From positions 167,510-210,333 of the IMG/VR virus record IMGVR_UViG_2716884767_000001: a stretch of DNA of 42,824 nt; one strand, given 5' to 3'. Below, piece after piece: positions 1 to 42,824 of this stretch. Each line of letters starts with the position of its first letter. The first letter of the stretch is position 1. Source of the stretch: a virus. The position numbers and the translations under genes were made by a program. The notes beneath the pieces are model-generated. The model had not been told where the DNA came from. It saw nothing but the letters and a program-made list of their open reading frames with translations, and searched no databases.

Positions 1-694
1 TTCAATTGTCATCAGTGGTGAACAAACAGGTATAACAACAATTAATGATGTTAAGTATGATCATACTACAGGTTTAACTACAGTTACGACTCAAGATCCA
101 CATAACTTTAGTATAAATGATGAGATTACAATGGCAGGAATTGCTTTTACTTGCGATTCTACAGCAGGTATAACAAGTTCGATATTTCCCGCACCACAAG
201 TTGCATTTACAGTTAATAAAGTTGGTGCTGGATCTACCAATTTTGAGACAAATACAGGTATTGTAAAAACTTTACCCCATACTTTCAGACCATCTTTTCA
301 TAATTTTATTCGTGCGGAAAAAGATGCAATCACAGTCGAGACTGGTAATCAGAATGGTAATAAAATACAAGTTGTAAGGGGAACAGGTTATGATTCTGTG
401 ACAGGAATTCTCTCTGTAACTACAGCTGTACCACACAATCTTGTAACTGGAAATACAATTCGATTTACAAATGAGTCACTTGTTTTTAAATGTTCACAAG
501 ATAATTATTTTAAAGAAAAAAAATATCCTCGAAGCACTGATCCAGCAAATGCAACAGAAACACTTGGTGTAACAACTTTTGTAGGCATTGCGAATACCTT
601 TACAGTTAATGTTGGAGTAACAACAACGGGTGGATTAGTCGGACCACTTCAGATGGAATTTATCTGTAGTATCTTAGAGAACAGCACATCATAA
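1..694 (+). CDS. Virion structural protein, 5'-truncated by window edge
   Basis: Frame of ORF 131..694 is open back to position 2. Two internal repeats (YDHTTGLTTVTTQDPHNF / YDSVTGILSVTTAVPHNL) and a YPRSTDP motif of the kind seen in cyanophage structural proteins. Directly upstream of the fibre gene. Confidence 0.7.
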   Translation, partial: SIVISGEQTGITTINDVKYDHTTGLTTVTTQDPHNFSINDEITMAGIAFTCDSTAGITSSIFPAPQVAFTVNKVGAGSTNFETNTGIVKTLPHTFRPSFHNFIRAEKDAITVETGNQNGNKIQVVRGTGYDSVTGILSVTTAVPHNLVTGNTIRFTNESLVFKCSQDNYFKEKKYPRSTDPANATETLGVTTFVGIANTFTVNVGVTTTGGLVGPLQMEFICSILENSTS

Positions 695-695
695 T

Positions 696-3600
696 ATGCC
701 AAAGTATTTAAGTGGAAGGGTCAAAAGAACTCCACAAGGTTCACTAACAACTGATAGGTATCAATACCTTGGATTAGAACAGGCAGAACCTAATTTAGGT
801 GATCCACCAGAATTAGATGCGATTCCGTCTGGTACGCAATATCAGATTGTTTCATTAATTGATCGACCTGGCGAAAGGTTTTGGGTTCCAATTGGAGGAG
901 GAATACAACCAGGATCTGTAACTATTAGAGATGAAGGATTAGTTGTTCCGAGAACAGATGCAAATCCAAATTTAGGTGTTAGTAGTATCACTGATATAAA
1001 CTTTGTTGGAGCTGCTGTCACTGTTGTTGGATTTTTAAACCCTGACGGATCACCTGGCACTGCTGTTACTGTTACTATTTCCCCACCAGGTGACAATTTT
1101 GAAATTTTATTTAATAGTGCTGATGGTGAATTTACATCTTCTCCAAATTTTATATTTGATAATAGAGTAGGTATAGGTTCGGTTGGTATCGGAACTGTAA
1201 ATCCTACACAGAATTTGCATGTTGTAGGAAATGTAAAATTAGATAAAACAATATATGGAGAGGATAATCAACCAGGTAACACTGGTAATCTTTTAGTAAA
1301 AACTGCAACAGGTGGAGTTAAGTGGACTAGTTCAGGAGCTGTAACATCTGGTGCAGGTGGAACGATAACACAAATTCAGTTTCATGATGATACGGGTTTA
1401 GTTGGTGGTGCAAGTAATTTTGTCTTTGATTCAACGAATAGTAGAATTGGTATAGGTTCAACTCAACCCGATAGATTATTAGATGTTCTTGGTAATTCAC
1501 GATTTACTGGTGTTACAACTTTCTCTGGTGATGTAATATTTGCTGGTGATAATTATAATATTACATTTGATAAATCACTTGATGACTTAGTATTTGGTGA
1601 TAATGCAAAATTAACATTCGGTATTGGGAACACTACTGTCAATTTGTTTTACAAACCAGATACCAGAGATTTTAGACATGAATTTAATGGTGGTGCTAAT
1701 TATGTTTTATTAACTAATACTTTTGATCTCAAAAGTGCAGATGCAAGTAAAGCAGCAATCACAGCATTTGATCCAGGTGGTGTTCCTGAAGTAAGATTAT
1801 TTAATGATGGAAATGAAAAATTAAGAACCACTGGTTATGGAGTTACAGTTTTTGGAAAATTAGAAACAACTGACATTTTTGCATCTGGTAATGTTGGTAT
1901 CGGAACTTCTATAACACCTCATAAGCTAAGTGTTAAGGGTACTATTTCTAAAATATCTGGTGATGGATCTGGAATACAATTAGTAAATATAGCTCAAGAT
2001 GCATCAAATCATGGAACAATTGCAATAAATCAATCTGGTGGAACAGAGAGAATAAAATTACATTCTAGTGGTGTAAGTTATTTTAATGGTGGTGATGTTG
2101 GTATCGGAACTACAAATCCGACAGCATCAAATATTGAATCTGCCCTTGAAAGTAATACAAAAGTTCTTGCCGTTGGTATAATCACTGCAAACCAAATATT
2201 TGGAAAGGTCACTTCCATTCAGGAGACAATAGATCTTGAGACTTTAAATGTCTCTGGAATCACATCAACAAAAAATTTATTTGTTACTGGAATAGCTACT
2301 TTCAACCAAGGTGTATCAATTGGTGGTACATTAACATACGAAGACGTAACAAACGTTGATTCAATTGGTATTATCACTGCAGGAAAAGGTTTTAGAGCCA
2401 CTTCAGGTGGGTTATCTGTTAGTGGTGTTTCTACATTTATAGGTGCTAGTGGTGCAGAACAAGTTAAAATTCAATCTCAAGGTGGTGGAGCATCAATTTT
2501 CATTGCTAATTACCAAGGAGTTACTGATGCAGGAGATAATGGAAGATTAGGTGTTGGTAGAAATGATAATGCATTGATATTCACGAATGCAAGTGCATCT
2601 CAAGTTGGTGTTTTTGCAATTGGTAATACAGACGCAGTTCCACTTGTTTTTTCAACAGCAAACACAGAAAGACTTCGCATCACAGGAATTGGATCAGTTG
2701 GTATCGGAACTAATGATCCAACAGAAAAATTAGAAGTTTATGATGGAAGAATAGTAGTTAGAAATTTAACAGATGATGCAGCTAAAATTGTATTGAGAGA
2801 TGATAGTGGTTCATATGATCATTATCAGATAAGAAATAAAGGTGGTAATTTTATAATTCGTAATTCGGGTGCTGATCCTCAATATAATGCTTTGACTATC
2901 GAGTCAGGTGGTGATGTCGGTATTGGAACTCATGATCCAATACAAAAACTCGATGTAAGAGGTAATGCTATATTCTCAAATTCGGGAAATGATACAAGTG
3001 TTTCGATTGGTGAAACTGTTGGAAATAATAATGCATTTATTGATTTTAGGGGAGATTCAACATATACCGATTATGGTTTAAGAGTATTGAGAAATGATGG
3101 AGGTGCTAATGCTACTTCTGATTTTAGACATAGAGGAACAGGTGCTATAAGAATAGTAGCAGAAGATGCTGGTAGTATTCAATTTTTCACATCTGGAACA
3201 GCATCATCTAATGAAAGACTTCGCATCACATCTGATGGTAAAGTTGGTATTGGAACTGGTAATCCAACATCAAAATTACATGTCTTTGAACGTGTGTCTA
3301 ACAGTGTTGGAGTTACAACTCTTCTTACATTGCATTCAAACAGGAATGACATGACGAGTAGTGTGCTATCTGGTGGATCAATAAGATTTTTCAATACAGA
3401 TGACAATAATTCTGGTCAGGCATTTATTCAAGCAAATGCTCCTTCATCTTATGATGATCCCAATGATGAAGGAAAACGTGAAAAAACAGTCGATTTTAAT
3501 TTTGTACAATCAAACGGAGCTCTTAATACTCTCAATACTAATCTTACAATTAAAGGTGAAACAGGTAATGTTGGTATCGGAAGTGATAATCCAGATGGTA

Positions 3601-6600
3601 AATTACATGTATTTAAAGGTTCTGCTGGTAACGTAAATGCTGACAGTGATGCAAATAATATTGTAATCGAATCGAACACAGATCCTGGTATTTCTTTCTT
3701 ATCTCCAAATAACGAACAAGCAAGAATAAAATTTGCTGATCCAGATGACACTGATGTTGGTGCGATTACTTATAATCATAATAATGATACACTCTCTATG
3801 AGAGCAGGTGGAATCACTGTCATTGGTATTACATCAACGAAGACAACTATTGAGGGAGATTTGGATGTTGATGGAGCTATAACATATAGCACTGTAGCAG
3901 ATGTAAATTCAGTTGGAGTTATTACTGCTCAAAGTGGAATTAATGTGACTGGAGCTGGAGTATCAGTGGTTGGTGTATCTACATTCTTTGATGATGTTGA
4001 TTTTAATTCGGGTATAGGAATTGGTAAATCAATTTTTCACATAGGTGATGAAGGCACTCGGATGCACTTTCCTACCACCAATTCAAATGGTGGAACTGGT
4101 CAGGAGATTGTGTTTGAATCTAATAACACTGAGAGACTTCTTATTAATTCAGATGGAGTAAATCTTAGAGGAGGTGCATTATCTGGAAATAATACTTCTG
4201 TAAATTATTTTGCGATTCAAAGCACAGATGGTAATGCAAATAGATCTCAAATTGATATAGGTTTAATTACAGGTAATGATGGGGGAGGAATTCATTTCTA
4301 CACGACTAGTGATGATGGCACTAACGAAAAATCCAAACGTATGGTCATCAAGGGAAAAACTGGAAAAATAGGTATCGGAACTGATGATCCAACAGCACAA
4401 CTTCAAGTTTATAGAAAGACTCAATTTGGAGGTAATCCATTAATTCAGGCGAGATCCAATAATGGAAGCACCAATGAATTGAAATTTGAAATTGATGGTG
4501 ATGGTGATGCTACTTTTAATGGTGATGTTGGTATCGGAACTAGTGGAAAATTAACAATTAAACCAAATCCAAATCCTACTTTTGGTGTATCCGAAGCAAT
4601 TAGAATAGATCAAAATAATGCCACAGACGATAGAGCGTTGCAAATTTTTGAATTTGAAAATTCATTAGCTAGGCATCATGCACTTACTCATAATCTCAGA
4701 GTTTACAGATACTCTGCATCAGCATATGGATACACACAGGGTAAGTATAGTGGATCTCAAATGCATGAATATGCTGGAGGAACATATAAAATATTTACTA
4801 ATCCACAAGCTTCTGTTGGAAATACACAAGATATTGTTCCAACAGAAAGATTTAGATTAACATCATCTGGTGACGTTGGTATCGGAACTAATAATCCAAC
4901 TGGCAGCAACGCTGTTGTGGATAATAATGCAACATTGGCAGTTGGTATTCTAACTGCTAGACAAATTTCTGGACTAGTTGTTCCTAATGGTGATTTAGTC
5001 GTTGATGGTAATCTTAAGGTAACTGGTATTAGCACTTTTGTTGGTGTTACAACTTTTGGTAATGTTGGAATAGGTGGATCACTTCCTGATGATTTTGTTA
5101 CAAATAAATTTGTTGTTGGTGATGGTGGTGGTAGTCGTGGAATGACCATCTATAGTGATGGAACTTTGGGGCAGATATATTTTGCAGATGGAAATTCAGG
5201 AGACGATAGAAAGAGAGGGGGAATAGTTTATGATCATTCTCAAAATGAGTTAAAATTCTCTGTAAATGCAGTTGAAAAATTCATTATTGACTCAGATGGT
5301 GATGTCGGTATCGGAACTGACGATCCAACATCAAAATTTGATGTTCATATGAATGATAAATCTGGAGTAAATTTTTTAAATATTTCTAATAATTCTGCAA
5401 TAGATCTCAAAGCTAATCAGGTTGAGTCTTGTGGTCGTATTCAGGTATCTGAATCAGTTGGTGGTGGAGTAATGATATTATCCACCAAAAATACTAGTGG
5501 AGATATAACAGAAAGACTTCGCATGCACACAAATGGTGATGTAACAACAACTGGTGCCGATTTCTCCATAGCAAATGCAGGATTTACAGCAAGAAAGGAT
5601 GATTGTGTTAGTATAACAAGGGCAAGTGGAACACCTCTTGAAATAAATCGAACTGGTAATGATGGAGAATTAATTAAGTTCTATCAAGATGGTACGGAAG
5701 AAGCAAATATATCAATTAATGGAGATGATTTAATATTTGGAAATACAACTGAAAAATTCCGTATCAATTCTAGTGGTGCAAAAATCACTGGTAATCTTGA
5801 GGTTACTGGTGAATTAACATACGAAGATGTAACAAATATTGATGCGGTTGGAATTATCACAGCTCAAAATGGAATTAAAGTTCTTGGTGCAGGTGTAACT
5901 GTAACAGGAATTTCAACATTTTATGATAACGTTAATTTCCAAGATAGAGTTCTTATTGGAAGAGAAGTTGGAACTGCAATACACGGAGTAGTGGGTCATA
6001 CTGATAATCAATTACAAGTCGTGGGTACAGGAACTTCATGTGGAATTTCAATTATCAGATATTCAAATGATGACGACGCAGGATCTTTGACTTTTGTTAA
6101 ATCAAGAAGTTCAACGATAGGCACCAACATTGCAGTTCAAAATGGTGACGAACTTGGAGTGATTCGATTCAATGGTGCCGACCAATCACCACCTAATGGT
6201 GACATTGCAAATTCAGGTGCAAGAATTAGAGCTCAAGTAACGGGTCATGTAACTCATGATGATGAGCATGACATACCTACCTCACTGTTTTTTGACACAT
6301 CTCCTGATGGTTTAGCTTCTCCTCAAGAAAGAATGAGTATCCGTCATGATGGACTAGTCGGAATGGGAACTACTACTGCAGTGGGTACACAGTCACAATA
6401 CAGTAGATTGATAGTGAGTGGAAATAATAATTCTACATCAGGATATGGTGTTTTAACCATACAAGCACAATCTTCTGTTCTTCATCAGTCTACAATTGGA
6501 ACTCTTGTTTTTGCTGATCGCAGAGGAGATTTTGCAAATATCACTGCTTTTACTGACGCTAGTACGGGTGGAAGTGATTTTCCTGGACGTTTGTCGTTTG

Positions 6601-7010
6601 CAACAACACCTGATGGTGCCACTATTCCGACAAATAAACTTACCATATTATCAGGAGGTAATATTGGTATTGGAAGTGAAATTCCACAATATAAATTGGA
6701 AGTTGTCGGAACCGTCGCAGCAACTAATTTTGATTCACTTTCAGATCGAAAAGTCAAAACAAATATTCAAATTATTCAAGATCCAATTGAAAAAATTAAA
6801 AAGATTGATGGTGTATCATTTAATTGGAAGTCAGACAATAAACCATCTCTTGGTGTAATTGCTGATAATGTTCAAAGTGTATTACCAGAAATTGTAAGTA
6901 ATAATGATCCAAAATCTGTAAATTATAATGGACTGATTGGATTATTGATTGAGGTTGTTAAAGACCAACAGAAACAAATTGAAGAATTGAGAGGTCTTAT
7001 TGATAAATAA
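696..7010 (+). CDS. Giant modular tail fibre protein (2104 aa) with C-terminal intramolecular chaperone (peptidase S74-like)
   Basis: Many G(N/D/K)VGIGT and ERLRI repeats. C-terminus SDRKVKTNI...GVSFNWK...LGVIAD...LPEIV...VNYNGLIGLLIEVVK plus coiled coil matches the autocleaving chaperone signature. Confidence 0.85.
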   Translation: MPKYLSGRVKRTPQGSLTTDRYQYLGLEQAEPNLGDPPELDAIPSGTQYQIVSLIDRPGERFWVPIGGGIQPGSVTIRDEGLVVPRTDANPNLGVSSITDINFVGAAVTVVGFLNPDGSPGTAVTVTISPPGDNFEILFNSADGEFTSSPNFIFDNRVGIGSVGIGTVNPTQNLHVVGNVKLDKTIYGEDNQPGNTGNLLVKTATGGVKWTSSGAVTSGAGGTITQIQFHDDTGLVGGASNFVFDSTNSRIGIGSTQPDRLLDVLGNSRFTGVTTFSGDVIFAGDNYNITFDKSLDDLVFGDNAKLTFGIGNTTVNLFYKPDTRDFRHEFNGGANYVLLTNTFDLKSADASKAAITAFDPGGVPEVRLFNDGNEKLRTTGYGVTVFGKLETTDIFASGNVGIGTSITPHKLSVKGTISKISGDGSGIQLVNIAQDASNHGTIAINQSGGTERIKLHSSGVSYFNGGDVGIGTTNPTASNIESALESNTKVLAVGIITANQIFGKVTSIQETIDLETLNVSGITSTKNLFVTGIATFNQGVSIGGTLTYEDVTNVDSIGIITAGKGFRATSGGLSVSGVSTFIGASGAEQVKIQSQGGGASIFIANYQGVTDAGDNGRLGVGRNDNALIFTNASASQVGVFAIGNTDAVPLVFSTANTERLRITGIGSVGIGTNDPTEKLEVYDGRIVVRNLTDDAAKIVLRDDSGSYDHYQIRNKGGNFIIRNSGADPQYNALTIESGGDVGIGTHDPIQKLDVRGNAIFSNSGNDTSVSIGETVGNNNAFIDFRGDSTYTDYGLRVLRNDGGANATSDFRHRGTGAIRIVAEDAGSIQFFTSGTASSNERLRITSDGKVGIGTGNPTSKLHVFERVSNSVGVTTLLTLHSNRNDMTSSVLSGGSIRFFNTDDNNSGQAFIQANAPSSYDDPNDEGKREKTVDFNFVQSNGALNTLNTNLTIKGETGNVGIGSDNPDGKLHVFKGSAGNVNADSDANNIVIESNTDPGISFLSPNNEQARIKFADPDDTDVGAITYNHNNDTLSMRAGGITVIGITSTKTTIEGDLDVDGAITYSTVADVNSVGVITAQSGINVTGAGVSVVGVSTFFDDVDFNSGIGIGKSIFHIGDEGTRMHFPTTNSNGGTGQEIVFESNNTERLLINSDGVNLRGGALSGNNTSVNYFAIQSTDGNANRSQIDIGLITGNDGGGIHFYTTSDDGTNEKSKRMVIKGKTGKIGIGTDDPTAQLQVYRKTQFGGNPLIQARSNNGSTNELKFEIDGDGDATFNGDVGIGTSGKLTIKPNPNPTFGVSEAIRIDQNNATDDRALQIFEFENSLARHHALTHNLRVYRYSASAYGYTQGKYSGSQMHEYAGGTYKIFTNPQASVGNTQDIVPTERFRLTSSGDVGIGTNNPTGSNAVVDNNATLAVGILTARQISGLVVPNGDLVVDGNLKVTGISTFVGVTTFGNVGIGGSLPDDFVTNKFVVGDGGGSRGMTIYSDGTLGQIYFADGNSGDDRKRGGIVYDHSQNELKFSVNAVEKFIIDSDGDVGIGTDDPTSKFDVHMNDKSGVNFLNISNNSAIDLKANQVESCGRIQVSESVGGGVMILSTKNTSGDITERLRMHTNGDVTTTGADFSIANAGFTARKDDCVSITRASGTPLEINRTGNDGELIKFYQDGTEEANISINGDDLIFGNTTEKFRINSSGAKITGNLEVTGELTYEDVTNIDAVGIITAQNGIKVLGAGVTVTGISTFYDNVNFQDRVLIGREVGTAIHGVVGHTDNQLQVVGTGTSCGISIIRYSNDDDAGSLTFVKSRSSTIGTNIAVQNGDELGVIRFNGADQSPPNGDIANSGARIRAQVTGHVTHDDEHDIPTSLFFDTSPDGLASPQERMSIRHDGLVGMGTTTAVGTQSQYSRLIVSGNNNSTSGYGVLTIQAQSSVLHQSTIGTLVFADRRGDFANITAFTDASTGGSDFPGRLSFATTPDGATIPTNKLTILSGGNIGIGSEIPQYKLEVVGTVAATNFDSLSDRKVKTNIQIIQDPIEKIKKIDGVSFNWKSDNKPSLGVIADNVQSVLPEIVSNNDPKSVNYNGLIGLLIEVVKDQQKQIEELRGLIDK
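7002..7009 (+). promoter_or_regulatory. T4-type late promoter (GATAAATA)
   Basis: ATAAATA overlapping the upstream stop, about 35 nt before the next ATG; gp55 late consensus is TATAAATA. Confidence 0.55.
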
Positions 7011-7044
7011 AAGAAATTACCCAGTGGGAACACGAAGACGGTAG

Positions 7045-10000
7045 ATGGCAATTAAAATATCAGGCTCAACTATCATAGATGATAGTAGAGTCATAGTAAA
7101 TGCAGATAAAATAGGTATCGGTCAAACCACCCCAAGGTATGATCTAGAAATTTTTAGTACAGGAACTCCCACTGGAATCGCAGTTAGTGCAACCTCTACT
7201 CAGACTACAGATACAAATAAAGCAATATCAATTTTTAATAATAGTAGTACATTAGCTTTTTCAGCAAGTTATAGGGGAAGAGTTGATGCACAAGAATATT
7301 ATGGAACATTTAAAGGAACGATTGATACTGGTGTTTCAATTGGTAAAGCAGATACTATTGACATAACTGATGATACAACAGGTTCAGGAACTCATTATAT
7401 TCATTTTGGTAGTGCGACTGATGGTTATGATGGTGTAGAAGTTGATAGCACAGGTTTAGTTTATAAGGATGGTAAATTCGGTATTGGAACTAATAATCCC
7501 ACTCAAGAACTGACTTTATATGGGAATGATCCTATAATTTCTGTTCAAGAAGCAAGTGTTAGTTCACAAGTTGATATGGGAACAGGAACTGTTACAGGTT
7601 TTATAAACATTCAAAAAGCTGATGGAACAAGAACTGTACAAATAACTGGTAATGGTAAATCTTATTTTACTGGTGGTGGTCTAGGTATTGGAACTGTTGA
7701 TCAAACAAATTATGGTGGTGCCGTAAAACTAGCATTGTATAGCACTGGGCATACTGGATTTACTATTGCTGCAGGAACTAGTAGTGATAGTAATATATTC
7801 TTTGCTGATGGAATAACTGGAGATGCCACTTATCGAGGAAATATTAAATATGCACATAATGGTGATTCAATGCGGTTCCACACCGCAGCAGAAGAACAAC
7901 TTCGCATCACATCAGATGGTTTTGTAGGTATTGGAACTGATAATCCAGCAACAAAATTAGATGTGCAGGATGGTGACATTACGATTCGTAATGGGGCAGA
8001 ACATAATGCGATAAGGACTACTCCAGATGGTAAACTTCAATTCTTACGCAATGCTGCATCTAATAATACAGTATCAGTAACGATTGATGATGCTAATGGT
8101 AATGTTGGTATCGGAGAAACTTCTCCAAGTTCAAAATTTGAAATTGTTTCTGGAAATGCTGCTAGTGTAGTATCGGGAATTAAATTAAAGAATGATTCTA
8201 CAAGTGCCAGTGGGCCAGGATCAAGTATAGATTTTGTTGTTGATGGTGTAAATGATGTCACAACAGCACAAATTATTGGCCAAAGAACTTCAGCCAATTA
8301 TCATCAAGGATCTTTACAGTTTCTGACAAAGGATAGTGGTGGTGCTGGACTTGTAGAAAGACTTCGCATCAACTCTGATGGTGATTTATTAAGAGGTGGA
8401 ACTGGACAGGATATTGGAGCAAGTGATGCTAAGTGGGATAATATATACGCTAACAAAGTTTACGCAGACATAGAGGGATCTATAACTCCATCTGGAAGTC
8501 TAACGATAACAAATGATTTAACTGTAAATGGAAACACAACTTTAGGAGATGCAACTTCAGACACTCTTACTATAAATGCAACTCCTGTAATTATCAATGA
8601 CAATGGACTTTATGTAAAATCGGAAACTAATGCTGCTACCGATGGTGCTCAAATTAGATTTAGTGATATATCCAATGCAACTCAGAAAGGTTTCATTAGA
8701 TACAAACATCCTGATGGTAGTATAGCACCAGGATCGAATGATGGTTTTATAATCGGAGGAACTGAAACTCTTACAGTTGTTAAAGTTGAAGGTCGTGTAC
8801 TTGTAGATGAAAAAATTGGTATTGGAACTGATGATCCTCGCAATGATCTTGTTAAAATAAATCATGCTGGAACTGATACTCCTATAACCGCTTTAACGAT
8901 TTCGGGACAAAAAATTACAACTGGTGGTGGAAGTGGAATCTTTTTGAAAGCTAGTTCTGATGTATTGAATGATGATAGATATGGATCACGAATTCATACA
9001 ATAAGAGAAGGAACAAATAATGGTGCTACTTCATTAGTCATTTCTAATGAAAACTCTGATTCTAGTAGATTGGAAGAAAGACTTCGCATCACATCAGCAG
9101 GCCAAGTAGGTATCGGAACCACCAATCCTAGTCAAATGCTCACAGTTCGGGGAACAATTCTCAAAACCCGTAGTGATTCAGGTCTTGGATTAATATATCT
9201 TCAACAGGATGGATCACAGAATGGACAGATAGTAGTTAATCAGAATGGTGGAGTAACAAGAGTAAAATTAGATTCTGCTGCAGAATCATATTTTAATGGT
9301 GGTAAATTATTAGTTAGTCATACTAGTGTTTTACATTCTGGAAATTTACAAGTCTCTGCTGCTGGTGGTGATGCGATAGATATCAACTCATATTCTACAA
9401 ATGCAAATAATGGTGGTCGATTATCGTTCTACAGAAGTAAGAATGCTTCAATTGGAAGTAATACTGTAGTAGCAAATGGTGATAGTTTAGGAAGAATTGA
9501 CTTTAGAGGATACAATACTAATGGTAATTCTTATGACCAAGGTGCCACAATTGAGGCTAGGGTTGATGGTTCAGTTAATTCATCAACTGACATGCCAACT
9601 GCCATCCTATTCAAAACAAGTAATGATGGTTCAGCGTCACCTGATGAGAGACTTCGCATCGCATCAGATGGTAAAGTTGGTATCGGAACCAATTTAAGTA
9701 CCACCCCATCATCCACTTTAACCGTAGCACCTCATAACTCAACTTCTGGTCGTAATATTTCACTTTATACAAGTGGTTCAGTTGGCAACAAAGCAGGTTT
9801 ATTCTTTAATTCGACTTCAGGAACTGGAAACCTAGCAGAAATTCAGGCAGAATACAAAGGAACTAATGAAGGTGAATTAGTTCTAAGCACTTCGATGCAG
9901 AAAAGAATTACCATCAAGAAAGATGGTGAAGTAGGAATTAATACAGCAACTGTATATGATACCAACACAATGCTTCAGGTTAATGGAAAGTCGGGTGCTG

Positions 10001-13000
10001 GTCCAAATTTAGTCTTACATAGAAATGATACGACAGTTTCAGCAGGTCAAGTTCTTGGTGCATTAAGAATAACTGGAAATGATAGTAACGGAACACAACA
10101 AGAATCCTCTGCAATTGAATTTGTTGCGGACTTAGATCACGGAACAGATGATAAACCAGGACGTATAGTTTTCAGAACAACTAATGATGGTGCATCATCA
10201 GCAACAGAAAAAGTTCGTATCAACTCTGATGGTGATTTATTAAGAGGTGGAACTGGACAGGATATTGGAGCAAGTAATGCTAAGTGGGACAACATATACG
10301 CTAATAAAGTTTATGCAGATATAGAGGGATCTATAACTCCATCTGGAAGTCTAACGATAACAAATGATTTAACTGTAAATGGAAATACAACTTTAGGTAG
10401 TGATTCTAGTGATACTTTGACTGTTAATGCTAATGCCACATTTAATGACGAATTAGAAGTGTTTGGAACTGATGCTTCGGCACTCGTACATTTTAATGGT
10501 CATTCAAGAGGTGGTATTGCTGCTTTTAGCACTCAACAAGTTGCATTTGTCTCAACACATGTGAATGATGATTTATTATTTGGTTATTCTAATAATCCAC
10601 CATCGGGTGCTAATTTTGTTCCAAGAATGAAAATTGATAATGGAACTGGTTACGTATCTATAGGTCATACATCTCCAGCTACTAAGTTAGATGTAAAACA
10701 AAATAATGGAGTTGCTTATGATGGTAATGCACAAACCGTAGCATATGGTGCTGCTCGTTTCTTTAATGAATCTGGACATGTAAATGGTGGAACATATACA
10801 GGATTCCAATTTAATATAACTGGTAATTCTCAGAATAGAATTTGTTCTATTGGAATGATCTCTGAAGCAAGTAATAGTAAAGCATCTTCTCTTGTATTCC
10901 ATACTGATGATAATGGTGATAGAACTGAAAAACTTCGCATCGACTCAAGTGGTAGATTATTTACTGGTGGTTCCACCAATATTCTTGATTCAACTGTTGG
11001 AACACTTCATATTTCTGGTGGAACAAGTGGCGGTAGACTTGCATTTAGAGGAACCACCACAAGTGCGGAGACTGGAATAGCAGAAGTATTTGCTTTCTGG
11101 GATACAAATAAAGTTGCTGGAATGATTGCAAAATCAGGAACAGATACAACTAATAAAGTCGACGGAAGTTTACATTTTTATACAAGACCAGATGCTAATG
11201 GATTAGTAGAAAGACTTAACATCACATCAGATGGACAAGTAAGAATTGCTAATACTGATTTAACTACTAATTCTTCTGCTGATGATTTGATAGTTGGAAC
11301 CACAAGTGGTAACAGAGGACTAACGATTTTCTCAGGAACTGGAAACACTGGAAATATTTTCTTTGCTGACACAGATACATCTGGTGTTGGAAATAGAATG
11401 GGAACCATTACTTATGATCACAGTGGAAACTTTATGAGATTTTCCACGAGTGGAAATCAAGAAAAAGTTCGCATCACATCAACTGGTGATGTTGGTATCG
11501 GAACCACAAATCCAGATGGTAGATTACATGTTTTAGGAAATTCAAGATTTGTAGGAATTACAACTTTTACTGATGATATTTTTGTAGGAACTGATGGTAA
11601 ACTACTTGTCGGAACCACTTCTGGAAACAATGCCAATAAAATTCACGCAAGATTAGCAAATGGAAGTATTGCTAATACCTCAAATCAATCAGTCATACTT
11701 GCAGAAAATAATACTAACACTTGGATAACAATTGGATCAGGTGCAAGTAATTACGGAGGTATTCTATTTGCAGATAGTGGTGCATCTGATGTTGGACAAG
11801 TCAGATATGATCATAGTGGTAATGCTCTTGAATTCTTAACGAATGGTGGCAATGCCACAAATATAAGACTTAAAATCGACTCAAGTGGACATTTACTTCC
11901 TGGTGGAACCAGTCAAGATATAGGTTCTTCAAGTAGTAGATGGAATAATATATTTGCTGCTAATGCAAACTTTAGTGGAACAGTAACCTATGAAAGTGTA
12001 ACAGATATTGATGCGGTTGGAGTTATTACAGCACGTGATCACATAAAATTTGCTAACTCAGGTGATGGAATTATATTTGGAACTGAGGGAAGTAGTGATA
12101 GACCTTCTATACTTGGTACTTATGCTGCAGCAGATGATAATTATATATCGTTTAACACCACTGGTGATGAAAGATTTCGCATTACAAAAGATGGTAAGTT
12201 TTCTTTAGGAACTATTAACGCAACTCCATCAGCAGGTGTGCATATTGATATAGATTCAAATAATATGTTGATGTTGGACAACTCAACAGCATCCACTCAA
12301 AAGATGTTCTTTGCTCAAAGTGGAGGAACACACGCACAAATATATGCAACCTCTGCGAGTGGTGCATTAACAATTGAATCAGACCCAAGTAATAATCACA
12401 CTGGTTCATTTATAGACTTTAGAGTTGATAATGATGAAAAACTTCGCATCGAAGCAGGTGGTGACGTTGGTATCGGGACTCATAATCCTGGTGAAAAACT
12501 TGATGTAAATGGTGCAATAAGATTAAGAGGAAATAATCAAACAACATATGCTGCAGTATTAAAAGCAAATTATGATTCTACTCACACTTTATCTCTTGAA
12601 TCGTATCATAATAGTGGTACTGCATTTGAAGTTATTGGAACTCATGCTGATGGTGGTGGTACAAACGTAAGAGTTGCTATTGCTAAAGATGGTCAAAAAG
12701 TTGGTATCGGAACTGTAAATCCAGTAGCAAGTGCAAGATTAGATGTATGGGGTGATGGTAGTGAATATCCAACTTTAAGATTAGGAACAGAAGCATATGA
12801 TACAGAAGGAGAGGATATAAGATTTGGTAGAATAGATCATCCGCAATCTGATATAAGATATCATTCAATTTATAGTTACCATCACGCAACTGCTGCAAAT
12901 AATTATCTTAAATTTAGTGTACATAAAGGATCCGTTGGTGGTAATAACACATTACAGGCAGATATAATGCATCTTAAAGGTGATGGTAATGTTGGAATCA

Positions 13001-16000
13001 ATGAGGCAGGTAATATAAATGGAAGACTTCATGTTCAGCATGATGCTCTTAATGAAAATATTTTATATGCGACAAGATATAATGATCAAACAAACGATAA
13101 ACCAATACTAGCAATCACCGAAGCACAGATGACTGGAATGGCAGCAAATGCCTCTGGTCTTGTAATTGGTAATCATAATAGAGATATTCATATTGGTCAA
13201 GTTTTTGATAGTAGTGCTACTGTAGACACTTCTGGTGTAAAAGGAATCCGCATCACAAATCAGGGTAACGTTGGTATTGGAACTAATAATCCAACTGGAG
13301 CACAAGCACTTACGGGTAATAACACAACACTAGCTGTTGGAAATTTAATAGCTGGTAATATTACTGGTACACTCGGATCACCAGGTAGTGATACTCAAGT
13401 TTTATTTAATGATGGTGGTGATGCTGGTGCAGATGCAGGGTTAACATTTAATAAGACCTCAGATAAATTAACCGTTGGTGGTGATGTTAAACTTGGTGGG
13501 ACTTTATTTTTTAATGAAAGTGCAGGTGATGTATCAAAGATAGTAGGAGGTGCGTCAAATTTAGATCTGTATGCTGATTCACTTATTCAATTATATGAAA
13601 GTGATGCTAATAGATTAGGAGTAACATTTGACATTAATCAGAGTGCAACTGATAGAGATGTCAGAATGTACTTCTTGGGTGATAGTGATACTTATTTACA
13701 TAGTCCTGCTAGTGATACTCTTGGATTCACTATCGGTGGAACAGAGAGACTTAGACTTCAAACTGATGCATTAAATATTAAAACAGATGTTCGATATGGA
13801 GCTAATGATAGCACTCTTCTTACTTCACACATCTATGTTCGTGGAACTGGACTCAATAACGATGCTTTCAGACAATGCACCTTAAATGGTTCAGATCAAA
13901 TATCTGGTGGTAATCGTAATAATCGAGGACTTCACTTATTAATTTTTGATGCCACTGATTCTTTAACACTGGACTCTGGAACGACTTATGATACACACGG
14001 AAATGGTACTAATTCAGACAATTTAGCAACTGCCATTGGTGGTATGGATAGAACTAAAATCGGAGTTTTAGTTAGTTATGATGCATTTACTGATAATCTT
14101 ACTGATAATCTTCGTACTGCAGCACAAAAAGTTGGTCTGTTTAAATTGGCAGGAATGGCTACTGGAACTGCAACAAGACACCCATATGCTGCGATATTCA
14201 GAGGAACAAGTGATGATACTGATGCAGAGGTCAATGATGCGATTGAAGTAATACAATCAGATGATGCAGATGCTCCTACTGCGACTATTTCGACTTTTAT
14301 AACAGTTAAAGGAAATGGTGAAAATGCCACAATCACAGGAGCATACTCAGTTAGTGCTCTTGTTGCTCCTGCAGGAGGTTACGAATCACCACTTCTACAA
14401 GGTAAATCATCAACTAACTCAGCATCAACACTAACAATAGGAGCAGGAGTTCATCTTCTACCATCTGGATCGGCTGCAAACGATGGTGATGCAACTGGTG
14501 TAGATCTTGGAGGTTCAAGTAATTATCTAAGACAAATATATGTTCGAAAAATAAATGCTGATTCTGTTGTTGGACCTGTAACAGGAGCAGCGAGTCAATT
14601 AAAAATAACAAATCAGGCAAGTGATGCCACTTGCTTCCCTGTATTTGTTCAAGCTGCCACAGGTGATACTCTAACTCCACATGCTAATACGAGTTTAACT
14701 TTCGACGCAAGTACAGGTCAACTTGGAGCAACAACATTAAAATCTACAGCATCACAAGGAACCGCACCATTTACGGTTACTTCTACAACAACAGTAACTA
14801 ATTTAAGCGCAGATTTATTAGATGGTAGAGATACTTCTAATACAGGTGGTAGTGATGTAGTAATGGTTACTAATAATAGTGGTAATACATCACTTGGGTC
14901 AGGAATATTCACTGCAGGTGTATTAAAAGCAACTGGAAATGCTAATCCAGTAGCAGAGTTTGATAGAGGTAGTGCGAATAATACAAATCTAAACTTAAAA
15001 TATAACGGAACTCATTATGGACAAATAAGTGTTGCCGATAAAGAATTTCAACTAAGTGCTGTTGGTGCGGCCACTACATTTAAAGTCTTTACCAATGGTT
15101 CTTCTAGATTTGAGATTGATGTTAATGGTAATGCGGGTCTTGGAGCAAGACCAAAAACATCAGGAACATTATACACCACGGTTGATCATTTCTTAGTTAT
15201 TGGTGATAATGATACTGGTATTGCACAAGATGGTGATGGACAACTTGAAATATGGGCAAATGATCAAGAAATTGCTAATTTTAATACAAGTAATGTTACG
15301 TTAAGAAAAAACACTACTATTAATGGTAATCTGACTGTCGATGGAACATTAACATATGAAGATGTAACTAATGTAAGCACAACTGGTATTATAACCGCAT
15401 CTGCATTCATAGCCACAGGTGCAACAGTCGATTCTGGCACTGAGAATGATCCAACTAATGTTGCGATGATGCTTGAAGTAAATGATTACATTTATTCAAA
15501 TGATAGTGTAAACAGTAAAAGAAAAATAATTGGAAAGAGTAGAACAACAAATCCAACTTTTGAAACAATTGAGATTGGTCAAACTGGCACCGCATTAATT
15601 GATCAGATATCAATAAGACCAGGTAATGCTGGTGATTTTAGAGTTGTAACTGGTGGTGCTACAGGACATCCTGGAAGTCATACAGCAGTTCGAGTGAGTG
15701 CTGGTGGCACACTTTCAGTAAGAGACATTGATCCAAAAGATGTTCACTTTGAGGTTAAAAGTGATAAGGGAATGTTAATCCGAACAGACACTAATACTGG
15801 TTCTGTGTCGGGTTTGAGTGGTAGTTTACAAGGAGCAAAATTACTCTTCAGTGATCAGGGTAGTGCATCTCAAGTTGGTCATATTGTTTATAAGCATTCT
15901 GATGGTGCAGTTTCACCAAACACTAATGAGGGATTTATAATTGGAGGAAGTGAAACTCTTTCGGTTGTTAAAGTTGATGGTCGTGTACTTGTAGATGAAA

Positions 16001-17010
16001 ATGTTGGTATCGGAACTATAACTCCTCAAACAAACCTCCATATTCTTGCTCCTACTGGTTTACCAATAATACGTTTACAACATAATAGTGCTGGTAATGA
16101 TGTTTTTGACATTTCGAGTGGTATTCCTGGTGTAAGTAATGGTGGATTTGCAATTCGTGACGTTGATGCAAGTTCTAACAGATTAGTTATAGCATCAAAT
16201 GGTGATGTAAAAGTAACATCACGAGGTTCATCCGCCTCAGGTGCACCATTCTACGTTGCTGTAGATGGTAAATCATCTATCACATATGCTGGTGGTAATG
16301 ATGATACTGCTTGTTTAAGAATCGTAGATAATCAAGGTGATAATAATAGTTACTATCACGGACTTGAACTAAGAACAAAAAATAATGGTGATGTTAGACT
16401 TTATGCTCAAGATAAAGGTAGTAATTTAGCTGACTTTGTGCTTGCTACTGATTCTGGAGATGGTAATACTAATGGAATAAAAGAAAGACTTCGTGTCGCA
16501 ACAACGGGAGCAATTTCATTCAACGGTGAAACTAATTATGGTTCATCAGGACAGATACTTAAAAGTAATGGAGATGCTCCTCCAACTTGGATAGATGCAT
16601 CTACCGCAAGCGGTGTTGCCGTTAGTATCAAACAATATAAAGTTGGAACTACTGAAAGAACATGTGGTTCTCCTATAAGTGTTGCGTCTGGTAATGTCAT
16701 TGGAATTGCGTCAACAAGTAATGCTTATGGAGCTCGATATATCAGTACCGAGGCATCTGGTGGAAGTTATTGTGATGGAGATATATGGTATGATACATCA
16801 GATTCAGACCAAGACGAGAACAATGCTACAGGTACAACTACATCGAACATATTTGAAGCAAATAAATTCTTCCAAAACCCAACGTCACTGACACAAACAA
16901 CGACGTTCCCGATTAGTGGATCAAAAAATGGTGGAGTTTTTGGTCCTTATACAATTGCAAATGGTGTCACTCTTACAATCAGTAGTGGTTCAACGTTCAC
17001 AATCATATAG
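7045..17010 (+). CDS. Giant modular tail fibre protein (3321 aa)
   Basis: Same VGIGT/ERLRI linkers. T4 long-fibre-like IGDNDTG..DGDGQL motif near 15200. Putative ILEI/PANDER-like lectin domain at about 13830-14300. C-terminal GPYTIANGVTLTISSGS motif. Confidence 0.85.
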   Translation: MAIKISGSTIIDDSRVIVNADKIGIGQTTPRYDLEIFSTGTPTGIAVSATSTQTTDTNKAISIFNNSSTLAFSASYRGRVDAQEYYGTFKGTIDTGVSIGKADTIDITDDTTGSGTHYIHFGSATDGYDGVEVDSTGLVYKDGKFGIGTNNPTQELTLYGNDPIISVQEASVSSQVDMGTGTVTGFINIQKADGTRTVQITGNGKSYFTGGGLGIGTVDQTNYGGAVKLALYSTGHTGFTIAAGTSSDSNIFFADGITGDATYRGNIKYAHNGDSMRFHTAAEEQLRITSDGFVGIGTDNPATKLDVQDGDITIRNGAEHNAIRTTPDGKLQFLRNAASNNTVSVTIDDANGNVGIGETSPSSKFEIVSGNAASVVSGIKLKNDSTSASGPGSSIDFVVDGVNDVTTAQIIGQRTSANYHQGSLQFLTKDSGGAGLVERLRINSDGDLLRGGTGQDIGASDAKWDNIYANKVYADIEGSITPSGSLTITNDLTVNGNTTLGDATSDTLTINATPVIINDNGLYVKSETNAATDGAQIRFSDISNATQKGFIRYKHPDGSIAPGSNDGFIIGGTETLTVVKVEGRVLVDEKIGIGTDDPRNDLVKINHAGTDTPITALTISGQKITTGGGSGIFLKASSDVLNDDRYGSRIHTIREGTNNGATSLVISNENSDSSRLEERLRITSAGQVGIGTTNPSQMLTVRGTILKTRSDSGLGLIYLQQDGSQNGQIVVNQNGGVTRVKLDSAAESYFNGGKLLVSHTSVLHSGNLQVSAAGGDAIDINSYSTNANNGGRLSFYRSKNASIGSNTVVANGDSLGRIDFRGYNTNGNSYDQGATIEARVDGSVNSSTDMPTAILFKTSNDGSASPDERLRIASDGKVGIGTNLSTTPSSTLTVAPHNSTSGRNISLYTSGSVGNKAGLFFNSTSGTGNLAEIQAEYKGTNEGELVLSTSMQKRITIKKDGEVGINTATVYDTNTMLQVNGKSGAGPNLVLHRNDTTVSAGQVLGALRITGNDSNGTQQESSAIEFVADLDHGTDDKPGRIVFRTTNDGASSATEKVRINSDGDLLRGGTGQDIGASNAKWDNIYANKVYADIEGSITPSGSLTITNDLTVNGNTTLGSDSSDTLTVNANATFNDELEVFGTDASALVHFNGHSRGGIAAFSTQQVAFVSTHVNDDLLFGYSNNPPSGANFVPRMKIDNGTGYVSIGHTSPATKLDVKQNNGVAYDGNAQTVAYGAARFFNESGHVNGGTYTGFQFNITGNSQNRICSIGMISEASNSKASSLVFHTDDNGDRTEKLRIDSSGRLFTGGSTNILDSTVGTLHISGGTSGGRLAFRGTTTSAETGIAEVFAFWDTNKVAGMIAKSGTDTTNKVDGSLHFYTRPDANGLVERLNITSDGQVRIANTDLTTNSSADDLIVGTTSGNRGLTIFSGTGNTGNIFFADTDTSGVGNRMGTITYDHSGNFMRFSTSGNQEKVRITSTGDVGIGTTNPDGRLHVLGNSRFVGITTFTDDIFVGTDGKLLVGTTSGNNANKIHARLANGSIANTSNQSVILAENNTNTWITIGSGASNYGGILFADSGASDVGQVRYDHSGNALEFLTNGGNATNIRLKIDSSGHLLPGGTSQDIGSSSSRWNNIFAANANFSGTVTYESVTDIDAVGVITARDHIKFANSGDGIIFGTEGSSDRPSILGTYAAADDNYISFNTTGDERFRITKDGKFSLGTINATPSAGVHIDIDSNNMLMLDNSTASTQKMFFAQSGGTHAQIYATSASGALTIESDPSNNHTGSFIDFRVDNDEKLRIEAGGDVGIGTHNPGEKLDVNGAIRLRGNNQTTYAAVLKANYDSTHTLSLESYHNSGTAFEVIGTHADGGGTNVRVAIAKDGQKVGIGTVNPVASARLDVWGDGSEYPTLRLGTEAYDTEGEDIRFGRIDHPQSDIRYHSIYSYHHATAANNYLKFSVHKGSVGGNNTLQADIMHLKGDGNVGINEAGNINGRLHVQHDALNENILYATRYNDQTNDKPILAITEAQMTGMAANASGLVIGNHNRDIHIGQVFDSSATVDTSGVKGIRITNQGNVGIGTNNPTGAQALTGNNTTLAVGNLIAGNITGTLGSPGSDTQVLFNDGGDAGADAGLTFNKTSDKLTVGGDVKLGGTLFFNESAGDVSKIVGGASNLDLYADSLIQLYESDANRLGVTFDINQSATDRDVRMYFLGDSDTYLHSPASDTLGFTIGGTERLRLQTDALNIKTDVRYGANDSTLLTSHIYVRGTGLNNDAFRQCTLNGSDQISGGNRNNRGLHLLIFDATDSLTLDSGTTYDTHGNGTNSDNLATAIGGMDRTKIGVLVSYDAFTDNLTDNLRTAAQKVGLFKLAGMATGTATRHPYAAIFRGTSDDTDAEVNDAIEVIQSDDADAPTATISTFITVKGNGENATITGAYSVSALVAPAGGYESPLLQGKSSTNSASTLTIGAGVHLLPSGSAANDGDATGVDLGGSSNYLRQIYVRKINADSVVGPVTGAASQLKITNQASDATCFPVFVQAATGDTLTPHANTSLTFDASTGQLGATTLKSTASQGTAPFTVTSTTTVTNLSADLLDGRDTSNTGGSDVVMVTNNSGNTSLGSGIFTAGVLKATGNANPVAEFDRGSANNTNLNLKYNGTHYGQISVADKEFQLSAVGAATTFKVFTNGSSRFEIDVNGNAGLGARPKTSGTLYTTVDHFLVIGDNDTGIAQDGDGQLEIWANDQEIANFNTSNVTLRKNTTINGNLTVDGTLTYEDVTNVSTTGIITASAFIATGATVDSGTENDPTNVAMMLEVNDYIYSNDSVNSKRKIIGKSRTTNPTFETIEIGQTGTALIDQISIRPGNAGDFRVVTGGATGHPGSHTAVRVSAGGTLSVRDIDPKDVHFEVKSDKGMLIRTDTNTGSVSGLSGSLQGAKLLFSDQGSASQVGHIVYKHSDGAVSPNTNEGFIIGGSETLSVVKVDGRVLVDENVGIGTITPQTNLHILAPTGLPIIRLQHNSAGNDVFDISSGIPGVSNGGFAIRDVDASSNRLVIASNGDVKVTSRGSSASGAPFYVAVDGKSSITYAGGNDDTACLRIVDNQGDNNSYYHGLELRTKNNGDVRLYAQDKGSNLADFVLATDSGDGNTNGIKERLRVATTGAISFNGETNYGSSGQILKSNGDAPPTWIDASTASGVAVSIKQYKVGTTERTCGSPISVASGNVIGIASTSNAYGARYISTEASGGSYCDGDIWYDTSDSDQDENNATGTTTSNIFEANKFFQNPTSLTQTTTFPISGSKNGGVFGPYTIANGVTLTISSGSTFTII
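8368..8546 (+). repeat. Intragenic direct repeat, copy 1 (about 180 bp)
   Basis: Nearly identical to 10219..10397 (INSDGDLLRGGTGQDIGAS.AKWDNIYANKVYADIEGSITPSGSLTITNDLTVNGNTTLG). Confidence 0.95.
10219..10397 (+). repeat. Intragenic direct repeat, copy 2
   Basis: Nearly identical to 8368..8546, offset 1851 bp (in frame); differences mostly synonymous. Confidence 0.95.
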
Positions 17011-17034
17011 CATATATAATATTAGGAGGTTACT

Positions 17035-17445
17035 ATGAGTACACTAGTTACACAAACAATTCAAAGCAACACATCAGGAGCACCAGTATTTAAAAATAGT
17101 TCTGGCACTGAAAAAGGACAACTTGCAACAGCATGGGTGAATCTTAATGGTGCAAATGTTACATCTACTGCTGATATGACAGGAGTAAGAGATAGTTTTA
17201 ATGTAAGTTCGGTAACTGATGATGCTACAGGTAAATATACAGTATCTTTCACTACAGCAATGTCTAATTCTAATTATTGTGTAGTTTCATCTGGTCATTA
17301 TTTTGAAACAACAGTAACAGGTAATGCTAGAGAAGTCGGAGCAAATGTCTTAACTACAACTAGTTATCAGTTAACCGTTAGTTATAATGGATCGAGTACC
17401 CAAGATGCTGAAAATGTTTTTAGTGCAGTTTTTGGTGGGAATTAG
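17035..17445 (+). CDS. Small tail-fibre-associated protein, paralog 1
   Basis: RBS AGGAGG. MSTL...AWVN.NG...DSFNVSSVTD..TG.Y.V.F..AMS..NY motif, paralogous to the next gene. Confidence 0.75.
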   Translation: MSTLVTQTIQSNTSGAPVFKNSSGTEKGQLATAWVNLNGANVTSTADMTGVRDSFNVSSVTDDATGKYTVSFTTAMSNSNYCVVSSGHYFETTVTGNAREVGANVLTTTSYQLTVSYNGSSTQDAENVFSAVFGGN

Positions 17446-17447
17446 TT

Positions 17448-17867
17448 ATGTCAACACTTAAAGTAGGAACCATTCAAGATACAAATGGTAATAATCCATC
17501 AACAGCAGAACAAATTGGACAGGGCAGGGCAAAAGCTTGGGTAAATTTTGATGGAACAGATGAGATTGGTGATAATCTTCTCCAAATAAAAGATTCATTC
17601 AATGTTACTTCAGTTACTGACAGCGCCACTGGTGATTATTTTGTTACTTTTACTAATCAGATGTCTGATAGGAATTACGCAGTAGTGCTTGCTCAAAATC
17701 ATCAAAGTTCCAATACTCGTCAAGTTGGACTTGCAGGAAACGTTGACCACACTGATGGTGATTATACTCCTAGTGGTTTCAGAGTAACAATTGAAACACC
17801 CGACAGTAGTTTTGGTAATGGAAGATCAAATACAAATAGAGTTTGTGCAGCTGTATTTGGAGCTTAA
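17448..17867 (+). CDS. Small tail-fibre-associated protein, paralog 2
   Basis: MSTL...AKAWVNFDG...DSFNVTSVTDSATGDY.V.F..QMS..NY; clear paralog of 17035..17445. Confidence 0.75.
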   Translation: MSTLKVGTIQDTNGNNPSTAEQIGQGRAKAWVNFDGTDEIGDNLLQIKDSFNVTSVTDSATGDYFVTFTNQMSDRNYAVVLAQNHQSSNTRQVGLAGNVDHTDGDYTPSGFRVTIETPDSSFGNGRSNTNRVCAAVFGA

Positions 17868-17870
17868 CTA

Positions 17871-17891
17871 ATGTCAACACTTAATAAATAA
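17871..17891 (+). pseudogene. Start-of-gene relic (MSTLNK*) of a deleted third paralog, merged with late promoter AATAAATA (17883-17890)
   Basis: ATGTCAACACTTAA is identical over 14 nt to the start of 17448 and lies 3 nt after that gene's stop. Confidence 0.5.
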
Positions 17892-17904
17892 AAATAAAAA
17901 AAAA

Positions 17905-18105
17905 ATGGCAAACTCTGATAAAAGAATAATTTACATTCAAGATAATGGTATGGTTGCTGTAATGACTCCTTCAGATAATTGTGGTTTGACTGTTGAGCAG
18001 ATACGGGCAAAAGATGTTCCAGCAGGAAAAACATCATATATAGTAGATAAATCAGAAGTTCCTACTGATCGAAGTTTTAGGAACGCTTGGACTTATACAC
18101 CTTAA
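17905..18105 (+). CDS. Small tail fibre assembly-associated protein (66 aa)
   Basis: KDVPAG..SYIVD.SEVPTDRSFRNAW motif; context between fibre genes. Confidence 0.65.
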   Translation: MANSDKRIIYIQDNGMVAVMTPSDNCGLTVEQIRAKDVPAGKTSYIVDKSEVPTDRSFRNAWTYTP

Positions 18106-18110
18106 CGATT

Positions 18111-18371
18111 ATGGGATTTGGAATTGATATGGCGAAAGCCAAAGAAATACATAAAACAAACATCAGAAATGCAAGGGAATCAAAACTTGTTGCTCTTGAC
18201 GTTGATTTTCAACGTGCACTTGAAGTTGGTGCTGCAACTACATCAATTGTTACCCAAAAACAAGCTTTGAGAGATGCCCCTGCTGCTGCTGGTATAACAA
18301 CAGCAACAACAGCACAAGAACTTAAAGCACAGTGGGATACAAGTATTCTTGGTGATTCACCTTACAATTAG
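18111..18371 (+). CDS. Putative tail fibre assembly chaperone (86 aa)
   Basis: ATG at 18111. IRNARE..L..LD...KQALRDAP...W resembles the phage tail assembly chaperone motif. Confidence 0.65.
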   Translation: MGFGIDMAKAKEIHKTNIRNARESKLVALDVDFQRALEVGAATTSIVTQKQALRDAPAAAGITTATTAQELKAQWDTSILGDSPYN

Positions 18372-18380
18372 GAGGAAGAG

Positions 18381-19745
18381 ATGGTAATAAAGGTAAGAAG
18401 TGGAGGACAATGGTTACCAGTTTCTGGAGGAGGTGGAGAACCTGTTGGTACCATTTTAATGTGGGCAGGAGCATCGAGTAATATTCCTCAAGGTTATAAG
18501 TTATGTGATGGAACTGCATTAAGTAGAACTGAATTTAGTTCACTGTTTGCTGCAATTGGAACTGTTAATGGTGTCGGTGATGGTTCGTCTACATTTAATA
18601 TTCCAGATTTGAGAGATAAGTTTGTGGTTGGTGCCACTGCCAGCACTGGGGATACAGCATATCCAGGTGTTTCTCCTGCTGCAACTGGTGGTGATAAAGA
18701 TGCAGTATTGATTGCACACTCCCATCAAACTCCTACTTATAATGGACAAAGTGGTTCCTTTGAAACAGGATATACTTCAGGTGGTTTTGATTATGGCACT
18801 CAAGCACCTCCTACTGAAAAAACAGCAATTGATGCTAATGGTACTACAACCACTGGTGCTTCTGCTACACAAACAGGAACCAATGCAAACTTACCACCAT
18901 ATTATGCACTTTGTTACCTAATAAAAGTATTTAATACAAGGGCAACAATCGAAGCAGGAGCTGGAGCACCACCAGGACCACCAGGACCACCAGGTGCAGA
19001 TGGTACAGATGGTACTCCAGGTTCTCCTTCGACTGTTGCAGGTCCACCAGGTCCACCAGGATCGTCAGGTAATATCCAAACATTCACTTCACCTGGAACT
19101 TGGAATAAACCAGCATCAGGAACTATTGCAAACGTCTACATGTGGGGAGGCGGAGGCGGTGGTGGAGGTAACTCCACCCTGAATGGTGGTGGTGGTGGTG
19201 GCGGATATGCCGAATACAATATCCCAATGACTAGTTTAGCAACCACGGTAACAGTGACTGTTGGTACTGGTGGTGCAGTAAATAATAATGGTGGAACATC
19301 AACATTTGGTAATAGTAATTATCAAGTTGGTGGTGGTAACGCTGGACACAATGGAACTAATCAGGAAACACACGGATATGGTGGAAATGGTGGAAGTCCA
19401 CGAGGAACAGGTACAGGTGGAGAAAGAGGATTTTATAACTCATCCTTCACTGATGATGGAACACACGTAACAGATAACCGTGCACCAGAGTCTACAGAAA
19501 ATGGACACTCTGGTGGTGGAGGAGGATCTGCGGCTGGTTCAACAGGAACAGGTTCTAATGGTGGTGGTGCTTACATGGCTGGAGGAGGCGGTGGTTCTAG
19601 AAGGTATAATCATCAGAAGTCAGGTGGAACAAGTGTAGGAGGAGGAAATGGAGGTGCGTCTGGTGCAGCTGGAAGTGCTCCAGGTGGAGGAGGAGGAGCG
19701 AGAGCTTCAGGTGCTAGGGGTGAGGTACGGGTTGTAGTTCTTTAA
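18381..19745 (+). CDS. Tail collar domain + collagen-like segment + glycine-rich domain protein (454 aa)
   Basis: RBS AGGAGG. PVGTILMWAG..IPQGYKLCDG..LFAAIG..GDGSSTFNIPDLR (tail collar); HSH; NLPPYYAL; GPPGPPG triplets at about 18967-19070; FTSPGTW.KP..WGGGGGGG polyglycine domain. Confidence 0.85.
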   Translation: MVIKVRSGGQWLPVSGGGGEPVGTILMWAGASSNIPQGYKLCDGTALSRTEFSSLFAAIGTVNGVGDGSSTFNIPDLRDKFVVGATASTGDTAYPGVSPAATGGDKDAVLIAHSHQTPTYNGQSGSFETGYTSGGFDYGTQAPPTEKTAIDANGTTTTGASATQTGTNANLPPYYALCYLIKVFNTRATIEAGAGAPPGPPGPPGADGTDGTPGSPSTVAGPPGPPGSSGNIQTFTSPGTWNKPASGTIANVYMWGGGGGGGGNSTLNGGGGGGGYAEYNIPMTSLATTVTVTVGTGGAVNNNGGTSTFGNSNYQVGGGNAGHNGTNQETHGYGGNGGSPRGTGTGGERGFYNSSFTDDGTHVTDNRAPESTENGHSGGGGGSAAGSTGTGSNGGGAYMAGGGGGSRRYNHQKSGGTSVGGGNGGASGAAGSAPGGGGGARASGARGEVRVVVL

Positions 19746-20094
19746 GAAATATATTATAGTCAATAATATAAAACATACTCTCTTTTATACCCATATTTGT
19801 CATTTTTATAATACGGTGTTTACCATCTATCATTCGATACTTACAGTTATATGGGTTTTGACCTATTGTTAATATTCCTGGAAAATTTATGTTACAAGCA
19901 TTATATCTCTCCTCACAAAGATAAGGATTCATATTTTTTCCTTTATATCCTATATTACTAAACTTTATTAATTTTTTTGATTCTTTTTTTAGAAATGGTT
20001 TTATTTTCTCTAGATGTAATACATATTCTTTTTCATCTATCCTCCAATCACCATAAGTAGGATCAACGTTACACCAGTGTCTTCCAATTAACAT
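19714..20094 (-). CDS. ParB/Srx-like domain protein (126 aa)
   Basis: YRMIDGKHR matches the ParB/sulfiredoxin IDGxHR motif. Fills an otherwise empty gap. Likely ATG at 20094 rather than 20277. Confidence 0.65.
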   Translation of the reverse strand: MLIGRHWCNVDPTYGDWRIDEKEYVLHLEKIKPFLKKESKKLIKFSNIGYKGKNMNPYLCEERYNACNINFPGILTIGQNPYNCKYRMIDGKHRIIKMTNMGIKESMFYIIDYNIFLKELQPVPHP

Positions 20095-20095
20095 T

Positions 20096-20653
20096 ATGTT
20101 TGAGAAAAATTCATACAATATATCTATATTTGATGAGATACTCACTGAGAGTTTCATCAAAGAGTGTATGGATAATGCCGACACAAATGAGTATTCATTC
20201 CAAGATGATTGGATAAACAAACTTGACAACCCTTGTTTCAATGATATAATAAATGTAGCTGAAGAAAAAAATTTCATGAAATTTGATAAGAAGTTGGTTG
20301 ATACTTTATTATCAAAAGTAAAGGAAGTTGTTGGTCATGATAGAGTCGAGTCAAGTGGACACTTCATATATCCTCCAACTGGTTATATGGGATGGCATAC
20401 TAATCATACAAATCCTTGCATACGACTTTATATTACATATGCATCGGAAGATAAAAAATCATTTTTTAGATATCGTGACAGAAAGACGAAAGAGATAATT
20501 ACTGATTATGATGACAAAGGATTTACTATAAGAAAATTTTTTATACCACCAGCAAAAAATGGATATTTCTGGCATTGTGTTGGAAGTATGTGTGATAGAA
20601 TTAGTTTTGGTTTCAGAATTAATCCAGAAAATGAATTTACAAAATACATATGA
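20096..20653 (+). CDS. Cupin/2OG-Fe(II) oxygenase-like protein
   Basis: GYMGWHTN...FWHCVGS..DRISFGF; double-stranded beta-helix type HxN...H...RxS pattern. Confidence 0.6.
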   Translation: MFEKNSYNISIFDEILTESFIKECMDNADTNEYSFQDDWINKLDNPCFNDIINVAEEKNFMKFDKKLVDTLLSKVKEVVGHDRVESSGHFIYPPTGYMGWHTNHTNPCIRLYITYASEDKKSFFRYRDRKTKEIITDYDDKGFTIRKFFIPPAKNGYFWHCVGSMCDRISFGFRINPENEFTKYI

Positions 20654-21279
20654 ATATACAAGGCATTTATCCTCCTAACATTGGTTGGTTAGAAATTAAA
20701 TTAAATGATATTGAGATGAAACATCTCTGGAATTGTTGTGAAGATCACAGAGGAAATAAAAAACCTTTTCTGGCAGGAAATATTACCAACAGTCAGTCTA
20801 TTGTAGATAAAGATAATTGGTTTTTTGATAATGTTTTAATGAAATGTTTTAAATCTTATGGGGAAGATTTTGGTAATCTTGGTGAGTCCTTCCCTACAAG
20901 TCATCCTCACCCGTATTTTTTGAGTTCTTTTTGGGCAAATTATCAAAAAGAAACTGAATTTAATCCTTTACACACACATCCTAATTCAATTTATAGTTTT
21001 GTTATTTGGATGAAGATACCTACACGTCACGAAGATCAAAAACAATTAGAAATTGCATCAGATTCAAATTCTACTATTATATCAAATTTTCAATTTGTTT
21101 ATACTGATGTATTGGGTGATGTGAAATCATACGTTTATCATATGTCTCCAGAATGTGAAGGAACTATGTTGTTTTTTCCATCTAATTTACATCATCAAGT
21201 TTATCCATTTTATAATTGCAAGGAAGAAAGAATTAGCTTATCAGGAAATATTGCAATGGATACGAGTAAAATATATTAA
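20650..21279 (+). CDS. Putative 2OG-Fe(II) oxygenase (HxH type)
   Basis: FNPLHTH...SFVIW...EGTMLFFPSNLHHQVYP...ERISLSGN. Confidence 0.8.
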   Translation: MNIQGIYPPNIGWLEIKLNDIEMKHLWNCCEDHRGNKKPFLAGNITNSQSIVDKDNWFFDNVLMKCFKSYGEDFGNLGESFPTSHPHPYFLSSFWANYQKETEFNPLHTHPNSIYSFVIWMKIPTRHEDQKQLEIASDSNSTIISNFQFVYTDVLGDVKSYVYHMSPECEGTMLFFPSNLHHQVYPFYNCKEERISLSGNIAMDTSKIY

Positions 21280-21280
21280 T

Positions 21281-21826
21281 ATGATACAAATTTTACAAAA
21301 CTCTCAAAGTGAAAACTATAAAGTTTTAAAGAAAAATATTTTGGGTGAATTTTTTCCTTGGTTTTACTATGATCATACAACAGACCTAGCACCTGAGAAG
21401 GATGGTCATGAAAATATTCCTAATTTATCCCATTGTTTTATTTCAAGACCAGAATTCTGTGGGTGGTCAAAACAAGATTCTGTTATGCATGAACTAGCAG
21501 TTAAAGTAGTTAGAGAAATTTTATCTGAAAATGAATTTCCTCCTGAAGATAATTTTATACTAAGATTAGCAACTAATTGCATGTTTCCAAGACAAGGAGC
21601 ACAATTTTCTTTACCACACACAGATCATCGTTTTCCACATCTTAATTTTATTACATATCTAACTAATTCAGGTGGCAGCACTTTTGTCGAAGGTGTTGAG
21701 CATAAACCAGAGGAGGATCAATCAATTTTATTTACTGGTGAACACTATTTACAATTACCACAAAAAGAGAGAAGAATTGTTTTGGTTGCAACTATTATGG
21801 ATATAACAAATAATTTTAATGCATAA
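21281..21826 (+). CDS. Putative 2OG-Fe(II) oxygenase
   Basis: PHTD...NFITYL...GGST...GEH...RRIVL; ATG at 21281 just after the upstream stop. Confidence 0.7.
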   Translation: MIQILQNSQSENYKVLKKNILGEFFPWFYYDHTTDLAPEKDGHENIPNLSHCFISRPEFCGWSKQDSVMHELAVKVVREILSENEFPPEDNFILRLATNCMFPRQGAQFSLPHTDHRFPHLNFITYLTNSGGSTFVEGVEHKPEEDQSILFTGEHYLQLPQKERRIVLVATIMDITNNFNA

Positions 21827-23249
21827 TATCGTTAGTATATTTGGTGGACATGATGCTAATATTACATTTTTTAATTCCATCACAAAAAAATATCATATTA
21901 TTGAAATTGAAAGGTTAACAGGAGAAAGATTTTTTCAACTTAAAAAAAATTCTGATGAATATATAAAGAACATTTTAGAGCAGTGTCAGAATATTGCAAC
22001 TAATTTTTGGGGAATTGAAAATGATTATGATACTTTATTGATAGATGCAAGATGGAAAAGAAGAGGAGTCCCTGATGTTGTATATCAAGTTTTTAATTCT
22101 AAAGAAGTAAAAACAATATCTAATCATCATGATAATCATGCGTATTGTGCATACTATCAATCTCCTTACCGAGAAGCATTAATTGTATCTTATGACGGTG
22201 GAGGTGATGGTCAATCATTTAATTTTTACTATGTAAAGGGTGATGATATGAAACTTATTGAGTCTTTACCATTAAATCTAGGTAGAGAGTATTGGAAGTC
22301 AGCTTCAAGAATTAAAGATATTGTTGATAACAGTAAGACAAGACGAGAATATGCTGGAAAGATGATGGGATTATCTGCTTATGGTAAAGTTAATGAACAA
22401 TCTAAACTAGATGTTGACATTGCAGCAACAGCACAAAAAAACTTTGCGAATAAATTATTGAGTAATTTAGGAAGACATATTACAAATATTCCGATTATAT
22501 TAACAGGTGGATGTGCACTTAATGTTTTAGTAAACGAAAAAATTAAACAAAAATATAATAATCTAGTCTTTGTACCACCTAATCCACATGATGGTGGATT
22601 ATCTATTGGACATATGTTTAATTTAATTAAACCTGATAAACGAGTAGATGTCACTTATTCTGGCATCCCTCTTTTAGACAGAGATAAATTATCTAATTAT
22701 ATTGAGGAATATAATGCAGTGAAAGTAAGCAAGATGGAAATTGCTGAAAAATTAAAAGAGGGTAAAATTATTGGATTTGTATATGATGATTCGGAAATTG
22801 GTCCCCGTGCATTGGGTAATCGTTCTATTGTTTGTGATCCATCTTATCCTGATATGAAAGATAAACTGAACTCAAAAGTAAAATTTAGAGAGTGGTATCG
22901 ACCTTTCGCACCATTTTGTAGGAAAGAGATGGCACAGAAATATTTTGAGACAAGAGATTATGAAAATTTAGAGTATATGAGTTTTGCACCAAAAGTAAAA
23001 ATAGATAACATTTCTGCTGTTACTCATATAGATAGAAGTGCGAGGTTGCAAACAGTAACAGAAACAACTCATAAACATTTTTATGACTTACTAAAAGAGT
23101 TTGGTAAAATATCTAATGTTGAGGTATTGTTAAATACCTCATTTAACATAAAAGGAAATCCGATTTTAACTAAAATAAGTGATGCTATTAATATATTGAA
23201 TAATACAGAATTGGATTACGTTATTATCGAAGATTACCTATTTAGTTGA
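21819..23249 (+). CDS. Carbamoyltransferase (NodU/CmcH/TobZ family)
   Basis: GHDA, ERL, HHDNHA, DGGGD, GKMMGLSAYG, GGCALNV, HDGGLSIG, EIGPRALGNRSI, KFREWYRPFAP, THIDRSARLQTV, LLNTSFN. Confidence 0.92.
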   Translation: MHNIVSIFGGHDANITFFNSITKKYHIIEIERLTGERFFQLKKNSDEYIKNILEQCQNIATNFWGIENDYDTLLIDARWKRRGVPDVVYQVFNSKEVKTISNHHDNHAYCAYYQSPYREALIVSYDGGGDGQSFNFYYVKGDDMKLIESLPLNLGREYWKSASRIKDIVDNSKTRREYAGKMMGLSAYGKVNEQSKLDVDIAATAQKNFANKLLSNLGRHITNIPIILTGGCALNVLVNEKIKQKYNNLVFVPPNPHDGGLSIGHMFNLIKPDKRVDVTYSGIPLLDRDKLSNYIEEYNAVKVSKMEIAEKLKEGKIIGFVYDDSEIGPRALGNRSIVCDPSYPDMKDKLNSKVKFREWYRPFAPFCRKEMAQKYFETRDYENLEYMSFAPKVKIDNISAVTHIDRSARLQTVTETTHKHFYDLLKEFGKISNVEVLLNTSFNIKGNPILTKISDAINILNNTELDYVIIEDYLFS

Positions 23250-23259
23250 AAATTACATA

Positions 23260-23847
23260 ATGAATGATTTAATACAAATTATAAAAGTTCTTGAACCTAA
23301 TGAGGTTGATGAGGTTAACAAATATATTAATACATTAAACTTTAAATCTAGTACAGTGCTCGTAAAGGGTAATAATCAGGATATAAGTCCTGTTCGCACA
23401 AGCACTGGTGCAATAATGAATGATAATCATGAATTAATAAAAAGTTTTCATTTGAAAATCAACCAAGCTCTAGATGAATATAAGAGACGTTTGATTGATA
23501 TTCATGAAAATTTTCAATACTATCCTGTGCCTGGTGGATATGATACTCACTCTTGGAGAGAGGGCATACAAGTTTTACAATATGAAAAAAATCAAGAATA
23601 TAAGTTTCATCATGATGTTGCTGACTATAAAGAAAAACGGGAATTTTATAGAACAATATCAGTTATCGTTTATTTAACAGATGACTTCAAAGGTGGTGGA
23701 ACTTTATTTCCACATATGAGATATAAACCTAAACCTGGTTATGCCTTGATTTTTCCCTCAAATTGGTGTTATCCTCATGCTGGTGAACCCGTAATTGAAG
23801 GAATTAAAAGGATTGCTGTGACTTGGTATTATGTTGAACGAAATTAA
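23260..23847 (+). CDS. Prolyl-4-hydroxylase-like 2OG-Fe(II) oxygenase
   Basis: FHHD...RTISVIVYLTDDFKGGGTLFP...FPSNWCYPHAGEPV..GIKR. Confidence 0.88.
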   Translation: MNDLIQIIKVLEPNEVDEVNKYINTLNFKSSTVLVKGNNQDISPVRTSTGAIMNDNHELIKSFHLKINQALDEYKRRLIDIHENFQYYPVPGGYDTHSWREGIQVLQYEKNQEYKFHHDVADYKEKREFYRTISVIVYLTDDFKGGGTLFPHMRYKPKPGYALIFPSNWCYPHAGEPVIEGIKRIAVTWYYVERN

Positions 23848-23861
23848 CTCAAATTTGAATA

Positions 23862-23869
23862 CATAAATA
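23862..23869 (+). promoter_or_regulatory. T4-type late promoter (CATAAATA)
   Basis: ATAAATA in the intergenic gap, 31 nt before the 1873-aa structural gene. Confidence 0.6.
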
Positions 23870-23900
23870 GAACATAGAATCATAGTAGAATTATTGTGTC

Positions 23901-26900
23901 ATGCCACTGAATAAGTTAGATAATTTCTTAAAAAACGTAGAAGGTCGTATTCTTTATGTAAGTCCAAGTGATTTAGATGCAAGTGATGCGATGTCAAATC
24001 AGGGTAATTCCCAAGCAACACCATTTAAAACCATTCAAAGGGCACTGATTGAGTCAGCAAGATTTTCTTATGTTCAAGGTAATAATAACGATATAACAGA
24101 AAAAACAACAATATTATTGATGCCTGGTGAGCATATTATTGATAATAGACCAGGATACAAGATAAAAAAATCAGGAAACAATGCACAAATTTTAAATCAA
24201 GCAGGTGGAGTTGTTTCAACAGACTCATTATCTTTAAATTTAGACTCTAAGTTTGACCTTACAGTTGAAGATAACATTTTACACAAATATAATAGTGTTC
24301 ATGGTGGAGTTATTGTTCCAAGAGGAACTTCAATTGTTGGACTTGATTTAAGAAAAACAAAAATCATTCCAAAATATGTTCCAAACCCAACAGATTCATC
24401 AGTTCCTAATTCTGCAATTTTTAGAATCACAGGTGCCTGTTATTTTTGGCAATTTTCTGTATTTGATGGAAAGGAGAATGAGTTAGTATATACAGATAAT
24501 ACAATATTCACCAGTAAATTAAGCACTCCTACTTTTTCACACCACAAATTAACAGTATTTGAATATGCAGATGGAGTAAATTTAAATGAACAAACAGAAT
24601 TAACAGATTTAAATATGTATTACTATAAGCTTTCATTAGCTTATGGTACTGCGACAACAAATCGAAATATTATTGACAAATTTCCTGCAAGCACTGATGG
24701 TTTTGCTGCAAGAAGACCTGAATTTGAAATTGTTGGTGCATTTGCGGCGGATCCAATTTCAATTACAAGTCTCATATCAGGTGATGGATCAAACGTATCA
24801 CCTGTTGTAACTGTAACAACACAACAGGATCACAATCTCGATGTAGGAACCCCAATTAAAATATCTGGTGTTATTCCTCTTGAATATAATATTTCAGCAA
24901 AGGTAACCAGTGTCAGTGTGACTAATAAAAAAGTATTCACGTATGCTCTCGATAATGTTCCTGATGAGTTACCAGCAACTGCTTCTAATGTAAGTGGTGC
25001 AACTGTCACAGTTGAAACTGACACAGTTGGAGGAGCATCACCTTATATCTTTAATATATCGTTAAGATCTGTTTATGGTATGAATGGTATGCATGCCGAT
25101 GGATCAAAGGCAACTGGTTTCCGTTCAATGGTTGTTGCACAATTTACTGGAGTTTCATTACAGAAAGATGATCGTGCTTTTGTAAAATATAGTAAGACAG
25201 GTAGAGATTATGATGGATTGATCATAACCCCAGTTTTTGATGAAAGACTTTCATCAGAATCATCTGCAACCGACACCGAGAAAGTATTTCACTTAGATTC
25301 TGATGCAATCTATAGAAATGGATGGGAGACAAGACATGTAAAAATATCAAATGACTCTGTATTACAAATTGTATCTGTATTTGCAATTGGATATGGTATT
25401 CATTTTGAAGCAAAATCGGGTGCCGATGCTTCTATCACTAACTCAAACTCTAACTTTGGTCAATTAGCACTTGTATCTGACGGATTTAAGAAAAATGCAT
25501 TCCAAAAAGATGATCGAGCTTTCATTACTCATATATTACCACCAAGGGCAATAACTTCATCTGAAGAAAATATTGATTGGGTTACCATAGATATTGATAA
25601 AACAAAAACTGTTAATAATGATAAAAGATTATATTTGTTTGGATTTACCTCTGAAGATATATTACCACCGTCAGTGACTCAGGGTTTCCGAGTTGGTGCC
25701 AAAGTTAATGATGTTTTATTTGTAGATATTGCTGGTGTGGAAAAATCAGCAAATATTTTGATGGAGGATGGCACTGCCACACCTTCATTGTCAAGTGTCA
25801 AAACAATAGAGGTTGGAGAACCATCTGGAAGTCTGTTTACAACATCAGATGGATCAGCACACAAACTGTCAACAGGTGAAAAAGTAATTGTTATCAGTGA
25901 CGATGGTGACTTACCAGAGAATTTAGATGAAAAAACAGTATATTTTGCTATTGTTTTATCTCCTAGCACATTTAGATTAGCATCTTCAAAAACTAACGCA
26001 GATAATTCTGAATTTATCAGTGTATATAAAGGAACAAATTTAAAAGTATTAAGTCGTGTTAGTGATAAAGATTCTGGTGACTTAGGACATCCTGTTCAAT
26101 TTGATGGAACACAATGGTTTATTAATGTTCAAACAGGAAACAATATATTTACAAGTATTGCATCACTTACTGGTAGAACCGAACCATCATTCGTAAAGAG
26201 AATCTCAGACACGAGATCTCTTGATGAAAAAATTTATAAGGTTAGACTTGCAATACCAAAAGAAATTTCAAACTCAAAGAATCCAGAAAACGGTTTTGTA
26301 ATTCAAGAATCAAGTTCAACTGGTGTTCGAGGATCTTCTGATTTTATTAAAAATGATGCTCTTACTAGATCAGATTTTGAATTTAAAAGAAATCCTAGAT
26401 TTATTAGTAGTTGTACGTTCAATAATGCAACAGATATCATCACAATTCAAGCAGAGAGACCTCATAATTTACAAATAGGTGATTTAGTTACCATCAAAAA
26501 TATTAAAGATGGTGGTTCGGGTGGTAGTGCTTTGGGTGAAGATAATAAAGGATATAATGGAGAATTTACTGTCAAAAATATACCAAATAGTTTGACATTT
26601 GAGTATGAAACCACAAGAGATAATTTAGGTGCTTCTGCAACAAATGATTTTAGTATAGAGGATACATCTCTTCCTAGATTTGAGAGGACTGATCTAAAAT
26701 CAAATATTTATTTGTTTAGAAATACATTAGTTTCAGAATATATTGATGCCACACAAGATGGTGTTTATCAAGTATTTGCTCTTAATTCCAGTAATGATAT
26801 TCAAGAGGAATATACTGATTTAAATTATAGTCAAAATGTAGTTGATTTATATCCTCAATTAGATCGAGATAATGTAAATGAAAATCCCCAAGCATCTAAA

Positions 26901-29522
26901 TCTTTTGCTGTAAGATCTCCTTTAGGACAGGTAGTTACAAACGATCCTTTAAAGAGTCTTACAAGAGAGACAAATGATAAATTACTTAAATCCATTGGAA
27001 TAGGTCAACCTTTATTCTCATTCACAGACAATACTACAACAGGGATAGTTTCATTTACTACTGAACATAATTTTGCGGGTATAATGACTGCTACACTTCA
27101 CTCTGGTGGAGCAAACTATACACCAAATTCTGGTGTGGCAACCTATCGTAATGTAAAAGTATTCAACAGCACTACTCAAAATGATTCTACGTGGAATGGA
27201 ACATTATCTGATGTCATAGTTTCTAATGGTGCTGTGACATCATTTGAAATTACAAATACTGGATCTGGTTGGTCTGCAGGAAATAAAGGATATTTTGATG
27301 CAAATCGAATAGGTGCTGGTAATGGAGTGGCAATTTTGGATGGTAATGTCTCTGGTGCAGGTTTGACATCAGGAAACATTGGTGTATCGAGTGATTTAGT
27401 TATTCAATTTACAGGTGTAGGAACAGCATCCGACTCATATTTTAGATTAAAAGAAGTAAACGACAAGAAACAGATTACAATTCATAAAACAGGTGCAGAT
27501 GTTGATCCTATATCAGATCAATATGCATTTACAGTTAGTTCATCATCTAAGGTAGATACTGAAAGTTTCTCAGATGGGTTAAAAACTATCACAACATTTG
27601 AACCTCATGGACTCGTTGCTGGAAATAGATTCCAATTAAATAATTCATCAAATGTCAACCAAGGTTCATATATCGTTAAAACAAAGGTTGGTGTCACAAC
27701 ATTTACATTTGAGTTAGCATCCGATATAAGTGTTGATAATGGATTCATACTTAAACATGGATTATCAGCAAATGACGGTGTATCAGATTCTGGTCAAGAG
27801 AATTTATCAATTCGTGGTGTAGAATTATTTGACAATGAACATGCAAAATTAAGTGCTCAGATGGGATCAGGCGTTGGAATTGCTACTGTTGATACTACGA
27901 ATACACATAATTTACTTCAAAGATTCCCATACGGATCATATTTACTAATTGATGAGGAGATACTTCGAGTATCTACAAATACTTTACTTGGAGTTAATAA
28001 TGATCAAATTTCAGTAATTCGTGGAGTTTTTGGTACGGTTATCAAAAATCACGCAACTGGATCACTTGTTAAAAAAATTAAACCATTCCCAATTCAATTT
28101 AATCGACCATCAATTTTAAGAGCATCAGGTCATACATTTGAATATCTTGGTTATGGTCCTGGTAACTATTCAACTGCACTTCCACAAGTTCAGGTTAAAA
28201 CAATTTCTGAGAAGGAAGAGTTCTTATCACAGTCACAAGAAAGAGCAGGTGGTGCTGTTGTTTACACTGGAATGAACAACAAAGGTGATTTTTATATTGG
28301 AAACCAGAAAAAGTCAGCACTCACAGGTGAGGAGACATCTTTTGATACTCCGATACCATCAGTTACAGGTGAAAATCCTGGTAGATTGAGTGTTGTATTT
28401 GATGAAACAACAATCAAAGAAAGACTTGTAGTTGAGGGTGGTAAATCTAAGACATCATTATCTGAATTTGATGGACCTGTTACATTTAACAAGGAAGTTC
28501 AACTTAAGGATGCAGTTAAAATCAAAACAACAACGGATTCCACAAGTTCAACAACAGGATCACTCATAATATCTGGTGGTGTGGGAATTGCAAAAACTGC
28601 CAATTTACCTGATGATGCTGCAATAAAATTTGGTAATGGTGGAGATTTAGAAATTTTCCACGGTAGTGGTGGAAATTATCCAAATACAAATGTTATAAGA
28701 ACAACAAATACAAACACGTTATTATTTGAAACGGCTCAGGGTGGATTTGCATTAAATAATCGAGTAGGTGATGCTGCAAATAATTTTGAAAATATGATCA
28801 CTGCGAGTCCTAATGATTCAGTTGATCTTTTCTTTAATGGTACACGTAGATTAAAAACCACAAACACAGGAGCTGTCGTAACTGGAATTCTAACTGCTAC
28901 ACAATTTAAAGGTGATGGATCTCAGTTAGACGGTCTTAATAATAATCAATTATTAGATAGTAATAGCACAGTAAGAGCAGAAGCCACTACATCTGGTTTA
29001 ACTATCACTGGACAGTTGACAAACAATGGTAACATACAACTCACTTCTGCAAATCCAGAAATAGAATTAAACAATGGAGGTCCAAGATTTAGAGTTCCAT
29101 CCGCAAACGTACTTACTATTCATACTGGTAGTGGATTTGGTAGTGCCGAAAATGAAAGGTTACGTGTTAACACAACTGGTATTACGGTCACAGGATCAGG
29201 TACATTTACTGGTGATGTGATTGCATTTAGTTCATCTGATATGACACTTAAAAAAGATATATCACCCATAAAAAATGCACTTGACATGGTTAATAGTATT
29301 AGTGGTAATACATTTACTTGGAATACAGGACTGACACCATATGAAAATGGTACAAAGGACACTGGTATACTTGCTCAAGAAATTGAGGCACTTGGATTGC
29401 CTGGTGTTACAATTACAAGAGGTAATGGTGTGAAAGCAGTTCGTTATGATAGATTAATTCCTGTTCTGATTGAGGCAGTTAAGGAATTAACTTCTAAAGT
29501 AAACTCTATTGAAAACAAATAA
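23901..29522 (+). CDS. Large virion structural/tail fibre protein (1873 aa) with C-terminal S74-like chaperone
   Basis: Cyanophage-type N-terminus MPLNKLDNFLKN..GRILYV..PFKTIQRAL; repeated T...H.L..G motifs; C-terminal SSDMTLKKDI...GILAQEIE...VRYDRLIPVLIEAVKEL. Confidence 0.85.
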   Translation: MPLNKLDNFLKNVEGRILYVSPSDLDASDAMSNQGNSQATPFKTIQRALIESARFSYVQGNNNDITEKTTILLMPGEHIIDNRPGYKIKKSGNNAQILNQAGGVVSTDSLSLNLDSKFDLTVEDNILHKYNSVHGGVIVPRGTSIVGLDLRKTKIIPKYVPNPTDSSVPNSAIFRITGACYFWQFSVFDGKENELVYTDNTIFTSKLSTPTFSHHKLTVFEYADGVNLNEQTELTDLNMYYYKLSLAYGTATTNRNIIDKFPASTDGFAARRPEFEIVGAFAADPISITSLISGDGSNVSPVVTVTTQQDHNLDVGTPIKISGVIPLEYNISAKVTSVSVTNKKVFTYALDNVPDELPATASNVSGATVTVETDTVGGASPYIFNISLRSVYGMNGMHADGSKATGFRSMVVAQFTGVSLQKDDRAFVKYSKTGRDYDGLIITPVFDERLSSESSATDTEKVFHLDSDAIYRNGWETRHVKISNDSVLQIVSVFAIGYGIHFEAKSGADASITNSNSNFGQLALVSDGFKKNAFQKDDRAFITHILPPRAITSSEENIDWVTIDIDKTKTVNNDKRLYLFGFTSEDILPPSVTQGFRVGAKVNDVLFVDIAGVEKSANILMEDGTATPSLSSVKTIEVGEPSGSLFTTSDGSAHKLSTGEKVIVISDDGDLPENLDEKTVYFAIVLSPSTFRLASSKTNADNSEFISVYKGTNLKVLSRVSDKDSGDLGHPVQFDGTQWFINVQTGNNIFTSIASLTGRTEPSFVKRISDTRSLDEKIYKVRLAIPKEISNSKNPENGFVIQESSSTGVRGSSDFIKNDALTRSDFEFKRNPRFISSCTFNNATDIITIQAERPHNLQIGDLVTIKNIKDGGSGGSALGEDNKGYNGEFTVKNIPNSLTFEYETTRDNLGASATNDFSIEDTSLPRFERTDLKSNIYLFRNTLVSEYIDATQDGVYQVFALNSSNDIQEEYTDLNYSQNVVDLYPQLDRDNVNENPQASKSFAVRSPLGQVVTNDPLKSLTRETNDKLLKSIGIGQPLFSFTDNTTTGIVSFTTEHNFAGIMTATLHSGGANYTPNSGVATYRNVKVFNSTTQNDSTWNGTLSDVIVSNGAVTSFEITNTGSGWSAGNKGYFDANRIGAGNGVAILDGNVSGAGLTSGNIGVSSDLVIQFTGVGTASDSYFRLKEVNDKKQITIHKTGADVDPISDQYAFTVSSSSKVDTESFSDGLKTITTFEPHGLVAGNRFQLNNSSNVNQGSYIVKTKVGVTTFTFELASDISVDNGFILKHGLSANDGVSDSGQENLSIRGVELFDNEHAKLSAQMGSGVGIATVDTTNTHNLLQRFPYGSYLLIDEEILRVSTNTLLGVNNDQISVIRGVFGTVIKNHATGSLVKKIKPFPIQFNRPSILRASGHTFEYLGYGPGNYSTALPQVQVKTISEKEEFLSQSQERAGGAVVYTGMNNKGDFYIGNQKKSALTGEETSFDTPIPSVTGENPGRLSVVFDETTIKERLVVEGGKSKTSLSEFDGPVTFNKEVQLKDAVKIKTTTDSTSSTTGSLIISGGVGIAKTANLPDDAAIKFGNGGDLEIFHGSGGNYPNTNVIRTTNTNTLLFETAQGGFALNNRVGDAANNFENMITASPNDSVDLFFNGTRRLKTTNTGAVVTGILTATQFKGDGSQLDGLNNNQLLDSNSTVRAEATTSGLTITGQLTNNGNIQLTSANPEIELNNGGPRFRVPSANVLTIHTGSGFGSAENERLRVNTTGITVTGSGTFTGDVIAFSSSDMTLKKDISPIKNALDMVNSISGNTFTWNTGLTPYENGTKDTGILAQEIEALGLPGVTITRGNGVKAVRYDRLIPVLIEAVKELTSKVNSIENK

Positions 29523-29525
29523 ATA
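29518..29525 (+). promoter_or_regulatory. T4-type late promoter (AATAAATA)
   Basis: ATAAATA overlapping the upstream stop, 12 nt before ATG 29538. Confidence 0.5.
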
Positions 29526-29537
29526 ACTAAAAAGGTA

Positions 29538-31538
29538 ATGGCAAATTATACCAAATCATTTAATTTTAGAAACGGTGTTCAGGTCGATGATAGTAATTTT
29601 ATTGTCAACTCTGTTGGACTGGTTGGAATTGGAACTACAATACCAGAAAAACGTTTAGATGTTCGTGGTAGTGCAAGCATAACAGGGATAACAAATTTAT
29701 CTGGAGCAATTATAAGTGGAGTAGTAACATCTGGTAATATAAAAATTGACTCAGTTTCAGGAATTGTTACTGCTACAAAATTTGTTGGTGATGCATCAGG
29801 TCTTACAAATATAGTTGCGATTTCAACAGAAGGATTTATCGCAAATGCTGGTGGACTGTCTACTACTACCAATATTGGTATTGGTAGTGAAATACCAACA
29901 ACTCAATTAGATGTTCTTGGAGATTCTATATTTACAGGCATTACTAGTTTTATTGGTCTTACGACAACAACTGATTTAAAAGCACAAAAATTAGATGTAA
30001 TCGGTGTTTCAACATTCGGAAATGCTGTAGATATTAATTCTAGTGTAGATGTAAGTAATAATTTAGTTGTACAAGGAAGTAGCACATTAGGAAATTCATC
30101 TAGTGATGAACTTATTGTAACTGCTGGAGTGTCAACATTTACTGGTAATATAGATTTAAATGGTAATATTGACGTATCAGGTATCTCAACATTCGGTAAT
30201 AACATTGATGCGAATGGTGATTTAGATGTAAATGGACGAACTGAATTAGATACCACTAATATTAGTGAAACTCTTAACGTTACAGGTATCTCAACGTTCG
30301 GTGATAACGTAACCGTAGGAACTGGTGCAACTGTAGGAATTGGATCAACTGTATTTTTTCCTGATAAGATAAAGGCAATATTTGGTAGTGACCCTTCAAA
30401 ACCAGGTGGAGGAGACTTACACATATATCATGACTCTAGCACTGGACATAGCTACGTTGCTGACAAAGGCACTGGTAATTTAGTGTTACAATCTGATAAC
30501 AAAATTGAAATGATAACATTTAATCAACCAGCTGGTGGTGGTTCAGAAAAAATGTTAGAGGCTTTCAAAAATGATACAGTAAAATTATATTTTGATGGTA
30601 ATACAAAATTAGCAACAATCGGAGCAGGTGTATCCGTCTATGGACAATTAAATGTTGCAAGTTTAAATGGTGGTGCATCTGGTTTGTCATCACACTTTGG
30701 ATCATTGAGATATGGTAACGAGAGTGGTTCCGCACCATATAGCACAAGAAGGTCACTAGATTTAATTAATACTGATAGTGGAAATATTAACTACTATCTT
30801 AACGCAAACGATTTATCAAATACAGGCAATTTCCATTGGCATAAAGGTTTTAATAATGCTCAGTTGATGACCTTAACTGGAATTGGTGGAAGTTTAGGTA
30901 TTGGTATAACATTGCCAACACATAAACTCCACGTACAGGGTAATGCTAAAATATCAGCTGGTGCAACTTTTGGTGGAGATATATTTATTGCTGGTGATGT
31001 ATCACTAACAGGATCAATTGAAGGAAATGTCACTGGTAATCTCACAGGTAATCTCACAGGTAATGTAAACGCAGCATCAGGAATATCCACATTCACCAAT
31101 GTTTCTGCTGGAATTGTAACTGTAACTTCAATAAAAACAGATAAAGTAGGTGTCAACGTAAATGCTGGTTCTAACCCAGTTGAAATAAATTCAGGTAACA
31201 ATAGAGTTTTTGTGTCTGCCACTGGTAATTTAGGAATCAGAACAGATGATACATTTGGAAATTCTTTATTTAATACTGGTGCAACAGTCTCATCTATAGT
31301 TGGTGTAGGGACAACATTAGCCAAATCAGCAGTTGATTTTGCTGATGCTGGAAAAGATATTACAGGAGCATTTGCAAACAAAATGTTCATGCTGCCACCA
31401 AAGATAACTACCAACCAGAGGGATAATCTTACTGGTGTAACCGATGGTGCTTTGATATACAATACAAATGGAAATCAGTTACAAGTTTATATTGGAGGAT
31501 GGGTCGGAATCGGAACTACTACAGCGGTTGACTCATAA
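29538..31538 (+). CDS. Tail fibre-like structural protein (666 aa)
   Basis: VGIGT and GISTF repeats; C-terminal P..TT.QRD.L....GALIYNT....LQVY..GW motif. Confidence 0.8.
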   Translation: MANYTKSFNFRNGVQVDDSNFIVNSVGLVGIGTTIPEKRLDVRGSASITGITNLSGAIISGVVTSGNIKIDSVSGIVTATKFVGDASGLTNIVAISTEGFIANAGGLSTTTNIGIGSEIPTTQLDVLGDSIFTGITSFIGLTTTTDLKAQKLDVIGVSTFGNAVDINSSVDVSNNLVVQGSSTLGNSSSDELIVTAGVSTFTGNIDLNGNIDVSGISTFGNNIDANGDLDVNGRTELDTTNISETLNVTGISTFGDNVTVGTGATVGIGSTVFFPDKIKAIFGSDPSKPGGGDLHIYHDSSTGHSYVADKGTGNLVLQSDNKIEMITFNQPAGGGSEKMLEAFKNDTVKLYFDGNTKLATIGAGVSVYGQLNVASLNGGASGLSSHFGSLRYGNESGSAPYSTRRSLDLINTDSGNINYYLNANDLSNTGNFHWHKGFNNAQLMTLTGIGGSLGIGITLPTHKLHVQGNAKISAGATFGGDIFIAGDVSLTGSIEGNVTGNLTGNLTGNVNAASGISTFTNVSAGIVTVTSIKTDKVGVNVNAGSNPVEINSGNNRVFVSATGNLGIRTDDTFGNSLFNTGATVSSIVGVGTTLAKSAVDFADAGKDITGAFANKMFMLPPKITTNQRDNLTGVTDGALIYNTNGNQLQVYIGGWVGIGTTTAVDS

Positions 31539-32695
31539 TGACATTACCAGGCGTTGGAAGTTCAATATCTTTTGATCAAATTCGAGCAGAATTTGGTGAT
31601 AGAGGCGATAGTCGTTTAGGAAGATATCGTAGAGATGATCCTGATTTTGAAAATGCCTCACCATCTGGAAGCACATTAACAAATCTACCATTAGACACTG
31701 GTATACCAACATCTGGTGAGATTAAGTTTAGTGATTTTCGTGGTAAAAAATTAAATATGGTAGTTGATTATTATACCCTTCCAGAAGGTCAAACAGATAC
31801 AAGTAAAGAAGTAGAAGGTGATAATCAAATGGCTGCGACTTGGAGATATAATAATGTATCGGCAAAAGTGACGGTTGTTGGTGGATTTAGAGAGAGACCT
31901 ATTGGTTCACTTGATGGTAATTACAATCTGACTGCAGAAAATTGGCAAGGTGGTAAAAAAGTATTCGTAAACGTGAATCAAACTGTTGGTGGTAAACAAG
32001 ATGGAGATGTAACTGATGTTGCACTTAGAACTGGAGTTTGGCCAAGTGGCACAGAATTACAAGTGGATATAGGAGCATCAGGGTATCTGACAGGTGCAGG
32101 TGGTAATGGTGGTAGAGCAAATCAAGGTAATTCTAATGATGCCGATGATGGAATAAATGGTACGAGTGCATTAGGAGTTGAATATGCTGCAACTATTAAT
32201 AATAATGGTGTAATAAGATGTGGATATGGTGGTGGAGGAGGTGGCAGTGGAGGATCAAACGACCCATCAGACAAGAGCACCACTGACTTCGGAAGATCTG
32301 GTGGTGGAGGTGGTGGTGGAGCTGGTCTCCCTGCTGGCACTGGTGGTGGAGGTGGTACTGGTGGTTTCAATGGTTCTGGTTTGATAGATGGAGAAGCAGG
32401 TGATGATGGTTCATTATCTGCTGGTGGTGATGGTGGTGATGCTGGTGCAGAAGGAGGTGCAACTGGTGGTGCTGGTGGTGCTGGTGGTGATATAAATGAT
32501 GCCCCTGTGAATGGAACTAGTGGAACTAGAGCAGATGACAGAGCATATAGAAGCACTCCTGGCGCACCTGGTAATGCAGGTTCTGATGGAAAAGCTATAT
32601 ATTTTAGCAGTGAATCTATTGCAAACAATAGCACTATCACAGGAAATACTGTTGGTGGTAGAAATGGAGGTGCTGCAAACGGTTCGTTTAATTAA
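31538..32695 (+). CDS. Polyglycine receptor-recognition adhesin, T-even gp38-like (385 aa)
   Basis: N-terminal ISFDQIRAEFG...IKFSDFRGK. GAGGNGG...AL.V....INNNGVIRCGYGGGGGG resembles the gp38 polyglycine sandwich. Translationally coupled to the fibre gene. Confidence 0.65.
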   Translation: MTLPGVGSSISFDQIRAEFGDRGDSRLGRYRRDDPDFENASPSGSTLTNLPLDTGIPTSGEIKFSDFRGKKLNMVVDYYTLPEGQTDTSKEVEGDNQMAATWRYNNVSAKVTVVGGFRERPIGSLDGNYNLTAENWQGGKKVFVNVNQTVGGKQDGDVTDVALRTGVWPSGTELQVDIGASGYLTGAGGNGGRANQGNSNDADDGINGTSALGVEYAATINNNGVIRCGYGGGGGGSGGSNDPSDKSTTDFGRSGGGGGGGAGLPAGTGGGGGTGGFNGSGLIDGEAGDDGSLSAGGDGGDAGAEGGATGGAGGAGGDINDAPVNGTSGTRADDRAYRSTPGAPGNAGSDGKAIYFSSESIANNSTITGNTVGGRNGGAANGSFN

Positions 32696-32700
32696 TTATT

Positions 32701-33267
32701 ATGCTCACTGATTTTATTTCAATTTATGAAAACGTTTTATCACCTGAATATTGTAAGAACTGGATAGAATATATTGATTACTTAAGACGGGAAGGGTTAG
32801 TTATACAGGAAAATGATAAACTACATGAACGAGATCATGAAACTTTGAACTTTTCGAATGATGATAATTTTGATTTAAATTCATCTGATAAATTAGTAAG
32901 GAATTTTTTACCCTCTGTAAAACAGTGTGTAGATAATTATTTACAAGATTATAGTGTATTAGGAAAATCAAACTTTCTATTGTATGATGTAAAGGCAAAA
33001 AGAATACCGATTTGTGGTGGTTTTCATGCTTGGCACTATGAAAATGCTGCATTTAATACGGCAACTAGAAGATTTGTAGTTCAAGCATATCTCAATACAA
33101 TTAATGAGGGTGGTGAAACTGAGTTTTTATATCAAAATAAAAGAATAAAAGCTGTTGAAGGAACAGTAGTTATTTGGCCAGCAGGGTTTACACACGTCCA
33201 TCGAGGTAATCCACCAATAGGACAAGACAAATATATACTTACAACTTGGGGAATGTTGCAGCAATGA
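32701..33267 (+). CDS. 2OG-Fe(II) oxygenase (P4H-like, HxE)
   Basis: GFHAWHYE...YLN...EGGETEFLYQ...IWPAGFTHVHRGNPP...KYILTTW. Confidence 0.88.
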   Translation: MLTDFISIYENVLSPEYCKNWIEYIDYLRREGLVIQENDKLHERDHETLNFSNDDNFDLNSSDKLVRNFLPSVKQCVDNYLQDYSVLGKSNFLLYDVKAKRIPICGGFHAWHYENAAFNTATRRFVVQAYLNTINEGGETEFLYQNKRIKAVEGTVVIWPAGFTHVHRGNPPIGQDKYILTTWGMLQQ

Positions 33268-33620
33268 AGATGATATTTAAAATAGAGGAGTATTTACCTG
33301 AGACAAAACAGGTTGTGATAAGATATTGTAGACAAAATGCACCAAAATCAATATCTGATTACCCCGCAAAAACAACTACGACTGATAGATTTGATACTTC
33401 TTTTGATAATCAAAATTTAATTGAATCAATTGGACAGCATGGATATCAAAAAATATTGAGACAAGAAAAAAAAGAAGATATTTTACCAGTAAATTTACCC
33501 CACGAGATTCCAAATAGTGTGAATTTGGAGGATTATATTGGAAAAATTATATCTGTAGATAGTGACAGTTGTACGAGAAAAATATCATCCCGAAAATTAA
33601 AAAAAATTGAAATTGAATGA
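33264..33620 (+). CDS. Hypothetical protein (118 aa)
   Basis: ATGA overlap with both neighbours; no recognised motif. Confidence 0.65.
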   Translation: MKMIFKIEEYLPETKQVVIRYCRQNAPKSISDYPAKTTTTDRFDTSFDNQNLIESIGQHGYQKILRQEKKEDILPVNLPHEIPNSVNLEDYIGKIISVDSDSCTRKISSRKLKKIEIE

Positions 33621-34120
33621 ATACTTTTAATCGAACATATCGAACTCCAAAATTCTTCTTGTGTACTCATCATGCAGAGGAAGAATTTGTTGGTTTTGAG
33701 GATTCTTCTGAAAGGCATGCACATTTTTTGTTTTGTGTATATGGTATTTTTAAAATTTTTGTACTAGATTTTGATTCTAATAAATCTGAAATGATTGAAT
33801 TAAACTCATCACATCATAAAAAGTTATATGACATAACAAAATATTTAAGTTATCCTGTTGGTGTGAAAATGAATGAAAATACTAGAACCATTTCATTTAA
33901 TCCTTGGAGAAAGAACGAGAAGTGGAACGGAAGATTGGTAGAAACTGGTATAGTTAAATCAAATCAAAATTATTCTTGTTTAATATGCTATCAAGGGAGT
34001 GTGAAAATAAATAATCAAACATTAGATGAAATGACATATTGTGACTTGAAAAAAGATAAAGAATATAATATAATAGTTGATGATAACAGTTATCTTGCAT
34101 TTTTTGAACATGAAGAATAA
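33617..34120 (+). CDS. Hypothetical protein, possibly cupin-like beta fold
   Basis: Coupled ORF; beta-rich pattern, e.g. LICYQGSVKINN. Confidence 0.6.
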   Translation: MNTFNRTYRTPKFFLCTHHAEEEFVGFEDSSERHAHFLFCVYGIFKIFVLDFDSNKSEMIELNSSHHKKLYDITKYLSYPVGVKMNENTRTISFNPWRKNEKWNGRLVETGIVKSNQNYSCLICYQGSVKINNQTLDEMTYCDLKKDKEYNIIVDDNSYLAFFEHEE

Positions 34121-34718
34121 AGAGGATCAAGAGTTAAAAAGATATTTAAATGATTACATTGATTCTGATGGTGTAAGAGATGCAAAAAATGTTGATTTAA
34201 AAAATTATGACCACGGAATATATGATCTTGAGGGATTTAATTCATATTTACATCGTAGAGATGGACAATTTCAAGTGCAAATATTTCAATTTCAATCTGA
34301 TAAATCAGAAATGTTTGTTGTTCCAGAACACACACATCCAAACATAAATTCATACGAGATATTACTATCAGGTAGAAGAAATATGTTTTTTAGTCACTCT
34401 GGGAAATGGGTGTATCCAAAGCATCCCGATATTTATTACTATAAAAAATATAGATGTATAAGAGTTAATAATAATGATTTGCATGGTGCTGTTGTGAAAC
34501 CAGAAAGAGAGGGTAAGTTTATATCAGTTCAACATTGGTTAAATGGTGTGAAACCATCTTGTGTTGGGTTGGATTATCAAGGATATGGTGTATCAAAGAA
34601 ACAATCAGAGGTGGATGGAGTTCTATATGATGATAATTGTCCTCGAAATGAGAATGATATTCCCCAACGTAATTGGAGGATGGCAGCGAGTCTTGAAACT
34701 CGAAATCCATTCTCTTAA
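34110..34718 (+). CDS. Cupin-like protein (202 aa)
   Basis: VPEHTHPNINSYE...LHGA matches the cupin HxH....E...H metal motif; ATG at 34110. Confidence 0.65.
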   Translation: MKNKEDQELKRYLNDYIDSDGVRDAKNVDLKNYDHGIYDLEGFNSYLHRRDGQFQVQIFQFQSDKSEMFVVPEHTHPNINSYEILLSGRRNMFFSHSGKWVYPKHPDIYYYKKYRCIRVNNNDLHGAVVKPEREGKFISVQHWLNGVKPSCVGLDYQGYGVSKKQSEVDGVLYDDNCPRNENDIPQRNWRMAASLETRNPFS

Positions 34719-34780
34719 AATTTAAAATTATATACATACCTTTGTATGGTTTGTTCGGGAGATGCTATAAATTTTTAGAA

Positions 34781-34838
34781 GAGATCAGTTGGGAAACTGT
34801 CACAACCCTCTACACAGAGGGTTTTTTTGTGCTATGAT
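34781..34838 (+). promoter_or_regulatory. Dyad-promoter element copy 1
   Basis: GAGATCAGTT-GGGA-AACTGTCACA, then 28 nt, then extended -10 TGcTATGAT. Confidence 0.75.
34805..34828 (+). terminator. Rho-independent terminator closing the late tail region
   Basis: ACCCTC-TACACA-GAGGGT followed by a T-run. Confidence 0.8.
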
Positions 34839-34861
34839 ATGTACATATCAATGAGTTTTAC

Positions 34862-36034
34862 ATGCAACTAAGACCACATCAAGAGCAAGCAGTTAAAGCA
34901 ATGCTTCGTAACACTAAAGGTCAGATAATTGTTCCCACAGGTGGTGGTAAAACAATGTGTATGATTGATGATGCTATGAATGAATTTAGCAGATCATACG
35001 TCAATAAGACTATTGTGGTTGTTGCACCTCGTATTCTACTTGCCAACCAATTATCATCAGAGTTTCTTGAGTTTATTACGAATGTTGATGTAGCACATGT
35101 TCACAGTGGAGAGACACATCATTTCAGTACAACTAAAACTGATGAACTTGAAAGATGGTATCATAACAGCACCAAGAACATATTAATCTTCACTACATAC
35201 CATTCACTACACAAGATACAAGAGTCACTTGATATTGAAGTTGACACCATCTATTTTGATGAAGCACACAACTCAGTACAGAAAAACTTTATTGAACCTG
35301 TAGAGTATTTCTCAATATATGCTGAGAGATCATACTTCTTTACAGCAACACCAAAGCATAGTCTCACACCTATGAAAGTTGGTATGAATGATACTGACAT
35401 CTTTGGTAATGTTATATGTCAAGTACCTGCACCTAAGTTGGTTAAGCAAGGTTACATACTACCACCAAAGGTTGAAGTTTACAAGACCAGAATACTTGAC
35501 AAAGATGAGTTGGTTGCAGACAGAGACAATGAGCAGATGATTGATGCCATTGACAACCTAGACAAGGACAAGGTGTTGATATGTGCCAAGTCAACAAAAC
35601 AAATCGTTGCACTTGTATCACAGACTGACTTTGTAAAACAGTTGGCAGTTCGTGGTTACTCTTACATGTTCATCACATCTAAAACTGGTGCAGTTGTTGA
35701 TGGAGAAAAGGTGGACAGAGAGACATTTTTTGATACACTTAATGAGTGGGGTAGAAATGACAAGAAGTTTGTTGTACTACATCACAGCATACTCTCAGAG
35801 GGCATCAATGTCAATGGTCTGGAAGCAGTCCTATTCATGAGGTCTATGGATTACATCGGTATCAGTCAAACTATTGGTCGTGTCATCCGTAAGGGCAATG
35901 CTGATAAAGTATTCGGACTTGTTTGCATCCCTGTCTATTCTAAGGTTGGTATCTCCACTGCTAAAAAGGTCGAAGCAGTTGTTGATGTGATATTCAATCA
36001 AGGACAAGCAGCAACTTCGGTGGTAACAAAATGA
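34862..36034 (+). CDS. Superfamily 2 helicase (DEAH; type III Res-like core)
   Basis: LRPHQ (Q motif), PTGGGKT, FDEAH, TATP, LSEGIN, QTIGRVIR. Confidence 0.9.
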   Translation: MQLRPHQEQAVKAMLRNTKGQIIVPTGGGKTMCMIDDAMNEFSRSYVNKTIVVVAPRILLANQLSSEFLEFITNVDVAHVHSGETHHFSTTKTDELERWYHNSTKNILIFTTYHSLHKIQESLDIEVDTIYFDEAHNSVQKNFIEPVEYFSIYAERSYFFTATPKHSLTPMKVGMNDTDIFGNVICQVPAPKLVKQGYILPPKVEVYKTRILDKDELVADRDNEQMIDAIDNLDKDKVLICAKSTKQIVALVSQTDFVKQLAVRGYSYMFITSKTGAVVDGEKVDRETFFDTLNEWGRNDKKFVVLHHSILSEGINVNGLEAVLFMRSMDYIGISQTIGRVIRKGNADKVFGLVCIPVYSKVGISTAKKVEAVVDVIFNQGQAATSVVTK

Positions 36035-36135
36035 AAACAGACACACTATTAAAGATATACAAAGTGGTTAAGGTTAAACCCAAACTCAAGTATCCACCAG
36101 TTCGTAAACACTACAACATACATTTATTTGGTTAA
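36031..36135 (+). CDS. Small basic protein (34 aa, MKTDTLLKIYKVVKVKPKLKYPPVRKHYNIHLFG)
   Basis: ATGA overlap with the helicase stop; ends 2 nt before the next ATG; below the ORF-track cutoff. Confidence 0.55.
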   Translation: MKTDTLLKIYKVVKVKPKLKYPPVRKHYNIHLFG

Positions 36136-36137
36136 TT

Positions 36138-36689
36138 ATGAATTTTATTGAACAGTTAGAAACAAAGGTGGATTGGAATCGGGTATTTGGAGTTGTTGAC
36201 TCTTTATATTCCGATAAAGGATTCACATCAAATGCAGACAACTTTGCAAGGGCAACTATGGTAGAAAAAGCTTTAGACAAGTTTTCAGATATAGATAGAG
36301 TTGACCAAAATGGTTATGACTTTGAGTGGGAGGACAAGAAGATTGAACTCAAGATGGGTAAGAATCTTTTTTATAAAGTTAAAGACCCAAAAGCAACCAA
36401 AAAGTTTAAAGTTAAATCATTTTTAAGTGAAACAAAAACTGTAGAAGATTTCAGACAAATCAGCACATTTGATTGGTTACTTGTAATTGATCTCACAGCA
36501 AGAAGAGTTGTACTTGTTGAGGATGAACATGCAAGAAGTTTGTATGAAGAAGGTGCTGATGGTGCTATGATAGCACTTAAAGAAGGAGATTACTATGAGT
36601 GTAATATTGGAGAAATAAATCCCATACTACCACCAATTAATCTATCATACTTATATCAACAAGCAGATCAACAATTTTTAAATTTCTAA
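36138..36689 (+). CDS. Putative PD-(D/E)xK nuclease, restriction-endonuclease-like
   Basis: E...GYDF.....KIELK pattern; sits in an operon with a helicase and a methyltransferase. Confidence 0.5.
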   Translation: MNFIEQLETKVDWNRVFGVVDSLYSDKGFTSNADNFARATMVEKALDKFSDIDRVDQNGYDFEWEDKKIELKMGKNLFYKVKDPKATKKFKVKSFLSETKTVEDFRQISTFDWLLVIDLTARRVVLVEDEHARSLYEEGADGAMIALKEGDYYECNIGEINPILPPINLSYLYQQADQQFLNF

Positions 36690-36690
36690 A

Positions 36691-37128
36691 ATGAGTGCAA
36701 TAGTTTTAGTTACAGGAGGATTTGACCCAATACATACAGGTCACATCGCATATTTTAAAAATGCAAAAGAATTGAATCCAAATATACCATTATGTGTGGG
36801 ATTAAATTCTGATGAGTGGTTGATTCGTAAGAAGGGAAAGTATTTCTTACCGATGTCAGAGAGAAGAGCAATCGTTAAAGAACTCAAACCAGTTGATTTG
36901 ACAATTACATATGATGATACTGACGATTCATCTAACATGGCAATATACAAGTGTTTACAAATGTATGATAAAGTGATATTCTGTAATGGTGGAGATAGAG
37001 TTGACACTAATGTTCCAGAATATCTTAAATTCCAACAAAACGATAGAGTTATCTTTGAGTGGGGTGTTGGTGGAGATGATAAGATGAACAGCAGTAGTTG
37101 GATTCTAAATGAGTTTCTAAGAAGATGA
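36691..37128 (+). CDS. HIGH-family cytidylyltransferase (TagD/RfaE-II-like)
   Basis: TGGFDPIHTGH, VGLNSD, ERR, NGGDR, SSS. Confidence 0.9.
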   Translation: MSAIVLVTGGFDPIHTGHIAYFKNAKELNPNIPLCVGLNSDEWLIRKKGKYFLPMSERRAIVKELKPVDLTITYDDTDDSSNMAIYKCLQMYDKVIFCNGGDRVDTNVPEYLKFQQNDRVIFEWGVGGDDKMNSSSWILNEFLRR

Positions 37129-38087
37129 GAGACACAATTTTGTATGGAGATTGTCGTGAGACACTCAAACAATTTGATGAGCAAGCAAGGACTTGCATCA
37201 CATCCCCACCATATTATGGACTTCGTGACTATGGTGGAGAAGAAAACCAAATTGGTCAGGAACAAACACCTGACGAATTTATTGAACAATTAATCACAGT
37301 ATTTAAGGAGGTTCGCAATGTGCTTAGAGATGATGGAACTTGTTGGGTTAATCTTGGCGACAGTTACTATAATTACAGACCTGGAAAAGGACAAGGATTG
37401 GTTAAACAAAGTGTCTCAAATACAAAGCAAGACCTACCAGATGTGTGTCCTCGCAGAGGAAATCGAATCGAAGGACTCAAAGAAAAAGACCTTATCGGAA
37501 TCCCTTGGCAATTTGCCTTCGCAATGAGAGCAGACGGATGGTATCTCAGACAAGATATAATATGGCACAAACCAAATCCGATGCCAGAGAGTGTCAAGGA
37601 TAGGTGTACGAAGTCGCACGAATATATATTTTTGTTTAGTAAGAATAAAAAATACTATTACGATAATGAAGCAATCAAAGAACCCGCAAAAGATTGGGGA
37701 ACACGAGATAGAACAAAAGGAAAATACCATAACGAAGGAACAGGACTACAACCACATTCGGGACTTACAAAATCATATCCAACAAAGAATAAACGATCTG
37801 TCTGGTCAGTAACCAATAAACCATATCGTGAAGCACATTTTGCGACCTACCCACCAGATTTGATTGAACCTTGTATCAAAGCAGGGAGTCAGGTAGGAGA
37901 TATAATACTTGACCCATTCATGGGGTCAGGAACTACAGCAGCAGTAGCAAAGTCACTTGGTCGTGATTATATTGGTTGTGAACTACATGAAGACTATGGT
38001 AACTTAATTGAGAAGAGAGTGCAAGAATATAAACCAGTTCAAGAAGTGTCACAAGAGACTTGCATAAACATTCTGGATATTATATAA
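37125..38087 (+). CDS. DNA amino-methyltransferase, beta class (probably N4-cytosine)
   Basis: Motif IV TSPPY before motif I DPFMGSGTT; IIWHKPNPMPES, HFATYP. Confidence 0.92.
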   Translation: MRDTILYGDCRETLKQFDEQARTCITSPPYYGLRDYGGEENQIGQEQTPDEFIEQLITVFKEVRNVLRDDGTCWVNLGDSYYNYRPGKGQGLVKQSVSNTKQDLPDVCPRRGNRIEGLKEKDLIGIPWQFAFAMRADGWYLRQDIIWHKPNPMPESVKDRCTKSHEYIFLFSKNKKYYYDNEAIKEPAKDWGTRDRTKGKYHNEGTGLQPHSGLTKSYPTKNKRSVWSVTNKPYREAHFATYPPDLIEPCIKAGSQVGDIILDPFMGSGTTAAVAKSLGRDYIGCELHEDYGNLIEKRVQEYKPVQEVSQETCINILDII

Positions 38088-38088
38088 T
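38030..38088 (+). promoter_or_regulatory. Dyad-promoter element copy 2, inside the MTase 3' end
   Basis: TAAACCAGTT-CAAG-AAGTGTCACA; TTGCAT-17 nt-TATAAT; followed by RBS AAAGGAG. Confidence 0.8.
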
Positions 38089-38113
38089 AGAAAGGTAAAC
38101 AAAGGAGAGAAAA

Positions 38114-38212
38114 ATGATCGAAGGATTTGTGTTAACATTGGCATTGATGACATTTTGTATTGGTTCATCAATCGGTATTGTAAACTATGTAACTAAAGGG
38201 AGGTTCTTTTAA
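38114..38212 (+). CDS. Small membrane peptide (32 aa, MIEGFVLTLALMTFCIGSSIGIVNYVTKGRFF)
   Basis: Strong RBS AAGGAG; first ORF after the promoter; one hydrophobic segment. Confidence 0.65.
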   Translation: MIEGFVLTLALMTFCIGSSIGIVNYVTKGRFF

Positions 38213-38352
38213 TGAGATGTCAGGTCAAGTTATTTGTAGCAGGTAAGGTCTTCACAGAAGATGTACATGCTCGTAACTACGATGAAGCAAGACAAGTTGC
38301 AGTCGCAAGAAATCCAAACGCAAGAGTTTTAGGAGTTAATGCGAGGTTCTAA
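38212..38352 (+). CDS. Small hypothetical protein (46 aa, MRCQVKLFVAGKVFTEDVHARNYDEARQVAVARNPNARVLGVNARF)
   Basis: RBS GGGAGG, TAATG coupling; resembles small cyanophage early proteins. Confidence 0.7.
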   Translation: MRCQVKLFVAGKVFTEDVHARNYDEARQVAVARNPNARVLGVNARF

Positions 38353-38593
38353 CTATCAGAAGTTTTGTCCTACCAGATTTCCATCCTTACTAGACCCCGA
38401 AGTTGGTCAACCAACTGGTTATGTAACAAAGGATGGAATGTGGGCAGCAGTTCCGTCAAGTGGTAAGAAGTTTGCCATAATACACAATGGTATCGTAGAA
38501 CACTTCTCAAGAAATTTTGAATGTGCTATGACATACATACAAAAGGGAATTAAAAAAGAAAAAAATGAAAGATCAAGCATCAGTAGGGGATGA
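38339..38593 (+). CDS. Hypothetical protein (84 aa)
   Basis: RBS AGGAG; overlaps within the operon. Confidence 0.65.
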   Translation: MRGSNYQKFCPTRFPSLLDPEVGQPTGYVTKDGMWAAVPSSGKKFAIIHNGIVEHFSRNFECAMTYIQKGIKKEKNERSSISRG

Positions 38594-38840
38594 AACACCA
38601 TCCATTAAGTATCAAAGAGCATTAGACCTTTTTACTGAATCTGTCATGAAACCTGATCCTGACTTGCGTGGATGTGCATACAATCAAGGATGTTATGATG
38701 ATTTGATGGAAATACGAGAGCATGTGCTAGAGTATCTTAGAACATTAAAGGAAGTTACATACCATACAAATCCTGACGAAAGTGATGAAATCGAGACACA
38801 AAAGTTAATTGAAGCAAAACCCCTTTCTAAGTGGAGATGA
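38565..38840 (+). CDS. Hypothetical protein (91 aa)
   Basis: Operon-coupled ORF. Confidence 0.7.
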   Translation: MKDQASVGDETPSIKYQRALDLFTESVMKPDPDLRGCAYNQGCYDDLMEIREHVLEYLRTLKEVTYHTNPDESDEIETQKLIEAKPLSKWR

Positions 38841-39007
38841 GTTTAAAGATAAATCAAAATGACAATGGTTCATTTACTGTTGAGTGGGATAAAAAAGACC
38901 CCGATTGGATGTTTCTAAATCAGTTGACATCTGAACAGATACAAGATATGATAAGTGAAGTTATTAAAAATGATCTGAATGAATCAGGAAAAGAATTACA
39001 CTCTTGA
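38837..39007 (+). CDS. Hypothetical protein (56 aa, MSLKINQNDNGSFTVEWDKKDPDW...)
   Basis: ATGA overlap; fills the gap between annotated ORFs. Confidence 0.65.
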   Translation: MSLKINQNDNGSFTVEWDKKDPDWMFLNQLTSEQIQDMISEVIKNDLNESGKELHS

Positions 39008-39230
39008 ACAACTAAGTATGTGGATTGAGGAAGCACTTGAAAGTGAAGCAACACCAGAGGAGATATACAACTGTATTCGATCTACGATTAGTAGTAAGAT
39101 AACAAATCATGGAGTTTATTTGAGACACTCAAAAGAATTATTGTCTTTGTTGAGTGGAAATAATGCTCTACGATTTAAAAAAAGAAGGCATACGAGATTA
39201 AAGGTTGGTAAAGATATGGACATACTATAA
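38979..39230 (+). CDS. Hypothetical protein (83 aa)
   Basis: Operon-coupled ORF. Confidence 0.65.
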   Translation: MNQEKNYTLEQLSMWIEEALESEATPEEIYNCIRSTISSKITNHGVYLRHSKELLSLLSGNNALRFKKRRHTRLKVGKDMDIL

Positions 39231-39238
39231 CATAACAC

Positions 39239-39274
39239 TTGAAAAGTGTAAAGCAAGTGCTATACTAATAAATA
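39239..39274 (+). promoter_or_regulatory. Tandem sigma70-like and late promoters for cp12
   Basis: TTGAAA-16 nt-TATACT (preceded by TGc), then ATAAATA at 39268-39274. Confidence 0.6.
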
Positions 39275-39296
39275 GTAAATGTATAAGGAGGTCACT

Positions 39297-39524
39297 ATGA
39301 AAACTATCGAAGACCATATTCAACATGACAAGGAACTGATTGCAGACCCAAGTACTTCAGAACCGATGAAAAGACACGCAACTGAAGAACTACATGAGTT
39401 GCAAGAATATGTCGGACATCACAAAAAGGAGATCGAAGCAGGAGATCATCATGACCCAAATGCTTTAGAACTATTTTGTGATATGCACCCAGACGAACCA
39501 GAATGTCTAGTGTATGACGATTAA
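39297..39524 (+). CDS. cp12: CP12 Calvin-cycle inhibitor (auxiliary metabolic gene, 75 aa)
   Basis: C-terminal LELFCDMHPDEPECLVYDD is the CP12 signature; RBS AAGGAGG before ATG 39297. Confidence 0.92.
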   Translation: MKTIEDHIQHDKELIADPSTSEPMKRHATEELHELQEYVGHHKKEIEAGDHHDPNALELFCDMHPDEPECLVYDD

Positions 39525-39574
39525 ATAACTGTCACAAGCCCCCTTCACAGGGGGTTTTTTAATGCTATTATAAT
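39513..39574 (+). promoter_or_regulatory. Dyad-promoter element copy 3
   Basis: TATGACGATT-AAAT-AACTGTCACA, then 29 nt, then TGcTATTAT with overlapping TATAAT. Confidence 0.8.
39539..39560 (+). terminator. Rho-independent terminator after cp12
   Basis: CCCCCT-TCAC-AGGGGG followed by TTTTTT. Confidence 0.85.
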
Positions 39575-39640
39575 AGTGGGGAAACAAAATCATCTTAGTT
39601 ATGATTTTTGTTTCTCGCATCCAATTATCCCCTTATTCCT

Positions 39641-40051
39641 ATGGCAAGACTTTCTACAGGACAAATGCAAGAAGAGACACAGGAACTTCTTGATGAGTAT
39701 AATGAACTCTACAACTGGGAGTATAACGACATGTGTGATTTTATCGAAAAGCATGGAGAAGAGAGTTTTAGAGATCAGTATGAAACATACAACAGACTTG
39801 TTGATGATTATGGACAGGAAGTAGTCGATGAGTTTATGGAAGATTTCGACATTGAGAATTTTGAGGATATGTATCAAGGTCAATATGATAGTGGTGCAGA
39901 ATTTGCAGAGCAGATATGCCAAGATTGTGGTTACATATCAAACAATATGCCAAGTTGGATTGAGATAGATTGGGAGAAGACTTGGGAAAATGCACTTTCC
40001 TATGATTACACACTAATCGGAGAAGGTTACATATTTAATGCCAATTATTAA
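39641..40051 (+). CDS. ArdA-like acidic anti-restriction / DNA-mimic protein (136 aa)
   Basis: About 35 D/E versus 5 K/R by manual count. YQGQYDS..EFAE...GY...P.WIEIDWE...L.YDY....GYIF resembles the ArdA C-terminal domain. Confidence 0.65.
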   Translation: MARLSTGQMQEETQELLDEYNELYNWEYNDMCDFIEKHGEESFRDQYETYNRLVDDYGQEVVDEFMEDFDIENFEDMYQGQYDSGAEFAEQICQDCGYISNNMPSWIEIDWEKTWENALSYDYTLIGEGYIFNANY

Positions 40052-40095
40052 TGTGTCACACACTACCACGCATAGGGTATAAAATGCCTTATAAT
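40037..40095 (+). promoter_or_regulatory. Dyad-promoter element copy 4
   Basis: AATGCCAATT-ATTA-ATGTGTCACA, then 29 nt, then TATAAT; leader AAACAAAGGA. Confidence 0.8.
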
Positions 40096-40120
40096 AGTAA
40101 TATAAACAAAGGATTTTCAA

Positions 40121-40636
40121 ATGACAGTAACAGAACTCAACCCACCCAAGAACGAATCCCTAGAGGAGTTCATCAAAAGAGATCAGATCAAACAACAACT
40201 CAGAGAGAATGTTAAAGTCTGGACTGAGCAGTATTGTGATGCCATCACACAGAACTACAAAGAGTATCACATCAGATCATTACAGAGAAATCTATCAGGA
40301 GATTACCCAGAGTATGCTCAACAGCAGTTGGATGAGTTAGAGAACGGAACAGCAAACTTAATGAAGTTTCGTATCCAAGAAGGTCGTAGGTATTATAAAA
40401 TCATACAACAGAATTATCGTGAGTACAATGACTACTACCCAAATCTAAAAGAAGGTTATCATGATGGAAGTGTTCATTCATTTGTTGATAAGAATACAGG
40501 AGAAGTTTATATGGCAGCATCATGGAGTAGTCCAGCGAAGCATGTAAGATTTGACATGAGAGTGATAAGAGACAGGACATTGATGCACACACCAAGTTTT
40601 GTGACTTGGAATACTGGATACTTATACATGAGGTAA
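40121..40636 (+). CDS. Conserved phage hypothetical protein (171 aa)
   Basis: GRRYYKI...SVHSFVDK.TGEVY.AASW..PAK.VR motif; follows a promoter element. Confidence 0.75.
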   Translation: MTVTELNPPKNESLEEFIKRDQIKQQLRENVKVWTEQYCDAITQNYKEYHIRSLQRNLSGDYPEYAQQQLDELENGTANLMKFRIQEGRRYYKIIQQNYREYNDYYPNLKEGYHDGSVHSFVDKNTGEVYMAASWSSPAKHVRFDMRVIRDRTLMHTPSFVTWNTGYLYMR

Positions 40637-40641
40637 ACACA

Positions 40642-40803
40642 ATGCTACTTAATTTAACAAAAGAAGAACTTTGTCTCATTTCGATAGCACTTAATGAGTA
40701 TCAAATGAACAGAGACAACTATCATCTTGAGGAAATGGCAGAAATTTCAACTAAAATTGATAATTCATACAAAATGTGTACTTGCAAGGAGAAAATCCAA
40801 TGA
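40642..40803 (+). CDS. Hypothetical protein (53 aa)
   Basis: RBS GAGGT upstream of ATG 40642. Confidence 0.6.
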   Translation: MLLNLTKEELCLISIALNEYQMNRDNYHLEEMAEISTKIDNSYKMCTCKEKIQ

Positions 40804-40891
40804 ATGTATCAAATGATACCAATTTGCTCCTCTCAGGATCGTCTGTAACACCCCTGATTTTAACTTAGGGTATGATAGTATCCCCCTGATA

Positions 40892-40950
40892 TGTGCCAGT
40901 TTAATTAGTGTCACAAGTTTCCTACCATTTTACTTGATAGGGATTATAAT
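40892..40950 (+). promoter_or_regulatory. Dyad-promoter element copy 5 (most symmetric)
   Basis: TGTGCCAGT-TTAATT-AGTGTCACA, then 29 nt, then TATAAT. Confidence 0.82.
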
Positions 40951-40979
40951 AAGTACATAAGCAAAGAGGTTTCCCACTC

Positions 40980-41219
40980 ATGAACAACTTTAAAGAATTT
41001 CTTGATTATTGTGAGTCATTCTACTCACCATCACACCCAGATGTATTATATCCGATTGATGGATTGACCAGAGAAGAGTTAGCACTTGCAACTCTTAACT
41101 ATCTTGACCAATGTGAAGAGGGAACTCATGTCACATGGGGAGACGGAGACTCACTTGACAGAGAGAGAGTAAGACAGTTTGTAATTGACAGAAGAGCAGT
41201 ACTACAGGAGGTTGCATAA
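40980..41219 (+). CDS. Hypothetical acidic protein (79 aa)
   Basis: RBS GAGGT; GDSLDRERVR motif. Confidence 0.75.
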   Translation: MNNFKEFLDYCESFYSPSHPDVLYPIDGLTREELALATLNYLDQCEEGTHVTWGDGDSLDRERVRQFVIDRRAVLQEVA

Positions 41220-41299
41220 TGTTAAAGTTACTATTGATACTTGTAATCATCATATTTTTTGTTATAATATACTTAAGATCATTTGACCCACATGCTTAA
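41219..41299 (+). CDS. Small membrane peptide (26 aa, MLKLLLILVIIIFFVIIYLRSFDPHA)
   Basis: RBS AGGAGG, TAATG coupling, single hydrophobic helix. Confidence 0.5.
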   Translation: MLKLLLILVIIIFFVIIYLRSFDPHA

Positions 41300-42221
41300 T
41301 TTACACATTGAACACCCAGAAGATACAATTCTAACTGGTAGTCTTGACTTTCTCAAAGCAATCAAGTCTTATACAGTCGCACCACATGGACATATATCAG
41401 TCAAGATTGATGGTTCGCCTGCAATCGTGTGGGGAACTCATCCTGTCACTCATAAGTTTTTTGTTGGTACGAAGTCAGTATTCAACAAAAAGTTAATCAA
41501 GGTCAATTATACTCATAAGGACATTGACAACAACCATAAGGGATTAGTTGCAATTATCCTACATGCCTGTCTATCAAGTCTACCGAAGACAGAGTACATT
41601 TATCAGGGAGATTTTCTTGGATTCGGTGGAGACAACACTTTCCAACCGAATACAGTTACCTATGTGTTTCCTGAGAATGTACAACAGACAATCATAGTTG
41701 CACCCCATACACAGTATGAGATTGACCAATGTGTTCCAAGTCCAAGTCTCAATGCACTTCGTGATACCATTGCAATACCACTCTATGAACAATTAGAAAG
41801 TACGGATAAGACTTTCTTTTATCAACCACTTGCAATTATGAGTATCAATGATTCTCTTAAGGAGAGAATTGACTTTGCACTTCAAATTGCTCAGTTGGTC
41901 AAGTTTCTTGATAAGGACATGGCAAAGGCACTTCAGTATGAATTGAATCAGCACATCAAACAAGGTAGAAAAATTGATTCTGATGACTATGGGGATTCTG
42001 GTTATGGTCAACTGGTTGGATTCTACAACTTGATTATGGAGATCAAAGAAGAACTTTTATCATGTTGTAAAAGTAATCAGGTTGCAATGACCTTGATTGA
42101 AGGAGAGGAGTGCGATGGAGAAGGTTATGTATTCCATAGTGGTTATGGTTCATTTAAATTGATTGACCGTAGATATTTTAGTTTCTATAATTTTAAATTG
42201 CATCAGGAGTGGAGCGGTTAA
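41292..42221 (+). CDS. Uncharacterised protein with ATP-dependent ligase/nucleotidyltransferase-like motifs (309 aa)
   Basis: SVKIDG (motif I KxDG), YQGDF (III-like), GEGYV (IV), FKL (V). Confidence 0.6.
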   Translation: MLNLHIEHPEDTILTGSLDFLKAIKSYTVAPHGHISVKIDGSPAIVWGTHPVTHKFFVGTKSVFNKKLIKVNYTHKDIDNNHKGLVAIILHACLSSLPKTEYIYQGDFLGFGGDNTFQPNTVTYVFPENVQQTIIVAPHTQYEIDQCVPSPSLNALRDTIAIPLYEQLESTDKTFFYQPLAIMSINDSLKERIDFALQIAQLVKFLDKDMAKALQYELNQHIKQGRKIDSDDYGDSGYGQLVGFYNLIMEIKEELLSCCKSNQVAMTLIEGEECDGEGYVFHSGYGSFKLIDRRYFSFYNFKLHQEWSG

Positions 42222-42269
42222 TTAACTGTCACACACCACACACCATTTCATCCATTTATGGATTATAAT
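42210..42269 (+). promoter_or_regulatory. Dyad-promoter element copy 6
   Basis: TGGAGCGGTT-AATT-AACTGTCACA, then 30 nt, then TATAAT; leader nearly identical to copy 5. Confidence 0.82.
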
Positions 42270-42298
42270 AAAGTATAAGCAAAGGAGGTTTCCCACTC

Positions 42299-42520
42299 AT
42301 GACTAAAGAAGATCAACTGATCGCAGACATCGCATATTGTGTTGATGACCTCGAACTCAATGATGACCAAATCGGTATTTTTCTCAGAGCATCCGAAGAA
42401 TTAGGTGTCAGTTGCCGATACATGGCAGAGGAATTTGTATTTGAGAGTGACACACTTGAGGAGTTTGAGAGACTACACCTTGACCCAGAATATCTTAAAA
42501 TCAACTGGAGGTTAAACTAA
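42299..42520 (+). CDS. Hypothetical acidic protein (73 aa)
   Basis: RBS AAGGAGG; follows a promoter element. Confidence 0.75.
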   Translation: MTKEDQLIADIAYCVDDLELNDDQIGIFLRASEELGVSCRYMAEEFVFESDTLEEFERLHLDPEYLKINWRLN

Positions 42521-42804
42521 TGAACGCAACACAACTTACAAAAGAGCAACTAGCAGATCTCAAAAGAGAGTTTGCTCATCTGATGATCGGAGACATGTCA
42601 CCCAAAGAACTGTTTGAGTTCGCAATTCACAGAATTACATGTGATGTGGCACTGATGAGACAGGAAGAACTCAAAGATCATATTGATGAATATGATGAAT
42701 ATGCCTATGAAGTCTTGGAGGACTATGTGACCGATACAGTCGGTTCATATGAAATCTACCAAGAGTTTCTATCTGATCGCAATTCAACATGGGAGAGAGA
42801 TTAA
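42520..42804 (+). CDS. Hypothetical acidic protein (94 aa)
   Basis: RBS GGAGG, TAATG coupling. Confidence 0.75.
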   Translation: MNATQLTKEQLADLKREFAHLMIGDMSPKELFEFAIHRITCDVALMRQEELKDHIDEYDEYAYEVLEDYVTDTVGSYEIYQEFLSDRNSTWERD

Positions 42805-42824
42805 TGCCGACAGTACCGACCTAT

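Follow-up and report, generated by a model that had tools for sequence, protein, structure and literature searches.

The window analysed here is a stretch of 42,824 nt of IMG/VR record IMGVR_UViG_2716884767_000001, and all coordinates refer to it unless they are marked as genome coordinates. The source phage is a marine T4-like cyanophage, which carries two giant fibre genes side by side in this window:

696 to 7010, + strand: g1, tail-fibre gene, 2104 aa, with tail fiber matches to phrog_9942 and phrog_18345.
7045 to 17010, + strand: g2, tail-fibre gene, 3321 aa, without an S74 domain, matching phrog_9942 (1.1e-64).

The PHROG tail-fibre profile matches of the pair reach 1.2e-65 and 1.1e-64. 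An S74 chaperone domain closes g1 at its C-terminus (aa 2016-2067, nt 6741-6896; PF13884, 3.4e-12); a search of g2 for this domain found none, and g2 would correspond to the non-S74 subgroup of MAT/S74-type fibres. The region gave no megablast match to GenBank phages, a set that may lack its near relatives, and the relatives found by tblastn are all distant (<60% identity). Genes for UvsY and for a recombinase of the RecA family are present in the genome.

Both genes are punctuated by a linker of 27-45 nt that encodes E-R/K-L-R-I-x-S-x-G-x-V-G-I-G-T. The word CTTCGCAT occurs nine times on the + strand (2673, 3219, 5517, 7900, 8362, 9082, 9652, 10933, and 12442) and has no match on the reverse strand, while shuffled sequences contain it 0.5 times on average and at most twice. 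Additional copies of TTCGCAT lie at 11468 and 12176. The word GGTATCGG is found 17 times on the + strand, always within g1 or g2, and once on the − strand, against a mean of 0.29 in shuffles. The positions given for CTTCGCAT and TTCGCAT in the original prediction, made from the sequence alone, are all exact, and its estimate by eye of about 17 copies of GGTATCGG agrees with the + strand count. Full linker units are 79% identical over 45 nt, whereas identity in their flanks, at 34%, is no higher than random; the module duplications are therefore old, while the linker has stayed at 79%. The runs of exact identity between linker copies have a median of 13 nt and a maximum of 25 nt. The prediction had placed this system in the two giant fibre genes, where it is indeed present, but it is wider than these two, since a third giant gene (genome 131630-141265) carries the same linker and the same spelling recurs in more than 118 IMG/VR contigs. 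The linkers, half-sites, and repeats of the window are listed below with the ends of the homology blocks that fall at them.

2667 to 2711, +: full linker ERLRITGIGSVGIGT (AGA CTT CGC ATC ... GGT ATC GGA).
3213 to 3257, +: full linker ERLRITSDGKVGIGT (CGC ATC); homology blocks begin at 3212.
4845 to 4889, +: deviant linker ERFRLTSSGDVGIGT, with AGA TTA in its first half and the standard GGT ATC GGA in its second; block begins at 4844.
5511 to 5537, +: half linker ERLRMHTNG (CGC ATG); block begins at 5509.
5751 to 5777, +: half linker EKFRINSSG (CGT ATC).
7894 to 7938, +: full linker EQLRITSDGFVGIGT (CGC ATC); block ends at 7944-7953, one start at 7924.
8356 to 8382, +: half linker ERLRINSDG (CGC ATC); left edge of a 225-nt internal repeat.
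9076 to 9120, +: full linker ERLRITSAGQVGIGT (CGC ATC); block ends at 9067, 9096, and 9109.
9646 to 9690, +: full linker ERLRIASDGKVGIGT (CGC ATC), in the overlap of an upstream-module block (9299-9693) and a downstream-module block (9645-9938).
9900 to 9944, +: degenerate linker KRITIKKDGEVGINT; block ends at 9912 and 9938.
10207 to 10233, +: half linker EKVRINSDG (CGT ATC); left edge of the internal repeat, second copy.
10927 to 10953, +: half linker EKLRIDSSG (CGC ATC); block begins at 10934.
11209 to 11235, +: half linker ERLNITSDG (AAC ATC); block ends at 11214 and 11231.
11461 to 11505, +: full linker EKVRITSTGDVGIGT (CGC ATC); block end at 11514.
12169 to 12213, +: linker ERFRITKDGKFSLGT (CGC ATT); block ends at 12161 and 12182-12197.
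12436 to 12480, +: full linker EKLRIEAGGDVGIGT (CGC ATC); block ends at 12466 and 12487.
13240 to 13284, +: linker KGIRITNQGNVGIGT (CGC ATC); block ends at 13253-13297.
16483 to 16509, +: half linker ERLRVATTG (CGT GTC); block starts at 16459-16482.
1182 to 1196, +: lone VGIGT half-site (GGT ATC GGA).
1893 to 1907, +: lone VGIGT half-site; edge of a module common to the third gene.
2097 to 2111, +: lone VGIGT half-site; block starts at 2090.
2916 to 2930, +: lone VGIGT half-site (ATT); block end at 2939.
3570 to 3584, +: lone VGIGS half-site; block starts at 3561-3564.
4368 to 4382, +: lone IGIGT half-site; a 3.6-kb block of 96% identity begins at 4361.
4527 to 4541, +: lone VGIGT half-site; block ends at 4517 and 4542.
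5304 to 5318, +: lone VGIGT half-site.
7111 to 7125, +: lone IGIGQ half-site.
7477 to 7491, +: lone FGIGT half-site (ATT); edge of a module common to the third gene.
7681 to 7695, +: lone LGIGT half-site (ATT); block starts at 7684.
8104 to 8118, +: lone VGIGE half-site; block end at 8115.
8815 to 8829, +: lone IGIGT half-site (ATT); blocks terminate at 8829, as does internal repeat D13.
12700 to 12714, +: lone VGIGT half-site; block ends at 12687 and 12724.
16003 to 16017, +: lone VGIGT half-site; block ends at 16018-16027.
8355 to 8579, +: internal repeat D9, copy 1, starting at the linker's first codon.
10206 to 10430, +: internal repeat D9, copy 2.
29154 to 29168, +: ERLRV in the 1873-aa fibre gene (AGG TTA CGT GTT), outside the system.

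The two copies of D9 are 89% identical over 225 nt and 95% over the first 192 nt.

Codon choice at the linker was compared with that of codons outside linkers, using 27 linker copies from three genes. Leu is CTT in 20/20 cases (background fraction 0.24), and Ile is ATC in 22/23, as against 10.7% of Ile codons outside. The invariant Arg is CGC in 18 and CGT in 7 of the 27 copies, CGC making up 1.7% of Arg codons in the background (2.8% genome-wide). Thr is ACA (12/12), Ser is TCN (19/19), and the conserved Asp is GAT (13/13). Twelve of the 15 CGC codons in g1 and g2 encode the second Arg of E-R/K-L-R-I; the first Arg is always AGA. For CTT, CGC, and ATC, the enrichment has P values of 4e-13 to 5e-26. 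CGC and ATC are thus the minority codons that they had been taken for, and the comparison with gene-wide usage, proposed as a check in the original prediction, reveals identity far beyond codon bias. It was also correctly noted that the ERLRV of the 1873-aa gene is coded differently: it is in frame at 29154 and reads GAAAGGTTACGTGTT, and a search of that gene for CGC codons found none. Linker codons so far outside the bias of their genes bear out the claim of conservation at the level of the DNA itself, which may be either selected for a role in exchange or merely homogenised by exchanges; the sequence would fit both.

The linker has two synonymous spellings, CGC ATC ACA TCA (spelling 1) and CGT ATA ACT TCT (spelling 2), each of which is uniform within a contig, rarely mixed, and far from the codon background of its own gene. 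At loci for which spelling 1 was the seed, CGC ATC accounts for 201 of the non-seed copies and CGT ATA for 6; with spelling 2 as the seed, the counts are 132 for CGT ATA and 7 for CGC ATC. Among the loci with at least three classified copies, 80 of 89 are pure. The existence of two contig-uniform spellings argues against selection via tRNAs or amino acids and for a DNA identity maintained within a recombining gene pool. Translational selection, in which the codons would be fixed for decoding accuracy or for a rare-codon pause that helps modules to fold, is accordingly a reading that we hold to be very unlikely. It would be in keeping with the rarity of CGC and ATC in this genome and with the use of CGY for the invariant Arg across all phages examined, a pelagiphage and a podovirus of 48% GC among them. 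However, the genome has no tRNA genes, its CGN-richest genes prefer CGT over CGC, the GAT-encoded Asp speaks against a general shift to C-ending codons, and the fixation extends to Leu CTT, Thr ACA, and Ser TCA. Moreover, the phages with spelling 2 are similar in GC content, yet in them these residues are fixed as ATA and CGT, which leaves no single tRNA logic for both spellings. A tract of GC-biased gene conversion was considered and rejected: GC3 is raised at three codon positions with no broad peak, and spelling 2 has T or A there.

A nucleic-acid signal, such as a hairpin or a protein-binding site (the target of a site-specific recombinase, a pause, or a processing site), would be another cause of fixed DNA and is the least probable of the explanations considered here. 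The words for an imperfect hairpin, which had been pointed out at 3218 and 9651, are present at both positions, but linkers as a class fold no better than shuffles: eight folded copies gave z-scores from -1.95 to +1.97 without a common structure. The restriction of raised GC3 to just three codon positions also speaks against such a signal. All copies have the same orientation, with CTTCGCAT absent from the reverse strand, so this is not an inversion system; Gin/Cin-type or shufflon inversion was rejected on this orientation.

The prediction that modules move between genes and phages is supported by IMG/VR contigs, which share blocks of 150-3600 nt with 85-97% identity to the window in other orders and across different genes; for example, window positions 9676-9939 are found inside the g1 homologue of contig L125. 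Modules common to the window genes and the third gene (~87% identity) have linkers at both ends. At the threshold of at least 85% identity, the window genes share 38 blocks with spelling-1 loci, whereas 0.56 Mb of spelling-2 loci yielded none. Linker units, here defined by a regular expression, cover 12% of g1 and g2 and hold 57 of the 112 distinct homology breakpoints, as against a mean of 13.3 for shifted units (P <= 4e-4), a clustering that is sharpened by the extension through the linker of any BLAST block that adjoins it. Breakpoints are therefore non-random with respect to the linker, the second check that had been proposed. For blocks of at least 88-90% identity, the proportion in linker units is 67-68%. 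Left block ends favour the start of the unit (14 vs 2) and right block ends favour its end (15 vs 2), which makes the linker a shared overlap. The motif LTYEDVTNxDxxGxITA was tried as a second class of junction and rejected as weak, with 3 of the 55 remaining breakpoints for 2.2% coverage. A few high-identity block ends are located at the GVSTF strand that follows this motif.

The comparison sequences are mostly metagenome assemblies from IMG/VR, in which repeats can be mis-joined, and the new module orders could then be mis-assemblies at linkers, with the uniform spelling a relic of recent tandem duplication. We give this combination of artefact and ancestry little credence. The exact repeats, of 25 nt at most, are below the usual final assembly k-mers, and the same pattern is seen in cultured isolates: in S-TIM5 and S-TIM54, 5 of about 12 block ends are at linkers. 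Linkers also flank paralogous modules of this single genome that have diverged by 13%, and the contrast between linkers and flanks indicates old rather than recent duplications.

Another possibility is that recombination, including illegitimate recombination, occurs anywhere, that only chimeras joined at structural boundaries fold, and that the codon conservation has an unrelated cause. The linker is a structural boundary, which can be aligned to the motif repeated in solved MAT fibres, and its second half, VGIGTxxPxxKL, fits the capping-loop consensus in the excerpt of Caulton et al. 2024 (PMC10769870). Surviving junctions would be left at domain boundaries, too, if selection acted solely for foldable chimeras, and about half of the breakpoints overall, or a third at high identity, lie outside the regex-defined linkers. 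Such a filter leaves unexplained the codon identity, the contig-specific spellings, and the absence of modules common to both spellings; furthermore, the linker is contained in full in the blocks on both sides, as exchange within a shared homology would predict. We therefore consider it unlikely as the full explanation.

The explanation that we favour, and think probable, is that the linker is both the joint between modules of a trimeric fibre and a short homology for in-frame homologous recombination between them. At the protein level, it would connect successive structural modules of the trimeric tail fibres; at the DNA level, crossovers within it, probably catalysed by the phage UvsX/UvsY or the host RecA, would join modules in frame, whether the copies involved lie in the same gene, in different ones of the three paralogous giant fibre genes, or in co-infecting phages. 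Every exchange would leave a hybrid linker, frequent exchange would keep linker DNA uniform within a gene pool, and this uniformity would keep further exchange possible, so that DNA identity may be a cause as well as a consequence of exchange. The outcome would be a large common library of fibre modules that can be gained, lost, or reordered with reading frame and fold left intact, and a change of host range may result. In T4 genetics, about 50 bp of identity is needed for efficient homologous recombination; the exact identity between linkers is below this, and exchange events would be rare.

Conserved-motif recombination is known from the adhesin genes of T-even phages, in which gp37 'His boxes' and gp38 glycine-rich motifs lie between hypervariable segments (Tetart et al. 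1996, 1998; Trojet et al. 2011, PMC3157838). The cyanophage linker system would belong with it, the mechanism being suggested here by the pattern of codons and breakpoints. Both concern genes for host-recognition fibres of T4-type phages in which variable segments are set apart by short conserved motifs; in both, the junctions of natural chimeras lie within or close to the motifs, and interchangeable segments form a common library. The linker itself is unrelated, with no His box or histidine pair and no glycine run, its glycines being just those of G-I-G, and the resemblance is therefore functional rather than by descent. It joins shaft modules of 50-270 aa in genes of 2100-3300 aa, whereas the T-even motifs border small loops at the adhesin tip, and three paralogous genes with a common module pool and two synonymous spellings set the cyanophages apart. 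The T-even case has the support of genetic evidence, and that of the cyanophages draws on sequence comparison.

At the protein level, the linker resembles the repeated motif ERMRI..G.VG.GT..P...L of the MAT fibres of Bdellovibrio bacteriovorus and of S74-type phage fibres, with sequence matches to PDB 8OND (3e-11), 8OML, and 8OJN. The S74 chaperone domain at the end of g1 and the mosaic domain make-up are further likenesses, but MAT fibres are bacterial surface fibres and not parts of virions, and the excerpt of PMC10769870 concerns protein mosaicism and does not claim joints or recombination at the DNA level. In the phage group of the source phage itself, the excerpt of Sullivan et al. 2005 (PMC1079782) describes repeat motifs of 15-51 aa in cyanomyovirus fibre ORFs and fragment swapping as a general idea; codon-locked linkers, the mapping of breakpoints, and spelling groups do not appear in it.

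The most abundant phages of the ocean owe their host range to fibre genes whose variability defeats alignment. With a defined, codon-locked joint as a marker, it becomes practical to divide such genes into modules, to draw up an inventory of the module pool from metagenomes, and to track module exchange among cyanophages. The idea of conserved-motif recombination, drawn from a handful of coliphage adhesins, would also be extended to giant fibre genes, which occur widely in marine viromes.

A more tentative idea, which we regard as possible rather than probable, is that the spelling acts as a compatibility tag, such that spelling-1 and spelling-2 phages form separate pools of module exchange that cut across taxonomy. 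If so, a few silent bases would decide which libraries of fibre modules a phage can use, an uncommon example of gene flow shaped by silent sites. S-SM2 (Kyanoviridae) has the spelling of S-TIM5 (Aurunvirus), while P-TIM68 and the phage studied here use the other form.

Mixed contigs are few. A suggestive one is L134, in which the module upstream of a spelling-1 linker resembles those of spelling 2, and the module downstream of it resembles those of spelling 1.

The window forms the final 42.8 kb of a virus record of 210,333 bp, whose GC content is 34.4%. Its gene content, which includes tail-fibre and tail-collar proteins, 2OG-Fe(II) oxygenases, a carbamoyltransferase, a helicase and a methyltransferase, is typical of a T4-like cyanophage. 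UvsY and a RecA-family recombinase are encoded elsewhere in the genome, outside the window. The linker, a 27–45-nt joint between fibre modules that encodes E-R/K-L-R-I-x-S-x-G-x-V-G-I-G-T, recurs in three giant fibre genes, the third of which carries about 12 copies in the same spelling as the other two.

Giant fibre genes carrying the linker
g1: window 696–7010; 2104 aa; PHROG tail-fibre family match; S74 intramolecular chaperone domain at the C-terminal end
g2: window 7045–17010; 3321 aa; adjoins g1; PHROG tail-fibre family match
Third giant fibre gene: genome 131630–141265, ~26–36 kb upstream of the window start; 3211 aa

At the protein level, a 500-aa piece of g1 matches the solved Bdellovibrio MAT fibres (8OND, E 3e-11; also 8OML and 8OJN) exactly through the linker motif. 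The published description (PMC10769870) presents MAT fibres as intertwined trimeric beta-helices whose edges bear ‘capping loops’ (consensus V-G-G/N-small-x-x-P-x-x-x-L), which are common to MAT fibres and S74-type phage fibres. The linker half VGIGTxxPxxKL fits this consensus as given there, so the joint is a recurring structural boundary allowing modules to be concatenated. A purely structural filter acting on random recombinants is a possible contributor to what follows. The linker is not homologous to the adhesin motifs of T-even tail fibres.

The original prediction, that the linker repeatedly uses the same DNA, had every coordinate exact: CTTCGCAT occurs nine times on the + strand (shuffle mean 0.5) and never on the opposite strand, and the + strand has 17 copies of GGTATCGG, every one within g1 or g2 (shuffle mean 0.29). 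The second Arg of E-R/K-L/V/F-R-I/M accounts for 12 of the 15 CGC codons of g1 and g2, the first Arg being AGA without exception. When all 27 motif copies from the three genes were compared, column by column, with the codon use of the same genes outside linkers, CTT, CGC and ATC were found to be far from background (P 4e-13 to 5e-26), and the backgrounds bear out the earlier impression of CGC and ATC as minority codons.

Codon use at linker positions
Leu: CTT 20/20; background 0.24; P 4e-13
Invariant Arg: CGC 18, CGT 7 (n = 27); CGC background 0.017; P 5e-26
Ile: ATC 22/23; background 0.107; P 1e-20
Thr: ACA 12/12; background 0.407; P 2e-5
Ser: TCN 19/19, never AGT/AGC; TCN background 0.65
G-I-G: mostly GGT ATC GGA

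Across 45 nt, full linker units share 79% identity and their flanks (30 nt upstream, 60–90 nt downstream) 34%, against 31% for random in-frame windows, so the linker is an island of DNA identity amid modules diverged to saturation. Exact runs of identity between copies are short (median 13 nt, maximum 25 nt). The 1873-aa fibre gene (window 23901–29522; phrog_529, S74 C-terminus) seems to lie outside the module pool; its single ERLRV copy, at 29154, is indeed coded differently (AGG TTA CGT GTT), and the gene contains no CGC codon.

Several ordinary explanations were considered. One based on tRNA supply was rejected: CGC makes up 2.8% of Arg codons genome-wide, the CGN-richest genes favour CGT over CGC, and ARAGORN found no tRNA gene in the whole 210-kb record. 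There is no general move to C-ending codons at conserved residues, since the linker's conserved Asp is GAT in 13 of 13 copies. A GC-conversion tract was likewise set aside, GC3 being raised at three codon positions only and not along a whole tract. As for RNA structure, eight folded copies had none in common (z −1.95 to +1.97); the hairpin originally proposed, present in two copies, is not a general feature of the linker.

Among phages gathered by protein similarity rather than by DNA, the same linker peptide is written differently. S-TIM5 (11 of 12 copies), S-TIM54 (10 of 10), S-SM2 and S-PRM1 use CTT CGT ATA ACT TCT (spelling 2), ATA making up 19–27% of their Ile codons outside the linker and 27 of 28 inside; this phage and, largely, P-TIM68 use CTT CGC ATC ACA TCA (spelling 1). 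Podovirus S-CBP1 (48% GC) keeps CGC ATC ACA, with CTC or CTG for Leu and TCG for Ser. The ERMRI/ERLRI..GxVGIGT linker also occurs in podoviruses of other hosts, namely Pelagibacter phage HTVC304P and S-CBP1, with the invariant Arg as CGY in both, even in the 33%-GC pelagiphage.

In IMG/VR, the spelling-1 20-mer was found in more than 118 viral contig stretches, among the matches listed, and the spelling-2 20-mer in 57. Leaving out the seeded copies, loci found with spelling 1 (among the matches listed) held 201 CGC ATC vs 6 CGT ATA, and those found with spelling 2 held 132 CGT ATA vs 7 CGC ATC. Among the matches listed, 89 loci had at least three classified copies: 52 were of one spelling, 28 of the other and 9 mixed. 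Mean GC is alike in the two groups (0.365 and 0.385). Because two internally uniform sets of silent bases occupy the same residues, amino-acid or tRNA selection cannot account for these bases; such uniformity is the pattern that would be expected if DNA identity were kept within a recombining pool. g1 and g2 share 38 blocks of at least 85% identity with spelling-1-seeded loci, among the matches listed, and none across 0.56 Mb of spelling-2 loci. One mostly CGT ATA locus (IMGVR_UViG_3300030330_002406) has a single CGC ATC linker, upstream of which the module resembles spelling-2 loci (79%) and downstream a spelling-1 locus (90%); this may be an import across pools.

The best reading of these comparisons is that the linker serves as a short homology for in-frame recombination, which would shuffle modules within a gene, from one of the three genes to another, and from phage to phage during co-infection, while repeated exchange would in turn homogenise the linker DNA. 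A spelling selected for exchange and one that is a mere by-product of it would be alike compatible with the sequence.

Breakpoints were taken from blocks with a minimum length of 150 nt and a minimum identity of 75%, leaving out ends due to locus edges. Their distribution relative to the linker proved non-random: of the 112 distinct clusters of block ends in these two genes (g1 and g2), 57 fall within 40 linker units covering 12% of the sequence (6-nt tolerance), vs a mean of 13.3 (sd 4.4) for circularly shifted units (P <= 4e-4); a simpler binomial test with slightly different intervals gave P 5e-23. BLAST extension somewhat sharpens this clustering. The linker share rises from 58% for blocks of at least 85% identity to 67% (at least 88%) and 68% (at least 90%). 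One third to one half of breakpoints lie away from linkers, and several of these are at degenerate linkers missed by the regular expression, such as KRITIKKDGEVGINT at 9900. Left block ends fall at unit starts (14 vs 2) and right ends at unit ends (15 vs 2), so that blocks from both sides overlap in the linker, as would be expected if the joint was made within shared linker homology. The pattern is not only an assembly artefact, since breaks at linkers are also seen in two cultured isolates, S-TIM5 and S-TIM54 (5 of about 12 ends).

With blastn, g1, g2 and the third gene resolve against IMG/VR linker loci (among the matches listed) into a mosaic of 150–3600-nt blocks at 80–97% identity in contig-dependent order, as in one such locus, L125.

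Window blocks and their positions in L125
9299–9667: 15192
9676–9939: 5353
9912–10221: 13438
10207–10430: 10262
12466–12724: 10745

Block 9676–9939, in g2 here, lies within the g1 homologue of L125 and also in this genome's third gene; block 11231–11514 is in g2 here and in the g1 homologue of another locus, L123. The third gene has modules in common with both g1 and g2, and the five blocks concerned (81–87% identity; e.g., window 1886–2109, 4358–4541 and 7469–7702) have both their starts and their ends at or within ~30 nt of linkers. The 225-nt internal repeat of g2 starts at the linker's first codon, and a four-way alignment at 4271–4450 is near-identical downstream of G-K-I-G-I-G-T and unrelated upstream. 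These comparisons show that fibre modules have moved between genes and between phages.

Another motif, LTYEDVTNxDxxGxITA with a G-V-S-T-F strand after it, is conserved as well and occurs at window 2324–2397, 3872–3945, 5807–5880, 11976–12049 and 15342–15415; a few high-identity breakpoints fall there (2439, 3985–3995, 11977 and 15407), a weak enrichment. In the linker-free C-terminal third of g2, window 13924–14157 (aa 2294–2371) matches an ILEI-like domain, PF15711, with an E of 2.4e-6 that lies slightly above the cut-off; this could be a binding domain.

Follow-up and report, generated by a model that had tools for sequence, protein, structure and literature searches.

A candidate two-layer tail-fibre tailoring or maturation module of oxygenase-like and carbamoyltransferase genes in a T4-like marine cyanomyovirus

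Background

The characterized members of the carbamoyltransferase (CT) family all act on small molecules, sugars or 5hmC, and we know of no precedent for O-carbamoylation of protein residues, with or without prior hydroxylation. A TobZ-class phage enzyme carbamoylates 5hmC in DNA and RNA (Yang 2021, PMC8670742), and a thymidylate-synthase-like dCMP hydroxymethylase is found alongside it. Cyanomyoviruses carry one to five scattered 2-oxoglutarate (2OG) oxygenase genes and sporadic CTs, with 2OG drawdown and DNA repair as proposed roles (Sullivan 2010), and metabolite synthesis has been proposed for the dioxygenase arrays of Syn9 (Iyer 2010).

The genome considered here is that of a T4-like marine cyanomyovirus (210 kb, 100% complete), and the window is its terminal 42.8 kb, in which genes of both kinds lie among tail-fibre genes. 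We give roughly even credence to the proposal that they constitute a two-layer module for tailoring or maturing the tail fibre.

Results and discussion

Layout of the locus

Pfam searches and structural models bear out the five enzyme genes called in the initial annotation, namely oxyA, oxyB, oxyC, CT and oxyE, and the oxygenase-like reading extends to the two ORFs lacking a Pfam match (oxyA and oxyC), for which DSBH models and fold matches were obtained. The five genes are packed in that order on the + strand, between collar454/minus126 and the giant fibre gene fibre1873, and from 20096 to 23847 every gene junction is an overlap or a gap of at most 10 nt. The initial picture of a tightly coupled run after the collar gene is thus right as to packing, but the run does not follow directly, as minus126 intervenes. 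A fifth oxygenase gene, oxyF (32701-33267, + strand), is to be added to that reading and closes the fibre block. Placement in a late structural region holds by position only. The + strand from 19279 to 23131 is free of late-type TAAATA motifs, and inside oxyA there is a candidate sigma-70-like promoter (20223-20250, + strand; TTGACA, 16 nt, TG-TATAAT; 12/12 match). A late-promoter-like TAAATA, a consensus match only, precedes fibre1873 at 23864-23869 (+ strand).

The loci compared below (L-numbers) are all marine myovirus contigs, and because such contigs recombine, their contexts are not fully independent of one another.

The collar gene and the fixed fibre block

The collar454 gene (18381-19745, + strand) encodes 454 aa, with a tail-collar domain at aa 23-82 (PF07484, E 2e-18), a GPP linker, and a Gly_rich_2 tip at aa 240-447 (PF21722, 30.7 bits against a cut-off of 24.3), in agreement with its earlier description as a tail-collar and Gly-rich gene. 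Calling the product a collagen protein was an overstatement, as the linker, at aa 193-230 (nt 18957-19070), comprises no more than 6+3 G-X-Y triplets and falls below the Pfam Collagen threshold. It is the sole such run in the 210-kb genome, and GPPGPPG..STVA..GPPGPPG linkers are present in all collar orthologues. Relatives match collar454 until about 19060-19071, beyond which their tip differs. Two of the four genes in the genome with a Gly-rich domain have no oxygenase neighbour. Just 5' of collar454 lies the small gene g94 (18087-18371, + strand; phrog_20196, E 6e-36), which has counterparts at 93-94% identity in L009, L012 and L022 and weakly resembles a tail-fibre assembly chaperone domain (PF16778 Phage_tail_APC, E 0.003, under the cut-off).

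The P4H-like gene oxyE (23260-23847, + strand; 2OG-FeII_Oxy_3, PF13640, E 3e-15) has collagen P4Hs as its closest matches, the Bacillus anthracis enzyme (3ITQ/5HV0) at E 1e-12 and PBCV-1 vCPH at E 1e-3. Among the 44 loci with an oxyE orthologue (48-87% identity) and at least 1 kb of downstream sequence, 40 have it directly 5' of an orthologue of fibre1873 (23901-29522, + strand; giant tail-fibre protein, phrog_529, E 0), at a distance of 57-623 nt; these fibre orthologues are 45-96% identical. There follow, on the + strand, tail666 (29538-31538), a tail protein of the conserved block by phrog_3269 and synteny, and the fibre gene tail385 (31538-32695; phrog_11439), whose Gly-rich domain is related to the collar454 tip at 28-32% similarity. 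Directly 3' of tail385 is oxyF (PF13640, 2OG-FeII_Oxy_3, E 1.5e-8; phrog_61), a position conserved at 81-91% identity. The whole block, from oxyE through the fibre gene, tail666 and tail385 to oxyF, recurs in relatives, P-SSM2 included. In the closest relatives, L009 and L012, a gap of 16 nt separates oxyE from the GPP-bearing collar gene that directly precedes it. The genome has three PF13640 genes, each beside tail genes, the third adjoining a Phage_tail_APC gene and gp25/gp6, and in L006 an Oxy_3 gene is followed by APC and then by a collagen-repeat protein.

The replaceable segment

Nucleotide homology with relatives ends at about 19060-19071 and restarts at 23252. The intervening segment, 19061-23251, holds the Gly-rich tip, minus126, oxyA to oxyC and CT; it is missing from the closest relatives, and its GC content is 0.293, against 0.35-0.36 in the flanks. 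There are two separate associations here, an older link between oxyE and the fibre and a replaceable segment, and the initial view of the five enzymes as one pathway is not supported as a conserved unit: oxyE and oxyF have long held fixed places beside the fibre block, oxyA to oxyC and CT are replaceable cargo, and oxyB homologues are scattered.

The minus126 gene (19714-20094, - strand; phrog_35149, E 3e-15) encodes 126 aa with a DGKHR motif and has no Pfam match at E up to 10. It is convergent with collar454 (32-nt overlap) and head-to-head with oxyA, 1 nt apart. Homologues occur in other loci at 33-74% identity, and the window shares its arrangement of Gly-rich tip, minus126 and oxyA with L047, L073, L074, L153 and L154.

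The oxyA product (20096-20653, + strand) is a DSBH protein of the prolyl-hydroxylase fold class (model pLDDT 91), with PHD2, PPHD (Pseudomonas P4H) and PBCV-1 vCPH as best fold matches. Across 234 homologues the invariant columns are W100 H101 T102 N103, W159 H160 C161 and R168 S170, so that an H-T-N replaces HxD, followed by a distal H-C and R-x-S; with an invariant Asn in place of the carboxylate of the Fe-binding triad, oxyA could lack oxygenase activity altogether. Gly_rich_2-tipped fibre genes are recurrent upstream neighbours of oxyA-type genes, and two relatives (P0070 and P0096) carry a fused PF16778 Phage_tail_APC, a tail-fibre chaperone domain; in L063 an 841-aa Gly-rich protein precedes an oxyA-APC fusion. 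The oxyB gene (20650-21279, + strand; 2OG-FeII_Oxy_5, PF13759, E 5e-14; phrog_81) has homologues in many different genome contexts among the best 80 of 103 related loci. The oxyC gene (21281-21826, + strand; phrog_274, E 2e-25) encodes a 2OG oxygenase-like protein whose H113-x-D115, H155 and R164/R165 belong to an HxD...H...R motif among the invariant columns; its model (pLDDT 76) matches 2OG oxygenases. A GTG start at 21155 was rejected for oxyC in favour of ATG 21281. In the fold rankings of oxyA and oxyC protein prolyl hydroxylases are mostly on top and AlkB-family enzymes lower, and for oxyC small-molecule oxygenases such as AsqJ rank high too.

The carbamoyltransferase

Pfam agrees with the carbamoyltransferase call at 21819-23249 (+ strand; Carbam_trans_C E 6e-59, Carbam_trans_N partial). 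This is the single CT of the genome, a short TobZ/NodU-class form of 476 aa that matches VtdB-like 7XB6, NovN, GdmN and TobZ in the PDB (E 1e-42 to 1e-35) and lacks an insert of about 42 aa, in the acceptor-side domain, that is present in glycosyltransferase (GT)-linked CTs. Phylogenetically it falls inside a 48-row clade (SH-aLRT 98), in which all eight members of known context are in virion modules with no glycosyltransferase there. Most of them come after a fibre gene with a Gly-rich tip and have oxyA- or oxyC-type neighbours, the gene order varying; those CTs that adjoin or are fused with glycosyltransferases branch outside the clade. A Gly-tipped fibre gene is followed by an oxyA-type gene and an overlapping CT in L156, L157/158, L160 and L161, while L162/163 have the order Gly-tipped fibre, APC, DSBH-like, CT and oxyC-type, and L153/154 have the gene set of the window rearranged. 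CT also adjoins an oxyC-type gene in L006, as it does in L162/L163. Around the CT in L150-152 no DSBH gene and no Gly tip is in view, and longer CT relatives are fusions with carbohydrate enzymes, never with DSBH domains. CT is linked to oxygenases of the oxyA and oxyC types rather than to the P4H-like enzyme, which makes the Gly-rich tip a likelier target than the X-Pro-Gly linker.

Alternative explanations

It is possible, if unlikely, that CT carbamoylates not a protein but a glycan, the product of a 17-kb glycan cluster in the phage genome itself (G000, about 107-124 kb), the acceptor glycan being on the host envelope or a virion protein and the CT-adjacent oxygenases having separate jobs. 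The characterized CT relatives, all of which O-carbamoylate a hydroxyl on a sugar or small molecule, are consistent with this, as are sister CT lineages that are GT4-adjacent (Bellamy, AG-345-E15, P0344) or GT4-fused (SynMITS9220M01_208, P0122, P0123) and longer relatives fused to GT2, HtrL_YibB, O-FucT, deacetylase and epimerase domains. The genome itself retains GT4 (63-65% identity) and its neighbours, with the CT slot between GT4 and a 239-aa gene empty and the sole CT in the fibre island. The window CT nevertheless belongs to a clade known from virion modules only, with DSBH neighbours, lacks the acceptor-side insert of the GT-linked enzymes, and is repeatedly coupled translationally to oxyA- or oxyC-type genes in differing gene orders. 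Slightly more doubtful is the idea that the island is merely parked in a recombination hot spot, adjacent to the fibre because insertions are tolerated there, and that host metabolites are the substrates of its oxygenases and CT, or a small molecule their product (2-oxoglutarate drawdown, secondary-metabolite tailoring). The scattered oxygenases and sporadic CTs of cyanomyoviruses (Sullivan 2010), the proposal for Syn9 (Iyer 2010), the many contexts of oxyB homologues, the lower GC of a segment absent from the closest relatives, and a run not preceded by a late-type promoter motif would all fit. Set against them are the co-occurrence of Gly-rich tip, oxyA-/oxyC-type genes and CT in at least three orders and orientations, the fusion of oxyA-type domains to a tail-fibre chaperone domain, and the fixed positions of oxyE and oxyF around the fibre block despite the divergence of oxyE orthologues.

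A reading of oxyA (with minus126) as an assembly chaperone dedicated to the tip and devoid of catalysis, reusing a DSBH scaffold and aiding folding or trimerisation of the Gly-rich tip instead of modifying it, seems to us distinctly improbable. The invariant Asn, the APC fusions, the co-travelling of the oxyA gene with its tip and its place directly after the tip, the normal site of fibre chaperone genes, point that way, but the invariant His pair and R-x-S (a 2-oxoglutarate-binding motif) suggest that cofactor binding is retained, AspH (an Asp/Asn beta-hydroxylase) is reported to bind iron through just two His, an Atlas lead points to hydroxylases of that type, and the coupled CT would be left unexplained. 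Modification of DNA, raised initially as an alternative, would have a phage base oxidised and then carbamoylated, as in 5-carbamoyloxymethylcytosine. Such a TobZ-class phage enzyme is characterized (Yang 2021, PMC8670742) and base-modifying enzymes exist among 2OG oxygenases, but a PF00303 (ThyA/dCMP-hydroxymethylase) search gave no match in this complete genome while control genomes matched, which makes this explanation very improbable; the prolyl-hydroxylase folds ranking above AlkB-family enzymes and the neighbours, all virion genes, argue in the same direction. A Tet_JBP search of the genome gave no match, and the control for that search was likewise silent.

Proposed function

Genomic co-variation of the enzymes with fibre genes, which the initial annotation had made the decisive test, was found: oxyE precedes the giant fibre, oxyA follows Gly_rich_2 fibres, and the CT clade sits in virion modules. 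This supports fibre tailoring, although accessory genes are known to accumulate in fibre modules, and position could account for some of the linkage. Since Gly-rich tip, oxygenase and CT recur in related phages in differing orders, modification or maturation of the fibre is the probable role of the enzymes.

The old and fixed layer would consist of oxyE before and oxyF after the giant fibre, tail protein and Gly-rich fibre genes, the ancestral layout presumably having oxyE directly after a collar gene with short GPPGPPG linkers. The most likely role of these two P4H-like Fe/2-oxoglutarate oxygenases is to hydroxylate residues of the fibre proteins encoded with them, the prolines of X-Pro-Gly being the obvious candidates. 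The swappable layer, which may have arrived whole or piecemeal as segment 19061-23251, would be the Gly_rich_2 adhesin-type tip with the co-travelling minus126, oxyA-type DSBH, oxyB, oxyC and TobZ-class CT. Reasoning from what was observed here, namely the identities and folds of the genes' products, their synteny and co-variation and the CT tree, we infer a role for oxyA and oxyC in oxidising or holding the tip, or something that it carries, after which CT, using carbamoyl phosphate and ATP, may O-carbamoylate a hydroxyl made or exposed there. With the fibre as substrate, the residues modified and the order of the steps as supposed here, such tailoring may affect the stability or host range of the phage.

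Genomic setting

The source record is 210,333 bp long with completeness rated at 100%, and the window corresponds to its positions 167510-210333. Megablast of the window against the phage collection returned no match, and its distant DNA matches are almost all T4-like myoviruses of Synechococcus and Prochlorococcus. Two giant fibre genes (2104 and 3321 aa) lie in the window together with small fibre genes, the cassette region, a 1873-aa fibre gene (fibre1873) and further tail genes, and these are followed by helicase and methylase genes. The genes considered here begin with collar454 (18381-19745, plus strand), which encodes a 454-aa protein in which a Phage Tail Collar domain is joined by a short GPP linker to a Gly_rich_2 domain, and whose end overlaps the minus-strand gene minus126 (19714-20094) by 32 nt. 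There follow, all on the plus strand, the oxygenase-like genes oxyA (20096-20653), oxyB (20650-21279) and oxyC (21281-21826), a carbamoyltransferase gene (CT, 21819-23249) and a further oxygenase-like gene, oxyE (23260-23847). Every junction from oxyA to oxyE is an overlap or a gap of no more than 10 nt.

The initial annotation placed this run of genes in the late structural region. A consensus search of the plus strand found no late-type TAAATA between 19279 and 23131, and a sigma-70-like promoter lies inside oxyA (20223-20250; 12/12 consensus match, extended -10), thus the run can be called late by position only. A TAAATA matching the late consensus is present at 23864, just 5' of the fibre gene start at 23901.

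Our comparison set consists of marine myovirus contigs, most of them short, and because such contigs recombine freely the contexts of the compared loci are not fully independent. Upstream of the run, the DNA at 18000-18365 (a 66-aa ORF at 17905-18105 together with g94, the small gene before collar454) is 69-74% identical to the T7-like cyanopodoviruses P-SSP6, 9515-10a and NATL2A-133, so a small fibre-associated gene is common to myoviruses and podoviruses. The g94 product bears a weak likeness to the Phage_tail_APC chaperone domain.

The collar protein and the replaceable segment

Assignment of collar454 as a Phage tail collar/Gly_rich_2 fibre protein is based on two Pfam matches over their cut-offs (PF07484, 66.4 bits; PF21722, 30.7 bits), and PHROG tail families are matched with E-values down to 2e-21. 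It had earlier been read as a collagen protein, but PF01391, the collagen triple-helix repeat, has no match in it at E up to 0.01, and its G-X-Y content amounts to only 6+3 triplets split by STVA; what it has is a short collagen-like linker and no collagen domain. Linkers of the form GPPGPPG..STVA..GPPGPPG are present in every one of the collar orthologues. We had at one point listed four close relatives with no collagen near oxyE, and dropped this group as the product of a threshold of at least 5 triplets; their collar genes hold several GPPGPPG runs of 3-4 triplets each.

Nucleotide homology with the closest relatives ends at about 19060-19071, at the end of the GPP linker, and picks up again at exactly 23252, 8 nt short of the oxyE start. 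The intervening segment (19061-23251) has a GC content of 0.293, versus 0.35-0.36 in its flanks, and contains the Gly-rich tip of collar454, minus126, oxyA, oxyB, oxyC and CT. The GPP linker (18957-19070) is the point at which homology to relatives stops, and it may be a recombination joint at which the collar tip is swapped together with the downstream cargo.

Within this segment, minus126 is a real gene, with a match to phrog_35149 and homologues 33-74% identical in other loci; an Atlas search gave weak leads only (ParB-CE in 19% of one cluster). It lies head-to-head with oxyA, with start codons 1 nt apart (20092-20098), so that the promoter of each must sit within the other gene. The divergent pair is kept in the related loci L047, L073, L074 and L153/154, as is the larger arrangement of Gly-rich tip, convergent minus126 and divergent oxyA. 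We considered a full 187-aa minus-strand ORF (to 20277) paired with a shorter oxyA, and rejected it since L047 has the N-terminal 60 residues of oxyA conserved, and since only the stretch encoding the 126-aa product is spanned by the PHROG match.

Across the Gly-rich tips we found no conserved residue as a candidate hydroxylation site, and an acidic DDDD motif is confined to one tip subtype. The link of Gly-rich domains to oxygenase genes is not strict, since of the four Gly-rich-domain genes of this genome two lack an oxygenase neighbour; tail385, a protein of the downstream fibre block, also has a Gly-rich domain, and its gene is followed by the oxygenase-like gene oxyF. Genes with Gly-rich domains related to the collar454 tip but no oxygenase neighbour lie at 129568-131157 and 141267-142202 of the whole record, with an 80-aa glutaredoxin-like ORF (CPYC) behind the latter.

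Oxygenase-like genes of the run

Four oxygenase-like genes had been proposed in this run. The proposal stands for oxyB and oxyE by Pfam and for oxyC by model and motif, while oxyA has the double-stranded beta-helix (DSBH) fold but not the HxD/E triad. The oxyB product matches PF13759 (2OG-FeII_Oxy_5, where 2OG is 2-oxoglutarate; E 5e-14, 52.8 bits versus a cut-off of 27), and its homologues, in the best 80 of 103 related loci, are scattered over many unrelated genome positions. PDB sequence searches with oxyB and with an oxyC profile gave nothing meaningful, and no Pfam match was found for minus126, oxyA or oxyC at E up to 10. The oxyC product matches phrog_274 (E 2e-25), and also the same PHROG as oxyE and oxyF. 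The invariant columns of its alignment are an HxD, a distal His and an Arg-Arg, corresponding to H113, D115, H155 and R164/R165 in the protein starting at the ATG at 21281 (the alignment numbering runs one residue ahead). The oxyC model (pLDDT 76) has fold matches to 6N1F, AsqJ, vCPH and PHD2, giving a DSBH fold with HxD...H...R. A profile-profile comparison of oxyC with oxyA was not significant (E 0.06).

For oxyA we found 234 homologues. Its model (pLDDT 91) has a DSBH fold, matching PHD2, the Pseudomonas prolyl 4-hydroxylase (PPHD) and vCPH best (TM about 0.55, E 2e-4). The triad position normally held by Asp or Glu is an invariant Asn, W-H101-T-N103 in 25 aligned relatives (20396-20404 of the window), while the distal H160, directly followed by an invariant Cys, and the 2OG-binding motif R168-x-S170 are retained. 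Because of this replacement of the carboxylate we do not file oxyA among the canonical 2OG oxygenases, although it may still work like one. AspH, the Asp/Asn beta-hydroxylase, is reported to bind iron with two His only, and an Atlas search led toward hydroxylases of this type, which is a lead only. The oxyA product may be non-catalytic.

Association of oxyE and oxyF with the fibre block

Both oxyE (PF13640, E 3e-15) and oxyF (PF13640, E 1.5e-8) qualify as prolyl 4-hydroxylase (P4H)-like 2OG-Fe(II) oxygenases. The motif of oxyE is H117-x-D119, with YPHAG supplying the distal His and KR lying beyond it, and that of oxyF is H112-x-E114, with the distal His in THVH. Among PDB sequences, the catalytic core of oxyE is closest to the collagen P4H of Bacillus anthracis (3ITQ/5HV0, E 1e-12), with further matches to PBCV-1 vCPH (5C5T, E 1e-3) and a Chlamydomonas enzyme, the alignment being limited to residues 99-190. 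Together with the adjacent genes that carry GPP, these matches indirectly suggest oxyE as a candidate collagen P4H, which would act on the Pro of X-Pro-Gly in a collagen-like substrate.

We collected 53 loci with oxyE orthologues (48-87% identity), 44 of which extend at least 1 kb downstream. In 40 of these 44 the fibre1873 orthologue starts 57-623 nt 3' of oxyE, and in one more it starts 3.1 kb 3'. The order oxyE, fibre, tail666, tail385, oxyF recurs among relatives and in P-SSM2, where piuC, a hypothetical gene, a 1908-aa fibre, a tail protein and, further on, a 193-aa gene match oxyE through oxyF. In L009 and L012, oxyE starts 16 nt past the end of the collar gene. Since oxyE follows the collar gene there, and all collar orthologues carry GPP linkers, we take the ancestral layout to be a collar gene with an X-Pro-Gly linker, then the P4H-like gene, then the giant fibre. 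In many of the more distant relatives, large GPP-rich collagen genes are found within the 10 kb upstream. Among the broader relatives the neighbour of oxyE that is kept most widely is the giant fibre gene, in which there is no G-X-Y run.

This genome has three PF13640 genes, all of which adjoin tail genes. The third (2OG-FeII_Oxy_3; positions 4714-5716 of the whole record, L149) directly follows a Phage_tail_APC (APC, PF16778) gene and just precedes the genes for baseplate gp25 and gp6, and in L006 an Oxy_3 gene is followed by a 76-aa APC gene and a collagen-repeat protein. The idea in the initial annotation of a P4H acting on collagen repeats is thus favoured by position, with oxyE beside GPP-bearing collar genes and the fibre block, but position does not prove the substrate.

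The carbamoyltransferase and its relatives

CT is predicted to be an ATP- and carbamoyl-phosphate-dependent O-carbamoyltransferase of the TobZ/NodU/CmcH class. Its C-terminal YrdC-like carbamoyl-adenylate-forming domain is nearly complete (PF16861, E 6e-59, profile positions 1-168 of 170), and its N-terminal Kae1/ASKHA-like domain matches PF02543 with 47.9 bits versus a cut-off of 24, over profile positions 120-221 of 346 only. It aligns to 7XB6, NovN, GdmN and TobZ, and shares with its relatives the motifs HHxxH, SYDGGGD, GGCALN and PHDGG, which we take to be the catalytic residues, as in TobZ. At 476 aa it is a short form that lacks an N-domain insert of about 42 aa, with the family-shared motifs intact; enzymes of the fibre-linked clade described below are shorter.

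The best matches to CT among isolate phages (50-53% identity) lie in heptose or fucose glycan clusters, where they adjoin a gene for a GT4 glycosyltransferase (Bellamy, AG-345-E15) or are fused to one (SynMITS9220M01_208, an intact 839-aa ORF). Judged by GT4 adjacency or fusion, the window CT does not belong to this GT4-linked class of cyanophage enzymes. The genome has its own 17-kb glycan cluster of the fucose/mannose type, with GMD, epimerases, GT11, GT6, GT4, radical SAM, methyltransferase and GT25 genes. Between GT4 (119940-120881 of the whole record) and a 239-aa gene in this cluster, AG-345-E15, Bellamy and the P0344 contig have a CT gene, and SynMITS9220M01 has the GT4-CT fusion; here the slot is empty (119940-121600; L005 15441-17098), and CT is about 69 kb away.

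From the isolate phages only, we had at first read the closest CT relatives as all glycosyltransferase-linked and CT as a displaced sugar-modifying enzyme. Metagenomic relatives and a tree (a quick IQ-TREE maximum-likelihood run with SH-aLRT support only) overturned this, the nearest outside clade being fibre-linked, and the sugar reading was kept as a rival. In this quick tree the window CT falls in an 11-row clade (support 100) within a 48-row clade (SH-aLRT 98) that excludes all glycosyltransferase-adjacent and glycosyltransferase-fused rows. Genomic context is known for eight members of the 48-row clade, and each of them is in a virion module. The fusion partners of longer CT relatives are carbohydrate enzymes, methyltransferases and sulfotransferases; none is a DSBH domain.

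Several arrangements are found around these enzymes. In L156, L157/158, L160 and L161 a Gly-tipped fibre protein is followed by an oxyA-type gene (45-57% identity) and then by CT, with a 17-nt overlap. L162/163 has a Gly-tipped fibre, an APC gene, a DSBH-like gene, CT and an oxyC-type gene (45% identity), and L153/154 has the window's set (Gly tip, minus126, oxyA, oxyB and CT) in another order and orientation. L150-152 has gp23, then a 180-aa gene, CT and a fibre of the Peptidase_S74 type, and no DSBH gene is visible there; in L052 a distant CT (30% identity) abuts oxyE. In the clade of 494-501-aa CTs, a 113-aa DUF7936 gene lies 3' of CT (L157 8493-8834, L160 5832-6173 and similar loci), and a weak DUF7936 match lies near the rearranged set in L153/154. 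L162 also has three paralogous genes in tandem (107-120 aa; 6272-7309), which share NTWY..N..GRP and GGDPSE motifs and separate the CT cluster from a second Phage_tail_APC gene.

Possible substrates

A unit made up of a Gly-rich fibre tip, an oxyA- or oxyC-type DSBH gene and a fibre-clade CT thus recurs in at least three gene orders, and the genomic co-occurrence of the enzymes with Gly-rich genes that the initial annotation called for is borne out in this form. The number of gene orders argues for a shared function rather than for the shared descent of one block. From gene context, the unit points to the fibre tip as its probable object; whether these enzymes do act on the fibre proteins encoded beside them we regard as an evenly balanced question. 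In the mechanism we have in mind, oxyA-type proteins (Asn-variant DSBH proteins, possibly two-His hydroxylases) and oxyC-type oxygenases would hydroxylate residues of the Gly-rich tip, and members of a dedicated TobZ-like clade would afterwards O-carbamoylate the resulting hydroxyls on the protein itself, the enzymes being swapped together with the tip that they serve. Hydroxylation followed by carbamoylation fits the chemistry of both families, because O-carbamoylation needs a hydroxyl. We know of no case of protein O-carbamoylation, and we consider direct carbamoylation of hydroxylated residues doubtful. Our proposal for the Gly-rich receptor-binding tips of marine myoviruses as a whole, with hydroxylation, O-carbamoylation and exchange of the pathway with the tip, is accordingly a tentative one that may well be wrong.

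A glycan, on the fibre or elsewhere, would be an equally lawful acceptor. In the version where CT acts on a sugar tied to the phage glycan cluster, the glycan-cluster location of the isolate-phage matches and the empty CT slot after GT4 speak in its favour, but the window CT belongs to a clade without glycosyltransferase-linked rows whose known contexts are all virion modules, and we think this version unlikely. That the run is hot-spot cargo acting on metabolites seems to us more unlikely still. In L063, an 841-aa Gly-rich protein is immediately followed by an oxyA domain fused to PF16778, the tail-fibre assembly chaperone domain; a purely chaperone role for oxyA is nevertheless improbable in our estimation. 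Modification of DNA, which the initial annotation offered as an alternative along with host LPS, is the least plausible by far: PF00303, the thymidylate-synthase-like dCMP hydroxymethylase family, has no match in this complete genome, while the control matched 10 of 14 genomes.

Relation to known systems

Cyanomyovirus 2OG-Fe(II) oxygenase and CT genes have been listed as host-like and without a known role (2OG drawdown and DNA repair were suggested), with CT placed among LPS genes (Sullivan et al. 2010, PMC3037559). We find the same families in the same phage group, likewise with several oxygenase copies per genome and sporadic CTs, and add the fixed oxygenase-fibre synteny, the link of Gly-rich tip, oxyA-type gene and CT, and the separation of fibre-linked from glycosyltransferase-linked CT clades. 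In bacterial operons that encode tail-collar and glycine-rich or collagen-like proteins together with 2OG dioxygenases and sulfotransferases, hydroxylation and then sulfation of these proteins was predicted, and for cyanophages metabolite synthesis was proposed for the Syn9 gp40-54 dioxygenase/halogenase array (Iyer, Abhiman, de Souza and Aravind 2010, PMC2938197). Our reasoning follows the same lines, a co-encoded protein of this type being hydroxylated and a second enzyme capping the hydroxyl, and both cases are predictions. Here, however, the capping enzyme is a TobZ-class carbamoyltransferase rather than a sulfotransferase, the partner oxygenase is of the HxN type, and the genes lie in a phage fibre module instead of a bacterial operon.

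CT appears to share the two-domain organization (Kae1/ASKHA-like N-terminal, YrdC-like C-terminal) of TobZ, NodU/NolO, NovN, GdmN, CmcH and the phage 5hmC enzyme. Unlike these class III O-carbamoyltransferases it is short, and it is flanked by DSBH and fibre genes instead of genes for antibiotics, Nod factors, glycans or a dCMP hydroxymethylase. A ThyA-like hydroxymethylase accompanies the phage 5hmC carbamoyltransferase (Yang et al. 2021, PMC8670742), and a genome without PF00303 gives no sign of one. As in the microbial and viral collagen P4H systems (3ITQ/5HV0; 5C5T), oxyE matches in its core, has HxD...H...K/R, and has neighbour genes carrying X-Pro-Gly repeats, but the collagen-like stretch here is 9 triplets and the most widely kept neighbour has no G-X-Y run. 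T-even phages have gp38-type glycine-rich adhesin tips and fibre chaperones of the gp38, gp57A and Tfa types. The likeness to these phages lies in a swappable glycine-rich receptor-binding tip followed by small co-travelling genes, with PF16778 domains in the same slots; the difference is that a gene for a DSBH protein travels with the tip here, in many cases coupled to one for a carbamoyltransferase. To our knowledge, no such enzymes accompany coliphage tips.

Both the gene families and their occurrence in cyanomyoviruses have been on record since 2005-2010, and hydroxylation of tail-collar and collagen-like proteins is a published prediction (PMC2938197). Our literature search found no paper on 2-oxoglutarate hydroxylases tied to cyanophage tail fibres, and no description of the fixed P4H-like/fibre synteny, of an HxN DSBH family behind Gly-rich tips and sometimes fused to a chaperone domain, or of a division among cyanophage CTs between a glycan-linked group and a fibre-linked clade whose genes are coupled to DSBH genes. 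The case yields a defined gene set (Gly-rich tip, oxyA or oxyC type, and one CT clade) with candidate substrates, and is directly testable. If CT acts on protein, this would be a new kind of protein modification, and tip hydroxylation with O-carbamoylation would be the first enzymatic pathway of protein O-carbamoylation.

In work on marine viromes, P4H-like and other 2OG oxygenase genes are routinely placed among cryptic "auxiliary metabolic genes". A large share of the most abundant phototrophs on the planet is killed by ocean cyanophages, and it is the fibre tips of these phages that determine the strains they infect. According to one survey, the viral use of P4H-like/2OG oxygenase genes "remains cryptic" (PMC9301287). 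If these are fibre-tailoring enzymes, metabolic readings of such oxygenase genes would need revision, and part of host-range determination would lie in the enzymatic decoration of the adhesin, beyond the adhesin sequence alone.

Follow-up and report, generated by a model that had tools for sequence, protein, structure and literature searches.

T4-like cyanophages are among the most abundant cyanophages of the ocean. In the T4-like cyanophages Syn9 and P-TIM40, Doron et al. reportedly described in 2016 a 'novel regulatory element' of early genes, said to be conserved among cultured and metagenomic cyanophages and to differ from a standard sigma-70 -35/-10 promoter. Activator sites of the CRP/NtcA family follow the patterns TGTGA-N6-TCACA and GTA-N8-TAC. 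A further regulator, PlmA, is, to our knowledge, a GntR-type protein present in all cyanobacteria and only in cyanobacteria. In the host, PlmA/PMM1637 acts as an activator at CGRE1, a site that lies before the Yfr2 small-RNA genes (Lambrecht et al. 2018, PMC6191309) and occurs at yfr2 promoters of both Prochlorococcus and marine Synechococcus. CGRE1 is a 21-22 nt palindrome whose promoter-proximal end lies 55-57 nt before the start site. PMM1637 was recovered by pull-down on CGRE1, which it also shifts in EMSA, and in a reporter it increases the activity of the yfr2 and yfr4 promoters; a yfr promoter keeping one arm only gave no shift (PMC6191309). Our literature search on CGRE1 returned relevant papers that make no mention of phages. 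T4-type coliphages and vibriophages carry another kind of repeated early element, the promoter-early stem-loop (PeSL) cassettes (Comeau et al. 2014, PMC4122927; Arbiol et al. 2010).

We analysed a window (the whole stretch of DNA under study, 42,824 nucleotides) that makes up the final 42.8 kb of the 210-kb genome of a T4-like cyanophage. The psbA gene of this phage shares 95% identity with psbA of high-light Prochlorococcus. The sole megablast match was to the methylase gene of P-SSM7, and an Rfam search of the window gave no matches.

The six 24-bp dyads quoted in a first-pass annotation of the window are all present as described, on the plus strand. C6, TT9-10 and TGTCACA are invariant across them, and -10 boxes follow dyads 1-6 at 28, 29, 29, 29, 29 and 30 nt, respectively. 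Dyad 1 (34781..34804; GAGATCAGTT-GGGA-AACTGTCACA) has four mismatches to the consensus given below. Between it and the -10 box of unit 1 (TATGAT, 34833..34838) lies a terminator-like hairpin with a T-run (34804..34823), which carries TACACA in its loop at the -35 position. Downstream are a SNF2/ResIII-type helicase gene at 34862, a cytidylyltransferase-like gene and an N6/N4 DNA methylase gene. Dyad 2 (38030..38053) lies within the 3' end of the methylase ORF, and its -10 box (TATAAT, 38083..38088) leads a run of small ORFs (38114-39524). Unit 3 resembles unit 1 in that the spacer between dyad 3 (39513..39536) and its -10 box (TATTAT, 39566..39571, with an overlapping TATAAT at 32 nt) contains a terminator-like hairpin and T-run (39540..39554), here with TTCACA in the loop at the -35 position; the ORF downstream (39608-40051) encodes an ArdA-like anti-restriction protein. 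Dyad 4 (40037..40060) and its TATAAT (40090..40095) precede a DUF7717 gene at 40121. The window copy closest to the consensus, with two mismatches, is dyad 5 (40892..40915), whose TATAAT (40945..40950) precedes genes at 40980 (phrog_7799) and 41283 (DUF6267). Dyad 6 (42210..42233) overlaps the final codons of the latter ORF (41283-42221) and is followed by TATAAT (42264..42269) and by genes at 42299 and 42520 (DUF7326). All of these features are on the plus strand. Some spacers contain weak -35-like hexamers (TTCACA, TACACA, TTGCAT).

Within the window, the 7-mer TGTCACA by itself shows no enrichment (12 observed, 13.5 expected). The composite unit, defined as a dyad with no more than five mismatches and a -10 box at 28-31 nt, occurs 10 times on the plus strand of the 210-kb genome; 100 Markov-1 simulated genomes gave a mean of 0.71 and a maximum of 3. 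The count of six copies was thus correct for the window and too low for the genome, and the regulon is not limited to window positions 34781 to 42269, the interval first given, but extends beyond them. Further sites follow immediately beyond the end of the record, at genome positions 51, 650 and 1317 (good) and 1859 (weak), and another precedes cobS at genome position 58911. Nine of the 10 units fall within one 9.4-kb block spanning the record's ends, and all 10 are on the coding strand, shortly upstream of a gene or overlapping gene ends. TGGCACA is a tolerated variant of TGTCACA in the dyads. The late region is free of units, as had been noted; indeed, window positions 1-34000 contain no composite site, and there T4-late-type ATAAATA boxes lie directly upstream of large structural ORFs.

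The consensus unit, TGTGnCAGTT-N4-AACTGnCACA followed after 29±1 nt by TATAAT, is also found in the Syn9 and P-SSM7 genomes, and an exact 20-base pattern matches at least 120 IMG/VR contigs. In 80 of the at least 120 matched viral loci, with the sites used as seeds left out, the -10 box follows after 28 nt in 27 of 234 sites, after 29 nt in 112 and after 30 nt in 45. The distance between the arms is also fixed: facing arms are separated by 4 nt in 167 cases in the viral loci, and by any other gap from 0 to 12 nt in only three. The "poor -35" of the first-pass annotation is borne out by a logo built on 152 sites in related viral contigs, which contains no -35 consensus. The arms are often imperfectly complementary; complementarity between mirrored positions is at the level expected from independent conservation of each arm, and no mirrored pair reaches 0.1 bit of mutual information. 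Since the two arms do not covary, the dyad behaves like a site for a protein rather than a hairpin, and we rejected a reading of it as an RNA or DNA hairpin.

The units are very likely early-type promoters with a protein-docking dyad. Genes near them encode an ArdA-like anti-restriction protein, a DNA methylase, a helicase and small ORFs, and the genes downstream fit a takeover class; we infer early timing from this gene content and from the separation of the units from late-type promoters. The remark in the first-pass annotation that a motif upstream of early promoters had been described in T4-like cyanophages was, as far as can be told, right: the dyad units are very probably the Syn9 early-gene element that Doron et al. 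are said to have described. The element itself is therefore not new, and the window sites bring no new kind of element. We found no open paper that prints the sequence of the Syn9 early motif.

The arms of the dyad have a counterpart in the host. At 36 host Yfr2 (Rfam Cyano-1) promoter loci we found AACTGnCAC, then 1-2 nt, then GTGnCAGTT, so that the 9-bp arms of CGRE1 and of the phage site are identical. The GTGnCAGTT arm stops 43 nt short of the -10 box in the phage and 43-44 nt short of it in most Yfr2 promoters (range in the host 41-46). Orientation and distance to the -10 box are thus shared, though for this arm only, as the second phage arm is nearer the promoter. The phage arms face each other across 4 nt, whereas the host arms point away from one another and are 1-2 nt apart; the arm order is swapped, and the centre of the phage site is shifted about 14 bp towards the promoter. 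Host Yfr2 promoters also have a TTACA-like -35, which the phage units lack. Host-type arm order is rare in phage DNA. A CGRE1 model of the form GTTA-N3-GTGTACAC-N3-TAAC gave nothing above control, and its arm order is wrong relative to real Yfr2 promoters.

The phage-type dyad was not above control in four host genomes, nor in 201 host-family genomes, and for this reason we see no host precedent for a strong phage-type site. The only recurrent Prochlorococcus match to the dyad lies inside conserved LysR-type coding sequence and was set aside as a codon coincidence. Several host promoters have a weak third arm at +4 past GTGnCAGTT, the place that the strong proximal arm takes in the phage; seven of them score at least 6/9 matches, against a background of 1.6%. 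These weak arms at some Yfr2 promoters are the only hints of such a precedent. GntR genes number exactly one in each of three Prochlorococcus genomes, and the MIT 9302 protein is 328 aa long, with an N-terminal GntR domain as the only domain assigned. No GntR domain was found in any frame of the phage genome.

The dimeric-activator docking site proposed earlier, as the driver of an early regulon, is supported in part. In favour of such a site are its two-fold symmetry, a rigid 29±1 nt to the -10 box, the lack of arm covariation, its conservation in many cyanophages and the identity of its arms to those of a known positive regulator's site; activation, early timing and the choice of binding protein are the conjectural part. 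Each unit has a good -10 box and no usable -35, the 24-bp two-fold symmetric site standing in place of the -35, and would be a promoter of the class found ahead of small host-takeover genes in T4-like cyanophages. Assuming a transcription start 7 nt past the -10 box, the dyad would span roughly -65 to -42. The protein that docks on the dyad and recruits host RNA polymerase would be a DNA-binding protein, dimeric or of higher order, that the cell already contains when the DNA enters. The docking protein would most likely be the host's single GntR regulator, PlmA (PMM1637 in Prochlorococcus MED4), which is a candidate because the arm words are identical and the GTGnCAGTT arm has the same distance and orientation to the -10 box. 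The analysis establishes the anatomy, statistics, conservation and arm identity of the units, and we infer early timing, activation, and PlmA as the factor at the phage units.

We hold these statements with different confidence. That PlmA is the protein reading the phage dyad is a possibility we favour among candidates but would not assume. The explanation as a whole, an early-type promoter dyad bound by a host activator that is most likely PlmA, has in our estimate about an even chance of being correct. More tentatively, T4-like cyanophages may launch infection by borrowing PlmA through a rearranged Yfr2-promoter site. One rigid dimer cannot read both the facing arms of the phage and the away-facing arms of the host, so either PlmA would be flexible or of higher order, or another protein with similar specificity would be involved. 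The EMSA result with the one-armed yfr promoter (PMC6191309) and the lack of a host precedent also weigh against this explanation.

The protein could also be the phage's own, either carried in the virion and injected or made very early and boosting the remaining units. The facing arms do look phage-specific, as their 167 gap-4 cases come from viral loci and the arrangement is not above control in the 201 host genomes, and the same region contains many small ORFs of no assigned function. However, a phage without a GntR domain would need another protein to converge on the same 9-bp words, and the arm identity with the host site, together with the equal distance to the -10 box, would be coincidence; we consider this origin of the protein unlikely. 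Less probable again is that the dyad is a shut-off operator, bound later in infection, with the -10 box and weak -35-like bases giving an early burst. Palindromes at phage early promoters are classically operators, and the weak -35-like hexamers of some spacers would suit such a burst, but the -35 region is not conserved and the dyad lies wholly upstream of it, with its end near -42, a position from which bound proteins as a rule activate. Moreover, the only protein that is known to recognise these words is a positive regulator.

A terminator hairpin is built into two of the six window units and into one other site of the genome, and the units separate small-gene cassettes. They might thus be mainly recombination cassettes, like the PeSLs, which have been proposed to mediate shuffling (PMC4122927), or RNA hairpins located where upstream transcripts end. 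We give this very little credence: arms that do not covary and are often imperfectly complementary indicate that no hairpin is selected, and a -10 box set at so exact a distance reflects the geometry that a promoter requires. Repeated promoters could bring about recombination as a by-product, and the PeSL paper does not cover cyanophages (PMC4122927).

The shared arm words and their placement relative to the -10 box point to one concrete, assayable host protein. Should PlmA be the factor, it would become clear how a single type of promoter can function in both Prochlorococcus and Synechococcus hosts: one promoter design would serve every host of a broad-host-range phage, and the onset of infection would be tied to host high-light and nitrogen-stress signalling. 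Should it not be, the swapped arms would point to a phage-delivered factor that mimics the host specificity.

Among the systems compared, CRP/NtcA sites resemble the phage dyad in their palindromic ends, TGTG...CACA, and in occupying an activator position ahead of a -10 box whose accompanying -35 is weak. They differ in spacing, TGTG and CACA being separated by N16 in the phage and N8 in CRP sites, in lacking a counterpart to the inner CAGTT/AACTG blocks, and in position, the phage site being centred near -53.5 and not at -41.5 or -61.5. On spacing and position we rejected identities with CRP, NtcA, LexA and sigma-54 (-24 TGGCAC) sites. PeSLs are repeated composites of terminator and early promoter that bound small-gene cassettes in hyperplastic T4-like regions, and the phage units may be composites of a similar sort, with a hairpin in two of the six window units and a weak -35. 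A PeSL, however, is a plain sigma-70 promoter with a stem-loop, whereas what is conserved in the phage unit is a protein-type dyad placed at a constant distance from the -10 box, with a hairpin in some units only. The element of Doron et al. appears to agree with the phage unit in its setting, T4-like cyanophages upstream of takeover-type small genes, and in its build, reportedly a -10 box without a canonical -35 and with a conserved upstream element at a fixed distance; the Syn9 genome itself carries the dyad unit. Syn9 differs from the phage described here, an uncultured 210-kb genome known from sequence alone. Finally, CGRE1 and the phage dyad both lie upstream of the -35 position, where regulation is positive for CGRE1 and is presumed to be so for the phage.

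The first-pass annotation had described a six-copy 24-bp dyad upstream of -10 boxes. All six dyads (window 34781, 38030, 39513, 40037, 40892 and 42210; units 1-6) are present as quoted, each with a TATGAT, TATTAT or TATAAT box 28-30 nt further on, and the total is larger than six, as a genome-wide scan adds sites outside the interval 34781-42269. We scanned for a composite of the 24-bp dyad, allowing up to 5 mismatches over its 18 specified positions, and a good -10 box 28-31 nt on, using 100 Markov-1 simulated genomes as a control. The plus strand of the genome (the whole record) carries 10 composites, against a mean of 0.71 and a maximum of 3 in the simulated genomes. The 7-mer TGTCACA by itself occurs at chance frequency, and some copies of the dyad read TGGCACA in its place. 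Further dyads lie just past the record's end at genome 51, 650 and 1317 (all plus strand), with a weaker one at 1859, and one more precedes a cobS-like AAA gene at genome 58911 (plus strand). On the circularly permuted map, the window sites and those at genome 51-1859 form one unbroken block. At genome 51-74, the symmetric dyad is flanked on either side by TATAAT at 29 nt (span genome 16-109) and so may serve two divergent promoters, of which the leftward one may run antisense into the window's last ORF (42520-42804).

The 210,333-base IMG/VR virus record is rated complete by CheckV, and the window is its last 42,824 bases. The phage, with a GC content of 34% and all large genes on the plus strand, is a T4-like cyanomyovirus. 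Its psbA shares 95% identity with that of high-light Prochlorococcus, and the phage collection contains only one nucleotide-level relative, Prochlorococcus phage P-SSM7, which matches at the DNA methylase gene; the host is probably Prochlorococcus. Giant structural ORFs occupy window 1-34 kb, most of which is taken up by three on the plus strand (696-7010, 2104 aa; 7045-17010, 3321 aa; 23901-29522, 1873 aa). Small or takeover-type genes follow from 34.8 kb on and encode an SNF2/ResIII helicase, a cytidylyltransferase-like protein, an N6/N4 DNA methylase, an ArdA-like anti-restriction protein and several DUFs. As the first-pass annotation had noticed, the dyad is absent from the late region: no composite site occurs in the structural part, where large ORFs are preceded by late-type ATAAATA. 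This T4-late-type box is strongly strand-biased genome-wide (53 forward, 5 reverse), as is TATAAATA (17 forward, 0 reverse). The full 8-mer TATAAATA is absent from the window, where about 5 were expected. Copies of ATAAATA at window 7003, 17884, 23863, 29519, 34007 and 39268 include those directly 5' of the large ORFs at 7045, 23901 and 29538. The early-type block also contains one copy, preceding ORF 39279-39524.

The dyad consensus is TGTGnCAGTT-N4-AACTGnCACA, and its promoter-proximal arm is more strongly conserved than its distal arm. Transcription probably starts at an A/T pair 7-8 nt past the -10 box, which would place the dyad at about -65 to -42. The poor -35 noted earlier is borne out, as no -35 consensus is seen in the spacer. 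Three spacers, those of units 1 and 3 (window 34804-34823 and 39540-39554) and of the site at genome 650, are occupied by a terminator-like hairpin and T-run, indicating that spacer sequence is free and spacer length fixed. The loops of these nested hairpins hold TACACA or TTCACA exactly at the -35 hexamer position, and their bases may do double duty in terminating the upstream unit and initiating the next.

Searching with a position matrix derived from this genome recovers the same unit in the T4-like cyanophages Syn9 and P-SSM7, and at least 120 viral contigs match an exact 20-base pattern. In 80 of the pattern-matched loci (712 kb, seed sites left out), the -10 box lies at 28, 29 and 30 nt in 27, 112 and 45 of 234 non-seed sites. 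Facing arms are separated by 4 nt in 167 cases; the remaining gaps from 0 to 12 account for 3 in all. A hairpin as the selected element was ruled out, because mirrored arm positions do not covary and their complementarity matches what independent conservation would give. The element is instead two words kept at fixed geometry, the signature of a promoter protein site.

The first-pass annotation had read the dyad as a binding site for a dimeric activator driving an early regulon. This is still the best reading, with both early timing and activation inferred. Doron and colleagues reportedly described, in 2016, a novel regulatory element of Syn9 and P-TIM40 early genes that is conserved among T4-like cyanophages; its Syn9 motif is not printed in the open literature that we could find. 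The present unit is very probably that element, given its presence in Syn9 and its non-canonical design; it would then be one more member of a promoter class already reported for these phages.

The dyad also resembles CGRE1, a 21-22 nt palindrome 'starting 55-57 nt upstream' of the start sites of yfr2 small-RNA genes, which as bait pulled down PMM1637, a GntR-family protein of the PlmA subfamily (Lambrecht et al. 2018, PMC6191309). PMM1637 shifts CGRE1 in EMSA and acts positively in a reporter, an effect that requires CGRE1 (PMC6191309). No GntR domain is encoded in the phage in any frame, and each of the three Prochlorococcus genomes checked has exactly one GntR protein, which favours a host protein as reader. 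The copy examined, from MIT 9302, has 328 aa with the N-terminal domain alone assigned, as expected of the PlmA subfamily. Arms facing each other and arms facing apart, however, cannot be read by one rigid dimer, and a single-arm promoter gave no shift in the published EMSA (PMC6191309). If PlmA is the reader, it must be flexible or work as a higher-order assembly; otherwise another protein would act at the phage site. We found no link between the phage dyad and PlmA/CGRE1 in the searchable open literature, and propose it as a hypothesis.

In 36 regions upstream of Yfr2 genes (Rfam Cyano-1) from Prochlorococcus and Synechococcus genomes, the full host site is AACTGnCAC, 1-2 nt, GTGnCAGTT (for example, AACTGGCACATATGACAGTT and CAACTGGCACTGTGCCAGTTG); many promoters retain the GTGnCAGTT arm alone, beside an upstream terminator. 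Both words match the arms of the phage dyad exactly, but in reversed order. Phage-type arm order was not above control level in 201 host-family genomes, and host-type order is rare in phage DNA. The only recurrent Prochlorococcus match to the phage-type dyad, GTGCCAGTCAAACAACTGGCAC (about position 1501-1522 of each sequence in several genomes), is near-perfect, but was rejected as a codon coincidence: it falls in a conserved stretch of LysR-type coding sequence (…GASQTTGTY…), and no -10 box follows. A weak third arm lies 4 nt past GTGnCAGTT in 7 host promoters, partly orthologous and so not all independent (at least 6 of 9 matches; background 1.6%), in the position of the strong phage arm. One viral contig (5437-5490, minus strand) has an extra arm directly flanking a phage-type dyad, giving three arms in a row, the layout seen weakly at some host Yfr2 promoters. 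The host GTGnCAGTT arm ends 43-44 nt from the -10 box in most promoters (range 41-46) and the phage arm 43 nt (4 + 10 + 29), so that the shared arm is alike in place and orientation, whereas its partner is upstream of it in the host but downstream of it in phage DNA. The strongest argument for the proposed PlmA link is that the arms are identical and stand equally far from the -10 box; the most serious difficulty is their swapped arrangement.
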